Source of the DNA: Euprymna scolopes
Taxonomy: Eukaryota
Length of the DNA stretch: 64,000 nucleotides
NCBI GenBank assembly: GCA_053919585.1
Contig: CM132790.1
Reading direction: 5' to 3' (one strand)
Part shown: one piece after another, positions 1-64,000 of the stretch
Layout of the letters: each line of letters starts with the position of its first letter
Numbering within the stretch: position 1 is the first letter of the stretch
Made by a program: the position numbers and the translations under genes
Notes under the pieces: generated by a model
What the model was told of the DNA's origin: nothing
Seen by the model: the letters and a program-made list of their open reading frames with translations, nothing else
Databases searched by the model: none

Positions 1-616
1 TGCGTTGTCATGCCAAAGGTATGCAGTTGTTGTTGAACGCACGCGGTGTCATGGAAGTCTTCTGTATTAACTTTTTTTAGCGCATGTCCGCTTTATAGGT
101 ATAAAATTTGATATTAAAGCTCTTGGAAGCATTATTTAAAAAACATATTTTTGAATAAACAGACAAAACTAATAATGGATCTGATATGGTCCGAAATTAA
201 TAAGAAATATTTCAACTTCAAAAAAAAAAATAAATACATATAAAAAGGAAAAAAAAAGAAAGGAAAAGAGAATTTGAATGATTTTTTTCTTTTAATAAAA
301 TTTTTCATCTTAATGTGTTCCAAAAACAGTTTTATCTGTTTATTCATAGTTTTTTTTTTTTTATTTTTAAAGATGCTTCGGAGTGCTTTAATACCAAAGT
401 TTATATTTTTATCTTTTTGTTTACTCAAACTGGATTTTTGAAAAAAGAAAAAAACAAGTTTTCTTGAAGTTTTCAATAGAATTAGACTTTATAACTTATA
501 AGCCGTTATGAATTTAAGTCGAGTAAGTGTTGGGGTGTCGCATAGCGATTTCTGCTGATTATAAAATTCGACTATCTGAAGCCTCGATATCTAATTTCGT
601 TTTTGAGGAGGGACAA

Positions 617-763
617 TTTGTTTTTATTATCTTACAGTCCCGATGAAGTACGTAAATTTATTTGTTTTTATTATCTTACAGTCCCGATGAAGTACGTAAA
701 TTTATTTGTTTTTATTATCTTACGGTCTCGATGAAGTAAGTAAATTTATTTGTTTTTATTATC
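617..763. repeat. 44-bp minisatellite, left part (~3 units), interrupted by the LTR element
   Basis: Unit TTATCTTACAGTCCCGATGAAGTACGTAAATTTATTTGTTTTTA; CGATG recurs at 641, 685 and 729; the array resumes at 7031. Confidence 0.95.
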
Positions 764-1041
764 TGTTGTAAATAATACATAGCTTACCTGAGTGTAGCTG
801 CCGGAGTGAGGATGGTCTTCCAACAATCAAGAAGAACAATAGCAGTGTGGTTATTTATGCTAATAGAGTAAGGTAAATTGTTATAAAAACCTTCCTCCTT
901 TGTGAAGAGTCAGTCATTATTTTTTTTTATGTTACTGTGGTTACAAGACCTGAGAAGAAGGTCGCGAAGAAAATTGTATTTTTTTCGCAACCTCACTTCA
1001 GGTTAGCTACTCTTAGTTATATGACTTTTTTTTTTCCAACA
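764..1041 (+). repeat. 5' LTR (278 bp)
   Basis: TGTTGTAAAT...TTCCAACA; by eye it differs from the 3' LTR by 2 substitutions and 3 nt of poly-T length. Confidence 0.95.
882..915 (+). promoter_or_regulatory. Putative LTR core promoter: TATA box and initiator
   Basis: TATAAAA at 882-888; TCAGTC Inr-like motif at 910-915 with its A (912) 30 nt after the TATA start. Confidence 0.6.
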
Positions 1042-1043
1042 AT

Positions 1044-1059
1044 TTGCGAAAAAAATACA
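1044..1059 (+). promoter_or_regulatory. Non-tRNA primer-binding site complementary to the element's own LTR
   Basis: TTGCGAAAAAAATACA starts 2 nt after the LTR-terminal CA and is the exact reverse complement of LTR 975-990 (and 6965-6980); no TGG tRNA-type PBS is present. Confidence 0.7.
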
Positions 1060-1151
1060 TTAGTTCAACACAATTTCTTACAGAACTTTGAGTCATTAGT
1101 AACAGCAATTAGTGACAACTCTGGAAATTGTTCGATTACCCGTACAAGGAT

Positions 1152-4100
1152 ATGGAGACCTCTGGTACTTCAACTGTTGCAGATTCCAAGGAGCGACACC
1201 GTAACCAGATTTCCATTCTGAAGATGAAAATCAAGGGTAGGCTTCGTTTGTCCCGTGGCCCAGAGATCACTCCTGCTGTATTTTCTGTATTCCACAGGGA
1301 AATTTTGGAATATATCAACGAAGTTGAAATCTCCATCTGCAAGTTGCAACTTTCCTGTGTCTCTGAAGAGGAAAGAGAACTTATGGAGTCCGATTGGCTA
1401 AGTTACCAGCTGAATTTACGGAAGGAATTAGAAGATCTCTCACTCTTGTTACATCCTCCAGAGGCTAGTGGCTATTCGGAGCGACCTTCCCTTCCATATA
1501 CGCCTGGACCTTCTACGGATAGAGCTAATTCATCATTCACTGTTAGACTACCTCAAGTTCAAATCACTGGACCAACGTTCAGTGGTCGTGAAATGGAAAA
1601 CGATAGAATGAGTTTTTACAATTTCTTATCTCGATTTGAAAATTGTGCAGCAGGCATGGCAAATGACGCAGAAAAGTTAAACTTTTTAAAATGCTCGGTG
1701 TCTGGGAGACCTCTGCTGCTGATTAATCACTTAAGTTGCATCAATACAAATTATCAGCAAGCACTGGCAGTATTGAAACGAGAATATTTAGATGTGAGTG
1801 ACATCATTGATAAGATATTCCAAGATATTATCGATTTCTCCCCCAAGGGGGAAAATTCTTATGAGGATCTTGGTAGTTTCATCTGCAGAACAGCTTCCAT
1901 TCTGGAAGAACTGGCCAGCTCTCTCGATTGTGATTTCTCTGAGGATGGTTCTGCAGGGGCCCGATTAATGGCCAAAATACTTTTTTTGAAATTTCCGAGA
2001 GCATTGAAGGGAGAGCTTATACAGTTATGTGGCTCTAGAATTCCTTCTCTGTCTGTTTTAATGCGAGACACCAGTGAGGCTATTAAACGCTTGCTAATTA
2101 AAGGCGGCGGGTTGCCTGGTTCTTCGGATATCCATCGAAACAATTCTCGGGTAACCGTTTCAAAATCTAGAGCCACTACAACCAGAGATGTTTCTTTCCG
2201 CATAGATTCAGATTGTCAGGCTCCTTCTGGTTACTCGAGTAAACTACCTCCTCTGATTTGTGTTACCTTCGGTCGAGGAGGAAGAACCATCTCTGTAAAC
2301 TGCCTATTGGATACTGGCAGTGGCAGAACGTATTTGTCTGGTGATGTCTTGCACTCCTTGGGTTCCTTGAGTTCTGACGGTTTGGATTGTCATTTGAGGC
2401 TGACTACACTTCTCGGAGAATGTGAGCAAGTATACAGAGAGGTGAAACTGGATGTGGACTTGGGGTCTGGTCATGTGGGGCACTTTCCGGTACTGGTTGC
2501 CAACTCATTGGACCTATCCTTATATCTAAAAAATTGGCATTTGCTGTTGGAGGAGTTCAAGCGAACTGGATGTTCTCTGGCTGGGCAATTTGAATCTGTC
2601 ACTGATGCGGTGGCTATAAGTGGAATTATGGGTCTGGATCTGGTGCAACATTTGGGCCCCTTACAGTTGGTGCCTTGTTTGGGGGTCGGGCTTTCTCTGT
2701 TCCTGCTGGTTTGATTCCCTTTGGTGAGGTGGACACTTTTTTTCTACAAATCCTGCCCCTATTTCAAGAGATTATACGTTGTTCAGTGCAGTGATGGAGA
2801 ATACTCCCCAAGTGGAATCATCGCATGTTTGCTTCATCCTGGAAGCCGACCCTACCTATGCGGACCCCTGGGTGGATGTCTTTCCCTCTAGCGATGTGGA
2901 AAGAGGATTAGAGAAAATGTTCAGCATTGAGTCATTGGGCATTCAGGACGGAGAAGAAATTTCAGGATATGATTAGAGTATGATTCGGCAGTTCCAGGAA
3001 TCTATAATATTCAGGGATGGTAAATATCATGTGCAATTACCCTGGCATGCAGATAAGCTGGCTCTGGTTCCTTCTAATCATGCTATTGCTTTGCACGTTT
3101 TGGATCGTGTGGTCAGGAGCCTGGAGAAGAAGGGGCTGTACCAGGAGTATGTAGATGTATTCCTTCAGCAGCTACAAGAGGGCATCATAGAGGAAATACA
3201 GGTGGATCCTCAAAATTTTGTGGACTATGTATGGGTGCCTCATCGGCCAGTTTTCAAGACGGATCCGGCAGCTACTACTAAAATCAGGCCTGTATTTAAC
3301 TGTAGCTTGAAGGTCGGTAACTCTGCCTCTCTTAACGAGGCTGCATACTCTGGTGTGAATATGACAGGAGATATGTTGGACCTGTTGATGTCTTTTAGTT
3401 TTTTTTTGTTGATTTTTAGTCTTGATTGCAGACATCAGGAAAGCTTTCTTGATGGTTCGCCTTGCACTGGAGGCAGACAAGAACAGGTTCTGTTTTTTTG
3501 TGAAGGATGGTGATCGCCTTCGATGTTTCCGCTATGCCACATTGATTTTCCGGTTCACCTCGAGTCCCTTTATATTGGGAAGTATCTTGAAGTTTCATGC
3601 AGCCCAATATCCCTTTGATGAATGTCGAGTTGCGATGGAGAACCAATTCTATGTCGACAACCTGGTGGTTACTGAGTCTGACCCAGCAAAGCTTGTAAGG
3701 CTGTATTCCCAGGTTAGGAGGCGGTTGCAGGAAGGTGGATTTGTGGTGCAGTCCTGTAACTCAAACTGCGACAGCCTTAGGGAGGAGATGAGGAAAGATG
3801 GTACATTGAGTACTCATGAGGCCGGATGGGAGATGGTGCTCGGGTACCGGTATGATCCCGCACTGCTCCTGTTAAGTGTGATCCGAGTGCATCTACTAAG
3901 AGGCGAATCCTTTCGGAATCGGCAAAGGTATTTGATCCCTTATCTCTTTGCCTGCCTGTGACTATAAGGAGTAGGATTTTGGTGGGAGAATTATGGAAGC
4001 GAGGCGTGCAATGGGATGAGGAAGTCTCTCCAGAGTTTCAGTCTTCTTGGAGGAACCTGGCAGAAGACTTATCTAAATTGAGTGACATGCATTTCTGCAG

Positions 4101-6501
4101 ACAGGCCCATGACGGGAACCGAACTGGAGAGTTATACCTGTTTTGTGACGCTTCTAAAGAAGCATATGGATTTGCAGCCTACTATGTTCAGTACAACAAT
4201 TCTGCATTGATCTTTGCCAAAGCACGAGTGGCTCCAGTGAAGGATAAGACATTACCAACTTTAGAACTAATGGCGGTATTTCTTGCTCTGAAGTGTTTGC
4301 CCACTATCTTGGTAGGATGCAAGGGTGTCCGCCCTTCTAGGTTGTGTGTGGTAACAGATGCACAAGTAGTATTGTCATGGATTTTATCAGAAACGATGAC
4401 TAGTAAAAGCATCTTTGCTAGAAACAGGTTAAAGGATGTGCTGCTAATGAGCTTGGATTTGGAAACGAATTACGGCATCAGGCCGACCTTTAGGTATGTT
4501 TCTACCACCGAAAACCCGGCTGACTTGATCACTCATGGATTAACGATAAGGAAGTTCCGAGACAACTTTGACTTTTGGTACTATGGCCCTTCTTGGTTGC
4601 GCGGTGGGGTCTTGACTTGGCCGGAGCAGGAGTTGCCCTGTCTTGATGATAGGTGCCAGCAGATTGTTCGTTCATCAACAAATTTTGCGGTGATTGTGGA
4701 TGAGGAGTGTGCTTCGGTGATCTCCATGCGGCGGTTCTCTACGTTTACCCGTTTGTTGAGGGTAACTTCTTTAGTCTTCCGATTCATCGGCTTGATGAGG
4801 AAAAGGGAAGACAACTACAACAAGAAAGCCGCAATTTACTTAATAAAATGTTCTCAACAGCAGGAATTTATGGCTGAATTGAATTACCAGCGGAATCCTA
4901 TGGTAAAGCCTGCACCTAATCGTGTTCGAGCACTAGATCTTTTTCTGGATGAGGAAGGGTTGATCCGCTCGCATGGACGGCTGGACAGGTCTTCTCAGTT
5001 TTCTTATGAAGTTAAGAATCCCTTGTTGCTGGGCAAGAATCATCACCTGACCCGACTTGTAATATTAGACTGCCATCTTAAATGTTCCCATCTGGGTACA
5101 GGATCAACCTTAACGGAATTGAGATGTCAAGGATACTGGGTGCCTCAAGGGAGGCAGGCAGTCAAAAATGCCCTGAATTCCTGCACAAGGTGTAAAAGAT
5201 ACAATTCTAGGCCGGTACTGCCTGAGAACATGGCCAATCTACCAACTTCTCGTGTCGAATTTGAGGTTCCTTATAGGAATACTGGAGTGGACTTCACAGG
5301 ACATTTTTGGGTGAAGGAGGGTAACAGTGAGAAAAAAATGTATCTGTTGTTGTTCACTTGTTTGAGTGTAAGAGCAGTGCATATAGAGGTGGTACCTGAC
5401 ATGAGTATATTGTCCTTTTTTCAGGCTCTAGTCAGATTTACTAATGCACATGGTGTTCCAGAGTCAATTCTCAGCGACAACGCAAAAACCTTTCTGGGTA
5501 GTGGAAGACTGTTTAAGCGCCTTTGTCTTCTCCAGGACTACCAGGCCAAATTTGGGTCATGTAACATTAAGTAGGAGACAATTCCTCTATTTTCCCCCTG
5601 GGTTGGAGGTGTATGGGAGCGTAGCATCAAGACTTTAAAATCTTGCCTATACAAGGTCATTGGTAGGGGTAAGGTAGATTATTATACCTTCCTAACTATT
5701 GTCTCAGATATTCAGCGGGCTGTAAACAACAGGCCCCTTACTTATCAAGAGTCCGCTGACAGGCAACCAATGATTATCACACCCAATATGTTTATTAGAC
5801 CCAATAAAAGCCCTGGTCTATTGGTACCGTTGGGAAGAGATGATCTCTCCACCATGGTTCCTCCCAGCCGGAGAAGGTTGATCGAGACGATTGGATTACG
5901 AAATGAATGGTTGTCAAGATTTAGAGAACTGTGGTACAGGGAGTACCTTCTGGATCTTAGAGGAAGGATGCCAGGAAGATCTCGGATACCATTTCAGAAT
6001 CGCATTAAAAGAAATGATGTAGTCTTGGTCAAGAGCCCTTTAAAACCACGACCCTTTTGGATGTTGGGTACTATACTTGAGGTTCTCCCAGGACAAGATG
6101 GAGTGGTGAGGACAGTTCGTGTCAGACAGGGCGACGGTGTGGTGAACGTCCATTCACTGAAGAATTTATATCCAATAGAAATTTCACAATCTGATGATGA
6201 TCTTGGGGAAAGTGAACCAAATCAGGCGGGTGCATCCTCGCCTGTTGCTGCAGGTAGCAGTCAAAACCAGGAATCCTCTAGTTCATTTTCGGAAGGAGAT
6301 GGCACCATTTGGTTGTGTCCTGCCTGCAATAGACCTCAAGGGAACCAAGATATGATATGCTGCGATTCCTGTGATGAGTGGTATCATTTTGAGTGTGTTG
6401 GAATTGACTTGGCTCCACCCGCTAGACATAAATGGTACTGCAGTGATTGTGCACCTCAAAGGAGACGAAGGGGTAGACCTAGTCTGTTACCCGATCAATA
6501 G
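1152..6501 (+). pseudogene. Disrupted gag-pol polyprotein of the BEL/Pao element
   Basis: ORF pieces 1128-2714 (DUF1759-like Gag, protease LLDTGS), 2779-3513, 3422-3961 (RT YVDN 3650-3661), 3958-5574 (RNase H, IN HHCC, GVDFTG, SDNA), WERS after a TAG at 5572, and 5770-6501 (IN C-terminus, PHD). About 4 frameshifts and 2 in-frame stops. Confidence 0.9.
6307..6480 (+). other. C4HC3 PHD finger plus AT-hook at the integrase C-terminus
   Basis: IWLCPACNRPQGNQDMICCDSCDEWYHFECVGIDLAPPARHKWYCSDC then RRRRGRP, in frame with the integrase and inside the LTRs. Confidence 0.9.
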
Positions 6502-6664
6502 AAGTAGTCTTGGGTAGGACTATAAACTACAACCGACAGCGGGGCCTAGGCTAAGGGACAGAATGAGGGTACCCTGAACCACTGTTACCTCCAGGTAGCC
6601 CTTGACTGAGGCCTAGCACCTGTTAGTCCCCCTGCAGGGTCACGCCAACTTAGTTTTTTTATGA

Positions 6665-6666
<2 letters not shown>

Positions 6667-6723
<57 letters not shown>
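6667..6723. repeat. (AT)n microsatellite in the element's 3' UTR
   Basis: Pure AT run. Confidence 0.95.
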
Positions 6724-6728
<5 letters not shown>

Positions 6729-6748
6729 CACTTTTTTTTTCTTTTGTT

Positions 6749-6755
6749 GGGAGAG
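6749..6755 (+). promoter_or_regulatory. Short polypurine tract
   Basis: GGGAGAG abuts the 3' LTR and follows a T-rich tract. Confidence 0.6.
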
Positions 6756-7030
6756 TGTTGTAAATAATACATAGCTTACCTGAGTGTAGCTGCCGGAGTG
6801 AGGATGGTCTTCCAACAATCAAGAAGAACAATAGCATTGTGGTTATTTATGCTAATAGAGTAAGGTAAATTGTTATAAAAACCTTCCTCCTTTGTGAAGA
6901 GTCAGTCATTATTTTTTTATGTTACTGTGGTTACAAGACCTGAGAAGAAGGTCGCGAAGAAGATTGTATTTTTTTCGCAACCTCACTTCAGGTTAGCTAC
7001 TCTTAGTTATATGACTTTTTTTTTCCAACA
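6756..7030 (+). repeat. 3' LTR (275 bp)
   Basis: Near-identical copy of 764-1041. Confidence 0.95.
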
Positions 7031-7168
7031 TATCTTACAGTCCCGATGAAGTACGTAAATTTATTTGTTTTTATTATCTTACGGTCTCGATGAAGTACGT
7101 AAATTTATTTGTTTTTATTATCTTACGGTCCAGATGAAGTACGTAAATTTATTTGTTTTTATTATCTT
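7031..7168. repeat. 44-bp minisatellite, right part (~3 units)
   Basis: Same unit as 617-763, in register across the insertion. Confidence 0.95.
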
Positions 7169-8314
7169 GTTGTCAACTTAGAACATAGAATTTAGTTATT
7201 GTAAATATTACTTTCATTACGTTAAATAGTTAACCTTCCTTTGATGTTTTGTAATGTTAGATTAATGTACCACACACAACAAATGTTACATCCAAATACA
7301 GATAAACATGATCGGACGTAAAAATAAAATACATCTGAAGAAGAAAGTCTAGAAAGTCTAGAAATAGCACAAATATTAATATCAACGTTAATGTGCAGAA
7401 TAATTCGAGATGTAACAAGTGAGTAAACCGCGATAAGATATGTTTTCAGAAAAGAGCATTTGTTGAATCGGTTAACGTTTGTGTGGTGTCCCTTCTATTA
7501 AATGCCTTCCCCATTACATGTCGATGAAAATAAAATGGTCCAATATTTTCTAACCTTTCACTTTTTAATGCCTCAGATATCTGGTATTTACCTTAGATTC
7601 CTTTGGTGAAAAATAGGGCATCATGGCTGTGTTGGGGGAGGGAAAATGTATCTTCCAGGGTCAGACAGTAGCATCAATATATCCGTGATATACAAGGTGT
7701 GCCAAAAGTTTTAAACACATTTTGACAATGAATATCTCAAGAACGATTAAGGAAAATCAATAGCTTAAAAAAAAAACTTAATGCATTTAGCTTTAAAATG
7801 GCACCTCGTCTATCTTACTACCATTTATAGTTAAGCAAGTATGAGGACTTGAAATGTGCCTAAGATTTTTAGAATACCCTGTACTAACACACAACGCACG
7901 ATTGGTGACAACAAGAATAAAATATAAATGCCACGGTACAGGGAAATGTTGTGCCTTACAAAAAATTGGATAAAAGGAATTAAAAGTATTTACTTATTAC
8001 ACAATTTTGTTTGAACAGAAAGTTCTATGATGTAAATCTCTCGGGTTCTGGGCATGGCGAGAAGAAATAGAGCCTCATTCTCGAGTGACAATCATGGAAG
8101 TCGCTGAGTTACGAAACACATTATCTACAGTCACTTTATTGGAAAGGTAAATTTACAAGCAAGATAGTTTTATCCTTACAACTCCTTTGGATTTAATTTT
8201 CAATATTTTATGTTTTTAATCCTATCTGATAATGAAAGGATATTAAACTTTTAATTTTTTTTTTTTTTCATATTCATTTTAAGTTATAAGAATTTAAAAG
8301 CAAACAAATTTGGT

Positions 8315-8460
8315 AGTGGAGGTCTAGTTAGAGCCTTCTCTCCTCGGTCTTTCTATCCTCCTTGACCCTTCTTATTTATTTGGCGTGGTGCCAGTTGATG
8401 GTGACACGCAAAAAAGGGGGATGTACCTTATAATTATGCCGTTGGTTCCATGTGATGTTC
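8315..8460. repeat. Dispersed repeat fragment, family unassigned
   Basis: GGAGGTCTAGTTAG...CTTTCTATCCTCCTTGACCCT...GACACGCAAAAAA also occurs at ~62595-62690. Confidence 0.65.
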
Positions 8461-8744
8461 NNNNNNNNNNNNNNNNNNNNNNNNNNNNNNNNNNNNNNNN
8501 NNNNNNNNNNNNNNNNNNNNNNNNNNNNNNNNNNNNNNNNNNNNNNNNNNNNNNNNNNNNNNNNNNNNNNNNNNNNNNNNNNNNNNNNNNNNNNNNNNNN
8601 NNNNNTTTCACATAAGTCAATAAACGATCTGATTGGAAACCTGTGGTGTTCTCTGGAAGCTGAGTGACAACAAGTTACCCCAGACGTCCAGCTCTCTCCA
8701 CCTCCTTCAATAGCATTTGCAAATTTCTTTAATTCTATTTTTAA

Positions 8745-8892
8745 GCTAAACACTCTGCATTATAAGATGAAGAATCATGGATAAGTGGAGTAATCTTGGG
8801 GAAACAGTATCGCCCCTTCTACACTGTTTTGTAGCAAATGAAACCGGAGCCTTTGGATCGCCCTCGATTATTGTCGACCACTTTACTTTTAC
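8745..8892. mobile_element. Degenerate SINE-like interspersed repeat
   Basis: Minus strand GTAAAAGTAAAGTGGTCGAC...GAGGGCGATCCAAAGGCTCC resembles a common invertebrate SINE body; recognised from memory, not searched. Confidence 0.35.
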
Positions 8893-9721
8893 TGTGTTGT
8901 TGAATGGTTTAGCTCGTGATCCGTTCAACTTATATTTGAATATATTTTCAAATGAAAGACAATAATGCTGTTTAATTATTTTCTTATTTAAATGTGTATT
9001 TAAAATATATAAACCATATATTATCAAGATTAATTCATAAGAAAGAAAAAAACTTTTTTTTCTTAAAAGTTCAAGTTTATATGCACTTAATATAAACATT
9101 TACTTTCTTGCCTTTCTAGTTTAACAAATCTCTTTCAATTGCCAAAGTTAAAAAAACTTTTGTGGATATATTTGTTTGATAAGCTTTAATAATAGCGATG
9201 GAGAGGAACCTGTGCAATTTTTAAAATTTTAATGTAGCAAGCTGCCTCCTACATAAATTGTTGCTATCATTTTCGTTGCAAATATTTTTTAATCAATGTT
9301 GATAACAATAATATTTGAGATTATTCAAATATATTTTATTAGGAAATGTATTATTTTAATACAGTTGAATTAAAGTGGTACGAGAGGGTGTATATTTCCT
9401 TGGACCCCCTTACCCTCGCCTCCCTCTTTAAAATTTATTACTTTTAGTCAGGAATGCATTCTTTTTGTCTACAATTAAAAAACTACAAGCTCGTTACGTG
9501 AGCTAGAAAAGTCTGCAAATGACATTGGTCTTTACCTTAATGCAGATAAAACAAAGTTTATGACTTTCAATGGGGGGAGGCGAAGATCAAAGCTCTAGAT
9601 GGAACAGCACTGAAAGAAGTCACTGAATTTACGTACCTGAGCAGCAACATAGGTTCCACGGAGAGAGAGAGATGTCGAAATTCGCATCTCAAAAGCATGG
9701 GCTGCATTGGATAAGCTGCGG

Positions 9722-10759
9722 TAGGTGTATCAGAATTTTTGTAGGAATTTTTGACACCCCTAACACGAAACTGCGAATACAATATAAAAATCTCGGAATT
9801 TCTCTGTTAAAAGTGGCTTATTTATTTTCTTTATGGATTATACTTCCAAAATAAACTATTACAGTTGTTTTAAAAGTAATAGAAATATTTTTTTTTTAAA
9901 CAGTAATGAATTTTCCGAACTCAATATTTTTCAATTTTTAAACTTTAAAAATCTATCAAAATTTTTCTATTGATTCTATTTTTACGATATTTTCAGGGTC
10001 AATGTGAAATTTTATGTTCTTTCCAATAAACCGAATATAATATTTTAGACAAACGTTTTTTTTTAATTCACGCCCCCCCCAAGTGTCACCCATTTTGAAA
10101 TGTCTATTAAAAAGTAAATAATTAATTTATGTCGGGGAGTTTTATATATCACAAATTGAAGAGAAAAGGTCAATAAATAATATATTCAAATTTAAAACAA
10201 AAAAAATCGCTTTTTTAGAAATTTACCTGTAAAGTCCGAAGTTTAAAACCTTATTTTATAAGAACACATTGTTTTTTTTTTTGTCTTTTTTTTTGTCTTT
10301 TTTTTTTTAATGAAACCTTCGTCCTTGCTCCTTTAATTGAAAAAATAATTAGGGCTTGAATTACATTTTTCGAGGAGTTATAAGCTTGGAAAGACAGGGG
10401 GTCGAATAATTCACGCCTCTCATTTTGAAATGTCTATTAAAAAGTAAATAATTAATTATGTCGGGGAGTTTTATATATCACAAATTGAAGAGAAAAGGTC
10501 AATAAATAATATATTCAAATTTAAAACAAAAAAATCGCGTTTTTAGAAATTTACCTGTAAAGTCCGAAATTTAAAACCTTTTTTTTTTTTTAAAAAAACA
10601 CATTGTTTTTTCTTTTTGTTTTTTTTTTAATAAAACCTTGGTCCTTGCTCCTTTAATTGAAAAAAAAATAGGGCTTGAATTAAATTTTTCGAGGAGTTAT
10701 AAGCTTGGAAAGATGGGGTGGAATTATTCACTATTTTCACGAAATTTCTGACACTGCTA
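9722..10759. mobile_element. Non-autonomous DNA transposon, probably MULE-type
   Basis: AAGCTGCGG duplicated at 9713-9721 and 10760-10768; imperfect TIRs TAGGTGTATCAGAATTTT / AAATTTCTGACACTGCTA; internal ~330-bp direct duplication. Confidence 0.7.
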
Positions 10760-10949
10760 AAGCTGCGGTCAGTATTGACTTCAAGGCTAACTGACAAACT
10801 GAAAAGGCAATTCTTCAGAGCAGTGTTGAAGTCTACCTTTGTTTACCGTGCTACAACCTGGACACCTACCAAAAGATTGGAAAGAAAGCTAGACGGCACG
10901 CACACCCGTATGCAATGAACAGTGTTAAATATATCTTGGCAAGATCATC

Positions 10950-11389
10950 AGTGCCTACGCCTCATCCTTCGGATTCGCTGGCAGCAATTTGTTACCAACA
11001 CTGATGTCCGCGCGCGCTGCAAGACGTCCTCTCTGCCACAAACCATCCGCTTGAGGAGACTACGTTGGTTTGGCCATGCCCTTCGTCGACAGACGACTGA
11101 TTTCATCAAGCCATTGACCTGCCTCCACTACAGGATTGGAAGAAGCGATGCGGAGGAAAACTGAAGACCTGGATCAGGACGGTGAAGGAAGGCTCTGATC
11201 TGATTCTAGGCCCTCAACTCTACAGAATACGACGCTGGAATCGGGAATGGCTCTCGCTAATGGCTACTGCGGCATCGGATCGCCGGGCGTGGTCAAACTC
11301 AATTCGAGATGCAGCTAACTCAACGGGTGGAGCCGGCTTAACTGTTCCGCGGCGATAGCCGAAACAAACAACAACAAACAAACGATAAA
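10950..11389 (+). mobile_element. 5'-truncated second RTE-type LINE inserted in the first
   Basis: QCLRLILRIRWQQFVTNTDVR..RRLRWFGHALRR; (CAAA/CAA)n tail at ~11362-11383; TSD-like AAGATCATC (10941) / AAGATTATC (11390). Confidence 0.75.
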
Positions 11390-11881
11390 AAGATTATCCC
11401 ACGAAGCAGCAACTTTACGGCAATCTACCTGCCATATCTACTACCATCAAGGAGCATCGTCTACGATTTGTCGGTCATTGCCAGAGGATCAAGTAAGAGC
11501 TGGCGAGAAATGTATTTTTGTGGAATCCATGGCATGGGCGTATATACATTGGATGACCTAGATGCACGTACATCCAGCAAATTGCACATGCGGTCAATTG
11601 TGATCCTGAAGATCTGTGGCAGCTGATGGAACACAGGGAAATCTGGAGAGAGAAAGAGAGAGGGGGAAAGAGAGAGGGGGAGAGAGAGAGCCATATTGGT
11701 TATTTATCAACCGTCTTCACTTATTTCTTGATCCAATACTGCTTTCACCATTATTTTACACAATCAATCCATTTCATTTATCTTATTTTACTTATGTTTT
11801 ACCATTTTTAGTGTCCATTGTTTTACTTAATTATTTATATTTCATCGTGAATTTGGATTATTTATTATATTTATGCATGAC

Positions 11882-14800
11882 CTTTTATACTTCTCTATCT
11901 AGTCTTTATTCATCAAACTCCCGCATACACTTTCATAATTCTCTATCTAGTCTTTATTCATCAAACTCCCGTATACACTTTCATAATTCTCTATCTAGTC
12001 TTTATTCATCAAACTCCCGTATACACTTTCATAATTCTCTATCTAGTCTTTATTCATCAAACTCCCGCATACACTTTCATAATTCTCTATCTAGTCTTTA
12101 TTAATCAAACTCCCGTATACACTTTCATAATTCTCTATCTAGTCTTTATTCATCAAACTCCCGCATACACTTTCATAATTCTCTATCTAGTCTTTATTCA
12201 TCAAACTCCCGTATACACTTTCATAATTCTCTATCTAGTCTTTATTCATCAAACTCCCGTATACACTTTCATAATTCTCTATCTAGTCTTTATTCATCCA
12301 ACTCCCATATACACTTTCATAATTCTCTATCTAGTCTTTATTCATCCAACTCCCATATACACTTTCATAATTCTCTATCTAGTCTTTATTCATCCAACTC
12401 CCATATACACTTTCATAATTCTCTATCTAGTCTTTATTCATCCAACTCCCATATACACTTTTATAATTATCTATATAGTCTTTATTCATCCAACTCCCAT
12501 ATACACTTTTATAATTCTCTATCTAGTCTTTATTCATCCAACTCCCATATACACTTTTATAATTCTCTATCTAGTCTTTATTCATCCAACTCCCATATAC
12601 ACTTTTATAATTCTCTATCTAGTCTTTATTCATCCAACTCCCATATACACTTTCATAATTCTCTATCTAGTCTTTATTCATCAAACTCCCATATACACTT
12701 TTATAATTCTCTATCTAGTCTTTATTCATCCTACTCCCATATACACTTTTATAATTCTCTATCTAGTCTTTATTCATCCAACTCCCATATACACTTTTAT
12801 AATTCTCTATCTAGTCTTTATTCATCCAACTCCCATATACACTTTTATAATTCTCTATCTAGTCTTTATTCATCCAACTCCCATATACACTTTTATAATT
12901 CTCTATCTAGTCTTTATTCATCCAACTCCCATATACACTTTCATAATTCTCTATCTAGTCTTTATTCATCAAACTCCCATATACACTTTTATAATTCTCT
13001 ATCTAGTCTTTATTCATCCTACTCCCATATACACTTTTATAATTCTCTATCTAGTCTTTATTCATCCAACTCCCATATACACTTTTATAATTCTCTATCT
13101 AGTCTTTATTCATCCTACTCCCATATACACTTTTATAATTCTCTATCTAGTCTTTATAATCCAACTCCCATATACACTTTTATACTTCTCTATCTAGTCT
13201 TTATTCATCCAACTCCCGTATACACTTTCATAATTCTCTATCTAGTCTTTATAATCCAACTCCCATATACACTTTTATACTTCTCTATCTAGTCTTTATT
13301 CATCCAACTCCCGTATACACTTTCATAATACTCTATCTAGTCTTTATAATCCAACTCCCATATACACTTTTATACTTCTCTATCTAGTCTTTATTCATCC
13401 AACTCCCGTATACACTTTCATAATTCTCTATCTAGTCTTTATAATCCAACTCCCGTATACACTTTTATACTTCTCTATCTAGCCTTTATTCATCCAACTC
13501 CCGTATACAGTTTTATAATTCTCTATCTAGTCTTTATAATCCAACTCCCATATACACTTTTATAATTCTCTATCTAGTCTTTATTCATCCAACTCCCATA
13601 TACACTTTTATAATTCTCTATCTAGTCTTTATTCATCCAACTCCCATATACACTTTTATAATTCTCTATATAGTCTTTATTCATCCAACTCCCGTATACA
13701 CTTTCATAATTCTCTATCTAGTCTTTATTCATCAAACTCCCGCATACACTTTCATAATTCTCTATCTAGTCTTTATTCATCAAACTCCCGCATACACTTT
13801 CATAATTCTCTATCTAGTCTTTATTCATCAAACTCCCGTATACACTTTCATAATTCTCTATCTAGTCTTTATTCATCAAACTCCCATATACACTTTTATA
13901 CTTCTCTATCTAGTCTTTATTCATCAAACTCCCGTATACACTTTCATAATTCTCTATCTAGTCTTTATTCATCAAACTCCCATATACACTTTTATAATTC
14001 TCTATCTAGTCTTTATTCATCAAACTCCCGCATACACTTTCATAATTCTCTATCTAGTCTTTATTCATCAAACTCCCGCATACACTTTCATAATTCTCTA
14101 TCTAGTCTTTATTCATCAAACTCCCGCATACACTTTCATAATTCTCTATCTAGTCTTTATTCATCAAACTCCCGCATACACTTTCATAATTCTCTATCTA
14201 GTCTTTATTCATCAAACTCCCGCATACACTTTCATAATTCTCTATCTAGTCTTTATTCATCAAACTCCCGTATACACTTTCATAATTCTCTATCTAGTCT
14301 TTATTCATCAAACTCCCGTATACACTATCATAATTCTCTATCTAGTCTTTATTCATCAAACTCCCGTATACACTTTCATAATTCTCTATCTAGTCTTTAT
14401 TCATCAAACTCCCGTATACACTTTCATAATTCTCTATCTAGTCTTTATTCATCCAACTCCCATATACACTTTCATAATTCTCTATCTAGTCTTTATTCAT
14501 CCAACTCCCATATACACTTTCATAATTCTCTATCTAGTCTTTATTAATCCAACTCCCATATACACTTTTATAATTATCTATATAGTCTTTATTCATCCAA
14601 CTCCCATATACACTTTTATAATTCTCTATCTAGTCTTTATTCATCCAACTCCCATATACACTTTTATAATTCTCTATCTAGTCTTTATTCATCCAACTCC
14701 CATATACACTTTTATAATTCTCTATCTAGTCTTTATAATCCAACTCCCATATACACTTTCATAATTCTCTATCTAGTCTTTATTCATCCAACTCCCATAT

Positions 14801-17800
14801 ACACTTTCATAATTCTCTATCTAGTCTTTATTCATCCAACTCTCATATACACTTTCATAATTCTCTATCTAGTCTTTATTCATCCAACTCCCATATACAC
14901 TTTTATAATTCTCTATCTAGTCTTTATTCATCCTACTCCCATATACACTTTTATAATTCTCTATCTAGTCTTTATAATCCAACTCCCATATACACTTTTA
15001 TACTTCTCTATCTAGTCTTTATTCATCCAACTCCCGTATACACTTTCATAATTCTCTATCTAGTCTTTATAATCCAACTCCCATATACACTTTTATACTT
15101 CTCTATCTAGTCTTTATTCATCCAACTCCCGTATACACTTTCATAATACTCTATCTAGTCTTTATAATCCAACTCCCATATACACTTTTATACTTCTCTA
15201 TCTAGTCTTTATTCATCCAACTCCCGTATACACTTTCATAATTCTCTATCTAGTCTTTATAATCCAACTCCCGTATACACTTTTATACTTCTCTATCTAG
15301 TCTTTATTCATCCAACTCCCGTATACAGTTTTATAATTCTCTATCTAGTCTTTATAATCCAACTCCCATATACACTTTTATAATTCTCTATCTAGTCTTT
15401 ATTCATCCAACTCCCATATACACTTTTATAATTCTCTATATAGTCTTTATTCATCCAACTCTCATATACACTTTTATAATTCTCTATCTAGTCTTTATTC
15501 ATCCAACTCCCATATACACTTTTATAATTCTCTATCTAGTCTTTATTCATCCAACTCCCATATACACTTTTATAATTTTCTATCTAGTCTTTATTCATCC
15601 AACTCCCATATACACTTTTATAATTCTCTATATAGTCTTTATTCATCCAACTCCCATATACATATTTATAATTCTCTATCTAGTCTTTATTCATCCAACT
15701 CCCATATACACTTTTATAATTCTCTATCTAGTCTTTATTCATCCAACTCCCATATACACTTTTATAATTCTCTATATAGTCTTTATTCATCCAACTCCCA
15801 TATACACTTTTATAATTCTCTATCTAGTCTTTATTTATCAAACTCCCGTATACACTTTCATAATTCTCTATCTAGTCTTTATTGATCCAACTCCCATATA
15901 CACTTTCATAATTCTCTATCTAGTCTTTATTCATCCAACTCCCATATACACTTTCATAATTCTCTATATAGTCTTTATTCATCCAACTCCCGTATACACT
16001 TTCATAATTCTCTATCTAGTCTTTATTCATCAAACTCCCGCATACACTTTCATAATTCTCTATCTAGTCTTTATTCATCAAACTCCCGCATACACTTTCA
16101 TAATTCTCTATCTAGTCTTTATTCATCAAACTCCCGTATACACTTTCATAATTCTCTATCTAGTCTTTATTCATCAAACTCCCGTATACACTTTCATAAT
16201 TCTCTATCTAGTCTTTATTCATCCAACTCCCATATACACTTTCATAATTCTCTATCTAGTCTTTATTCATCCAACTCCCATATACACTTTTATACTTCTC
16301 TATCTAGTCTTTATTCATCCAACTCCCATATACACTTTCATAATTCTCTATCTAGTCTTTATTCATCCAACTCCCGTATACACTTTCATAATTCTCTATC
16401 TAGTCTTTATTCATCAAACTCCCATATACACTTTCATAATTCTCTATCTAGTCTTTATTCATCCAACTCCCATATACACTTTCATAATTCTCTATCTAGT
16501 CTTTATTCATCCAACTCCCATATACACTTTTATAATTATCTATCTAGTCTTTATTCATCCAACTCCCATATACACTTTTATAATTCTCTATCTAGTCTTT
16601 ATTCATCCAACTCCCATATACACTTTTATAATTCTCTATCTAGTCTTTATTCATCCAACTCCCATATACACTTTTATAATTCTCTATCTAGTCTTTATAA
16701 TCCAACTCCCATATACACTTTCATAATTCTCTATCTAGTCTTTATTCATCCAACTCTCATATACACTTTCATAATTCTCTATCTAGTCTTTATTCATCCA
16801 ACTCCCATATACACTTTTATAATTCTCTATCTAGTCTTTATTCATCCTACTCCCATATACACTTTTATAATTCTCTATCTAGTCTTTATAATCCAACTCC
16901 CATATACACTTTTATACTTCTCTATCTAGTCTTTATTCATCCAACTCCCGTATACACTTTCATAATTCTCTATCTAGTCTTTATAATCAAACTCCCATAT
17001 ACACTTTTATACTTCTCTATCTAGGCTTTATTCATCCAACTCCCGTATACACTTTCATAATTCTCTATCTAGTCTTTATAATCCAACTCCCATATACACT
17101 TTTATACTTCTCTATCTAGTCTTTATTCATCCAACTCCCGTATACACTTTCATAATTCTCTATCTAGTCTTTATAATCCAACTCCCGTATACACTTTTAT
17201 ACTTCTCTATCTAGTCTTTATTCATCCACCTCCCGTATACAGTTTTATAATTCTCTATCTAGTCTTTATAATCCAACTCCCATATACACTTTTATAATTC
17301 TCTATCTAGTCTTTATTCATCCAACTCCCATATACACTTTTATAATTCTCTATATAGTCTTTATTCATCCAACTCTCATATACACTTTTATAATTCTCTA
17401 TCTAGTCTTTATTCATCCAACTCCCATATACACTTTTATAATTCTCTATCTAGTCTTTATTCATCCAACTCCCATATACACTTTTATAATTTTCTATCTA
17501 GTCTTTATTCATCCAACTCCCATATACACTTTTATAATTCTCTATATAGTCTTTATTCATCCAACTCCCATATACATATTTATAATTCTCTATCTAGTCT
17601 TTATTCATCCAACTCCCATATACACTTTTATAATTCTCTATCTAGTCTTTATTCATCCAACTCCCATATACACTTTTATAATTCTCTATATAGTCTTTAT
17701 TCATCCAACTCCCATATACACTTTTATAATTCTCTATCTAGTCTTTATTTATCAAACTCCCGTATACACTTTCATAATTCTCTATCTAGTCTTTATTGAT

Positions 17801-20800
17801 CCAACTCCCATATACACTTTCATAATTCTCTATCTAGTCTTTATTCATCCAACTCCCATATACACTTTCATAATTCTCTATATAGTCTTTATTCATCCAA
17901 CTCCCGTATACACTTTCATAATTCTCTATCTAGTCTTTATTCATCAAACTCCCGCATACACTTTCATAATTCTCTATCTAGTCTTTATTCATCAAACTCC
18001 CGTATACACTTTCATAATTCTCTATCTAGTCTTTATTCATCAAACTCCCGTATACACTTTCATAATTCTCTATCTAGTCTTTATTCATCCAACTCCCATA
18101 TACACTTTCATAATTCTCTATCTAGTCTTTATTCATCCAACTCCCATATACACTTTTATACTTCTCTATCTAGTCTTTATTCATCCAACTCCCATATACA
18201 CTTTCATAATTCTCTATCTAGTCTTTATTCATCCAACTCCCGTATACACTTTCATAATTCTCTATCTAGTCTTTATTCATCAAACTCCCATATACACTTT
18301 CATAATTCTCTATCTAGTCTTTATTCATCCAACTCCCATATACACTTTCATAATTCTCTATCTAGTCTTTATTCATCCAACTCCCATATACACTTTTATA
18401 ATTATCTATCTAGTCTTTATTCATCCAACTCCCATATACACTTTTATAATTCTCTATCTAGTCTTTATTCATCCAACTCCCATATACACTTTTATAATTC
18501 TCTATCTAGTCTTTATTCATCCAACTCCCATATACACTTTTATAATTCTCTATCTAGTCTTTATAATCCAACTCCCATATACACTTTCATAATTCTCTAT
18601 CTAGTCTTTATTCATCCAACTCTCATATACACTTTCATAATTCTCTATCTAGTCTTTATTCATCCAACTCCCATATACACTTTTATAATTCTCTATCTAG
18701 TCTTTATTCATCCTACTCCCATATACACTTTTATAATTCTCTATCTAGTCTTTATAATCCAACTCCCATATACACTTTTATACTTCTCTATCTAGTCTTT
18801 ATTCATCCAACTCCCGTATACACTTTCATAATTCTCTATCTAGTCTTTATAATCAAACTCCCATATACACTTTTATACTTCTCTATCTAGTCTTTATTCA
18901 TCCAACTCCCGTATACACTTTCATAATACTCTATCTAGTCTTTATAATCCAACTCCCATATACACTTTTATACTTCTCTATCTAGTCTTTATTCATCCAA
19001 CTCCCGTATACACTTTCATAATTCTCTATCTAGTCTTTATAATCCAACTCCCGTATACACTTTTATACTTCTCTATCTAGTCTTTATTCATCCAACTCCC
19101 GTATACAGTTTTATAATTCTCCATCTAGTCTTTATAATCCAACTCCCATATACACTTTCATAATTCTCTATCTAGTCTTTATTCATCCAACTCCCATATA
19201 CACTTTTATAATTCTCTATATAGTCTTTATTCATCCAACTCTCATATACACTTTTATAATTCTCTATCTAGTCTTTATTCATCCAACTCCCATATACACT
19301 TTTATAATTCTCTATCTAGTCTTTATTCATCCAACTCCCATATACACTTTTATAATTTTCTATCTAGTCTTTATTCATCCAACTCCCATATACACTTTTA
19401 TAATTCTCTATATAGTCTTTATTCATCCAACTCCCATATACACATTTATAATTCTCTATCTAGTCTTTATTCATCCAACTCCCATATACACTTTTATAAT
19501 TCTCTATCTAGTCTTTATTCATCCAACTCCCATATACACTTTTATAATTCTGTATATAGTCTTTATTCATCCAACTCCCATATACACTTTTATACTTCTC
19601 TATATAGTCTTTATTCATCCAACTCCCATATACACTTTTATAATTCTCTATCTAGTCTTTATTCATCCAACTCCCATATACACTTTTATAATTCTCTATA
19701 TAGTCTTTATTCATCCAACTCTCATATACACTTTTATACTTCTCTATCTAGTCTTTATAATCCAACTCCCATATACACTTTTATAATTCTCTATCTAGTC
19801 TTTATTCACCCAACTCCTATATACACTTTTCTAATTCTCTATCTAGTCTTTATTCATCCAACTCTCATATACACTTTTATACTTCTCTATCTAGTCTTTA
19901 TTCATACAACTCCCATATACACTTTTATAATTCTCTATCTAGTCTTTATTCATCCAACTCCCATATAAACTTTTATAATTCTCTATATAGTCTTTATTTA
20001 TCCAACTCCCATATACACTTTTATAATTCTCTATCTAGTCTTTATTTATCCAACTCCCATATACACTTTTATAATTCTCTATCTAGTCTTTATTCATCCA
20101 ACTACCATATACACTTTCATAATTCTCTATCTAGTCTTTATTCATCCAACTCCCATATACACTTTTATAATTCTCTATCTAGTCTTTATTCATCCAACTC
20201 CCATATACACTTTCATAATTCTCTATCTAGTCTTTATTCATCAAACTCCCATATACACTTTTATAATTCTCTATCTAGTCTTTATTCATCCTACTCCCAT
20301 ATACACTTTTATAATTCTCTATCTAGTCTTTATTCATCCAACTCCCATATACACTTTTATAATTCTCTATCTAGTCTTTATTCATCCTACTCCCATATAC
20401 ACTTTTATAATTCTCTATCTAGTCTTTATAATCCAACTCCCATATACACTTTTATACTTCTCTATCTAGTCTTTATTCATCCAACTCCCGTATACACTTT
20501 CATAATTCTCTATCTAGTCTTTATAATCCAACTCCCATATACACTTTTATACTTCTCTATCTAGTCTTTATTCATCCAACTCCCGTATACACTTTCATAA
20601 TACTCTATCTAGTCTTTATAATCCAACTCCCATATACACTTTTATACTTCTCTATCTAGTCTTTATTCATCCAACTCCCGTATACACTTTCATAATTCTC
20701 TATCTAGTCTTTATAATCCAACTCCCGTATACACTTTTATACTTCTCTATCTAGCCTTTATTCATCCAACTCCCGTATACAGTTTTATAATTCTCTATCT

Positions 20801-23800
20801 AGTCTTTATAATCCAACTCCCATATACACTTTTATAATTCTCTATCTAGTCTTTATTCATCCAACTCCCATATACACTTTTATAATTCTCTATCTAGTCT
20901 TTATTCATCCAACTCCCATATACACTTTTATAATTCTCTATATAGTCTTTATTCATCCAACTCCCATATACACTTTTATAATTCTCTATCTAGTCTTTAT
21001 TCATCAAACTCCCGTATACACTTTCATAATTCTCTATCTAGTCTTTATTCATCAAACTCCCGTATACACTTTCATAATTCTCTATCTAGTCTTTATTCAT
21101 CAAACTCCCGCATACACTTTCATAATTCTCTATCTAGTCTTTATTCATCAAACTCCCGCATACACTTTCATAATTCTCTATCTAGTCTTTATTCATCAAA
21201 CTCCCGTATACACTTTCATAATTCTCTATCTTGTCTTTATTCATCAAACTCCCGTATACACTTTCATAATTCTCTATCTAGTCTTTATTCATCCAACTCC
21301 CATATACACTTTCATAATTCTCTATCTAGTCTTTATTCATCCAACTCCCATATACACTTTCATAATTCTCTATCTAGTCTTTATTCATCCAACTCCCATA
21401 TACACTTTCATAATTCTCTATCTAGTCTTTATTAATCCAACTCCCATATACACTTTTATAATTATCTATATAGTCTTTATTCATCCAACTCCCATATACA
21501 CTTTTATAATTCTCTATCTAGTCTTTATTCATCCAACTCCCATATACACTTTTATAATTCTCTATCTAGTCTTTATTCATCCAACTCCCATATACACTTT
21601 TATAATTCTCTATCTAGTCTTTATAATCCAACTCCCATATACACTTTCATAATTCTCTATCTAGTCTTTATTCATCCAACTCCCATATACACTTTCATAA
21701 TTCTCTATCTAGTCTTTATTCATCCAACTCCCATATACACTTTCATAATTCTCTATCTAGTCTTTATTCATCCAACTCCCATATACACTTTCATAATTCT
21801 CTATCTAGTCTTTATTAATCCAACTCCCATATACACTTTTATAATTATCTATATAGTCTTTATTCATCCAACTCCCATATACACTTTTATAATTCTCTAT
21901 CTAGTCTTTATTCATCCAACTCCCATATACACTTTTATAATTCTCTATCTAGTCTTTATTCATCCAACTCCCATATACACTTTTATACTTCTCTATCTAG
22001 TCTTTATTCATCCAACTCCCGTATACACTTTCATAATTCTCTATCTAGTCTTTATTCATCCAACTCCCATATACACTTTCATAATTCTCTATCTAGTCTT
22101 TATTCATCCAACTCTCATATACACTTTCATAATTCTCTATCTAGTCTTTATTCATCCAACTCCCATATACACTTTTATAATTCTCTATCTAGTCTTTATT
22201 CATCCTACTCCCATATACACTTTTATAATTCTCTATCTAGTCTTTATAATCCAACTCCCATATACACTTTTATACTTCTCTATCTAGTCTTTATTCATCC
22301 AACTCCCGTATACACTTTCATAATTCTCTATCTAGTCTTTATAATCCAACTCCCATATACACTTTTATACTTCTCTATCTAGTCTTTATTCATCCAACTC
22401 CCGTATACACTTTCATAATTCTCTATCTAGTCTTTATAATCCAACTCCCATATACACTTTTATACTTCTCTATCTAGTCTTTATTCATCCAACTCCCGTA
22501 TACACTTTCATAATTCTCTATCTAGTCTTTATAATCCAACTCCCATATACACTTTTATACTTCTCTATCTAGTCTTTATTCATCCAACTCCCGTATACAC
22601 TTTCATAATACTCTATCTAGTCTTTATAATTCAACTCCCATATACACTTTTATACTTCTCTATCTAGTCTTTATTCATCCAACTCCCGTATACACTTTCA
22701 TAATTCTCTATCTAGTCTTTATAATCCAACTCCCGTATACACTTTTATACTTCTCTATCTAGTCTTTATTCATCCAACTCCCGTATACAGTTTTATAATT
22801 CTCTATCTAGTCTTTATAATCCAACTCCCATATACACTTTTATAATTCTCTATCTAGTCTTTATTCATCCAACTCCCATATACACTTTTATAATTCTCTA
22901 TATAGTCTTTATTCATCCAACTCTCATATACACTTTTATAATTCTCTATCTAGTCTTTATTCATCCAACTCCCATATACACTTTTATAATTCTCTATCTA
23001 GTCTTTATTCATCCAACTCCCATATACACTTTTATAATTTTCTATCTAGTCTTTATTCATCCAACTCCCATATACACTTTTATAATTCTCTATATAGTCT
23101 TTATTCATCCAACTCCCATATACATATTTATAATTCTCTATCTAGTCTTTATTCATCCAACTCCCATATACACTTTTATAATTCTCTATCTAGTCTTTAT
23201 TCATCCAACTCCCATATACACTTTTATAATTCTCTATATAGTCTTTATTCATCCAACTCCCATATACACTTTTATAATTTTCTATCTAGTCTTTATTCAT
23301 CCAACTCCCATATACACTTTTATAATTTTCTATCTAGTCTTTATTCATCCAACTCCCATATACACTTTTATAATTTTCTATCTAGTCTTTATTCATCCAA
23401 CTCCCATATACACTTTTATAATTTTCTATCTAGTCTTTATTCATCCAACTCCCATATACACTTTTATAATTCTCTATCTAGTCTTTATTCATCCAACTCC
23501 CATATACACTTTCATAATTCTCTATATAGTCTTTATTCATCCAACTCCCATATACACTTTCATAATTCTCTATCTAGTCTTTATTCATCCAACTCCCATA
23601 TACACTTTTATAATTCTCTATATAGTCTTTATTCATCCAACTCCCATATACATATTTATAATTCTCTATCTAGTCTTTATTCATCCAACTCCCATATACA
23701 CTTTTATAATTCTCTATCTAGTCTTTATTCATCCAACTCCCATATACACTTTTATAATTCTCTATATAGTCTTTATTCATCCAACTCCCATATACACTTT

Positions 23801-26719
23801 TATAATTTTCTATCTAGTCTTTATTCATCCAACTCCCATATACACTTTTATAATTTTCTATCTAGTCTTTATTCATCCAACTCCCATATACACTTTTATA
23901 ATTTTCTATCTAGTCTTTATTCATCCAACTCCCATATACACTTTTATAATTTTCTATCTAGTCTTTATTCATCCAACTCCCATATACACTTTTATAATTC
24001 TCTATCTAGTCTTTATTCATCCAACTCCCATATACACTTTCATAATTCTCTATATAGTCTTTATTCATCCAACTCCCATATACACTTTCATAATTCTCTA
24101 TCTAGTCTTTATTCATCCAACTCCCATATACACTTTCATAATTCTCTATATAGTCTTTATTCATCCAACTCCCATATACACTTTCATAATTCTCTATATA
24201 GTCTTTATTCATCCAACTCCCATATACACTTTTATAATTCTCTATATAGTCTTTATTCATCCAACTCCCATATACACTTTTATAATTTTCTATCTAGTCT
24301 TTATTCATCCAACTCCCATATACACTTTTATAATTCTCTATCTAGTCTTTATTCATCCAACTCCCATATACACTTTCATAATTCTCTATATAGTCTTTAT
24401 TCATCCAACTCCCATATACACTTTCATAATTCTCTATCTAGTCTTTATTCATCCAACTCCCATATACACTTTCATAATTCTCTATATAGTCTTTATTCAT
24501 CCAACTCCCATATACACTTTCATAATTCTCTATATAGTCTTTATTCATCCAACTCCCGTATACACTTTCATAATTCTCTATCTAGTCTTTATTCATCCAA
24601 CTCCCATATACACTTTCATAATTCTCTATATAGTCTTTATTCATCCAACTCCCATATACACTTTCATAATTCTCTATATAGTCTTTATTCATCCAACTCC
24701 CGTATACACTTTCATAATTCTCTATCTAGTCTTTATTCATCAAACTCCCGTATACACTTTCATAATTCTCTATATAGTCTTTATTCATCCAACTCCCGTA
24801 TACACTTTCATAATTCTCTATCTAGTCTTTATTCATCAAACTCCCGTATACACTTTCATAATTCTCTATATAGTCTTTATTCATCCAACTCCCGTATACA
24901 CTTTCATAATTCTCTATCTAGTCTTTATTTATCAAACTCCCGTATACACTTTCATAATTCTCTATCTAGTCTTTATTTATCAAACTCCCGTATACACTTT
25001 CATAATTCTCTATCTAGTCTTTATTCATCAAACTCCCGCATACACTTTCATAATTCTCTATCTAGTCTTTATTCATCAAACTCCCGTATACACTTTCATA
25101 ATTCTCTATCTAGTCTTTATTCATCAAACTCCCGTATACACTTTCATAATTCTCTATCTAGTCTTTATTCATCCAACTCCCATATACACTTTCATAATTC
25201 TCTATCTAGTCTTTATTCATCCAACTCCCATATACACTTTCATAATTCTCTATCTAGTCTTTATTCATCCAACTCCCATATACACTTTCATAATTCTCTA
25301 TCTAGTCTTTATTCATCCAACTCCCATATACACTTTTATAATTATCTATCTAGTCTTTATTCATCCAACTCCCATATACACTTTTATAATTCTCTATCTA
25401 GTCTTTATTCATCCAACTCCCATATACACTTTTATAATTCTCTATCTAGTCTTTATTCATCCAACTCCCATATACACTTTTATAATTCTCTATCTAGTCT
25501 TTATAATCCAACTCCCATATACACTTTCATAATTCTCTATCTAGTCTTTATTCATCCAACTCTCATATACACTTTCATAATTCTCTATCTAGTCTTTATT
25601 CATCCAACTCCCATATACACTTTTATAATTCTCTATCTAGTCTTTATTCATCCTACTCCCATATACACTTTTATAATTCTCTATCTAGTCTTTATAATCC
25701 AACTCCCATATACACTTTTATACTTCTCTATCTAGTCTTTATTCATCCAACTCCCGTATACACTTTCATAATTCACTATCTAGTCTTTATAATCAAACTC
25801 CCATATACACTTTTATACTTCTCTATCTAGTCTTTATTCATCCAACTCCCGTATACACTTTCATAATACTCTATCTAGTCTTTATAATCCAACTCCCATA
25901 TACACTTTTATACTTCTCTATCTAGTCTTTATTCATCCAACTCCCGTATACACTTTCATAATTCTCTATCTAGTCTTTATAATCCAACTCCCGTATACAC
26001 TTTTATACTTCTCTATCTAGTCTTTATTCATCCAACTCCCGTATACAGTTTTATAATTCTCTATATAGTCTTTATTCATCCAACTCCCATATACACTTTT
26101 ATAATTCTCTATCTAGTCTTTATTCATCCAACTCCCATATACACTTTCATAATTCTCTATATAGTCTTTATTCATCCAACTCCCATATACACTTTTATAA
26201 TTCCCTATCTAGTCTTTATTCATCCAACTCCCATATACACTTTTATAATTCTCTATCTAGTCTTTATTCATCCAACTCCCATATACACTTTTATAATTCT
26301 CTATCTAGTCTTTATTCATCCGATTCCCATATACCTTTATAATTCTCTATATAGTCTTTATTCATCCAACTCCCATATACACTTTTATAATTCTCTATAT
26401 AGTCTTTATTCATCCAACTCCCATATACACTTTTATAATTCTCTATATAGTCTTTATTCATCCAACTCCCATATACACTTTTATAATTCTCTATCTAATC
26501 TTTATTCATCCAACTCCCATATACACTTTTATAATTCTCTATATAGTCTTTAATCATCCAACTCCCATATACACTTTTATAATTCTCTATATAGTCTTTA
26601 TTTATCCAACTCCCATATACACTTTTATAATTCTCTATCTAGTCTTTATTCATCCAACTCCCATATACACTTTTATAATTCTCTATATAGTCTTTATTTA
26701 TCCAACTCCCATATACACT
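11882..26719. repeat. 48-bp satellite array, ~14.8 kb, ~310 monomers
   Basis: Consensus ACTTTYATAATTCTCTATCTAGTCTTTATTCATCMAACTCCCRTATAC with recurrent 47-bp variants; no spacers. Confidence 0.98.
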
Positions 26720-28019
26720 CAGTTCTTTTGGCTCGTGTGCACACACATTACTCGTTGGTTGTTTATATTATATGCTTCTCATTTTCCACATTAGTTTGAT
26801 GACCGTGGATGGTTTACCTAGTCCAGCAAGCCAGATCTTCCGCATCTTTTGGGACCGACGGTATCAATACGACTAATTAAATTTACGCTGCATATCATTA
26901 GCCATACTAGTTCTTCCTACGTTGTCCGAGATGCAGTAAAGCCATTTTAGTGTTTAAATTTTGTTTATTGGCAAATTTTCAAAACTTATTCAGAAAAATA
27001 TCATTTTCACTTGTAAAGGAGATAACTCTTTTTATATTTTTTAATTTAAATAATGAGTTATTCATCTCGATGGTTTTGAGTTTTCGATCACGCAAAGATG
27101 TTTTCATAAAAGCGGGTTATCTAAGCGGGAATGTGCGCTTTTTTAAAAGAGTATAGCAAAGTACATTAGTATAATGCCAACAACGTAGTACAACAATAAC
27201 AAATGAATATTGACTAATCAAAACTAATGGTTTAATTTATGCCAATTTAAATGATGTTTACGTTTAAATTATAAAAACTTGCGCAGCTATCTGGCGTCGC
27301 CCGGAATCCCCATTTACATAACTTAGTTTAGAATAAAAATGAAACTAAAAGGATACAATAAAAAACGCAAATATTTGTATAAAAGCGCAGATACTCTGTT
27401 AGTGCCTCTTTTCTGTTAGTATCTCATTGTTTCTGTAGTGCCTCTTTGCAGAGATACTACGTCGTCAGGCCTTAAATTTCCTTAATAAGACCAATTTTAA
27501 AATTTGTTTCTTTTATATGGAAAAGTTTTTATCTGATTTTTACTAAAGAAAACAGGAATTCTAACAAAATGGAAGATGGTTGAAGCAGGGGTAAAATAAG
27601 GAATCATTTGCAGGTCGGTCTGTTCGGGATAATAAAAGTCTTTAATGTCTACATTTTTTTATTTATTATCTTTTGGCAAAGAGACTAAGCACTTAATATT
27701 CATTCGTTAATTTCAGACACATTAAAGATTTTAAAGATAGTTATTTTATACCGCATTGGTCAGCTTGTCATTATCTATGGCCCTATCAACACTCATACGT
27801 ATCCAAAATGTTTGTATAAATAAGCATACTATCTATCTCNNNNNNNNNNNNNNNNNNNNNNNNNNNNNNNNNNNNNNNNNNNNNNNNNNNNNNNNNNNNN
27901 NNNNNNNNNNNNNNNNNNNNNNNNNNNNNNNNNNNNNNNNNNNNNNNNNNNNNNNNNNNNNNNNNNNNNNNNNNNNNNNNNTTGTTTATTTTAAACATTT
28001 TTCTACATAATTACATAAT

Positions 28020-29482
28020 TTTCAACCATTTCGATGCAACAGATGTCTACAAGTCTACAAGTTTATGAACACCATGTGGAAACAAAGTTTTTAGCTTCTG
28101 GCGCTTGGCTAGCAAATCACAATACCTTGCACTGTTGATTTTACTCCTCTTTTCCAGGAAATCTTCCAAAATATACCCTTCAGAATCACAATAAATGATT
28201 AGTGTAACCTCTTCTGCAGAAAGTTGACTTTTGAAGTTTTTTTTTAGGAGGAGGACAGATGTTTCCACTCCAAGCTTTGCCTCTTAATTTCATGATTCAT
28301 CTCCAGTGACTATTCGACTTGAAAATTCTTCACCTTTATTGTTGTGGCGGTTCAGTAACATTTGGAAGATCTCCACACGTCTACGTTTGTGCTCTTCTGT
28401 AAGCTGTTTTTTTTTTTACAAAGGAATCTATCAAGGCCACAGGCCACTCGATGAAAAGGGTTAAAGAGTGTACAGTTGTCAAAAGGACAATATTATAGTG
28501 ATCATTAGAAGTGTAGATTTGGTAAATTGGATTACTTAAGAGGAACGGCTCATCAAGAACTTGTTTACATTGGACTTGAAGACAACCATATTGTAGTCAG
28601 CTGGAAAGCAGGTAAACGGAAGAGAGTTCCACAGGTGTGAAGTTCTTAGAAAGAAGCTTTGTTCATAGAATCTACGTTTAGGTTTATGCACAGATAAAGA
28701 GTGGGGGAAATTATTGATAGTGGTTGCAGCCAAACGAGTGTTTCTCGTGAATGTTTGGCGAGGAGGAACCATAGATTGGAGTTCAGACGAGCACTTACCA
28801 TGAAAATAACGATAAAACAGAGACAGGCTCGCAAAGTCTCTTATGTGAGAAAGAGGTTGCAGGGACGAGAAAAGGGCATCCCCCACTAGGCTACGAAGTC
28901 TATTCTGAACTCTGTCAAGACATGGTAAGTCTTCCTGTCACCTAACTTGCAGAAACTATATTGTACCCAAGGATTTCATGAAAGATTTCTTGAGCAGAGC
29001 CAAAACTGATCTGCAAAGATTGTGCTATCTCACCAATGGTAATGCACCGGTTTTCCATTATCATTTGTTGAGTTTGCACAGTCTTTTCTTCACTGGTCGA
29101 AGTGGAAGCCCTGCTCTTTCTGTATTTTTCGCTAAGGTCTGGATAGTTTTAAACTTTTAATCCACTCATATACCGTTCTTTTCCATAGTGCATTGTCTCT
29201 ACATTGGGTTAATAGTTTTTTATGAATTTCTGCCCCCGGTAAACCTTCTGACCACAAAAGATCAGACCACAGCACCTTGTTATTCTCCTCTGGTGCATTG
29301 CGCAAGTGGAGCGTCCGTTTTTATCAACTGAAAGTAACACGTGCTACAACTGAACGAACAATCAAATTAGCTGATCATAATCACATGACACAATAGTCGA
29401 TGCATGATAAAAAAAAATTGTGAAAAAGCTAAAGCAAGAGTGCGCTATAAAGCAATGCGCGGATAATTTTTTATTTACATTC

Positions 29483-29486
<4 letters not shown>
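28020..29486 (-). mobile_element. Decayed mariner transposon interrupted by a CR1 fragment
   Basis: Minus-strand mariner-like peptide (..KFKSQLSAEEVTLIIYCDSEG..INSARYCDLL..) and a TIR-like end (TACGAATGTAAATAAAAAATTATCCG) at a TA/AT run. Confidence 0.55.
28407..28925 (-). mobile_element. CR1/L2-like LINE 3' fragment with poly(A) tail
   Basis: ORF 28536-28886 LQPLSH..SLSLFYRYFHG..SFFLRTSHLWNSLP..FKSNVNKFL; T run at 28407-28417; homologous to 41460-41900. Confidence 0.8.
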
Positions 29487-29521
<35 letters not shown>

Positions 29522-29700
29522 TTTTTTTTTTACTATAATAATTAAATACCTACAGACACTAGTGTTTCATCCTTTCGGGATTCTTCAGTGCAGGGTGTCA
29601 CGATTACTACCAGTCGAACGATTCGAACCCCGCGACACGAGACATCTCTGGCTCGATTAGCGGAGGCCGTATCCAGTCGGCTACTATTAACCGTATGAAA
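29484..29700 (-). mobile_element. SINE-like element: tRNA-type Pol III head, hammerhead ribozyme, (AT)n flank
   Basis: Minus strand A box TAGCCGACTGG (29683-29673), B box GGTTCGAATC (29629-29620), hammerhead 29594-29549, (AT)n 29485-29517. Confidence 0.6.
29549..29594 (-). ncRNA. Minimal type I hammerhead ribozyme
   Basis: CCUGCA-CUGAAGA-AUCC cgaaa GGAU-GAAA-CACUAGUG-UC-UGUAGG: complete core, 6-bp stem I, 4-bp stem II, palindromic stem III, GUC cleavage triplet. Confidence 0.85.
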
Positions 29701-30169
29701 TAGCGTTGAATTTTAAACATTTTTAATTNNNNNNNNNNNNNNNNNNNNNNNNNNNNNNNNNNNNNNNNNNNNNNNNNNNNNNNNNNNNNNNNNNNNNNNN
29801 NNNNNNNNNNNNNNNNNNNNNNNNNNNNNNNNNNNNNNNNNNNNNNNNNNNNNNNNNNNNNNNNNNNNNNNNNNNNNNNCAAAATTTTACATAATAGTTA
29901 TTTTTAATAAAGATTAAACATAACAAAGTAAACGACTGGACACAAGTTAAGAAACGATGTTAATAAGTTACAAAACTTTTAATTAACATTGTTAAAAAAT
30001 TCGATAGAGTTCATTTATCATTAAGACTTTTATTTTTAAACAATATAACAAATTTTACACGCAAAATTCTGTCTTGAAAAAAAACTTATCACTGTGAAAA
30101 AAAGTCAATTTAATAAATGTCTAATATTTTTAATGGGTTTAAAAATGTATTTAATCGTGTAATTAGTAT

Positions 30170-31218
30170 AAAACAGAGAAAGCGTTAGAGGCAAAGTAAA
30201 AAAAAACGACAGACATCCAAAACATCATAAAAAGAAGGAAGAATTGTTAAAATGTATACATTTTTCTATAGAAAAACGTTTTGGAGCTTCTATATCAAAT
30301 TTCTACCTAAAATTTAATGGAGAGGCAGATAAGATTTTAAATAAATAAAAAATTGTCTGTAGATTTAAAACCACATGATTGCATGCTCGTATTCCAGCTT
30401 CGAAGCCTCTCATTTCCAAGCGAAACCAAAGGGCGCGATTGGCGTATGTTTTGAACTGATAAACAATGGGATACATTGCAGTTACGAGTTCAAGTTTGAT
30501 ATATTTCATCATTGAACCGGTGAAAAACTGTTTTCTCAATAAGCCAAGAAAATCGTTTTTATGATAGTGTGGATAATGATTTCATCTAAAGTTTGTGCTA
30601 TTATGTGCATACATTGCAATATCAATGCTGAGATTTACAAAAGGCTTCTTCAACAGCATGTTTATACCACAATTTTTATAAGTCTCCTATTTTCATGCAT
30701 CACAATGCACTTGCGGCAATGCTGAGAAGGTTATGCTTTTATTTGAAGAAGTAATAGTCCTAATAAAGTGGCTAACCCAGAGCCTAGACCGGAATCCAAT
30801 AGTTTTGGTAGGGTTCAAAAATAAAGCAAAAAGAAAAAACAGGATTATCTATGGGAGTTATTGCAGGATGAATGGGAGGGATTATTACTGATTTTTCGAA
30901 GAAATTAATTAGATCATTTTAAGAAATCATTGAAAATAAGGTAATGTTTACCAAATATTAAATTTTGTTGATATTTTGTATACAATCAAGTATTAAAAAG
31001 ATCGTTTCTTAACTTTTGCCCGATTGTTTATTTCCTTTGTATTTTTAAGAAAACTTATTTAAAATGACATAAATATTGTACAATATTCATGCATTACACT
31101 CTAACCTTTATTCTGAAAAATTTCATTGCTAATCAAACATTACCTTTTAAGTAATACACATATTTATGTTTGTTTTTTTTTGTTGGCTTCTGTTCCTGAT
31201 ATTATGGCTCTTACTGTA
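30170..31218 (+). mobile_element. Highly decayed Tc1-like transposon
   Basis: Remnants FMHHNA and KWLTQSLDRNPI (compare WPSQSPDLNPIE); ends ...CACTG-like TTACTG|TA. Confidence 0.5.
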
Positions 31219-33363
31219 TATATAAGAATAGTAGGACTACCTGGCACCGCTCGGAATCCTAATTTCTGTAAATTACATTGATTATCGAAAAAATAACTTA
31301 AACATAAACAGTCTATTTAAAAAGAAACGCTAATGTTTATATAAAATACTCTGACCCTCTGTTGAACCGTTTACAACGTCTCGTTAAACACTATTTCAAT
31401 CATTATTTAAAGCGAAATGGGTTTCGTCATTAAACCCAAACAACTTATTTTACGTAAACGATCTTCTTTAAAAATAAAATAAACAGTAAATAGTTTTTTA
31501 AATTGGCTTTTACAAACAAAACATTAAAACACTACATTTTATCGTACATGCGAAACGCCCAAATGAAAAAACACAAGAAAATGAAATAAAGTTGTATAAC
31601 AAGACAATAACAAAGTAAACAACATTTTTGTTGTCTCGACTAATTTTTATTTAACCAAAGTTTTTTCGCCACTTTCAAACTAGTAAATAAATTCGTTCAC
31701 GAAAAAATGTTTTCTTTTATAAAAACAAAATAAAGTAATTCAATCTCCAAAAGTGTTTGTAAATAAAACATTAAAAACAATCATCATCGTATATGTGAAT
31801 ATCGTTTAGTCATTAAATTTAAAAACCTTTTTGCAACTAATATTTTTAAATAGGAAACCTGTTTACTAAAAACGGAAATGGGTTTGCTATAGTACTTTAC
31901 GCTATTGCATTTTTATATTGAAAAATACAATATATTGAGAAATAAATAATAAAATTGCGATTGAAAACGAAACTTTTAGATTGTCTATCTGACGCTATCT
32001 AACTGTGCTATTTAGGTTGTCTATACATTTTGTAACTCTAAGCAGTTTTATTCCTACTTGCTGCTCCTGCTAGCGCTATTTCGATCATTATTGAAAAATG
32101 CCTTCATTTTCAAGATCTTTCGAGGTGGATAATTTTTTTTTAATTGAACCAAGACATATTTTTGTTCTGAAAAACATGAAGCTATGTTCTACAAAATAAA
32201 TTGATGAACCAGTATCAAATTAGGATTTATTGATTGATTTATTGATTCACAAATCGGACTGGATTTGCTTGATATGTGTGTGTGTGTGTGTGTTTGTGTG
32301 CATGTCCATGTGTGTGTGTGTATTTGTATGATAATGGCATGTAGATAAACTAAAATAATGGTATTTTTTAGGTAATAATTTATTTTATCCACTACAACTG
32401 ATTTACTGTTTTGAAAATTTTTTATGTTTTTTTTTTCATAAACTATTATCGATAATTGCTCTTTATTTACACCGATAGTTCTACTCGGATTTTTTCAGCA
32501 AATATTTTATTATTTCTGACTCCATATATACTAAAGAAAAAATTAGAGGATCAATTGGGTTGGGTGAAGCAGATTGATTCAGGAAAAAATGAGTTTGAAA
32601 ATCCTGGTAATTTAAAAAATAAAACTTACAAAAAATCCTATAGTAGTTCTCGCTTTTTCTTTCTTTCTTTTCCTTTCTATCTCTTTGTCTCTATATCTAT
32701 CTGTCTATCTTTATCTCAAGTCACACATTAAATAATATCACTATACTCGTGTTATTCTCCTTTCCTTATTATTTTATTCTTTCTTTTCTTTATTATCTTA
32801 GATTATTAACGAACAGAGAAAAGGTGAGAGTAACAGAAGTGAGTATAAAAGATCGCGTATAAAAAAGCGGAATTTTAAACAAATGGAAATGATTAATAGA
32901 ATCTTAAGATATGAATCGTTTTGTTGCAGATTACAGCTAATTAGAATAATTAAAATTGATTTTTTAAATAATTAAATTAAATTAAAATGATTTTAATATA
33001 ACTCAATCCCAAAATTAAGGAAGACTTTATAACGCATTTTGTGTGATTAAAATATATTTGAAATAGCCTTAATCGAAACAAACGTTTATTAACACAATAA
33101 CTTTAGTATATATATACATATATATTGTTTTAACAAAATCAAGACATCAAAGAATGTATTGATAGCAATAAACAGTGTATTACATCGTTCGTTACAATTG
33201 CTTCAAGGCCATCCGGACAAATTCAAACCTTATTTGTTCGAAAATATTCACAAGAACAGCCTATCATCAGACGTTTTGAAAAATCGCTTTTACAATAAAC
33301 AATATGGAATCCATTTCCCTTTTAAGAAAAATTATGAGAAAATATTTCACCTACATCTCAGAA

Positions 33364-33411
<48 letters not shown>

Positions 33412-33414
<3 letters not shown>

Positions 33415-33554
33415 AGAAAAGAAATTAAAACTGTAAATTAACATTTATAATTAAATTTATTATTCGACAGAATACTCTTGAAAACAATGTTCAAAGTTCT
33501 TTTTCCACGGAGTTTCAAAGAATGCTGTTCTTGCTATTCTTCTTATCAGAGGAC
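33412..33554 (-). repeat. Hammerhead-bearing dispersed repeat, degenerate copy
   Basis: Homologous to ~47703-47844; directly abuts (AT)n 33367-33411; core mutated to CTGATAA. Confidence 0.6.
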
Positions 33555-34823
33555 AAGAAAAAATCAGCAAATTATAATTGTAGCTAGGCTAGAATTTGCT
33601 GGTTGAGGCATTAGATGAAACTGCAATTTATTATATTCATAAATTGCAAAATGTTCATGTCTGTTAAGTAACGTGTGAAGAAATGTGAAAAGATTTACTT
33701 TATACATTATTTTAAAAAGCGTTTTTCACTCTATCTAATCGTTTGAATTACAATCGTTTTAAAACAATTATGTCTTCTTTTCAGAACGTTGAATACAAGA
33801 TGAAGAAAAAGCAAATTCTTATTTCAATTCAAGCAATTCAGAGTTAATGAAACAGTTCGCGATATCAACGAATCGTTTGGCACAGGAGCCACTACTGAAC
33901 GCACAGCACAATGGTGTTTAAAACATTTCGTGGCGGCGACGAGAGTCTTGAAGATAATTAACGTAGTGGTCGACCATGGATCAATTAAAAGCCTTAATCG
34001 AAGCCAATTTATGCGCAACTGTTCGAGAACTTGCTTCTGAATTAGACATAACGTATACGACTATTTCCAACCACTTGAGAGAGATTAGAAAGACAAAAAG
34101 ACTTGATAAATGGATGCTTCACGAATTGAATGACAACCGAAAGAAACGCCGTTATGAAGTATCATCTTTCCTTCTTTTTCCTAACAAGAACGACTCGTTT
34201 CCCGACTGGGTTGTGACTTGCGATGAAAAGTGGGTTCTTTACGAAAACCGGCGGCGCTCAGTTCAATGGTTAGATGTTGACGAAGCTCCACGACCCTTCC
34301 CGAAGCTAGAGTTGCACTAAAAGAAGGTCATGCTTACTGTTTGGTGGTCTGCAACCGGTCTCATCCATTACAGTTTGTTTTTTTTATTATAGGCGAAACC
34401 ATTACGACCGAGAAGTACTGTCAACAAATGGATGAAAAGCATTAGAAACTTCGACAATAACACCCAGAAGTAATCAACAAAAATAGTCTAATTCTTCTCC
34501 AATTAATGCCCGACTAGACGTTGCTAAACCGACTCTGCAGAAATTGAACGAATTGGGCTACGAAACTCTGCCTCATCCGGTATACTCTCTAGACCTCTCA
34601 CCTAACGACTACCACTTTTTTAAGCATCTCGACAATTTTCTGCGTAAGAAATGCTTAAAAAATCTAAGCGATATAAAAAACGTCTTCAGCGACTTCATCA
34701 CCACCAGAACGCAAGATTTTTACGTTACTTATAAATACACTTGTTTTGCGTTTGCAAAAGTGTGTTGATTCTGATGGTGCTTATTTCGATCAATAAATTT
34801 TTATTTTATCCAAAATATGTTCA

Positions 34824-35167
34824 TCTATATATATAAAAGGCAAAAATCGGTGTGTATGTATGTATGTATGTATGTTTGTTTGTAACGCTAAAACTTTTGA
34901 AAGACGGAACCAAACTTGACAAATTTGGTATCATATCGAAGCCCCATCACCCGGATGACAAATATCGAAATTTCACGTCAAACGGACTACTAGAAGTTGG
35001 TCAACTGATCAGTTATCTTCGAGGGGGGGCCCCAAAAAAACCTGTCATTAACGCTAAAACTTGAGATGAAAGATTCCTCTCCCCTAAGAATAAAACATAT
35101 GTTCAATATCTGCTTTTGTTTTTTCATTGTTTATACGGTCCCGAGCAACGCCGGGTAGCCCTGCTAG
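34824..35167 (+). mobile_element. Non-autonomous Helitron 1
   Basis: A|TC 5' end, (TGTA)n, subterminal hairpin CCCGAGCAACGCCGGG (35140-35155), CTAG 3' end, no TSD. Confidence 0.8.
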
Positions 35168-36132
35168 TCTATAAATATAAAAGCGAAAATGTGTGTATGT
35201 ATGTTTGTATGTGTGTTTGTGTGTCCGCTAAAAACTTTCGACAGACACAACGAAAATTCACAAACTCGGTATCATATTGAAGCTCCATCCTTCGCTCGAA
35301 AAATATCGAAACATTGGCCAAAAACGTTGATTTTTTTCACCCCGAAATCGACAATTTTCGACAGGGGGGGGGTCCACAAAAACGGTCCTCTCGTGACGAT
35401 GACCAGTTCTACGCATGCGTCAGATGACGTCATGACCTGATTTACTTTAAATAGTTGAAAAACTGACTAAATTTCATGTACGTGTTGTTAGCTCAGTTGG
35501 TTGGTTCGTTATCTAAACGCTTTAGGTTCGAATCGTGGTGTGAGATGTCTTTTTTTTTCGATTTTTTAAATTTAAATATTGAACCAGTGTTATTTAAGCC
35601 ATTTTTCACGTAACGTTCGTTTTTCTGGTTTATTTTTTACTTCGCTTATCCACCCCCGACCACACACCCAAAAACACCCGGGTACCCACCGATTTTTTAA
35701 ATTTTAATATCGAAACAGGCTTATTTAAGCCATTTCTTTTTTGTTTTTTCGATTTTTACATTTAACATCGTTCGTTTGCCTTACGTTAGTTTTTTTTGTG
35801 TTTTTTTTTTCGATGTTTTGATCACCCCACCCGCTTAAGTTTTAACGTTGTTTTCTTTTTTTACTTCGCTTGTAACAAACAAACCTGGTCATTGACCTTA
35901 TTTGCTGAATAGCTATTGTTCTACGACTTCCGTGCACGCACCTGTCAATTTGGTTCTTACTTAAATAAATTCAAACATCTTTCAGTAACTCATTTCTGGC
36001 TGGCCGATTTTATTTTCAAACTTTGCCTCAGGCCTTCGGGTTCGATCCTACTCCCCCCCCCACCCGGTTTCTTTTTTATTTAACACCACACACACCTCCA
36101 AACACCCGGGCAACGCCGGGTACCCCTGCTAG
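35168..36132 (+). mobile_element. Non-autonomous Helitron 2, head-to-tail with Helitron 1
   Basis: TC start immediately after the previous CTAG; CCCGGGCAACGCCGGG hairpin; CTAG|T end. Confidence 0.8.
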
Positions 36133-36511
36133 TCTAAATTTAAAAGTTAAAAACCGCGAGAACTATCTTGTCAACCTGATATATAATGTGTGCGCATGCG
36201 CGCCTGTGTGTGCAACTTTAGATCGTCCGTTACTTCTGTTACAAAATGAAAAAGTCTCAATTACAAAATAATGAAAATTAAGACTGAATCGACACATCAG
36301 AAAATGTAAATTGATAAGAGAAAATGAATAAGATTTTTTTGTTGTTGACTATTTTCATATCTGGTCTTCTAGTTGTGATGAGGCTGTCGGAGATCAACAC
36401 ATAGTTACTAATAATGTTAACATAACAAATCTTTTTTGAACTTTATGCATTTATTATTTATTCGCGCTTTAAACATATATTTGTTAGAAAAAGAAGGTTA
36501 ACTTGTTGTTT

Positions 36512-36760
36512 TCTATATATATATAAAAGCGAAAATGTATTATGTATGTATGTATGTTTGTGTGTATGTTTGGATGTCTGCTAAAAACTTTCGACAGGCG
36601 CGACGAAAATTCACAAACTCGGTATCACATCGAAGCACCATCCTTTGCTCGAAAAATATCGAAAAATTGGCATAAAACGTTAACTTTTTCATCTCGAAAT
36701 CGACAATTTTCGACAGGGGAGGGGGTCCACAAAAACGGTCCTCTCCCCCCGCTCTTCTAA
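36512..36760 (+). mobile_element. Helitron 5' portion, same family as Helitron 2
   Basis: Clear similarity to 35168-35390; followed by an assembly gap. Confidence 0.75.
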
Positions 36761-38009
36761 TCTTCGGTCTTCTAATCAACTAATCTTTTTCTTGTTAAAT
36801 TGTCNNNNNNNNNNNNNNNNNNNNNNNNNNNNNNNNNNNNNNNNNNNNNNNNNNNNNNNNNNNNNNNNNNNNNNNNNNNNNNNNNNNNNNNNNNNNNNNN
36901 NNNNNNNNNNNNNNNNNNNNNNNNNNNNNNNNNNNNNNNNNNNNNNNNNNNNNNNNNNNNNNNNNNNNNNNNNNNNNNNNNNNNNNNNTTTTGAAAAAGC
37001 ACTTTAAAAAATCAAGTGTGGCCAGCATTAGTCACGGGTGAGATCTTGTCACTAGTCAAAGCGTCTGTTCTATGGTGTATTATTTGAACATATGATCGCC
37101 AAATCTCATACGTAAGTCGGACATACTGTTAGGATCAACCCAAGAAAAGAATTATTCCCATTGGACTACCAAAACAAAAAAAAAAGAGAGTTGCTTCCCT
37201 TGAACTAATAAGTTGATGATCGCCCTTGTGGGAGTTGAAGAAAGTCGGCCATGACACTTTGAGACGCATACACGCTGCTCTAAACGAGAGATTTCACCAT
37301 GGCATATCCGATGGTTAAATTATCATAATCGCATTGATAACTTGTTAAATAAATTTGTTTAACGTTCATCTTTGTTCTCGTTTAATTTTCACAGATATTT
37401 CATAGACAACACGCATTTTTAAACCTGTTAAATATACGTTCTTCCGCCTTTACCTGAGTAATAATTACTTCAAAATTGTCCGTTCTCTTTGCTACGCCTT
37501 GCATATAGCTAATAGTGCTTGGATCAAAGTTATCATCCTTAGAGGTAATTGGATTCAGCGCTAAATGTCACTACGTTCGCGTGATTTGTTATTCTCTTAC
37601 TCCAACTTTTTCAAAATTCATTAAAAATTTTAATGAATAACACTACACAAAGATATATTAAATCTAACATTAACAATCTGCAAACATATTTCTGTTCTGT
37701 AGGAGATTTGGTGCGTCGGTTGAACTGCGCACGATAGTCAGATTTTTCCAGGTCTATTGTCGAACTCAAAGCAAGAGTCGCTTCAGCAAACTATAGCTTG
37801 TCGCCAAATTTCTTTATGATGTCCATCTCCAGAAAGAGATCAAATCCCAATGGTTTGTTGTTTATTACCAGTACGTTAGTCTTCAAGGGATTCATTCATG
37901 TTGGTCACTGTTAAAGTTATGATGCCAACACCATGATTTAGCAAAACATTTCCCACCTGCTGTCAAAATGCGGTATTTTTCTGTACTTTGGATTGACATA
38001 ACAACCCAC

Positions 38010-38810
38010 TCAGATGAGGATCACCCAGAATCCACGAACGCTTTCTAATCTAGCCCGTTGAACTTTACTTTTATTAAGGGCGCTTTTTCTAGTTTATAAC
38101 GCTGTCCTTTAGCCCCTTGCTTCGTTTCCCCGATACCTCGATGCGACATATCCTTGTTACTGGCACTGATAACAGTGTATCACCAGGAACGCTCATCTTG
38201 CTTTGCCCCGGTTGCCGGCAGTTTCTGGCAAAGTGATTGGAACCTCCACACTGGTTACACTGCACTCCGGCTGCGTCCTGCTGGTCGGAGTTTGAAGGTA
38301 GATCAACAAGCACACGAGGAAGAATGTTGTGTCGCTTGACCACTGCAGCAACAGGCTTATCCAACTCTACCTGAGAGCCCAAGAAATAATCTGTTCCAGG
38401 GTTATGTTTGCTATTCTTGAATATCCCCGTAATTGTTGTCCAACGGAACAGGGGAGTCCTGTCACGAAAGCGCAACTGAGCCATCGGTTAGAGGGGGGGG
38501 GTCGATTAGACGTGCCAGGTCATGTAAGTTACCGAAGTATTCGTCCACATTTTCCCGGTGCACAAATGATGAGAGATAACTTGTCAGATGCAACAAAAAG
38601 GGTTTCGGATCAAATGCCATGAAGGAGGGCTTGTTTTACCTGCTTTAAATCATTGCTCTGGTTACGTGTTAACAGTCGAGATAACTGACAGAGCACCATC
38701 TCTCAACCTGAGTGGTAAAACACGGTCGACGTTCTGAACACCACACGTTTCACACAGCAGCTTCACCTGTTCCAACTATTCGGACACTCTGCGGTCGGGT
38801 GTAATACCAT
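38010..38810 (-). mobile_element. Gypsy-type LTR retrotransposon gag-protease remnant
   Basis: Zinc knuckle CNQCGGSNHFARNC (ORF 38089-38484); protease-like FVDSG near 38025-38040; possible CA|TGGTA LTR/PBS junction at 38811-38805. Confidence 0.6.
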
Positions 38811-39416
38811 GAAATTCGGGAATTAGCGAATTTCAAATGCTTTACCTTCTATTTGCGTTTGGTTATTTGTTAACCGAAATACCTTATTTTGTAGAGTTTG
38901 GAGGGTTCATAGCACTGGAACTCTTTGTAAGAGGGACTTTTGCCTTGCTCACTGTTCACTCCTTTCCCTTAGAGTTTGGTCATTTATAATCAGTAACTCT
39001 CGCCATTTCACGTGGCTTATCTCGTCCGTCTCCATAAAACACGTCGTATCTCTTGTGTCTTCTTTTCCTAGTTTCCCTGCGCTGGTAGCAGAGGGAACAC
39101 ACCTTTTGCTTCTTTGAGGTTAGGTTTTTTGTAGTATTACTACTACAATTTCACACAACTTCTGTTGTAAAGGCTGTGTATATATTAAAATGGTGTAAAT
39201 TAGAAATTGCAGAAGATTCAAAAATCAAGTGAAACAAATGTAAGTTTGGTTCTATTGATCCAATTAGGAACATAGCAACAACATTTCCCTGCGCGGATTC
39301 ATAACTTTATTTCCAAACTTGCTTTCTGTATTCGTTGCGTTTTTGTTTTGTTTATGTTTTTTCTTTAATATTACCGATCTTTTGTAAAACTGTTGCTCTT
39401 TCTTTTTCTTTTTTAG

Positions 39417-39590
39417 AAGAAATTCAAAGTGAAATTAACTGGAGGCCGCTATAAGAAAGAGGGTCATGTCTCCATTTTGCTTCCTGGCGAAACAAAATGG
39501 GGAGTCATTTGCGGGGATCATTGGAGCTACTTTGAGGGCGTCGTCACGTGCCGTCAATTAGGGCTTGGCTTAGTCAAGCAAGTCTCTCAG
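39417..39590 (+). CDS. LOXL2: Lysyl oxidase-like exon, first half of the last SRCR domain
   Basis: Polypyrimidine tract + TAG acceptor, CAG|GTAAAC donor, 174 bp, phase 0/0; KKFKVKLTGGRYKKEGHV..WGVICGDHWSYFEGVVTCRQLGLG. Symbol indicates the LOXL2/3/4 class, not strict orthology. Confidence 0.88.
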
Positions 39591-40169
39591 GTAAACCATC
39601 TGCAATATTTATATAGTCAGTAATTTATTTGTTCTTATACCGATTCCTTTCTTTGCAGTTGTTTTCTCCCATGAAACTATTTAGTAACTGCATTCTTAAA
39701 GGCATTCATTCCAGATTTTTTATAACAGATATTCCAGTATTTTTATTTTTATGCGCATATTTTTCTGCAATGACATATTTAGTTGTATAAAAATGCCACA
39801 GTTTCAAAATATCACTTGCTATCATTTACATATAATCAAATCAATATAAATAAATATAATACATTTATGCTCATATCTCTGAATTTAATAATTTCTACAG
39901 ATTTCATTTGAAAAATAAAACATTTTAATGAAAAATCAATCTTTAGAATGATATATCACCGAAATATGTCGAATTTATATTTTATAAGGACCTTTAAAAC
40001 TGAATTCACCCAGCGTCTAAACATTCATAACCTCAATAGATTACTTCTCTAAGTAAGCAGCCAGCCGAATTCCAAAATAATTTTAATATGAATTTTATTT
40101 TTTGACATGTGTAATTTTTGAATCACACCTATAAATTTAATTTTATTTATGAAAGAAAACGACTTTTGT

Positions 40170-41200
40170 TCATCTAAACTTGATAAGTTAAGTGAGGCTA
40201 GTGCGCTAACGTTAGACAAATGCAAACCCTTTGACAATGGCTAGTATAGAGGTCTTCTCGGGGATATCTACTCGTACGGTATTTGATATAATTATATTTT
40301 TCTTAGCTAAAACAAAGATTCAGATCATCCTCGATAGTCATACATCTAAACTGCACCACGTTTATGGAAGGGTACACCACTGATCCGTATTAGACCTATA
40401 TTATTCCTGGTCTTCATAAACGACCTCCTTACTGCAATTGAGTCAGAGATGGTTGATAAGTGCATTTTCTGATTTATTCCCGGCATGGGGGCAAATCGAA
40501 TGACGACACATCCAAGGTATTGTTGAATCTTTAGAAGATGACCTCAAGTCTTTGGTAGAATGGGCTAAAAATGGATGGGCACATGTAATGCTGCCAAGAC
40601 AAAGCTCATTTCTTTTAACAAATATAAGAAATCTTTTCAACCATTGATTGTTATAAGTGATAGCATGATTCCAGATTGTTCAGCATTTAAACTACTCCAC
40701 TTGATATTCTCAGGCAACATGAAGTAGAATAAGTACATAGAAGATGCTGCCAAGTCTGCTGCAAAGAATGTAGCTTTCCTCTACCAGACTAGAAAACTCC
40801 TCAAAATTATCAGTATCTTATATCCCTAGAAAGCCACCATTCGCCCGTGCAGAGGGCATTGTTGCCACATCTGAGATGGTGCGCCAACCATTAGCTTTTT
40901 CCTCTCGTGCAATCTTCAAGAAAAAACGAATTTTAACCTAATAGATTCGCACTGCCTTTCAAGTCCTTGTCGCGTCATCGCAGTGTTGCATGCCTGTGTT
41001 TTTCACGATTACTTCGATTCACTACTACACTTGTACCCGCTCGACGTAAATAAGACTTGCCCGACCAACAGCAAAATCTCTTCATTGTAGAGGTCCCTTC
41101 TTTTTTCGTACCGCTTGCTTTTTGGAATTCCCTCTCAGTTTCCTGTTTCCTTGACTATAAAACATCCAGAAATATACACGTGATGTTGATAAAGATCTTG
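40170..41200 (+). mobile_element. Decayed CR1/L2-like LINE fragment
   Basis: ILFLVFINDL RT remnant near 40400; 3' FWNSLSVSCF remnant. Confidence 0.55.
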
Positions 41201-41458
41201 CTACCAAACTTCCCACCCAGGTTACTCCATTTCACAGTAGCTCCCTATGTTTCAATAGCAATATGCTCTTTGGATGCGAACAGAAGTAATCAAAACGAAA
41301 AAAAAAATGCTCGAATTTCCCATGCTATTTAATAGCGATGTATCTAACGGAGTCGATATTTTTTCAGCCTAGCTAATATTAATTTTATGCCTTCCGTCAT
41401 TTTCTTGACAAAAAATGCATTCTAATTCCGTTCTTTGCAAAAAACCTTACCGCCTAGG

Positions 41459-42560
41459 ATTTTTTTTTACATAGGAGTCACCACTTATTAAGGCCCGGAG
41501 GCCACTCGAGAGTAAGGGTCAATATCATAGTAATCATTAGTAGTGAAAATATGGTCAATTGGATTACTTAAGGGACGGCTCATCAAGAACTTGTTTACGT
41601 TGGACTTGAAGACAACCAAATTGTAGTCAGCTGGAAAGCAGAAAAACGGGAAACAGTTCCACAGGCGTGCAGTTCTAAGAAAGAAACTTTGTTCATGGAA
41701 TATACGTTTAGGTTTATGCACAGATAAATAGTGGGGGATATTATTAATAGTGGTTTCAACTAGACGAGTGTTTTTAGTGAAAGTTTAGCTAGGAAAGACC
41801 ATAGAGGGAGCTCAGACGAGCACTTGCCATGAAAATAATAATAAAGCAGACATAAGCTCGTAAAGTCTCTTCTGTGGGAAAGAGGTTGCACAGAAGAAGT
41901 CTATTTTGAACTCTGTCAAGGCAGGATATAAAGTATTTCTAGCAGCTACTGCCCAGATGTGGCAACATTATTCCATTCTTTAGCGCACCTGGTTTTTTAT
42001 AGGTAGAGAATTGCATCAGCAGTGAGATATCTATTGGAGCAGTAGAGAATCCCACAATTTGTTCCAGCGACCTTGGCAACGGATTTGATGTACGTGTTTC
42101 TTTTCAGATCAGGAGGAAAGGTCAGACCCAGAAGCTTGTCAAACGTGGAGCCTCTTCAAGACAATGGCCATTCATTTCAATTGATGCTAGATGGGGATCA
42201 GAGCGTTGATGATGTAAAGATAAAAGCTGGGTTTTAGATGCATTAAAATTAACCAGCCACCTCTTTTCCCATAGCAACACGTGCTCAGGATCAGAGGTGA
42301 GAGAATCAGAGAGAACGATAATTTAGGTCTCTGATGTGTTGCCATATATGGCAGTATCATCAGCATAAATGTCTAAAAATGATCTTAGGAGACGATTTGG
42401 GAGATCATTGATGTAGATCAGGAAGAGAGTTAGGCCCAAGATGGACCCCTGAGGGACTCCAGTATTAATACTGATTTCTGCCCATCAACCACTACTCTTA
42501 TGAACCTATGAGAGAGAAATGATTTAATAATTGAGAAGGCATTTCCACCTATACCTAGGA
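41459..42560 (-). mobile_element. CR1/L2-like LINE, 5'-truncated
   Basis: [20 protein letters not shown] and DIYADDTAI (YADD ~42357-42368); T run at ~41460; same family as 28407-28925. Confidence 0.85.
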
Positions 42561-43959
42561 TTGCTGTTACAAGGAAACACTTTTGTTAATGACCGTAACA
42601 GATTCATCATTAATTTTTTAAAAATTGAACACTGGTCCACCTTTCACAGATTTCGATATTAAACTATACACGTGTTATTACTTCTAGCATGGAAATAAAC
42701 TTATTAAGAAAACACATCAACAATTTATTTATACGAGTAAAGATAAGTATTTATACTTATTAGGAAATGGAACAATTACTGTTGAGAAAGATAATTCGTT
42801 TTCTTTAAACCAGAATTATTTCATTTGCTATACAAACTCCAAAACGTCTTCTCATTTCATAATTTAGCATGGAAATTTTATTCGCATGAAGTTCATTGTT
42901 TTTAGTTCTATGATGTAAAACAAGTAAAATAAGTCAGTGAAATCGACAAAAATGTAAAATTAAAATAAATTCAGCTTAAAAAAATTAATATGTCTAATTT
43001 TAAAACTATATATAAGTTCTTTTTTTAATCTCATTCATACACAAAAGTTATCGTCTTTATGAATTCGTTTGGCTGATTTTTTTCCTAAAAACAAACCCTA
43101 CGTTATAATAAGATTGCAAGGAAAATAATCACTGGTGCCATGTCACCAGCAAATTGTTTCCCTTTGTTGTCAGCAAAAGTGTTAGAAAGCAACATAGAAT
43201 TCAGTGATATCGGACGTCTTGTACTTAGCGTTCGGTTGAATGAAGAATAGATATCTCTATCGTGGCTTGACAAGAGTAAAAACTAAGCTCAATAATGTTG
43301 TGTATAATGGTACGCTTATGGTTTTCATATGTTAACTACTGTAAATAAATCTGTGTTTGTACTTACCATTCATTTCATCTGCCATTCGTTCTTATAATAG
43401 TTATGTTTGAGACTTCTACTAAATACAGACATGTGAGGTAAAATCATATCTTATACCAACAAAATAAATAATTGCAGTTCACTCTTTCCAGTAAGTAACA
43501 TTCGCGCTAAACATGATTGCCTTCCCGTATTATAGATCAAGGTGACCTGAAAAACGTATGAATCATTATACTATATTGTCTATTATCAATATGATTTTCT
43601 TTACTTTTCGCACACTACAAGGGTGCTGAGGAGACGGTATCCGTATCAGCCCTTGGATCCAACAAAGCCAGAGCCAAGAAAAGGGTAGGTTCATTCAAAG
43701 ATCAACTGCTTGTGTATTCGCATCCGTAGTTTGACAACACATGGCACATAAACAAATAATAGATACTAAATCTCCATCCAAGAATCTCCGTAATTTTCCT
43801 TGTTCTATTCCATTTTCATTTTGCTTTCTTTATACCTTGTATGTTTTTTACAATAATAACGCTCTTTTAGTAACTAGACTCACAGTTTGGTTTTACAACT
43901 TCAATTAAACTTTGATGGCCTTTCGTGGTCGAAGAATCACAAGTTCTGAATTTTTACGC

Positions 43960-43962
<3 letters not shown>

Positions 43963-44017
<55 letters not shown>
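43963..44017. repeat. (AAT)n microsatellite
   Basis: Pure trinucleotide run. Confidence 0.95.
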
Positions 44018-44018
<1 letters not shown>

Positions 44019-44397
44019 CGGAAATTTTTGATCCAGAGAATTATTTTTAATACAAAAATAAATTAAATATTCGCAGAATAAGAAGATGACTAATGACTAA
44101 ATGTTCAATTGCTTATTATTTAAAGTAAAATGATTTTAAACAGTACTCTAAAACGTTTCTAAAGGTTTGTCTAATTAAAATTATTGGTTCGGATAGAATA
44201 TGTAATCGATAAAATTGATTGAAATTCCTTTTCATGTAAATAACCCAAATTATAGATTTCCATTATTCACTAACCAGACGCAGATATTGAATTTTCATAT
44301 GTAATGCTATGCTGATGCTATGCTATGCTGATAAGTTTTTATAGATTCTATCATATGAGAAAATTATGTAAATTTTTATTAAAACAAAACAAAAATA

Positions 44398-44418
44398 TGT
44401 TGTTGTTGTTGTTGTTGT

Positions 44419-44479
<61 letters not shown>

Positions 44480-44480
44480 T
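44398..44480. repeat. Compound (TTG)n(AAT)n microsatellite
   Basis: Direct inspection. Confidence 0.95.
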
Positions 44481-44614
44481 AAAATTATTTGATATTATGA
44501 AACATGGGATTTAATTTTTTAATAAGAGCATGCTATCTAGAAAAATTAAAATCTATAAATTTATGAGTCGTATAATGAAGGGCGGATAATCTATATTACT
44601 TATAATTATTATTA

Positions 44615-45700
44615 AATGCCGTACCCGGCCACGCGTTGCTGTGGCTCAGTTTGTGCAAATGGAAATCCCCCCAAAAATACAAAATTCATTGTTTTTTATT
44701 AAGAAAGAATTAGTGTGACAACTGTTTTTTCCTTATAGAAAAATATTCGTATGTTAATTAATAAATAAAATAGTTGTATATTTATTTATTTATTTATTTA
44801 TTTGCGGACTGTTATCCTCGTCTCATATAATAAGCGGAGTGAGCGAGCGAGAGAGTGTTTGAGAGAGATAAGGAGAGTTAGGAAGAGTATATACAGAAAG
44901 GGAGAGAGGCAGGAAAATAAAAACTGTTGTAGATAAAGTTGACGCCGTAAAATGAGTTTTTCGGCATAAGAAGAAATGTAAAGAAGCGAGTGCGAGATAG
45001 AAGAGAGAGAGAGAGGGAAAAAAATTTTTAAAAACTGTTATGGGTAGTGTTGACGCTGTGAAATGTTTGTTTTGTTTTTTTTTTGCCATGTAAAGAAATG
45101 TAAAAAGCGACAGAGAGAGAGGAAGAGAGAGAGAGAGAGAGCGAGGAAATAAAAACTTGTAGATAACGTTGACGCCGTGAAATGTTTGGGGTTTTTTCGG
45201 CATAAAAAGAAATGTAAAAAGCGAGCAAGAGAGATCAAAAGAGAGAGAGATCAAAAGAGAGAGAGCGAGCGAGCGCGAGGGAGAGAGGGGAAATAAAATT
45301 GTTGTATTGACGCCGTAAAATGTATGTTTTTTTTCGACGTAAACAGAAATGTACAAAGCGAACGAGCGATCGAGGAAATAGAAACCGTTTTAGATAACGT
45401 TGACGCTATAAAATTTTCGGGGTTTTTTCGGCATAAAAAGAAATGTACAACACGAATGAGCGAGAGGAAATAAATATTTGTTGTTTTTTCTTCGGCATCG
45501 CCGTGAAATGTTTTTTCTCCGGCATAAGAAATGTAAAAAGCGAGCGAGAAAGTGTGAGCGAGATAGAAAGAGTTGAAAAGAATATAGAGAGAGATAGGGA
45601 GGGAGGAAGAGAGAGAGAGAAAATACAAACTGGTGTAGATATTGTTGACGCCGTAAAATGTAAGAAAATGAACGCAGCAATTCAGACAGAGGGCAAAAGT
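44615..45700 (-). mobile_element. Probable Helitron carrying a degenerate ~110-130 bp minisatellite
   Basis: Minus-strand hairpin GCCACAGCAACGCGTGGC near 44630-44645; about 7 units of GTTGACGCCGTAAAATG..TTTCGGCATAAGAAGAAATGTAAA..(GA)n. Confidence 0.5.
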
Positions 45701-47525
45701 AGGTATCATTGTGACGCCATATGTGAACATTAGTATTCGTTTAGCATGCAAACGATATTGACTAGAGGCGGTAGGAGGACTTGATATTTAGAGGGAAAAA
45801 TAGAAACTACTTCCTCTAAAGATGGTTGTGATTATGATGATGTTGCTCCTAAGATGAAATGTAAAATTTTGTTTAACGACTAAATATGTCTAAACTGTCG
45901 TTCTAAAGTTACGTAAGTCTAGACACAATAAATTTGCATGTGACATCTGTTGTTGTAAACCTACAGTACTTTGGTCCAGATGGGAATTTCTGCAATCAAA
46001 ATATTATATATGAGGATATTCTTCTTATGTAGGATCAATGGATAATCAGTCACCGTATCAACAAACTTTGATAAAATGTCAAATATATGACTACCTTTTA
46101 GCACTTGATTGACGCAAAATGATTTTTTAATAAAAACTGTTCTTATAAAAACAGTTTTTATATGAAAAAAATCATTTTAACTTGTGATAGTTCTGCTCCT
46201 CAATTTATTTATTATTTCTTTAGTCTAAGTTGAAATAATTTCGTCGTCTAAACTGGAGAGAGCTTATCAAAAATAGTTCTCAATATTTTGTAAAAATGTT
46301 TTTGTATTTTAAATAACATCTTGTTATAAATTTTTGTGATGGTTCAATAATTGTTAAATTAACAGTGAATGTTTATTATGCGATTTGAACTTTTTCTTTC
46401 AAAGTCAAATAACTCGTATTTCATAAAAATGCTGCAGTTATTAAAATGGAAACATGGTGATTTGAAATTACCTGACCGATACACTAAACGTTGCAGAATA
46501 TCTTTTTATGTAATTTTACGTTATGCAATTGTGCCAGAAATACACAAGATAATAGTTGTTGCAATATGTATCCAGAAACTAACAATAGAAGTAGAAATTT
46601 GACGCCATTGTAACTCTTTAACTTATGAAAATAATTAAACTAAGTGAATTTTCGATTCTGGTGTGAATTCGTCATGTTTATGGCATTCGTAACAGACGGA
46701 AACAACTATACAAATATCATTACGCAATTATATAATTACTCCAGTCTTGGTTGGATTAAGAAGTTTATCTGGCAACGTTCCACACGAAAACATATTTCTC
46801 ATTTTTTGTAACTCCATTATACAAATTTACTTTATTTTTTGAGGATCTTATATTAAAAATATTTTTGTATGCCAAAAATGGAGGTATTTGAGTAATTTGT
46901 GTGTTCATATGATAAGTCACTTCCTAATTATTTTTATTTTATTCATAACTTGTTCAAAATATCACGGATGGCATCTTCAATCTTTGTATTTGTAATAAAC
47001 GTATCAATTACCTTTGGTTATCGAATATAACCGATTATCCAAAAAAGTTACAGTGTATATCTAGAGGATGCTCTTACTTAAGGACTATCGGATCAAATTG
47101 AAAAAATTAAATCGATTGAAATTATTTTTATGTAAATGTTTCTATGAGAACGGATTATGGTATAAGCATGATGTTTTCAGGATTTCTTTTCTGAGAAACA
47201 AAAGTTAAGATAATAAAATAGTAACCCGAATTGGATTTTTAAATGCCAGATAAATCATTAATGACCGATCGCTTCAGATATTCACCAAATACATTGATTA
47301 CAATTAATTAGGATAAAAATATATATTAGCCATATTTTCGTATTCTCCGTTGCTAATATTTATTGCTAATATTTATTGCGAATATTTATTGCTAATATTT
47401 ATTGCTACGGTCATTTCATACTTTGCTGTGTAAATAAGTATTGAAACTGAAATCCTCAGTTTATCTTAAAATTGGTGCACGAATTTTACTACAATTTTCT
47501 ATCGAGTAGCTAAACAATTTTATCA

Positions 47526-47571
<46 letters not shown>

Positions 47572-47702
47572 ATGAAATAAAAAATGCAGTGCTTACCTGA
47601 TATAAGCAATGGTAAACTTCAATCTAATATAAATACCAGTATTTATATATAGATATTTTAATCCAACCAAATAAAAAGGTCAATACACAATAGAGTTTAT
47701 TA

Positions 47703-47927
47703 AAAGAGAACAAAATTAAAATTGTAAGTTGAAATTTACAATCAAATTTATTGTTCGACTAAATACTCCAAGAACAATTTACAAAGTCCTTATTCCGCGG
47801 ACTTTCCAAGAATCATATTCTTGTTATTCTTCTCATCAGAAGACAGAAGAATAGTATTCTTTGAAATTCCACGGAACAATAAATTTGATTATAAATTTAA
47901 ACTTACACTTTTAATTTATTTTCTCTT
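47703..47927. repeat. Fold-back repeat containing a hammerhead, Penelope pseudo-LTR-like
   Basis: 47703-47755 is inverted at 47875-47927; hammerhead core lies between the arms. Confidence 0.6.
47786..47844 (-). ncRNA. Minimal hammerhead ribozyme, second family, slightly degenerate
   Basis: GUCUU-CUGAUGA-GAAGAAU..AUUCUUG-GAAA-G UCCGCGGA A-UA-AGGAC. Confidence 0.6.
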
Positions 47928-48159
47928 CCCATTTTTCAGTTGTTCACCTTGATGGTGCATTTATTTTGTTTATATTTTTTGTTCCATACTTTCCCATGTT
48001 TTTATTATCGCATCATCCATGAGTCGTTTTCTGCCTTATTATATAATGTCGGTCAGCATTATGCAATCGTTGCAGGTCACTGTGCATGAAAATTAAATTT
48101 TCTGGATCGTTTATTCATGTACTTTAATATCTTCTTTTGTGCCGTTTATAAAGTTTTCA

Positions 48160-48231
<72 letters not shown>
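48160..48231. repeat. (TAT)n microsatellite
   Basis: Explains the poly-Tyr ORF 48139-48480. Confidence 0.95.
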
Positions 48232-48849
48232 GAAGTTTTACTAATTATTATATATATACAATGCATAATATATATAATGCAATATTTTAGTAAATTTATA
48301 TATATATTGATTGTAACACGAAAAAACATCATAAGAAAAAGATATGAGAAACTTTCAAGATTTCAATCCTGGTGCGGGTTCAGATCGAAAAATGATACTT
48401 CTTTCGGTTTATGTATATTTATAAACAATACTTTTTCTTGTTTGAAGAAAGAAAAGAGCTGTTCTTGCTGCCTTGCTTAACCGGCATGCTACATCATCAA
48501 AGGTCGGCTGACAAAAATGCTTCAGCAATTAACTACATTTTCATTTATTTTAGATGCTACGAATATTTTATTTGGCAATAATTTCTATTCGTTTTCATCT
48601 CACAGCAAATTTTGGGCTAGAAAAATACTTACTATCAAAGATGGTTTACGACGTTCTGGAAATTTTGCGCGGGAAATTTAGAAATCCATAGAATTTTAAA
48701 TTTTTCAATGTTTTCATTGAACAAAATGTTACAAATTTTTATATACAAATATTATTTCAAATAAATATTTTTAGAGCGTATCGCTTTCCTATATGTACTC
48801 TCTATTCTTTTTTCTAATATGGATAGAATAATTATTGGCAAAAATTAAA

Positions 48850-50080
48850 AAGAGACTGCAGTTCGACACCACCTACAGCCAACACAATCTTTGTCACAAT
48901 TGACAAGGACCACTACAAAGAATTCACAATTGAATACCCGGCACTTCTGGATCCTTGGCAATTCTGAATTTCAGACATAGCATCTACAAAGAATAGGACA
49001 TAACCACTAAATTCGACAGGAAGCCCGCCTGTAGAGACATATTCATACATAGATCGGGTTTCTTCTTAAGGCAAAAATAGTCCAGAAAGACAGCCACATT
49101 CGTAATAAATCCGGAAAAGAGGTTGACAAAACCACTCTCAGCATGAAATTCCAATACGTATTGGAAATTAATCGATATCTCACAACGATCATCGAATACT
49201 TCGGGAAACCACGAATACTGACGCTCTTTCGGACACTTGCTTCCTGAAGTTGTTGTACTTCAACAACAAGATCACCACGGTTATCTACAAAGTTATACTT
49301 AAACAGAGTCTCGATATTTAGTTAATACACACTGGGCAATCACTGTGATAACAATTAACAACATGCAACACCAATTACAACAATACACCCTCCACCCTAG
49401 TAAACTGCCTTAATAACACTACTAGCATATGCCACCGTATATTATATTACATATCGTATACAGTGCACTACATACAACAAATTTTACATCAACAGAATCG
49501 TGAGCCCCTACATATTAGAATCAAGGAAGATATACAAACACGCACGTCTTACTTTCATAAACACATCCACACATGCAAGAACGCCAACAAATCAAATAAG
49601 ATATTCTGACCACGCAAAGAAATCTCTGCACTCTTGAGATACACGAATCCATGTTGATAGCAAAATTGCACTCTAAAATTAATCACCGACTCGAATTGTT
49701 CCTTTATACAGCGAAAGAAGAACAAGAAAATAAAAATTAATAATTCAAACCCTTAAATAAATACTTAGATCCCAATAAATGTGTACTTTATTAAAATAGT
49801 TAAGTTGAACAGGAAAAAACTTGTCTCCGCAAAGTTGTCTCCCTTTGACTAGATAAAATAAACCAATTGATTTAGTAAAGCTGAGAAGTAAATTTGAAAT
49901 TTAAAAAAATCCTTAATAAATATATGTAACAAATCTTTTTTAAATTAGCTTGATTTGAAATCTATTTGAATTTTTTTCTGAATAGCTTTTGCTAACAACG
50001 GCTTTCATATGCACATTTCAATTTAAGTTAAACACATATCTGACGAAGGGAAACATTCTTGAAATATCACATATTAATAA
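48850..50080 (+). mobile_element. Decayed Penelope-like element
   Basis: RT-thumb-like FTIE..LLD..DRKP remnants; GIY-YIG C-terminal-like IRIKE..KHIHTC..LEIHESMLIAKLHSKIN; degenerate hammerhead core CTGACGA..GAAA at ~50040-50064. Confidence 0.55.
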
Positions 50081-50251
50081 TAAGGTGCACAATTCATTCC
50101 ACCGTTATATGTCTTGATTTGTGTCGGTCCTTTACACTTCTGCATTGTATTGTCCTCTATAACTTAACTTTATATAGACACAAAACAATGCTTCAAGCAA
50201 ATTACTTTAAGCTCGTATATATATACATATATATGCATTTTTATTCGTATA

Positions 50252-51499
50252 CAGTGTGAGCAGAAAATCCGTGAACCAACTTATAAACTATTTATTAATA
50301 AAAAATGAATACAATTCATTTAAATGATATTACAATGACAGCTGACAAGACTGAAAATAAATGACAACAAATAATTTGCAATGTTAACTTGCATAACTTT
50401 CTCGATTCTCTGACACAAGTTTTCGACTGATGCACGTAAGTCAACCTGGGGAATTCTTGCCCATTCCCGCTGTAGTGGTTGCTTCAGAGCATCGATACCA
50501 GGGTGAGCAACGGAAAAGGCCTTTGCTTCTAACAACGGCTACACACAAAAGTCCATGGTATTCGAATCAGGCAATGAGGGATGCCACATTTCCTTACTCC
50601 AGAATCTTGGAAGTTGATGTAAGTACCATTCCTGAAATGTTCTTTACGTGTGATGGCGCACCATCTTGTTGAAAGGTAAAAGACTGATCTTTGAAGTGTT
50701 TTTTCATCTCTCCAAGAACTGGAACCAAAATTTCGTTGATTTAGCAGTCTGAATTGATTTTAACTTCCTGTTCCACGAAAATCAGGGGAGACTTCCAAGT
50801 TTTGGAGATGGCGGTCTACACCATGACAGAATACGGTTTTTTGATGGTAGTAAACTATTCTTACAGAATCTTTAATGTCTGCTGAAGACTTTGCATGAAT
50901 TTTATCGCTCTGTTTATTGAATTGAGCTTCAGTCGTAAACAGTTCTTCGTCTGAAAAAAATTACCTTTTGCACTGTCGTGCCTACTTTCAGTTCTCTAAG
51001 AAGAATCGGTGCTCTTTCAAGTCTCTTCTGCTTTTTCTCATCTTGTAGGGAGAGGACCGAAGATCATTTTTTAAGATGGTTCTCATTAAACCGTAGCTCA
51101 CATTCAGGTATTTAGCCATTTGTCTGATGGATCTCTTTGGGCTTCTCCTCACCTTCTCTCGGACAGCCTTAACCATTTTCTTTATTCGAGCAGTGCACTC
51201 CTAGGACGATCTTCAGATGTACTAAGTTCCTTAAATCTATTTACAACATGGTACACGGTCGATTTTTAAACTTTTAAGACCTTAATAATCTCAGAGTTGA
51301 CTTCCCCATGCGACGGACCTGACTGATGGCTTCGCTGGATCATTTTAGACATTATAATTAATGTTTTTTGTAAATATACTAACAGAAAAACGAAAAGATA
51401 AAAACTTTAGCCAAATGTTTGACATATTCAAAGATATTTTAAATGATAAATATGTTTAATCATCATTTTTTTAAGTCCGTGGACTTTATGCTCACTCTC
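50252..51499 (-). mobile_element. Tc1/mariner element (maT/DD37D-like), near full length, decayed
   Basis: Imperfect TIRs CAGTGTGAGCAGAAAATCC / GGACTTTATGCTCACTCTC with TA flanks; FSDEELFT and FQQDGAPSH motifs. Confidence 0.8.
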
Positions 51500-52426
51500 T
51501 ATACTAAGAAGTAATTCAGTTTTTTTCTATACGTGCTTCACCTTCAAAATCTAACACACTTTGTTATGTTTTTATTTTTTAAATTTAATTGCAATTGTTT
51601 TTTTATAACAAATAGACCCTAACACATATTTTATCTATATTTTTATAAATTAAATTTACTGATTCGCATATATTAAATCTTGCTTGCTAGATGGATATTT
51701 ATAAAGTTTTATACAAAAAAGGGACCATGTATATTTCTTAGATAATTTTGCTAATTTTTATTAAATACATTACATTTTTGTGTCCTGTATTTATAACATG
51801 ATATTTCATTAGATTTATACAAAAGCCAATAAACAAAAATCAAGGAACAGGTTTCAGCTTCACATTTCTATGCACAATTTTCATCATCCTGGATAATGTA
51901 GGAGGTTCCTAGAACCATCATTATTTAAGTTTTAATATATTTTCTAATTTCAAGCGAGAAAAAAATGCCAAACTAGTATGTCAAATAGATTTTCTAAATC
52001 CACGATATATTTTATCACTATACATGTAAAACTAATTCGTCATATATCCATGAAGTATCTCAGATCAGATTTCGAAACAAATCTATCGAATATTTATTAT
52101 ACATAATATCCCCTCCCCCGCATAGCAATTCGTTTTCACATGGTCTGTTAATTAATGTTGTTTCATTTTATCATATTTCAATTAGTAAACATTATGATAA
52201 TTCATATTTTTAGCACGAGAGACATTTGATAATAGCCCTGATATCGTACATGAAAATACAAAACGCTATCGCTAGATTTCGTTAGGGGTTGGTAATTTCT
52301 AAACTATAAATATCAAACATGGCTTGCAGATCGGATCCGGTCAGTTTCCACTCCATCTACTTACATTCAAGTTTATAAAAATCTCATTTCTATTTTAATG
52401 TTCTCTCCATTATATATGTGCAAAAG

Positions 52427-52619
52427 TTATAAATAGGCTTATGACAACAGCATATTCTTTTTCCTTGTTTTGATTCTCAGGTATATATCCATTAATATCT
52501 TATATGTTTTTTATGTAGAGTGATGTGGTTCTCGGTTGATTAATTGTGTCTGTGTCGGATATATACTCGAGAGTCAAAACAATGAAAAGAATATGCTGTT
52601 ATCATAGCCCTAATTATAA
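52427..52619. mobile_element. MITE-like inverted-repeat element
   Basis: ~60-bp imperfect inverted arms; a further arm copy at ~62370-62425. Confidence 0.65.
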
Positions 52620-53149
52620 AATAGCTTATTTTTTTAAATATTAATCGATAAACACAGATTATTCAACGGAAAGGCAATCATCTAGAAGAAGCTCTGGGGA
52701 TCATTTTCGAATTATGAGAATTGCATTCAATGTGGAATGAATTTCACCAGTTTGTTGTTTACATATTGTACTAACACTTATTTCTTTTCTTTATTGTTGA
52801 ATTGTTATCGTGCATATTTGTTCATGTGAGTTCCATTATTTAACCGATGAGATATATTTTATGAATAAATCTTAACAGGAAAAAAAAAAACAGAATAAAT
52901 ATCAGATCTCGAATTCTAAACACATCAAACCACAGGAATAATTGCAATTTTATCGATGCAAACTGTATTAAACACATGGAAATTTAAAACAAATTTTTAA
53001 ATAATATAATAATTTCTATTNNNNNNNNNNNNNNNNNNNNNNNNNNNNNNNNNNNNNNNNNNNNNNNNNNNNNNNNNNNNNNNNNNNNNNNNNNNNNNNN
53101 NNNNNNNNNNNNNNNNNNNNNNNNNNNNNNNNNNNNNNNNNNNNNNNNG

Positions 53150-54900
53150 CAAGCACTAAAGTTACATCTTCTAGATGTTTGAATTGTATTATTTAGGGTA
53201 ATATTGAAATCAGTTTGTTACATTGACAAAAATTAGACAAAACTAAGACAGCATTCGTTGACTAATACAAAAACGACTTTAGGAAGAGACAAAGGGGGCA
53301 CTTCCTCGGCAATCTTTACACCATTTTTATATTAATCATATTTTAACAGTGGAATGAGATGAAACCGCCATTTATTGGGGAAAGAGTAACAACGTCTCTT
53401 CTTTGAGAACGGGACTTTAAAGAACGTTGGAGTTTTCCGCTGAATTACAGGGTGAAACGATAAAATTGTCGCCATAGAAAATACGACATGATTCCATTTC
53501 CGTTTGATGAAAACCGGTTTTCTATTTTTTGTGGCATACCATCTACTAGTTGGCCAGTTGTGTACAAATCCAAAAAGTGATAGGAACCTTCTATCATATC
53601 TGAAAGGGACACAATGTTCAACGCGCGAAATCGAAGATGCGTCGCTGTAAAACTCATGCTCTCTACCGATCCAAGTTATGCCAACAGGACCATTGCCAAC
53701 ACCCTCAAAATGAAAATCCGGACAGTTCAACGCTTGAGGGTGCAGCTCAACGAAGTTTCCGGCTACGGTTATAGTCTTTGGTATGGTTTCGAGTAAGGGC
53801 CACACATGCCATCTCATATCTTCGAAGTCGACTTGAAACTCGACGCCAAAGTGTACCTGGATGTGCTGAAGACTGTGGTGATCCCCTGGTGCAATCAGGT
53901 GGTTGCTGGCAGACCCTGGATGTGGCAACAGGACTCGACGCCGCCCCACAAGTTCAAAGAAACACAGGCTTGGCTTCAGAAAAAGTGCTACGACTCCGTA
54001 CCCTTCTCTCGCTGTCCCTCCCCACCTCTTCCGCCGACCTGAATCCGCTGGACTACTTCGTTTGGTCATACGTCGAGAACATCCCCAACATGACCTCCCA
54101 CAACACGAAAACCAAAATGATCGCCGCCATCCGCCGAGTATTCGCTGAGCCCGCTGATGCTTGTGGGAAAGTAATGCTCCCAGTTCCGAACCCGTATCGA
54201 GGCGGTGATTGAGGCTACAGGCGTCTACATTGAAAGTATGTCAGCGCTATTACATAATCAAGTTACCTGAATTGATTCTTTCAATAAAAAATTTTTAATG
54301 AAGCTGTAGCTTTTCTTTAAAATAAAGCCGTTTTCTTTATCGTCCACCCTGTACTAAGACTACATTCCGAGGTAAAAGTATGGCGGAGAACAACAAGACA
54401 ACAAAATTACCTTCTATACATCAACGATAGTAAAAAGCTAAAGAATAGAACATTTTTATGTCATGGATCGACTGCAAGGAAGAATATGGCGCAATCACAA
54501 AAGTAGATAATTTATTGCATGAAGATGAAGACTGGACTTAATAGCTGGTGACAACATCTGACAGATTAAAGAGAGGCATTTTTCAGAGAGATTAACTGTT
54601 TGTTGCCAAAACTATGATGCGACTCACTAACATACTCTGATGATTAGTGAAAACTAATAGACAAAAAACGGATCGCATTAACGGTCACAACTAGGCTCTT
54701 TAATCATGATATAGAAAAGAAATAAAAAGTAAAAAGTAGAAACATCGGAACACAGATTTTTCCAATCGAGAGGTGAACATGATAACTATAAATAGCTGAG
54801 CATTCTTGAAAGCGGATTCAAATCATCAGAGGTGAAAGAGATGATTTTAAAAAGAGCACGTGAGAATAAGAAAGTTCATTGAAACCAAATTAGATAGTAG
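53150..54900 (+). mobile_element. Decayed R4/Dong-like non-LTR retrotransposon fragments flanking a DNA transposon
   Basis: NYLLYINDSKKL near 54405 resembles the NHLLYMDDIKL RT motif; boundaries approximate. Confidence 0.4.
53448..54351 (+). mobile_element. Internally deleted Tc1/mariner (maT-like) element
   Basis: TA|CAGGGTGAAACGATAAA ... TTTATCGTCCACCCTG|TA; WQQDSTPPHK and SADLNPLDYFVWSYVE; HTH joined to the mid-catalytic domain near 53755. Confidence 0.85.
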
Positions 54901-55223
54901 AAACCGAAAAAAAAGAAATGATTTGAAGTTGGTATTATTATTCATGCCCGCACACTCAAAATAGCCTAGAATGTTCTTGTATACAATTTCTACTGGAAAT
55001 AAAAGGGCTAAACTTTATGGAGATTATCACTCTGAAAAGCAAAGTACACACGAATGTGCGTCCTTGGCGGATTTGTGTAATGGCATCATTTACTGCCATG
55101 AGTTTCAAACATTTCTTCACGACTTTTCCACTGCATAATTTTCTTGCATGTCCTCGTTTGCATTGAACGGAACAAAACTAAAACTGCATTTATTTGTTAG
55201 CAAAACAGATGTTTCCATATATA

Positions 55224-56391
55224 CATGGCGTGTATAAAGTTTCCTTCAAAGAATTGTTGCAAAAGCTATTGATAAGAAATCGTAATCAGACTTGTTCTGT
55301 TGTAATCAGTGTTTTTTAAACTTTTTAATTGCATTTTTGTGTTTTTGGCATCCCCTTGGTTGAAGGGGGGTCATCTTGAATGAACTCCTTAAGAAATCGA
55401 TGGCACAGTGTGTAACATGGTTTATTGAGAGAAAATCCGATGCACAGACCAAACGAAACTACAGAACAAACGGTTTAAATTAATTTGAGGCACCACAGAA
55501 TTAGCAAACTACTATAAAGAACACATTTTGTTTTAACACCCATTTTTTTTTTACTTTTGACGTCTGGCTCTACCGTTTATGTCAAATTAAAGATTTTTAT
55601 AGCTAATAATGCAATATTTAAAGAAATATTTTATACAATCCAATTAATAATTTTTTAAACATATTGAACTTTAATTTAATCTCATGATACCTGTCACGTG
55701 ATCTAATCAAATAATGAAAAATTCGACAGTAGAATGTTTGCTTTACATTATGATTAAATAAAACGTGTTATAAATAAAAGTATAACTAAACGTTTTGTAA
55801 ATACAACTGTGTATTTTTAAATTATTAGTAAAACCTTTTGATTTTTTAGATGAACTATTTTTAATGAAGGATCTGCGATTGCAAAGTTACAAATGTACGT
55901 ATACGCTGTATTGTTTTGTTTGTAATTTAAACAAGTAAAAAACATCGATTTTAAGGTAAATGTATTCTTTTGTTCGTTTGCCATTCTAGTGTTTTTCACG
56001 TCTATTTAATCGGAACCAAGTACAGAGGAGATGCATCACGATGACCGCAAATCTGTGCATAGCGCAAACGTTTATGGAAACAACGACAGTGTTAGATAGA
56101 AAGCGGAGATCGCGACCAAGATCATTTATAAAGGAAACTTTTCCCGTTTCCATATTTTCATTTTGGTGCCATACAAGGATTCACGTTGTGGTAGATCTTT
56201 ACCATTATTGGTTATGTAGTTTCGTTGAGTGTGTGTAAGCGATTTTGTTCTAAAAAACGAGATAAATTGTAGCCATTTATCGGGACCATTCAAAGTGACG
56301 CCCTTTTGATCAAAAACATTGACTACAACTAGAACAAGCCTGCTTTTATAATAATTCTTTCAAATTGTAAAGAGACTTTATGGGCGCCTTG
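55224..56391 (+). mobile_element. Internally deleted Tc1/mariner element with an insertion at ~55470-56015
   Basis: Imperfect TIRs with TA flanks; N-terminal HTH AQCVTWFIERKSDAQTKRNYRT continues at ~56018 as KYR..FMETTTVLDRKRRSRPR. Confidence 0.6.
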
Positions 56392-57250
56392 TACGTCCAC
56401 TAACATAAATATGCTGAGATATTTTGCTTTTACAAACAGTATAACAGGTAAGTTCAGACAAATAATCATGACACGTTCAGTTCTTTTTTCACTGGAAGCA
56501 AGAAAATTCACTAAATAAAATTTAAATTATGTTTAAACACTTTGATGTATCATTTTTATAAAAACCTTCATTGATATCGATACTTTAACAGGAATCTTAA
56601 TCTAACATATAAAGTTATCTTGTCGAAATTTTACACGGTATTTAAACATCTGACAAATCAAACTTTTTAGTTGACTAAATTTTCATTTGTTATTTTTGTG
56701 CTGTTTTGACAATACGATAACGTACTTTACTAAAATACATTCTAATACTTATCCTGGCCCAAACAGCTGATTAATATAAAACATTTTTAAATAATGACCT
56801 AAAAATAAAAATCATAGGAGTGAAAATTCATTTTAAATTGAAGAATTCAATAGAAGTTATCTACCTTAAGTTTTAAATATGTGCAAACAAATAAGAATCA
56901 AAAACTTAAACGACTTCACTGCATCCCGGGTAACGTCAGGTAGGTTTAGCTACTGTTTAGCTTCTCTGAAAAAAATACGTTGACGCAGGATGAGTGTAAA
57001 TACTAAATCATGATTTATTTATATTTTTACTTTGTTTAAATGGTTTTCAATTAATTGCTGTTTTCTTTGTCTTAGGTAAATGCAATATCAAATGGATGAA
57101 GAAATTAACAATTTTCTTTTGAATAAATCGCAGAAAAAATGAAGAACACCAAAGTCATGCGTTCAGTGGAATTCATACCGAATTTGTTAATTATAGAATC
57201 GATGGGATTCTCGTCATCAATGTTTTGTGTCTCGCTTTATCTCGTTGTAG

Positions 57251-57407
57251 GTCAATTATTATGGTGGAACGCATTTGCCAAAAATATTTGCACGAATCCG
57301 CTGTGAGGGTAATGAGAGCAACCTGGCGGATTGTAAAACGTTTGAGTATTACAACCAAGTGAAATGCAGCAAGCGGGCGTCCGTAGCTGGGGTCATTTGT
57401 ACAGATG
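57251..57407 (+). CDS. LOXL2: Lysyl oxidase-like exon, second half of the last SRCR domain
   Basis: TGTAG| acceptor, G|GTATGT donor, 157 bp, phase 0/1; VNYYGGTHLPKIFARIRCEGNESNLADC..CSKRASVAGVICTD. Confidence 0.88.
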
Positions 57408-57919
57408 GTATGTATTTAATGTTTCTGTATTCNNNNNNNNNNNNNNNNNNNNNNNNNNNNNNNNNNNNNNNNNNNNNNNNNNNNNNNNNNNNNNNNNNNN
57501 NNNNNNNNNNNNNNNNNNNNNNNNNNNNNNNNNNNNNNNNNNNNNNNNNNNNNNNNNNNNNNNNNNNNNNNNNNNNNNNNNNNNNNNNNNNNNNNNNNNN
57601 NNNNNNNNNNNNNNNNNNNNNNNNNNNNNNNNNNNNNNNNNNNNNNNNNNNNNNNNNNNNNNNNNNNNNNNNNNNNNNNNNNNNNNTAGAAGATAGTTTT
57701 GAAGCATACACGGAAAAGCCCATTAGAACCGAGAAGAATTATTTTGAGGAGGTAACCCTGGCCTTACTTCTCACATACATCTCGTGCATAATGACTAAGA
57801 ACGTTGTTTTTTTATTGGGAACTCTTTCTATGTCCACGCTGTTCGAATTATAACAACAAACAAATCACAGCGATGAAATATATCGATCAACCTAAACAAA
57901 ATAAAGCATTAAAAAGTTG

Positions 57920-57985
57920 ATTGATCAGTGGTGTGTATTGATAGTTTCTGATTCTAGGGCGCAGGTTCGATTCCTCCAATAGACG
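57920..57985 (+). mobile_element. Degenerate tRNA-derived SINE head
   Basis: B box GGTTCGATTCC at 57965-57975; weak A box upstream; no cloverleaf. Confidence 0.35.
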
Positions 57986-58876
57986 AATTTCTTTATTGCT
58001 TTTCAGCTTGTGTTAATTATTATTAGAGTTAATACGATGGATTGGTGATGACGAATATCATAAGGGAATTGAAACTGATTAAAGCAAAGAAAATTTTATT
58101 AGTTTATGAGACAGTCACATTTCTAAGTTTTCATTTCAGCTTGTCCTTTTAATGTCCTTTTCCACTGTTCAAATTAGGAAATTGTATTACATTTAAAATG
58201 TAGTTCTTTTTGGTTTTGGTAATGTATTACATTATATTAAAATAAGAAATTATATTTGTTTGAATTATTTATAAATTTTATCTATTTAATTTACAGCATT
58301 ATCACGTTGAGATGCTGGTGCTTATAAAATTACCGACGTTGAGCTTAGTACTAAATGGGTAAGCATTCGGTGTTGTACGTTGGCGGAAGACGAACCTCTC
58401 TTTGTAAAATGCTAACGTCATTAAAATGGTATCTACATTTGACGATTGAGCTGAATGATTCGTCAACAGTGGCTCAGTATCACAAGAGTATCACATTCAC
58501 ATTCTATTCATAGTTCTGTACTGCGTGAACTTGTGTCGAGGAAGAAAACATATGGCAGCAGAGTGTTAGGAGTCTTGTTCACTAAACGTTCACTAAGAAA
58601 AACAAGAAACTGGTTAAACCGGACGTGACTTGAACTGACTGATGCATTTACAAATATGATTTAATTTTGCTTATAATCATTTGACAGCGTAGGATTTCCA
58701 CGTGGACAAGGGTGAACGGTTTCTATAACATGAAGATATATCACTTCTGCCATGTATTGCGATGAATTATATTTCTCTTCAACTTTTGCTACTTTTTAAT
58801 TATAATATTTTGTGCTTTTTTAACTTTAAAATCACGTAATTCAAATCTTTATCATTTACTTTCTTCATTTCTCGTG

Positions 58877-58918
<42 letters not shown>

Positions 58919-58919
58919 T

Positions 58920-59600
58920 CGTTGCCGTATCCTGAGGACGATTGCAAAATTTTGGAAGCCAGAGGTCCGCCCTCAATTGAAGGATATCCATAAGAAAAAG
59001 AGGATGGAATGGGCCAGAGATCACATGAAGGTGAATTTTCAAACTGTTTTGTTCACCGATGAGTGTCGAGCGACCCTTGATGGACCCGATGAGTGGAGGG
59101 GAGGATGGTACCATAATGAAGGTCTACGTCCCCAAAGGAGCATGCGTCAATAAGGATGTGGTGGTGTGATGTTCTGAGCTGCAATCATGAGCAATGAGCT
59201 TGTAGGACCATTCAGAGTCGCAGATGGAGTGAAAATTACCGCCAAACTCTACATTGACTTCATTAAGGAACACTTGGAACCCTGGCACAAGAAGAAGAAT
59301 TTGGCATTCCGGAAAAAGATGGTATTCATGCATGATAATGCACCGTCTAATTCTGCAAGGATAGCCACTGAATATTTGGAGAGAGTTTTGCCAGGCATGG
59401 GAAAATAATGTGATGGGCAGGCTGTTCTCCAGATTTAAATCCCATCGAAAATCTGTGGAGCATCTTGAAACAAAATATTTACTCCGGAGGAAGGCAGTAC
59501 AACTCCAAAGATGAAATTGAAAGTTTGACATCTTCAATGGACCAAAGGCTTTTTGCTCTTGTCAATAAAAATGGCAATTATATAAGATATTGATTGTACT
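58920..59600 (+). mobile_element. Tc1 (DD34E) transposase fragment
   Basis: LFTDECRATLDGPD, MVFMHDNAPS and SPDLNPIENLWSIL motifs. Confidence 0.85.
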
Positions 59601-60262
59601 ATGAAACCATATTAGAGTTGTTTGTTCTTTATCAGAGATTTTGTTCTCAATTTACAAATTCCTCGAATAATCAATGTTTCGATGATCTTTTAGCACTTCA
59701 CCACATTTTAGCATTGGTTTGCATATAAAGTTGGCACGCTGAAAAAAAAATGCAAATCACAAAAATGGCTGCCAATTGTTTATTACTGTGCAGATTAGCT
59801 TAAAATTTTCGATCTGCGTTTGTGTTAGTGTTGCTATATAACATGCTAAATTTCATAAATTTTCATTGAAAACTGTCGGAGTTAGAACAAAAATATCGAT
59901 TTACATATAATTCTGGCATGGGATATATTGCCGTGATAAAGGCAACCTTTCTAGGAGAAGCAAATCTCTGATTTAAAAAAAAACATAAAGCGGGAGACCA
60001 GTACCCGCATTAAGCTGGTCTGCAGTTTAACTTGTTGCTGGCTATCTTGCTTTTGCTTGTTGCTGGATCTCAACATTTTGAACCGAGAGAGAGAGAGACT
60101 TAGCTGTCGTATAAAGCTAAGACTCTGTAACATCGTCTATGTATAGATACTCCCTCGGGCATTTGTCTATTAAAATGGTCCTGTGGCGATGGAAGTCATT
60201 TTTGGACTCATGATCTTTAAGTGTCTAAGGGACTAGCACTCGTCTGACAAGACGTTGCAATC

Positions 60263-60307
<45 letters not shown>

Positions 60308-60322
60308 CCATTTTATCTGCTT

Positions 60323-60377
60323 AGTTACACGTTTCGGTTACCGAATCGTATCAACGATCCAGTAACTTCGTCAGACT
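60323..60377 (-). ncRNA. Candidate minimal hammerhead ribozyme with a long stem II
   Basis: AGU-CUGACGA-A GUUACUGGAUCGU ugau ACGAUUCGGUAAC C-GAAA-CGUG-UA-ACU; about 20 bp from (AT)n 60266-60305. Confidence 0.6.
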
Positions 60378-60989
60378 TTAACGATATTAGAAAAAGCAGG
60401 GGGAAAAGGGCGAGTCAATTCTGATTTGACAACAGTTTTAATGTTTAATTTTGTATTTGCCAAATTTATGATTTAATAATTAAATAAACATTGAAAAGGG
60501 TAAGGTGGAGTTTCAAATATTCAAACCAAGCACGAATCGGAGTAGAGAGAGAGGAAAGACACAGAGAGAAAGGTGGAAAAGAAGAAAGAAGGGAAGGGTG
60601 TAAAATGCGTAAGACTTTGAAGGCGGGGGTAGAGGAGAGAAAGAGAGAGATAATGACTAAATGGAAAAAGGGAAATAGAAGCAGTCAAGGAGGTAGCGAT
60701 CACTAGCGGACTGTCGGGTTGTCGGGCTGTCGAGCTGTCGCGGTTTGTTGGAGAGGTGTCATATGGAGTTTGACACGTTAAAGATTTATGCGGATTGGGG
60801 GGGCGTTGTTCGCAGTAAATAAGATGCGTCCTCTCAAAATATCAGATAAAACGGTAATGAAAATATATATATTTGCTCTGCAATAGTATTGAGCACTTTC
60901 TTCAAGTCTTTACTAATTACTATTTTTGCTATATATATATCCTTTCAAGTGAGTATTTTGTGTATCTATTTATTTATTTATTTGTTTTT

Positions 60990-61395
60990 TATTTTTATTT
61001 TGCGGACTATTATCCTCATCTTTATCGTTGTTGTTGTTTCGCCAAGTTTCTGACAATTCATGCTCTGGACTTCTTCAGATGATACACCGCGACAGAATAG
61101 GGATGCTGGGTCTATTAACTGTATCCCCATTAATTACTGCCTTCCATAGTTGACCAACTAATCCTCTGACCTGCTTTGGATAGGATTGAAATCGATATCT
61201 TTAGATAATTCTCACCTGAAACAGTAGAGATTGTTGAATCTCTACTGTTCCAGGTGAGCATTTGTCTGTTCCAGGTGAGAATTCAGGCCCCAAAGGGATA
61301 ATTACTTGAAAAAGGCCAAAGGATAAGTTGGCCGAAATGTTGTGAAACAGCAACAACTATGAAGATGGGGATAACAATTCGCAAAATAAATAAAT
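60990..61395. repeat. Fold-back element with degenerate hammerhead-like arms
   Basis: Arms TTATTTTGCGGACTATTATCCTCATCTT..GTTGTTGTTTC and GAAACAGCAACAAC..AAGATGGGGATAACAATTCGCAAAATAA are inverted; internal hairpin 61212-61258. Confidence 0.6.
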
Positions 61396-61446
61396 TCTTT
61401 GTATTATTCGCAATTTTTCATTCCCTCCATTTCTTTTATTTCACAG

Positions 61447-61587
61447 AACTTCCTGATTTGGTTCCAGACGCAAGAGCTCTTCAAGAATCCATACGTCTTG
61501 AAGACAGGCCTCTCTATTATTTGACTTGTGCAATGGAAGAAAATTGTTTGGCTGACCAGGCCTATGAAATAAAAGAAACACAACGAA
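61447..61587 (+). CDS. LOXL2: Lysyl oxidase-like exon, start of the LOX catalytic domain
   Basis: TTTCACAG| acceptor, A|GTAAAT donor, 141 bp, phase 1/1; (E)[35 protein letters not shown], the [16 protein letters not shown] signature of LOXL2-type proteins. Confidence 0.92.
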
Positions 61588-62739
61588 GTAAATCTTTTTT
61601 CTTTTCAAAATGTAGCACCATTGTTATTTGTATGAATTTGGGACAAGCATTTTCCCAGCTCTAATATTTAAGCTTTGCTATATTTTCCCAGGGGATATTT
61701 GTCGATTTCGCAAAAAAAGATTCGTCTATATGAAGTATAACTTACAAAACTTTGTGGAATAAAATGGCATTCAGATCATAAATGAGTCTACAAGCTAAAT
61801 GTCAACCATCATCTAATACAATATCTGAGAATCACATGACGCAACACGTTATAACACATTAATAAATAAGACAATACGTTATCTTAATTTTTACAAGAAC
61901 ATAAGGATGCTTTGATATAAAAATAATTTCGCCATATTTATTTGAAACTATTCATTCAAAATAATTATCTTTTTATCGACTATATTCGAGACATATTCGA
62001 GTTAAGGTCGCTCCGACCGAACTGAACTTTGACACGTTTATAAGCATAGGGAAAATTCCAAACTTATGACATGAAATCTCGTAGCATTTGGTGCCTNNNN
62101 NNNNNNNNNNNNNNNNNNNNNNNNNNNNNNNNNNNNNNNNNNNNNNNNNNNNNNNNNNNNNNNNNNNNNNNNNNNNNNNNNNNNNNNNNNNNNNNNNNNN
62201 NNNNNNNNNNNNNNNNNNNNNNNNNNNNNNNNNNNNNNNNNNNNNNNNNNAACCAACGATGGTAATTATAAGGCAACTTCTGGCGATGGGTTTATAAGGT
62301 CACTTATGAAGTTAAAGTCATTTTCAAGAATTTCAATCTGAATTGACAATGCTATTGATTAGTAGGACTGTGATAACAGCATATTCTTTTCATTGCTTTT
62401 ACTTTCGAGTATATATCCGATACAGTTAGAAAAAAAGAGTACTCTCCACCTCTTTCGATAACCTTTACAGATAAATTTGTTATCGCAACAGCCGTTTACC
62501 ATTGATTCCTAATTGGTATCCACCATTGGTCTTCACTCGGATTTGACTGGCAATAAGCCTTCCCAAGGTCCCAGTCCTCTTTGCATTCATGCAGCGGAGG
62601 TCTAGTTAGTGCTTTCTCTCTTATCAGTCTTTCTATCCTCCTTGACCCTCACATTTGGTGTGGCGCCTATTTATAGCGACACGCAAAAAATGAGCGGAAG
62701 CGGGGTCGCAGGAATGTTAACTTAGAATTATACAGTTTC

Positions 62740-63180
62740 AGTTTTCATGATTTTATCATGTCCTAAAGAAGACTGACATTGTCGTTTTCTTGTACCACTT
62801 CTAGTTTATGCTCACACCACTTCTCATTTTGGTTTAATTCATAGAGTTTATAAAAATTCCAGTGTAGGACCTGAGCGACTTTGTCGTGTCTTCACTTTTT
62901 TATATTGATGCTGTGCTAACATAGGGGATTCTGGTATAATATGCGTTAATGTTTCTTCCTTTTCATTACACATTCTGTACATTGGTGATTCTGCAGTTTT
63001 GTCGATGTGTTGTTTGATAGACCTAGTACGAGTGGCTTTTCTTGGGCTGCTATGAAAGTGCTCTTGGTAGATCTTTTAAGATCACCAATTTCAACAGTCA
63101 TTATCTCTAAATTTAGTATTCCTAAAGAATACACTGTGTAGTTTCTTTTCAAATAATTTTTTCCTCCTTCTTGCAACCTC
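62740..63180 (-). mobile_element. R4/Dong-like non-LTR retrotransposon fragment (zinc-finger region)
   Basis: GDLKRSTKSTFIAAQE..CTEC..TH..RHDKVAQVLHWN remnants. Confidence 0.6.
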
Positions 63181-63256
63181 TAACATATTTGAACCCCCAG
63201 ATCTTAGTATCTTTTCCCTTTTCACGTCATGAAGAAGAGTTTGATTATTTTCAGAA

Positions 63257-64000
63257 ATGTTTAGATTTCCTTCCTCATCATGTTCAGATTTCCGCCCTAA
63301 TCGTGTTTAGATTTCCTTCCTCATCATATTTAGATTTCTTTCCTCATCATGTTTAGATTTCCTTCCACATCGTGTTTAGATTTCCTTCCTCGTCGTGTTT
63401 AGATTTCCTCCCTCACCGGTTTTAGATTTCCTTCCTCATCATGTTTACATTTCCTTCCTCGTCGTTTTTAGATTTCCTTCCTCATCGTGTTTAGATGTCC
63501 TTCCTATCGTGTTTAGATTTCCTTCCTTATGTTTAGATTTCCTTCCTCGTCGTGTTTAGAATTCCTTTCTCATCATGTTTAGATTTCCTTTTTCATCGTG
63601 TTTAGATTTCCTTCCTCGTCGTGTTTACATTTCCTTCCTCATCATGTTTAGATTTCCTTCCTCATCATGTTTAGATTTCCTTCCTCATCATGTTTAGATT
63701 TCTTTCCTCAACATGTTTAGATTTCCTTCCTCATCATGTTTAGATTTCCTTCCTCATCATGTTTAGATTTCTTTCCTCAACATATTTAGATTTCCTTCCT
63801 TATCATGTTTAGATTTCTTTCCTCAACATGTTTAGATTTCCTTCCTCATCATGTTTAGATTTCCTTCCTCATCATGTTTAGATTTCCTGCCTCATCATGT
63901 TTAGATTTCTTTCCTCATCATGTTTAGATTTCCTTCCTCATCATGTTTAGATTTCCTTCCTCATCATGTTTAGATTTCCTTCCTCATCATGTTTAGATTT
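63257..64000. repeat. 23-bp tandem array (~32 units, runs off the window)
   Basis: Unit TTAGATTTCCTTCCTCATCATGT. Confidence 0.97.

What the first reader, a model, noticed from the sequence alone, without database searches (positions are those of the whole stretch)
975..1059. Putative self-priming: PBS is a perfect 16-nt complement of the element's own LTR
Seen: LTR 975-990 TGTATTTTTTTCGCAA is the exact reverse complement of 1044-1059. That site begins exactly 2 nt after the terminal CA, the canonical PBS position, and no TGG is present. The polarity is right, since the primer 3' end points into U5. The segment is identical in the 3' LTR (6965-6980). Known: Tf1 primes with its first 11 nt after cleavage. 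Inference: TATA/Inr place the TSS near 912, so the primer would be internal (+64 to +79). That implies either cleavage at 990/991, or priming by the transcript's own 3' end if it stops near 6980 (I see no AATAAA in the LTR). Either would differ from Tf1. Caveat: 7 of the 16 pairs are a T/A homopolymer.
Basis: partly seen in the sequence, partly recalled or inferred. Interest (0 to 1): 0.9.

Follow-up and report, generated by a model that had tools for sequence, protein, structure and literature searches.

The report
Self-priming BEL/Pao retrotransposon, hairpin-embedded primer
A degraded BEL/Pao-type LTR retrotransposon, probably in a cephalopod genome, has a primer-binding site that pairs with 16 bases of its own LTR, not a host tRNA, and a distant relative keeps this pairing through matching changes on both sides, so this lineage probably primes its own reverse transcription.

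Summary
Window 975-990 is the exact reverse complement of 1044-1059. That site starts 2 nt after the LTR's terminal CA, and TSD and LTR alignment fix the boundary. None of 40,000 shuffles exceeded 13 nt.

The element (764-7030) is a broken BEL/Pao retrotransposon with a C-terminal PHD finger.

The key new evidence is a relative with 49% gag identity (L004). It has the same geometry with a different sequence. Of 16 primer-PBS pairs, 5 changed on both sides and stayed Watson-Crick, 1 became G.U and 1 broke (chance about 2e-5). The U5 between the arms is only 43% identical. Two other BEL/Pao elements with definable LTRs carry ordinary TGG-type sites and at most 5-6 nt of LTR complement.

The primer arm is also the 3' arm of a conserved, co-varying LTR hairpin, and the PBS mimics that hairpin's 5' arm. 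Predicted folding favours the hairpin by 4-8 kcal/mol.

Best reading: Tf1-like self-priming that arose in a superfamily described as tRNA-primed, gated by a hairpin. The transcription start, poly(A) site and cleavage are unverified. It is a new variant of a known kind.

The parts
760..763 (+). Left copy of the 4-bp target-site duplication (TATC)
   Evidence: The same TATC lies at 7031-7034, and the flanks rejoin into one 44-bp repeat unit
764..1041 (+). 5' LTR, 278 bp, TGTTG...CAACA
   Evidence: Aligns with 6756-7030 with 5 differences
882..888 (+). TATAAAA, candidate TATA box
   Evidence: Read directly. It lies 30 nt upstream of A912. It is not conserved in L004
910..915 (+). TCAGTC, candidate initiator; inferred transcription start at A912
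   Evidence: Read directly. Inference only; not conserved in L004
931..943 (+). 13-nt block TTACTGTGGTTAC, identical in the relative L004; function unknown
   Evidence: It is the start of the best-conserved LTR stretch (932-969: 31 of 40 columns identical)
937..1010 (+). Extended imperfect hairpin in the LTR (-30.6 kcal/mol); its upper stem is 960-974 paired with 978-992
   Evidence: The upper stem is the RNAalifold consensus of window and L004, with 3 pairs changed on both sides and kept
960..974 (+). 5' arm of the hairpin; pairs with the primer arm and resembles the PBS (GCGAAGAAAAT against GCGAAAAAAAT)
975..990 (+). Proposed self-primer arm. Predicted 3' end at A990, predicted cut between 990 and 991
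   Evidence: Perfect 16-nt complement of 1044-1059. Co-varies with the PBS in L004. The cut itself is inferred
991..1041 (+). U5-like stretch between primer arm and LTR end; with spacer 1042-1043 it would be the 53-nt template of the first cDNA
   Evidence: Only 23 of 53 aligned positions are identical to L004, while the flanking arms stay complementary
1042..1043 (+). 2-nt spacer (AT) between the LTR's terminal CA and the PBS
   Evidence: L004 has the same 2-nt spacing (TT)
1044..1059 (+). Primer-binding site complementary to the element's own LTR
   Evidence: Unique in the window
1152..2714 (+). gag (DUF1759) and aspartyl-protease-like region, open from ATG 1152
   Evidence: About 50% identical to Acanthosepion pharaonis proteins
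2980..5574 (+). pol fragments in shifted frames (2980-3513, 3422-3961, 3958-5574): Pao RT/RNase H region (Peptidase_A17), integrase zinc-binding and core domains. The copy is broken
5770..6501 (+). Integrase C-terminal region (DUF5641) ending in a PHD finger (about 6316-6450)
   Evidence: Relatives also carry PHD ORFs after pol
6749..6755 (+). Short polypurine tract GGGAGAG abutting the 3' LTR
   Evidence: Read directly
6756..7030 (+). 3' LTR, 275 bp; carries a second copy of the primer arm at 6965-6980
7031..7034 (+). Right copy of the target-site duplication (TATC)

Best explanation
This is a BEL/Pao (Belpaoviridae-type) LTR retrotransposon whose minus-strand cDNA synthesis is primed by its own RNA instead of a host tRNA.

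Shown here: the 16 nt at 975-990 in the LTR are perfectly complementary to the site at the canonical primer-binding position (1044-1059, 2 nt after the LTR's CA). This complementarity is maintained by compensatory changes in a distant relative.

Inferred mechanism, by analogy with Tf1:
1. In the particle, the primer arm leaves its local hairpin partner (960-974) and pairs with the PBS. The PBS is a better complement: 16 Watson-Crick pairs at -18.3 kcal/mol, against 11-12 pairs with a G.U at -11.9.
2. The element's RNase H cuts at the end of that RNA duplex, between A990 and C991.
3. The freed 3'-OH is extended through 1043 to 991. This makes a 53-nt strong-stop cDNA, which must transfer to the same stretch copied from the 3' LTR.
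4. Later steps copy the primer back into the PBS of the progeny. A change in the primer arm is therefore inherited by the PBS, which would explain the fast co-variation.

If transcription starts at 912, as the TATA and initiator motifs suggest, the primer is internal. The released primer RNA would then be about 79 nt with a 16-nt paired 3' end, unlike Tf1, where the primer is the first 11 nt of the mRNA.
For: Exact 16-nt complement at the exact PBS position, with LTR ends fixed by the TSD and LTR alignment. 0 of 40,000 shuffles reached 14 nt or more.

Relative L004 (gag 49% identical) has a homologous LTR, ends in ACA, has a 2-nt spacer, and then a 14-bp complement (one G.U) to the homologous LTR segment. 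Its own shuffle test gave 3 of 5,000.

Of the 16 pairs, 9 are unchanged, 5 changed on both sides and stayed Watson-Crick, 1 changed G-C to G.U and 1 is broken at the far end. The probability that 5 PBS changes fall opposite changed primer positions and are complementary is about 2e-5. The U5 between the arms is only 23 of 53 identical.

There is no TGG at the site. The implied primer contains U7 (U4 runs in L004), which established knowledge of RNA polymerase III termination makes unlikely in a tRNA or other Pol III transcript.

BEL/Pao controls with definable LTRs (L027, L030) have TGG-type sites and only 5-6 nt of LTR complement.

The element meets the published operational criterion for predicted self-priming: at least 10 bp of 5' LTR complement starting 0-5 bp after the LTR (PMC6317226). 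The Tf1 precedent is described in PMC7175516.
Against: Nothing here shows priming, cleavage or the RNA ends.

Predicted folding prefers the local hairpin. Forcing the primer-PBS duplex costs 8.2 kcal/mol in the window RNA starting at 912, and 3.8 kcal/mol in L004. The duplex dominates only if the RNA starts at about 975.

A 79-nt unmodified primer gives no obvious stop for plus-strand strong-stop synthesis. This is my inference from the retroviral model.

The model needs the transcript to extend past 6981 in the 3' LTR. No canonical poly(A) signal is present, and the only AAGAAA (967) is absent from the 3' LTR.

The covariation rests on two families only. Both copies are dead: the ORFs are broken in the window copy, and the L004 gene does not translate to the query protein. 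Host tRNAs and small RNAs could not be searched (no tRNA gene in the window). The arms are A/T-rich.
Confidence: 0.6

Rival explanations
1. Self-priming by the 3' copy. The copy of the arm transcribed from the 3' LTR (6965-6980), on the same or the co-packaged RNA, pairs with the PBS. It is cut at the duplex end or simply ends there, and it primes synthesis through the whole of U5 and R.
For: The arm is identical in the 3' LTR. CA|A at 989/990 would be a plausible cleavage dinucleotide 18 nt after AAGAAA in the 5' LTR copy. This route copies R completely, so the first strand transfer needs no U5 sequence at the RNA 3' end (inference).
Against: The 3' LTR copy reads AAGAAG, not AAGAAA. A poly(A) tail would pair for one further base only (U1043) and then leave an unpaired 3' flap. 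At the 3' end the arm always has its hairpin partner upstream. No precedent is known to me.
Confidence: 0.12
2. Regulatory or structural pairing only. The LTR arm and PBS region form an alternative long-range stem, comparable to the U5-leader or PBS-segment structures of retroviruses. It would control translation, dimerisation or packaging, while the real primer is an unidentified host RNA.
For: The arm takes part in two mutually exclusive conserved pairings, which resembles an RNA switch. The hairpin is the thermodynamically preferred state. Host small RNAs could not be searched.
Against: A host primer would hold the PBS constant, yet 5 of 16 PBS positions differ between the two families, each matched by its own LTR. 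In both families the duplex ends exactly 2 nt after CA, which a structural stem does not require. No other PBS candidate or TGG lies near the LTR end. The implied primer's U-runs argue against a Pol III transcript.
Confidence: 0.18
3. Chance complementarity of low-complexity A/T-rich sequence in an A/T-rich genome.
For: 7 of the 16 pairs are a T/A homopolymer. The LTR carries several T runs, and the PBS A-run can also pair with the T10 run at 1026-1035.
Against: 0 of 40,000 shuffles reached 14 nt. The same geometry with compensatory changes recurs in an independent family.
Confidence: 0.02

Closest known systems
Tf1/Tf2 of Schizosaccharomyces pombe and the Tf1/sushi group (Ty3/gypsy chromoviruses): self-primed reverse transcription
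   Same: The PBS lies just after the 5' LTR and is complementary to the element's own LTR-derived RNA, not to a tRNA. The primer would be released by a cut at the end of the RNA duplex. The primer 3' end points into U5 (PMC7175516; PMC5341516).
   Different: This element belongs to a different superfamily, BEL/Pao by Pfam hallmarks. The duplex is 16 nt rather than 11. The primer arm is probably internal to the transcript (+64 to +79 if the start is at 912), not its first bases. The arm is the 3' arm of a conserved hairpin whose 5' arm the PBS mimics. None of the biochemistry has been shown here.
Predicted self-priming in the plant Tcn1 (Ty3/gypsy) and TAR/Houba/Osr-1 (Ty1/copia) lineages
   Same: Those cases are recognised by the same sequence criterion: at least 10 bp of 5' LTR complement starting 0-5 bp after the LTR (PMC6317226). 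They are likewise computational predictions.
   Different: Different superfamilies and hosts. Here the prediction is backed by compensatory changes between two families and by the hairpin/PBS mimicry.
Canonical BEL/Pao (Belpaoviridae, Semotivirus) elements
   Same: gag DUF1759, Pao RT/RNase H (Peptidase_A17), integrase, DUF5641, TG...CA LTRs of 0.2-1.2 kb and a metazoan host (PMC8742986).
   Different: The family profile states priming by a host tRNA (Arg or Gly) at an 18-nt PBS. Achilles uses tRNA-Tyr (PMC4580426), and L027 and L030 carry TGG-type sites. This element and L004 have no TGG and pair with their own LTR. The C-terminal PHD finger is also not part of the profile.
Retroviral U5-leader, U5-IR and PBS-segment structures
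   Same: U5 or R sequences pair with sequences at or around the PBS and shape initiation. An R-region hairpin is present (from my own knowledge; review PMC11181671 was listed but not read).
   Different: Those stems flank or partly cover a tRNA-complementary PBS. Here the whole PBS is the complement of the LTR arm, and no tRNA-type site exists.
Internal or half-tRNA priming (copia, Osser, Bianca lineages)
   Same: The PBS lacks TGG (PMC6317226).
   Different: Those sites match internal parts of tRNA-Met or tRNA-Ile and are conserved across families. Here the site differs between families and tracks the element's own LTR, and the implied primer has U7.

Membership tests
Self-priming LTR retrotransposons (mechanistic class founded by Tf1) | The sequence at the PBS position (0-5 nt after the 5' LTR) is complementary to at least 10-11 nt of the element's own LTR | tested here: met
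   16 of 16 nt, starting 2 nt after CA. 0 of 40,000 shuffles reached 14 nt or more
Self-priming LTR retrotransposons (mechanistic class founded by Tf1) | No complementarity to a host tRNA 3' end | tested here: inconclusive
   No TGG at 1042-1121 and no tRNA gene in the window. A host tRNA or small-RNA set was not available. The U7 argument against a Pol III primer is inference
Self-priming LTR retrotransposons (mechanistic class founded by Tf1) | Primer-PBS complementarity is maintained in relatives | tested here: met
   In L004, 15 of 16 pairs are kept and 5 changed on both sides. Only two families could be compared
Self-priming LTR retrotransposons (mechanistic class founded by Tf1) | The primer is the 5'-terminal bases of the mRNA | tested here: inconclusive
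   The TATA (882) and Inr (912) motifs would put the arm at +64 to +79, but they are not conserved in L004. No transcript data were available
Self-priming LTR retrotransposons (mechanistic class founded by Tf1) | RNase H cleaves the RNA duplex to release the primer, and the primer sequence is inherited by the progeny PBS | not testable with these tools
   This needs biochemistry or cDNA junction mapping. A perfect PBS match next to an imperfect hairpin fits inheritance but does not prove it
Tf1/sushi clade of Ty3/gypsy (phylogenetic membership) | Ty3/gypsy-type gag-pol, usually with a chromodomain | tested here: not met
   Pfam gives the BEL/Pao hallmarks DUF1759, Peptidase_A17 and DUF5641, plus a PHD finger and no chromodomain
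BEL/Pao (Belpaoviridae) | BEL/Pao-type gag, pol and integrase domains | tested here: met
   Homologues are BEL/Pao proteins of metazoans
BEL/Pao (Belpaoviridae) | LTRs with TG...CA ends and a short target-site duplication | tested here: met
   TGTTG...CAACA ends, LTRs of 278 and 275 bp, 4-bp TSD
BEL/Pao (Belpaoviridae) | 18-nt PBS complementary to the 3' end of a host tRNA (ICTV profile) | tested here: not met
   No TGG-type site; the site pairs with the element's own LTR. The profile is in PMC8742986. Controls L027 and L030 do have TGG-type sites
Retroviral-type U5-leader or PBS-occluding stem (structure only) | The stem accompanies a separate tRNA-complementary PBS | tested here: not met
   No such PBS is present near the LTR end

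The most novel reading that the evidence does not exclude
A clade of BEL/Pao retrotransposons in cephalopod-like hosts abandoned tRNA priming and independently evolved a hairpin-gated self-primer. The primer is the 3' arm of a conserved LTR hairpin, and the PBS is a better-matching mimic of the hairpin's 5' arm. Strand exchange between the two partners would switch the RNA from a closed state to a priming-competent state, and a cut at 990/991 would release a tRNA-sized (about 79 nt) internal primer. This would be self-priming in a third LTR-retrotransposon superfamily, with an architecture unlike Tf1.
Probability: 0.4. Interest if true: 0.7.

Novelty: new variant of a known kind. Interest (0 to 1): 0.6.

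Why it matters
Self-primed reverse transcription has been demonstrated only for Tf1/Tf2. It has been predicted for a few Ty3/gypsy and Ty1/copia lineages. The current family profile describes BEL/Pao elements as tRNA-primed.

A BEL/Pao lineage with a co-varying self-primer would show that independence from host tRNAs has evolved repeatedly across LTR-retrotransposon superfamilies.

The three-way arrangement (hairpin 5' arm, primer arm, PBS) also gives a concrete, testable case of an RNA switch controlling initiation of reverse transcription. It raises a further question: how is plus-strand strong-stop synthesis stopped on an unmodified, possibly long primer?

There is a practical point for annotation. 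Pipelines that look only for tRNA-type PBS will mis-score such elements.

Tried and rejected
1. Other copies in the window: none. BLAST of the element against the window found only its own LTR pair and (TA)n matches.

2. Closest relatives: 50-80% identical proteins occur in ENA sample ERZ21867824, in Acanthosepion pharaonis assembly GCA_903632075.3, and in Logan runs ERR12370320 and ERR14857105. Their DNA was not retrievable because the files are too large. L005 has only 39 nt upstream of gag.

3. Collection scans:
- The gag profile found nothing in viral contigs, metagenome contigs or genome contigs.
- The pol profile found nothing in viral contigs.
- A DNA pattern from the conserved LTR block gave 18 metagenome hits and 1 viral hit. 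The 18 metagenome hits showed no LTR similarity beyond the pattern and are chance matches; the viral hit was not examined.

4. More distant BEL/Pao loci:
- L001: old element with 84% LTR identity and unclear ends.
- L002: no LTR pair in the contig.
- L003: TARA scaffold where only 298 nt of the LTR is duplicated.
- L025: no LTR overlap; a TGG follows a possible ...AACA end.
The LTR ends could not be defined in any of these, so they neither support nor refute the claim.

5. Rfam on 700-1300: only chance-level hits.

6. Literature: no paper in the library reports self-priming in BEL/Pao. The original Tf1 papers (PMC1369541, PMC109269, PMC6388632) are not held. The organism of run SRR8281666 could not be identified.

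7. I did not run the count of structure pairs. Pair counts were computed in a script instead, and RNAalifold was run on the alignment.

8. Ideas considered and dropped: the hairpin as a microRNA-like precursor supplying the primer (a 3p product would not end at 990); a TSS at 975 (no promoter motif there, though it cannot be excluded); TATAAA at 882 as the poly(A) signal (this would leave almost no R).

Full report
**What is there**

The finding lies at the 5' end of an LTR retrotransposon spanning window 764-7030 on the + strand.
- The 5' LTR (764-1041, 278 bp) and 3' LTR (6756-7030, 275 bp) differ at 5 positions and run TGTTG...CAACA.
- The element is flanked by a 4-bp duplication, TATC (760-763 and 7031-7034). 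It sits inside a 44-bp tandem repeat whose two halves rejoin into one unit when the element is removed. The LTR boundaries are therefore fixed independently of the finding.
- A short polypurine tract, GGGAGAG (6749-6755), abuts the 3' LTR.
- Pfam identifies BEL/Pao hallmarks: DUF1759 in gag, Peptidase_A17 (the Pao RT/RNase H region), Integrase_H2C2, rve and DUF5641. There is also a PHD finger at the very C-terminus.
- The coding region is broken into at least five pieces in shifted frames, so this copy is dead.
- The nearest proteins, at about 50% gag identity, are from the cuttlefish Acanthosepion pharaonis and an ENA assembly. The host is therefore probably a cephalopod. This is inference.

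**Checking the observation**

Window 975-990 is the exact reverse complement of 1044-1059, and the same 16-mer lies at 6965-6980. The match cannot be extended on either side.
- The downstream arm starts exactly 2 nt after the LTR's terminal CA.
- No TGG occurs before 1122, and no AATAAA or ATTAAA lies in the LTR.
- I asked for the longest LTR complement that starts 0-5 nt after the LTR. The observed value is 16. In 40,000 dinucleotide-preserving shuffles (LTR or downstream sequence) the maximum was 13.

The primer arm has a second partner.
- In the minimum-free-energy fold of an RNA starting at 912, positions 978-992 pair with 960-974. This is the top of a long imperfect hairpin, 937-1010, at -30.6 kcal/mol.
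- The PBS is nearly a copy of that hairpin's 5' arm (GCGAAGAAAAT against GCGAAAAAAAT), extended to pair with the loop.
- As isolated duplexes, primer-PBS is stronger: -18.3 against -11.9 kcal/mol.
- In context, forcing primer-PBS costs 8.2 kcal/mol, and its pair probability is about 0.
- If the RNA begins at 975, the primer-PBS duplex dominates, with probability about 1.

**Relatives**

DNA of the closest relatives could not be fetched because the files are too large. A profile search with gag found more distant families. One Logan contig was retrievable with its 5' LTR: L004, from run SRR8281666.
- Its gag is 49% identical to the window's.
- Its LTR (76-398) is recognisably homologous. It has the same TGTTGTAAAT start and a 13-nt block, TTACTGTGGTTAC, identical to window 931-943. 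The best-conserved stretch corresponds to window 932-969.
- It ends in ...GACA, followed by a 2-nt spacer and then TTGCAAAAGAAAAC. That sequence pairs with the homologous LTR segment GTTTTCTTTTGTAA: 14 bp with one G.U. Only 3 of 5,000 shuffles reached this.

Column by column, the 16 primer-PBS pairs compare as follows:

| Fate of the pair in L004 | Number of pairs |
|---|---|
| Unchanged | 9 |
| Changed on both sides, still Watson-Crick | 5 |
| G-C changed to G.U | 1 |
| Broken (at the far end of the duplex) | 1 |

- The primer arm has 7 changes and the PBS has 5. The probability that all 5 PBS changes fall opposite changed primer positions and are the complementary base is about 2e-5.
- The U5 between the arms is only 23 of 53 identical.
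- The local hairpin is also kept. RNAalifold returns it as the consensus, with 3 pairs changed on both sides and 3 pairs with a one-sided change to G.U (two of them in L004, one in the window's own 3' LTR).
- Two of the primer-arm changes are matched in both partners at once.
- In L004 the hairpin state is favoured by 3.8 kcal/mol.

**Controls**

Contaminated MAG contigs supplied two BEL/Pao elements with clean LTR pairs: L027 (188-bp LTRs, 100% identical) and L030 (206-bp LTRs, 96.6% identical).
- Both have a TGG-initiated site, TGGTGCTGTGAC..., shortly after the LTR.
- Their best LTR complement at that position is only 5-6 nt.
- The ICTV profile states that Belpaoviridae are primed by host tRNA-Arg or tRNA-Gly at an 18-nt PBS (PMC8742986).
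- The BEL/Pao element Achilles uses tRNA-Tyr (PMC4580426).
- The window's clade therefore departs from the superfamily norm.

**Mechanism**

Shown:
- A site at the exact primer position is complementary to the element's own LTR.
- The complementarity is maintained by compensatory change.
- A conserved competing hairpin exists.

[quoted passage not shown] Here the arm would exchange its hairpin partner for the PBS. A cut between A990 and C991 would give the 3'-OH. Extension through 1043 to 991 would give a 53-nt strong-stop cDNA, which must transfer to the same stretch at the RNA's 3' end.

Because later steps copy the primer into the progeny PBS, primer-arm mutations would be passed to the PBS automatically. 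I recall this from the Tf1 work and could not read those papers here. It fits the perfect PBS match standing next to an imperfect hairpin.

The implied primer's U7 (U4 runs in L004) argues against a Pol III transcript such as a tRNA. This rests on established knowledge of Pol III termination.

**Open points**

- The transcription start is not known. TATAAAA (882) and TCAGTC (A912) are well placed in the window but are not conserved in L004. The fact that LTR conservation begins near 916-932 weakly favours a start upstream of the hairpin, because R and U5 tend to be better conserved than U3 (PMC3601003).
- With a start at 912, the released primer would be about 79 nt. I see no obvious stop for plus-strand strong-stop synthesis on it.
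- No poly(A) signal is evident. AAGAAA at 967 is AAGAAG in the 3' LTR.
- The 3' copy of the arm could be the one that primes.
- A purely regulatory pairing with an unknown host primer cannot be excluded. It fits poorly with a PBS that changes between families in step with its own LTR.

**Comparison and novelty**

The element works like the Tf1/sushi self-primers. It meets the published sequence criterion for predicted self-priming (PMC6317226). It is not a member of that clade: it is BEL/Pao.

No paper in the searchable library reports self-priming in BEL/Pao. I therefore rate it a new variant of a known kind. It shows self-priming in a third superfamily, with a hairpin-embedded and probably internal primer.

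**Verdict**

- The self-priming interpretation is supported by comparative evidence, but only two families could be compared and there is no experiment.
- Confidence in Tf1-like self-priming is 0.6.
- Interest is 0.6.

Noticed in passing
window 5770-6501 (PHD about 6316-6450): The integrase C-terminal region (DUF5641) ends in a PHD finger (PF00628, E=1.2e-10), where chromoviruses carry a chromodomain. Relatives in ERZ21867824 also have PHD ORFs just after pol. This suggests chromatin-mark-guided integration in this BEL/Pao clade. A literature search found no description of it.
   Followed up: partly
window 616-764 and 7031-7168: The element is inserted in a 44-bp tandem repeat (about 3 copies on each side), with the TSD TATC. 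The two halves rejoin into a continuous array.
   Followed up: yes
window 11882-26719: A 14.8-kb satellite array with a 48-bp period, about 310 copies and 95% matches.
   Followed up: no
window 931-943; L004 280-292: A 13-nt block, TTACTGTGGTTAC, is identical between two families whose gag is only 49% identical. It lies just 5' of and overlapping the base of the hairpin. Its function is unknown; it could be a promoter element, a packaging signal or a dimerisation signal.
   Followed up: partly
window 6667-6723: A (TA)n microsatellite of about 56 nt lies inside the element's 3' untranslated region, between the pol stop and the polypurine tract. Similar (TA)n tracts occur at 29.5, 33.4, 47.5, 58.9 and 60.3 kb.
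   Followed up: no
L027 6861-6910: In this tRNA-primed BEL/Pao control, the last ~50 nt of the 5' LTR are repeated in tandem directly after the LTR, before the TGG-type PBS. The repeated unit contains a degenerate PBS-like copy, TGATGCTGTAACCAGGAT.
   Followed up: no
L003 508-522 and 778-792: This intact TARA-metagenome BEL/Pao element (1922-aa gag-pol, related at gag level) has a perfect 15-nt inverted repeat upstream of gag. Its 3' arm starts 5 nt after a CA, but the LTR end could not be defined, so its meaning is open.
   Followed up: partly
window 38089-38484 (-) and 57275-57853 (+): There are weak Pfam hits below the curated cut-offs: a CCHC zinc knuckle, possibly a remnant of another retroelement gag, and an SRCR domain fragment.
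   Followed up: no
window 63257-64000: A 23-bp tandem repeat of about 32 copies runs to the end of the window.
   Followed up: no

What the first reader, a model, noticed from the sequence alone, without database searches (positions are those of the whole stretch)
764..7030. BEL/Pao retrotransposon converging on the Tf1/chromovirus design
Seen in one element: a self-complementary PBS instead of a tRNA PBS, a Gag without zinc knuckles, and a chromatin-reader domain at the integrase C-terminus. Known: a similar combination characterises Tf1 of fission yeast (Ty3/Gypsy; self-priming, no CCHC, chromodomain on IN), whereas the RT, RNase H and IN here are BEL/Pao. Inference: an independently evolved tRNA-independent, chromatin-targeting BEL/Pao lineage. 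I do not know of a description of this, but I could not search.
Basis: partly seen in the sequence, partly recalled or inferred. Interest (0 to 1): 0.88.

Follow-up and report, generated by a model that had tools for sequence, protein, structure and literature searches.

The report
Self-priming BEL/Pao retrotransposon with PHD-tagged integrase
This is a dead copy of a BEL/Pao retrotransposon that seems to start copying itself from a piece of its own RNA rather than a host tRNA, and whose integrase carries a histone-reading finger borrowed from the host transcription factor TAF3.

Summary
Window 764-7030 is one LTR retrotransposon: 278/275-nt LTRs, a 4-bp target duplication, inserted in a 44-nt tandem array. 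Its proteins are BEL/Pao. All three reported traits are real.

1. The 16 nt that start 2 nt after the 5' LTR pair perfectly with a segment inside the LTR, and there is no tRNA-type site.
2. Gag has no CCHC knuckle in any frame.
3. The integrase ends in a PHD finger, not a chromodomain. Its best solved match is the H3K4me3-reading finger of TAF3 (E 9e-18).

Eight related elements show the same self-complementary primer site with different, partly compensating sequences. Most of those keep 2-3 CCHC knuckles and lack the PHD finger. More distant relatives have ordinary TGG-type tRNA sites. Self-priming is therefore the older trait of a BEL/Pao subclade. Knuckle loss and PHD capture are later additions in a narrow lineage whose one named member is a cuttlefish.

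This copy is defective: pol has four frameshifts and two stops. I found no description of self-priming or a PHD-tagged integrase in BEL/Pao in the searchable literature. Priming and targeting are inferred, not shown.

The parts
616..763 (.). Left part of the 44-nt tandem array into which the element inserted. The last 4 bases (760-763, TATC) are one copy of the target-site duplication.
764..1041 (+). 5' LTR, 278 nt, TGTTG...CAACA. It has a TATA-like box at 882-889 and TCAGTC at 910-915.
964..988 (+). Local hairpin inside the LTR. A copy of the primer-site sequence (964-974) pairs with the primer segment. The same arrangement is present in L001.
975..990 (+). Putative self-primer segment in the LTR (TGTATTTTTTTCGCAA). 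It is also present in the 3' LTR.
1044..1059 (+). Primer-binding site (TTGCGAAAAAAATACA), 2 nt after the LTR end. It is the perfect complement of 975-990.
1152..6501 (+). gag-pol, a single reading frame in relatives. Here gag and protease are open, and pol is broken by four frameshifts and two in-frame stops.
1665..2009 (+). Gag core (DUF1759, the BEL/Pao Gag family). It is followed by a basic, Ser-rich linker with no CCHC knuckle.
2292..2504 (+). Aspartic protease (LLDTGSG motif).
3961..4323 (+). Pfam Peptidase_A17 (Pao) region at the RT/RNase H boundary.
5041..5496 (+). Integrase zinc-binding domain (H2C2) and the start of the catalytic core.
5911..6144 (+). Integrase C-terminal domain, DUF5641 (BEL/Pao-specific).
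6316..6450 (+). PHD finger (C4HC3), TAF3-like.
6460..6483 (+). Basic tail RRRRGRPS with an AT-hook-like RGRP core. The same RGRP tail is present in L001, P0167 and P0168.
6749..6755 (+). Short polypurine tract (GGGAGAG) directly before the 3' LTR.
   Evidence: similar tracts in L001, L005 and L007
6756..7030 (+). 3' LTR, 275 nt.
7031..7168 (.). Right part of the 44-nt tandem array. The first 4 bases (TATC) are the second copy of the target-site duplication.

Best explanation
This is a recently inserted but defective copy of a BEL/Pao LTR retrotransposon. It belongs to a subclade that primes minus-strand DNA synthesis with its own RNA.

Inferred priming mechanism: a 16-nt segment in the R/U5 part of the LTR folds back onto the complementary site 2 nt downstream of U5. 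By analogy with Tf1, the element's RNase H would cut at the 3' end of that segment to give the primer.

Shown, not inferred: within this subclade, the lineage of the window element has lost the CCHC knuckles of Gag. It has also fused a host-derived, TAF3-type PHD finger and an RGRP basic tail to the integrase C-terminus.

Inferred targeting: the finger would tether integration to H3K4me3-marked, promoter-proximal nucleosomes.
For: Structure of the element.

Primer site in the window: 16-nt perfect pairing at the exact primer-site position; 0/2000, 0/500 and 0/367 controls reach it.

Same design in eight relatives, with different sequences:
- L001, 11 nt; L003, 12 nt; L006, 12 nt; L007, 15 nt.
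- L005, 15 nt; L009, 14 nt; L010, 16 nt.
- Dinucleotide-shuffle controls reaching the observed length: 1/500 (L001), 31/500 (L003), 2/500 (L006), 0/500 (L007, L005, L009, L010).

Compensation: the window, L001 and L003 share TTGCGA and differ at two paired positions by changes on both sides (A:T to C:G).

Folding: when the RNA starts at the primer segment, the minimum-energy structure closes primer on site, with z from -3.6 to -6.6.

Negative controls: relatives with TGG-type tRNA sites show only 5-8 nt of such complementarity. They form a separate clade with 100% bootstrap.

Gag: no CCHC in the window, L001, P0154-P0158, P0167 or P0183, and the distance from the Gag start to the protease motif is shorter. 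Other full-length relatives carry 1-3 knuckles.

PHD finger:
- Pfam E 1.2e-10.
- Best solved match is the TAF3 PHD finger, E 9e-18; the next family scores E 6e-9.
- All eight zinc ligands are kept, as are the positions aligned to TAF3 W868, M882, W891, I883 and D889. PMC12238850 names these as the H3K4me3 cage and H3 contacts.
- The finger is in frame in the uninterrupted polyprotein P0167.
- Among 166 related proteins it occurs only in this lineage.
Against: No RNA data were available, so the transcript start is unknown. A TATA box at 882-889 and TCAGTC at 910-915 suggest a start near 912, which is 63 nt upstream of the primer segment. With that extra sequence the RNA prefers a local hairpin that hides the primer segment. 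A strict Tf1-type primer made of the first nucleotides of the RNA is therefore unproven.

In several relatives the LTR end was set partly from terminal inverted repeats and polypurine tracts, not from two LTR copies. L003's match is weakly significant on its own (31/500). L004, L011, L012, L013 and L015 are unresolved. L008, nested in the same clade, has a tRNA-type site.

One TAF3 cage residue (D877) is Gln here. The only insertion seen lies in a tandem repeat, not an evident promoter. The structure model was too poor to use.
Confidence: 0.72

Rival explanations
1. The LTR-to-leader pairing is a structural element of the genomic RNA (packaging, dimerisation, translation control, or presentation of the primer site). 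The real primer would be a host RNA such as a tRNA fragment.
For: Retroviral leaders do contain U5-leader and U5-IR stems (general knowledge; title of the Lin and Levin 1998 paper seen). A likely transcript start near 912 would make the paired segment internal. A competing hairpin exists.
Against: The paired site begins 0-7 nt after the LTR end in nine elements, which leaves no room for a separate primer site. The LTR end is defined by where priming starts. There is no TGG-type site nearby. The site sequence differs between elements while the pairing is kept, which a shared host primer would not predict.
Confidence: 0.15
2. The three traits form a co-adapted package that evolved together: self-priming made the knuckles dispensable, and the reader domain came with it.
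For: All three co-occur in the window element and in L001/P0167. Tf1 shows a similar trio (from memory).
Against: L003, L005, L006, L007 and L010 combine the self-complementary site with 2-3 CCHC knuckles and no PHD finger. On the pol tree the PHD/knuckle-less pair is one tip lineage inside the self-priming clade.
Confidence: 0.08
3. The complementarity is chance in AT-rich, homopolymer-rich sequence, and the PHD finger is an assembly or annotation chimera.
For: The paired segments contain A/T runs. L003 alone reaches only 31/500 in shuffles.
Against: Seven of the other eight loci give 0-2 of 500, all at the same anatomical position. The PHD finger recurs in independent sources (JGI, ENA, Logan) and lies in frame in an intact polyprotein.
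Confidence: 0.03

Closest known systems
Tf1 of Schizosaccharomyces pombe and the Tf1/sushi group (Ty3/Gypsy chromoviruses)
   Same: The primer site is complementary to the element's own LTR-derived RNA rather than to a tRNA. A stem-loop sits between primer and site in several relatives. Gag has no CCHC, and the integrase carries a C-terminal chromatin-reader domain. That Tf1 uses self-priming is stated in PMC5443660, PMC5445492 and PMC6317226. Tf1's knuckle-less Gag and its chromodomain are from memory.
   Different: The superfamily differs (BEL/Pao proteins). The pairing is longer (11-16 nt). It is not shown that the primer is the first nucleotides of the RNA. The traits are separable within the clade.
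Ty1/Copia TAR lineage (Houba, Osr-1) and the plant Tcn1 clade, predicted self-primers
   Same: Self-priming was inferred from sequence alone in further LTR-retrotransposon lineages (PMC6317226).
   Different: These are plant elements of the other two superfamilies. None is reported for BEL/Pao in the literature I could search.
Ordinary BEL/Pao elements
   Same: Same Gag core (DUF1759), Pao-type RT/RNase H region, integrase with DUF5641, single gag-pol frame, TG..CA LTRs and short target duplication.
   Different: Typical relatives carry 1-3 CCHC knuckles and no PHD finger. The outgroup clade has TGG-type tRNA primer sites directly after the LTR.
PHD finger of TFIID subunit TAF3 (PDB 2k16/2k17, 5c13, 5wxg)
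   Same: About half of the residues are identical over 57 positions. All zinc ligands are kept, and so are the positions aligned to W868, M882, W891, I883 and D889.
   Different: The finger is fused to a retrotransposon integrase through an acidic Ser-rich linker. The D877 position is Gln. An RGRP basic tail follows the finger.
Other transposable elements with captured reader domains: chromoviruses, CoDi-A Ty1/Copia (chromodomain); CR1, Rehavkus, Chlamys and Chlamydomonas elements (PHD)
   Same: A host chromatin-reader module is added as an accessory domain (PMC2774666; PMC8557442).
   Different: None of those reports concerns a BEL/Pao integrase or a TAF3-type finger.

Membership tests
BEL/Pao LTR retrotransposons (Belpaoviridae) | Pao-type RT/RNase H region (Pfam Peptidase_A17) | tested here: met
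   84.7 bits against a cutoff of 22.3
BEL/Pao LTR retrotransposons (Belpaoviridae) | BEL/Pao Gag core (DUF1759) | tested here: met
   The window scores 24.5 bits, just under the 25.4 cutoff. The 48%-identical Gag of the sister element, in P0167, scores 40.8 bits.
BEL/Pao LTR retrotransposons (Belpaoviridae) | Integrase with DUF5641 C-terminal domain; order PR-RT-RH-IN | tested here: met
   DUF5641 scores 43.7 bits. tblastn matches to P0004, P0005 and P0006 are colinear.
BEL/Pao LTR retrotransposons (Belpaoviridae) | Placement in a named clade (Bel, Pao, Tas, Suzu, Sinbad, Dan, Flow) | not tested
   No reference sequences of the named clades were available through the tools. Only an internal tree of 25 relatives was made.
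Tf1/sushi self-primed chromoviruses | Ty3/Gypsy RT and integrase | tested here: not met
   The proteins are BEL/Pao.
Tf1/sushi self-primed chromoviruses | Primer site complementary to the element's own RNA | tested here: met
   16 nt in the window and 11-16 nt in eight relatives
Tf1/sushi self-primed chromoviruses | The primer is the extreme 5' end of the transcript and is released by RNase H | not testable with these tools
   No transcript data were available. Promoter-like motifs hint at a start 63 nt upstream.
Tf1/sushi self-primed chromoviruses | Chromodomain at the integrase C-terminus | tested here: not met
   Pfam finds a PHD finger and no chromodomain.
TAF3-type H3K4me3-reading PHD fingers | C4HC3 zinc ligands | tested here: met
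   Regex and HMMER alignment
TAF3-type H3K4me3-reading PHD fingers | Methyl-lysine cage residues (D877, M882, W868, W891 in TAF3) | tested here: inconclusive
   Three of four are kept and D877 is Gln. The structure model was too weak to judge the geometry.
TAF3-type H3K4me3-reading PHD fingers | Binding to H3K4me3 | not testable with these tools
   Inference from sequence only

The most novel reading that the evidence does not exclude
A whole subclade of BEL/Pao elements from marine animals uses self-primed reverse transcription. That would make it a mode proposed in all three LTR-retrotransposon superfamilies. One lineage of it, whose one named member is a cuttlefish, has in addition captured the TAF3 H3K4me3-reading finger onto its integrase. 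This would be a new, independently evolved way of steering integration to active promoters.
Probability: 0.5. Interest if true: 0.75.

Novelty: new variant of a known kind. Interest (0 to 1): 0.62.

Why it matters
Self-priming has been described for Tf1/sushi (Ty3/Gypsy) and proposed for some Ty1/Copia lineages. A BEL/Pao case would show that escape from tRNA priming arose repeatedly. It would also offer a natural series: self-priming with knuckles, self-priming without knuckles, and tRNA priming. That series lets one ask what nucleocapsid knuckles are needed for.

The integrase-PHD fusion is a clean example of a host reader domain reused for target choice. It gives a testable prediction about where copies sit in cephalopod genomes, which are very rich in repeats.

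For annotation, LTR-finding pipelines that demand a tRNA-type primer site will miss or mis-score this clade.

Tried and rejected
**Searches for related DNA that failed**
- DNA around the closest cephalopod relatives could not be fetched. The files for ENA ERZ21867824 and for Acanthosepion pharaonis are too large.
- Gag-based scans of metagenome and viral contig collections found nothing.
- A pol scan of viral contigs gave only a spurious PHD-only match, L002.

**Loci left out or downgraded**
- L004, L011, L012, L013 and L015 gave no clear primer site. L014 is ambiguous because its LTR segment pairs with two places. None of these is counted.
- The L008 row used a wrong LTR end and is not used.

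**Negative or unusable results**
- The AlphaFold model of the integrase C-terminus had mean pLDDT 43, so no fold search was run.
- Rfam gave only sub-threshold noise on the TA microsatellite.
- No tRNA gene lies in the window.
- The four longest ORFs elsewhere in the window have no Pfam match.

**Literature**
- Five searches and seven papers gave no report of self-priming or an integrase PHD finger in BEL/Pao.
- The two key Lin and Levin papers are not held.
- Repbase and Dfam could not be searched.

**Considered and rejected**
- A programmed frameshift between protease and RT was considered. It is rejected because relatives have one continuous frame.

- My first notebook entry lists the bounds of the open-reading-frame pieces as the ORF tool printed them. 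That comes close to naming break places.
Full report
**What is there**

The span 764-7030 is exactly one LTR retrotransposon.
- Two direct repeats, 764-1041 and 6756-7030, start with TGTTG and end with CAACA. They differ by two substitutions and a few homopolymer indels.
- The element sits inside a 44-nt tandem array (616-763 and 7031-7168). TATC is duplicated at both junctions. An intact array unit reads straight through that point.
- No second copy lies in the window.
- A short purine tract, GGGAGAG, precedes the 3' LTR.

**Family**

Pfam gives DUF1759 (the BEL/Pao Gag core) and an aspartic protease in the first frame. Further on it gives Peptidase_A17 (Pao), an RNase H trace, the integrase zinc-binding domain and the start of the catalytic core. 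At the end come DUF5641 (the BEL/Pao integrase C-terminus) and a PHD finger.

A HMMER search of 1.84 billion representatives with the central pol piece found 32,853 relatives. The best full-length ones are 1750-1990-aa gag-pol polyproteins. tblastn of these against the element is colinear from Gag to the integrase C-terminus. It is a BEL/Pao element. I could not place it in a named clade.

**State of the copy**

Relatives encode one continuous gag-pol frame; examples are P0005, P0006 and the 1767-aa P0167. In the window, gag and protease are open. Against its closest relative, pol shows four frame changes and two in-frame stops.

With LTRs about 99% identical, two explanations fit. Either the copy was made from an already damaged template, or some of the frame changes are assembly indels. 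The LTR differences are themselves mostly homopolymer-length differences.

**Primer site in the window**

Two bases after the 5' LTR, 1044-1059 (TTGCGAAAAAAATACA) is the perfect complement of 975-990 in the LTR (TGTATTTTTTTCGCAA).
- No shuffle of the 35 nt after the LTR (0/2000) exceeded 12 nt.
- No dinucleotide shuffle of the LTR (0/500) and no internal 30-mer (0/367) exceeded 12 nt.
- The site has no TGG start, and the window holds no tRNA gene.

**Primer site in relatives**

I obtained DNA for relatives from metagenome and other small assemblies. The same anatomy recurs in eight of them:

| Locus | Pairing (nt) | Shuffles reaching it (of 500) |
|---|---|---|
| L001 | 11 | 1 |
| L003 | 12 | 31 |
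| L006 | 12 | 2 |
| L007 | 15 | 0 |
| L005 | 15 | 0 |
| L009 | 14 | 0 |
| L010 | 16 | 0 |

- In each, the site starts 0-7 nt after the inferred LTR end. Internal 30-mer controls reached the observed length 2 times in L003 and 0 times in the others.
- The sequences differ between elements. The window, L001 (TTGCGAAACAA) and L003 (TTGCGACAAAAA) share a core and differ at two paired positions by changes on both sides.
- Folded from the primer segment onward, the minimum-energy structure closes primer on site in all four RNAs tried, with z from -3.6 to -6.6.
- By contrast, L018, L019, L022, L023, L024 and L026 have classical TGG-type sites directly after the LTR end. In L022 and L026 that end is fixed by the LTR repeat itself. 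They show only 5-8 nt of such complementarity.
- On a neighbour-joining tree of the pol region these tRNA-type elements form a clade split from the rest with 100% bootstrap. All self-type elements fall on the window's side. One apparent tRNA-type element, L008, is nested among them with weak support.
- Five loci could not be resolved and one (L014) is ambiguous.

**Caveat on the mechanism**

The transcript start is unknown. In the window LTR a TATA box (882-889) and TCAGTC (910-915) have the classical spacing. That would put the start near 912, which is 63 nt 5' of the primer segment.

In the window and in L001, a copy of the site sequence lies just upstream of the primer segment and forms a local hairpin with it. 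If that stretch is in the RNA, the hairpin wins in the minimum-energy fold.

In L001, L003 and L010 the pairing stops directly after a shared AGGCA. That could instead mark a start at the primer segment. Either reading is compatible with self-priming, but only the second is strictly Tf1-like.

**Gag**

No strict or relaxed CCHC pattern occurs in any forward frame. The same holds for L001, for P0154-P0158, for P0183 (Acanthosepion pharaonis) and for the intact P0167.

In these proteins the protease motif lies about 70-130 residues closer to the N-terminus than in relatives. A basic, Ser-rich linker with few Cys or His fills the gap. Nearly all other full-length relatives carry one to three CCHC knuckles at residues 310-540.

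**PHD finger**

The finger (6316-6450) follows DUF5641 after an acidic Ser-rich linker. It is followed by RRRRGRPS, which has an AT-hook-like core (my reading, not tested).
- Against all solved structures the best hits are the TAF3 PHD finger (E 9e-18 to 1e-16). The next family is at 6e-9.
- All eight zinc ligands are present.
- Using the residue names in PMC12238850, the positions aligned to W868, M882 and W891 of the H3K4me3 cage are kept. So are I883 and D889. D877 is Gln.
- The finger is conserved in P0001 (98% identical, another read set), P0002, L001/P0004, P0167 and P0168. It is in frame in an uninterrupted polyprotein.
- An HMM of it finds no other carrier among 166 related proteins.

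It is therefore a lineage-specific capture, most likely from the host TAF3 gene.

**Distribution**

The PHD-bearing, knuckle-less lineage was found in few places: the window, one JGI metagenome contig, one ENA assembly with many copies, two Logan contigs, and the cuttlefish A. pharaonis for Gag. That suggests a cephalopod-restricted family. The wider self-priming clade comes from marine and other metagenomes of unknown hosts.

**Comparison with what is known**

- Self-priming is established for Tf1, described for the Tf1/sushi group, and predicted for the plant Tcn1 clade and the Ty1/Copia TAR lineage (PMC6317226).
- Chromodomains on integrases are known in chromoviruses and CoDi-A (PMC2774666).
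- PHD fingers are known in CR1, Rehavkus, Chlamys and Chlamydomonas elements (PMC8557442).
- The main BEL/Pao survey mentions neither primer sites, knuckles nor PHD fingers (PMC3118150).
- My searches found no paper that links BEL/Pao with self-priming or with an integrase PHD finger. Subscription literature and Repbase reports were out of reach.

**Verdict**

The three traits arose stepwise. Self-priming came first and is clade-wide. Knuckle loss and TAF3-finger capture came later and in a narrow lineage. I rate it a new variant of a known kind. Priming and targeting remain inferences from sequence.

Noticed in passing
window 11882-26719: A 14.8-kb satellite of about 310 copies of a 48-nt unit (95% matches) with extreme strand asymmetry (GC skew about -0.8).
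   Followed up: partly
window 616-763 and 7031-7168: A 44-nt tandem array that the element split on insertion. The sequence reads through the insertion point once the TATC duplication is allowed for.
   Followed up: yes
window 63257-64000: A 23-nt tandem array (32 copies) running off the end of the window.
   Followed up: no
window 964-988; L001 4384-4405: A copy of the primer-site sequence sits just 5' of the self-primer segment in the LTR and forms a hairpin with it. It could act as a switch, or could shield the 3' LTR copy of the primer. The function is unknown.
   Followed up: partly
L001 4391-4395, L003 6760-6764, L010 1293-1297: AGGCA lies next to the 5' side of the self-primer segment in three relatives: directly adjacent in L001 and L010, one base away in L003. 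It may mark the transcript start.
   Followed up: no
window 6460-6483: The basic tail RRRRGRPS after the PHD finger, also present in L001, P0167 and P0168, has the RGRP core typical of AT-hooks.
   Followed up: no
window 6667-6725: A (TA)n microsatellite lies in the element's 3' untranslated region, between the pol stop and the polypurine tract.
   Followed up: no
L003 627-6092 and 7515-12980; L010 1-2394 and 7393-9786: Some relatives are assembled as tandem copies sharing one LTR, and many metagenome contigs have identical ends of about 100-300 nt. This may reflect real tandem or circular forms, or it may be repeat collapse by the assembler.
   Followed up: no
   Followed up: no

Follow-up and report, generated by a model that had tools for sequence, protein, structure and literature searches.

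Several groups of mobile elements are known to carry domains that read chromatin. In chromoviruses of the Ty3/Gypsy superfamily a reader, the chromodomain, is located behind the integrase and has been proposed to steer insertion (PMC6673714, PMC3601003). In CopiaMBD (de Mendoza et al., 2019; PMC6673714), a clade of LTR retrotransposons, an epigenetic reader of the host was captured a single time and has been retained; the binding of its MBD domain to methylated DNA has been shown, and its insertion pattern is non-random. The DNA transposon Ginger1-9_HM contains Ulp1 and a PHD finger, the latter forming the C-terminal end of a DDE enzyme that resembles integrases, with no donor or targeting given in the available text of its description (PMC2836005). 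Within the BEL/Pao superfamily itself, PHD fingers are found at the N-terminus of Gag (P0205, P0206, P0219 and P0255; the named sequences are from insects).

The element described here belongs to BEL/Pao and carries a PHD finger of the TAF3 type behind its integrase. In its way of working it resembles chromoviruses and CopiaMBD, but it belongs to neither group. Chromoviruses are Ty3/Gypsy elements with a chromodomain, which leads them to heterochromatin, while here the reader comes from an identifiable host gene and is predicted to read an active mark; Pfam searches of unbroken natural copies revealed no chromodomain, and BEL-specific domains were found instead. In contrast to the MBD of CopiaMBD, the PHD is a predicted reader and is associated with DNA of the unmethylated type. 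PHD fingers on transposable elements are already known in general. In the literature searched (Repbase, GyDB and subscription journals lay outside its scope) we did not find a TAF3-derived PHD at the C-terminus of a BEL/Pao integrase, which is apparently unreported. Neither the main texts of two BEL/Pao surveys (PMC3118150, PMC6238403) nor those of four further papers (PMC13524379, PMC12440569, PMC3601003, PMC5890265) contain the term PHD.

The element takes up about 6.27 kb (positions 764-7030) of the window, i.e., the whole 64,000-nucleotide stretch of Euprymna scolopes DNA that was analyzed. It was assigned to BEL/Pao because Pfam revealed DUF1759, an aspartic protease, Peptidase_A17, Integrase_H2C2 and DUF5641. 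Its parts are as follows.

760-763, no strand: target-site duplication TATC, 5' copy; 4-bp duplications also occur at solo LTRs and paired ends
764-1041, plus strand: 5' LTR, TGTTG...CAACA, 278 bp, from LTR comparison
1116-2714, plus strand: gag (DUF1759) and aspartic protease part of a single gag-pol frame, ending in a frame break
2977-3961, plus strand: reverse transcriptase, split into two overlapping pieces whose frames differ (2977-3513 and 3413-3961)
3856-5574, plus strand: Peptidase_A17/RNase H, integrase H2C2 finger and start of the catalytic core
5575-6183, plus strand: remaining integrase core and C-terminal DUF5641
6184-6306, plus strand: Ser/acidic linker, 13-26% amino acid identity between families
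6307-6453, plus strand: TAF3-type C4HC3 PHD finger, from Pfam, PDB match, residue check and AF2 model
6460-6501, plus strand: basic tail RRRRGRPSLLP and stop codon (6499-6501); AT-hook-like core or NLS
6746-6755, plus strand: polypurine-tract-like GTTGGGAGAG, adjoining the 3' LTR
6756-7030, plus strand: 3' LTR, 275 bp, from LTR comparison
7031-7168, no strand: target-site duplication TATC, after which a 44-bp tandem repeat resumes (left part of the repeat at 616-764)

TG...CA LTRs and a 4-bp target-site duplication are as expected for BEL/Pao, for which duplications of 4-6 bp are described (PMC12440569). The copy was inserted inside the 44-bp tandem repeat, and its two LTRs differ by two substitutions and three gap columns. 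Pfam matches in the gag piece were DUF1759 (E 3e-5) and Asp_protease_2 (E 0.005), and those in the 3856-5574 piece were Peptidase_A17 (E 5.7e-34) and Integrase_H2C2 (E 1.3e-7); the reverse transcriptase pieces are homologous to the RVT_1 region of P0002, an unbroken natural copy. The integrase core motifs VDFTG, SDNA and WERS are found at 5287, 5473 and 5614, and DUF5641 comprises residues 113-190 of the frame 5575-6501 (5911-6144, E 4.9e-11). Two unbroken natural copies contain a single gag-pol frame with the order PR-RT-RH-IN and with DUF1759, Peptidase_A17 and DUF5641. The window copy is interrupted by a TAG codon within the integrase core (5572-5574) and by frame breaks upstream in gag and the reverse transcriptase, and therefore cannot itself make the integrase-PHD fusion.

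Cys/His knuckles are a typical feature of the BEL/Pao Gag. None were visible between DUF1759 and the protease (window 1116-2714, P0002, P0003), and the two unbroken natural copies gave no zinc-knuckle match in Pfam. A TGG-type tRNA primer-binding site was not found after the 5' LTR either in family A, to which the window copy belongs (window 1042-1065, ATTTGCGAAA), or in family B loci L133-L162 (TCTTGCAAAG). Elsewhere in the window we observed a 14.8-kb satellite (11882-26719) in which a 48-bp unit is repeated 310 times with extreme strand skew, and which accounts for long spurious ORFs in this region, a 23-bp tandem array that runs past the window end (63257-64000) and a weak SRCR-domain fragment (57251-57853, E 2e-4).

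The preliminary description of this DNA had read the end of the frame as DUF5641 followed by a Ser-rich linker, a complete C4HC3 PHD finger and RRRRGRP. This order was confirmed by the translation of 5575-6501 and by Pfam, and the integrase-PHD fusion is real at the family level. A DNA search of the 5.9-Gb genome gave 337 candidates, 40 of which were scored at 98-100% identity. A single open frame from the VDFTG motif of the integrase through the PHD was present in 13 of the 30 family-A loci examined. Among 150 rows scored in the protein search, four from family A had open frames of 1795-1798 aa, and the unbroken 1798-aa gag-pol frames finish in the PHD. All eight zinc ligands were kept in 30/30 of these loci and the W/M/W residues in 27/30 (the equivalent of W868 was altered in two and that of M882 in one), and a stop before RGRP was found in 2/28 copies; since the 30 loci are the best-scoring matches, this sample is biased to young copies.

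Besides A, PHD-tailed elements of the same genome form at least five further families (B, C, D, G and H), as revealed by protein searches and by individual loci, and the PHD is retained in many copies and families. Families B and C have a PHD plus RRGRPSLLP and about 64% DNA identity to A; the sole copy of family D has the PHD and stops before the basic tail. Family G (one PHD, open frames up to 1904 aa) and family H (two tandem PHDs, many 1938-aa frames) lack the basic tail; the second PHD of H (L233/L234; P0013, P0024) is of the TAF3 type but has lost the W868 position. Families E and F are PHD-less sisters. Some peculiarities of these families should also be mentioned: the LTRs of H (L233-L252, ...GCTATA) and of F (L193-L212, ...CCCAATA) seem to terminate with TA instead of CA, the 3' region of F holds a variable tandem array, and about 12 degraded family-G-like copies are clustered at G000 C27, about 107-115 Mb, probably by local amplification. 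RNA reads from four runs gave thin coverage along the element, with one contig spanning 6050-6643, and no joints skipping the PHD were found in these runs; as the reads may derive from DNA or introns, such coverage is no demonstration of element expression.

The window PHD matches PF00628 (aa 248-292, E 1.8e-10, 41 bits against a cut-off of 24), and its eight zinc ligands are C 6316, 6325, 6361 and 6370, H 6385 and C 6394, 6439 and 6448. In TAF3 the cage has been described as D877, M882, W868 and W891; D889 or E905 holds H3R2, and I883 holds T3 (PMC12238850). The claim that the W/M/W part of this cage is retained was borne out, the equivalents of W868, M882 and W891 being at 6310, 6352 and 6379 in the window copy and invariant in most family-A loci, as given above. 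Family A also keeps D889 and I883, while D877, P881, W894 and E905 are changed. The D877 position is Q in the window copy and Q, P or R across family A, and the E905 position is A; both acidic residues are lost in families A and B, D877 being kept in G and H, and the acidic PPEE patch has turned basic. It is therefore possible that its affinity or specificity differs from that of TAF3. An AF2 model of the PHD (mean pLDDT 77.5, core 84-91) was closest to the TAF3-H3K4me3 structures (PDB 2k16/5wxh; rmsd 1.0 A over 48 columns), although this match is partly circular because TAF3 sequences were present in the input alignment. The M882A substitution weakens TAF3 binding more than 100-fold, and an intact cage has been called a hallmark of methyl-lysine reading (PMC8246079). 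Judging from the sequence, the element PHD is likely to bind methylated K4.

Comparison of natural copies by pairwise codons revealed that the PHDs of families A-D share 61-73% amino acid identity, with pN of 0.14-0.22 and pS of 0.76-1.0, i.e., with saturated synonymous sites. Between A and B the reverse transcriptase and the integrase core are 69 and 67% identical, and the linker retains only the 13-26% given above. As the PHD is as conserved as these enzymes at saturated pS, purifying selection on it has been as strong as on them. Thus, selective retention of the PHD is seen between families; within a family, where copies are still 96-99% alike, the changes arose after insertion.

Comparison with other PHD fingers points to TAF3 as the source. 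TAF3 was the top PDB match for family A (E 2e-17, 66.5 bits versus 40.3 for the next family) and family B (72.6 versus 43.4 bits) and the sole match at E<=1e-8 for family H, which confirms that the finger is of the TAF3 type. Twelve PHDs of eleven element proteins had a mean identity of 39-52% to 40 TAF3 PHDs, as against 31-37% for the PHDs of BEL Gag and 29-32% for other PHDs. In a full HMMER scan with the PHD, non-element matches were mostly TAF3-like, and all ten long ones checked contained Bromo_TP plus PHD; some TAF3-like proteins of other organisms (P0014, P0017 and similar sequences) have three PHD fingers. Family G has 33 of 48 residues identical to the vertebrate-type TAF3 P0055, with the PDDGS-x-MI stretch kept, and shares 28/48 with P0109, an orthologue almost identical to the host TAF3; the corresponding values for family A are 26/48 and 22/48. 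As G is nearer to the vertebrate type than to the host-like protein, TAF3 can be named as the probable donor gene but not its lineage.

The host TAF3 gene was located: its PHD lies on the same strand as a histone-fold exon and 47 kb downstream of it. This PHD is split at WYHW by an intron of about 7.5 kb; that of the element is contiguous, fused to the integrase and without a histone fold. The intron pattern fits capture from mRNA, and we infer that the capture was RNA-mediated. A second histone-fold match to Bromo_TP (L076), a 384-aa intronless frame with undepleted CpG, is perhaps a retrocopy and, as we take it, looks SUPT7L-like.

It can be asked whether the PHD came instead from another mobile element, such as a BEL with a Gag PHD or a Ginger- or CR1-type element, its likeness to TAF3 reflecting a shared old origin. 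PHDs are common in transposable elements (PMC6673714, PMC2836005), and the Gag PHD of P0205 also matches TAF3 best, this being its only PDB match and a weak one (20.8 bits). In PHD trees (52 columns) the element PHDs were placed among TAF3 sequences, but AU tests rejected no alternative (p 0.29-0.55), including a clade of element C-terminal and BEL N-terminal PHDs (p 0.46 and 0.29); one of the trees left out 10 sequences (nine long branches and one incomplete), and for another only 20 of the 40 TAF3 sequences were kept. These trees are therefore not taken as proof of a TAF3 origin. However, the Gag PHDs lack the W868 position, are only distantly identical to the element PHDs, as given above, and are located at aa 10-14, and their elements lie far from the C-terminal-PHD clade in a quick pol tree. 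Among 120 full-length relatives listed of 302 matches, the PHD was C-terminal in three and at the Gag N-terminus in four, and the window PHD is indeed unlike the latter, as the preliminary description had pointed out. In the pol tree the integrases with a C-terminal PHD form one clade (6 of 47 rows, SH-aLRT 100) nested among PHD-less elements, and in a DUF5641 tree of 32 sequences that included short fragments all 10 PHD-tailed ones grouped together (SH-aLRT 94). Given this and the 33/48 identity of family G to TAF3, a mobile-element source appears improbable. Capture of a host reader, with TAF3 as the donor, is the best explanation of the PDB match, the identity values, the single clade and the intron pattern. 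Two further searches were uninformative: a word-based search with the PHD tail alone gave only two plant demethylases among 185 candidates, and ESM Atlas gave no match at >=0.9.

The tail RRRRGRP (6460-6480), conserved in families A-C (67-75% identity), had been taken for an AT-hook, whose consensus is an RGRP core with basic residues on both sides. The core and the upstream arginines are present; RGRP is followed by SLL and no basic residues, Pfam gave no AT_hook match at E<=0.1 in the window frames, and RRGRP is absent from families G and H. Similar ends occur elsewhere: 2 of 117 BELs that lack a C-terminal PHD (among the same 120 relatives listed of 302 matches) terminate in RRGRP, 21 of the 22 nearest sisters have an RPxR basic tail at their end, and RGRP follows the PHD in 3 of 40 TAF3 sequences, the host TAF3 tail being basic without RGRP. 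The AT-hook assignment is thus weak, and RRRRGRP may be no more than a basic tail or an NLS.

We next compared the insertion sites of families with and without a PHD, using 500-bp flanks of independent sites (usable loci: E 22/30, F 18/20, G 14/20, H 16/20) and 320 random windows from 20 regions. Three pairs of loci on C46 and C258 with near-identical flanks (L002/L016, L009/L017 and L015/L023), which reflect either segmental duplication or duplicated haplotypes of the assembly, were each counted once. Mean CpG o/e was 1.21 in A (36 sites) and 1.27 in B (23), versus 0.69 in E (22), 1.01 in F (18) and 0.89 in random windows (320). The difference between A+B and E+F (p 3e-5), as well as that between A+B and the young family F (p 0.03), is in the direction of a higher CpG o/e in the PHD families; the A/B effect survives GC correction and fades with distance (84 flanks). 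With a threshold of CpG o/e<0.6 that was fixed before families G and H were scored, depleted flanks numbered 3/36 in A, 1/23 in B, 0/14 in G and 1/16 in H, versus 12/22 in E, 6/18 in F and 90/320 in random windows. The out-of-sample families G+H differed from E+F (p 8e-5) and from F (p 0.008), and the pooled values were 5/89 for the PHD families and 18/40 for the PHD-less sisters (p 3e-7). It should be mentioned that mean CpG o/e did not differ between G/H and F (p 0.41), nor did G/H differ from one random window per region (median p 0.15), and that these are small samples in which CpG o/e stands as a proxy and not for H3K4me3 itself.

In cephalopods, CpG-depleted DNA is a mark of methylated gene bodies. 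In octopus, 5mC is found on gene bodies and is scant in promoters and transposable elements (PMC9476566). Within the host TAF3 gene 34 of 60 windows had CpG o/e<0.6, as expected. Consequently, the PHD families avoid DNA of the methylated-gene-body type and their sisters do not, which suggests chromatin-guided insertion. As the four PHD families scored share one ancestor, this bias is a single evolutionary contrast.

The preliminary description had predicted insertion near transcription start sites or H3K4me3. The bias observed is avoidance of CpG-depleted DNA, which is no proof of targeting to H3K4me3 or promoters; promoter motifs were not enriched except for a repeat-borne YY1-like word. Among nine motifs named beforehand only this word was about 4-fold up (19 in 75.6 kb versus 10 in 160 kb), many of its occurrences lying in shared repeats, and a TSS signature was rejected. 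One AT-rich repeat containing the word was found in 6/53 flanks of A, 0/31 of B, 0/40 of E/F and 1/160 random windows (the insertions lie in it or within about 300 bp of it, as seen in the 3' flanks of L002, L009, L015 and L027 and the 5' flanks of L115 and L121), and was rejected as an insertion target because of the few cases. Neither tRNA genes (30 loci, ARAGORN) nor known RNA genes (15 loci, Rfam) were found near insertions. Many sites are located in repeats, the window copy and several others in satellites or microsatellites.

Flank GC was 0.29 in A/B versus 0.32 in random windows (p 1e-4) and 0.33 in G/H, so that AT-richer flanks match the presence of RRGRP. One could suppose that the PHD of families A-D has shifted its specificity, to unmethylated or lower-methyl H3K4 or, via the basic patch, to DNA or lipid, and forms with RRGRP a composite reader of AT-rich DNA; the replacement of acidic residues by basic ones would agree with this. 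Yet W/M/W is invariant across A-D, an intact cage marks methyl-lysine reading (PMC8246079), and the GC difference from the young family F is not significant (p 0.1). We give this explanation little credence.

A more serious alternative is that the PHD, although derived from TAF3 and under selection, has a role other than target choice, for example by binding H3 tails or a host protein in nuclear entry, transcription or escape from silencing, and that the flank bias is due to the integrase core or to selection after insertion. The single clade contrast, the missing TSS signature and the loss of D877 and E905 in A and B are in line with it, and the same caveat has been raised for the captured domain of CopiaMBD (PMC6673714). 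On the other hand, the PHD occupies the C-terminal end of the integrase, the place from which chromodomains direct integration (Gao 2008, cited in PMC6673714), and the young PHD-less family F shows no avoidance of depleted DNA (6/18 versus 5/89), which argues against purifying selection alone as the cause of the bias. We regard this alternative as rather unlikely.

We lean, by a modest degree only, towards a single account that joins capture of the TAF3 PHD, its selective retention and H3K4-tethered integration. The C-terminal PHD of the host TAF3 would have been captured by the ancestor of one BEL/Pao sub-clade, probably when spliced mRNA was taken up in reverse transcription, and joined to the integrase after its C-terminal domain; selection would have kept it in every descendant family seen, with a duplication in one. 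The integrase-borne PHD would probably bind the methylated H3K4 tail via the W/M/W cage and tether the integration complex to H3K4-methylated, DNA-unmethylated chromatin, biasing insertions away from methylated gene bodies; we infer such a causal role of the PHD. In the sub-branch of the window copy the basic RRGRP tail may add a DNA contact or nuclear import. The more specific reading, that the clade uses a TAF3-derived H3K4me3 reader to aim integration at promoter-type, DNA-unmethylated chromatin, is held more doubtfully, as possible rather than probable.

To our knowledge, target choice in BEL/Pao elements has been little studied. Reader domains on retrotransposons, PHDs and chromodomains among them, usually lack a traceable donor (PMC6673714). 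In the present case the donor is one particular gene of the host, and capture seems to have happened only once. Moreover, recently active families that have the PHD and others that lack it are present in one genome, and their insertion sites differ. Owing to the traceable donor and to the presence of both kinds of family in one genome, the question of reader-steered integration becomes directly testable on natural insertions and on isolated domains. If the proposed mechanism is true, these elements would mirror chromoviruses on the side of active marks, and variants with one PHD, with two, with a PHD plus RRGRP and with none could be compared as they occur naturally in one genome; it would also help to explain how such elements can multiply in genomes of very large size and yet spare the bodies of housekeeping genes.
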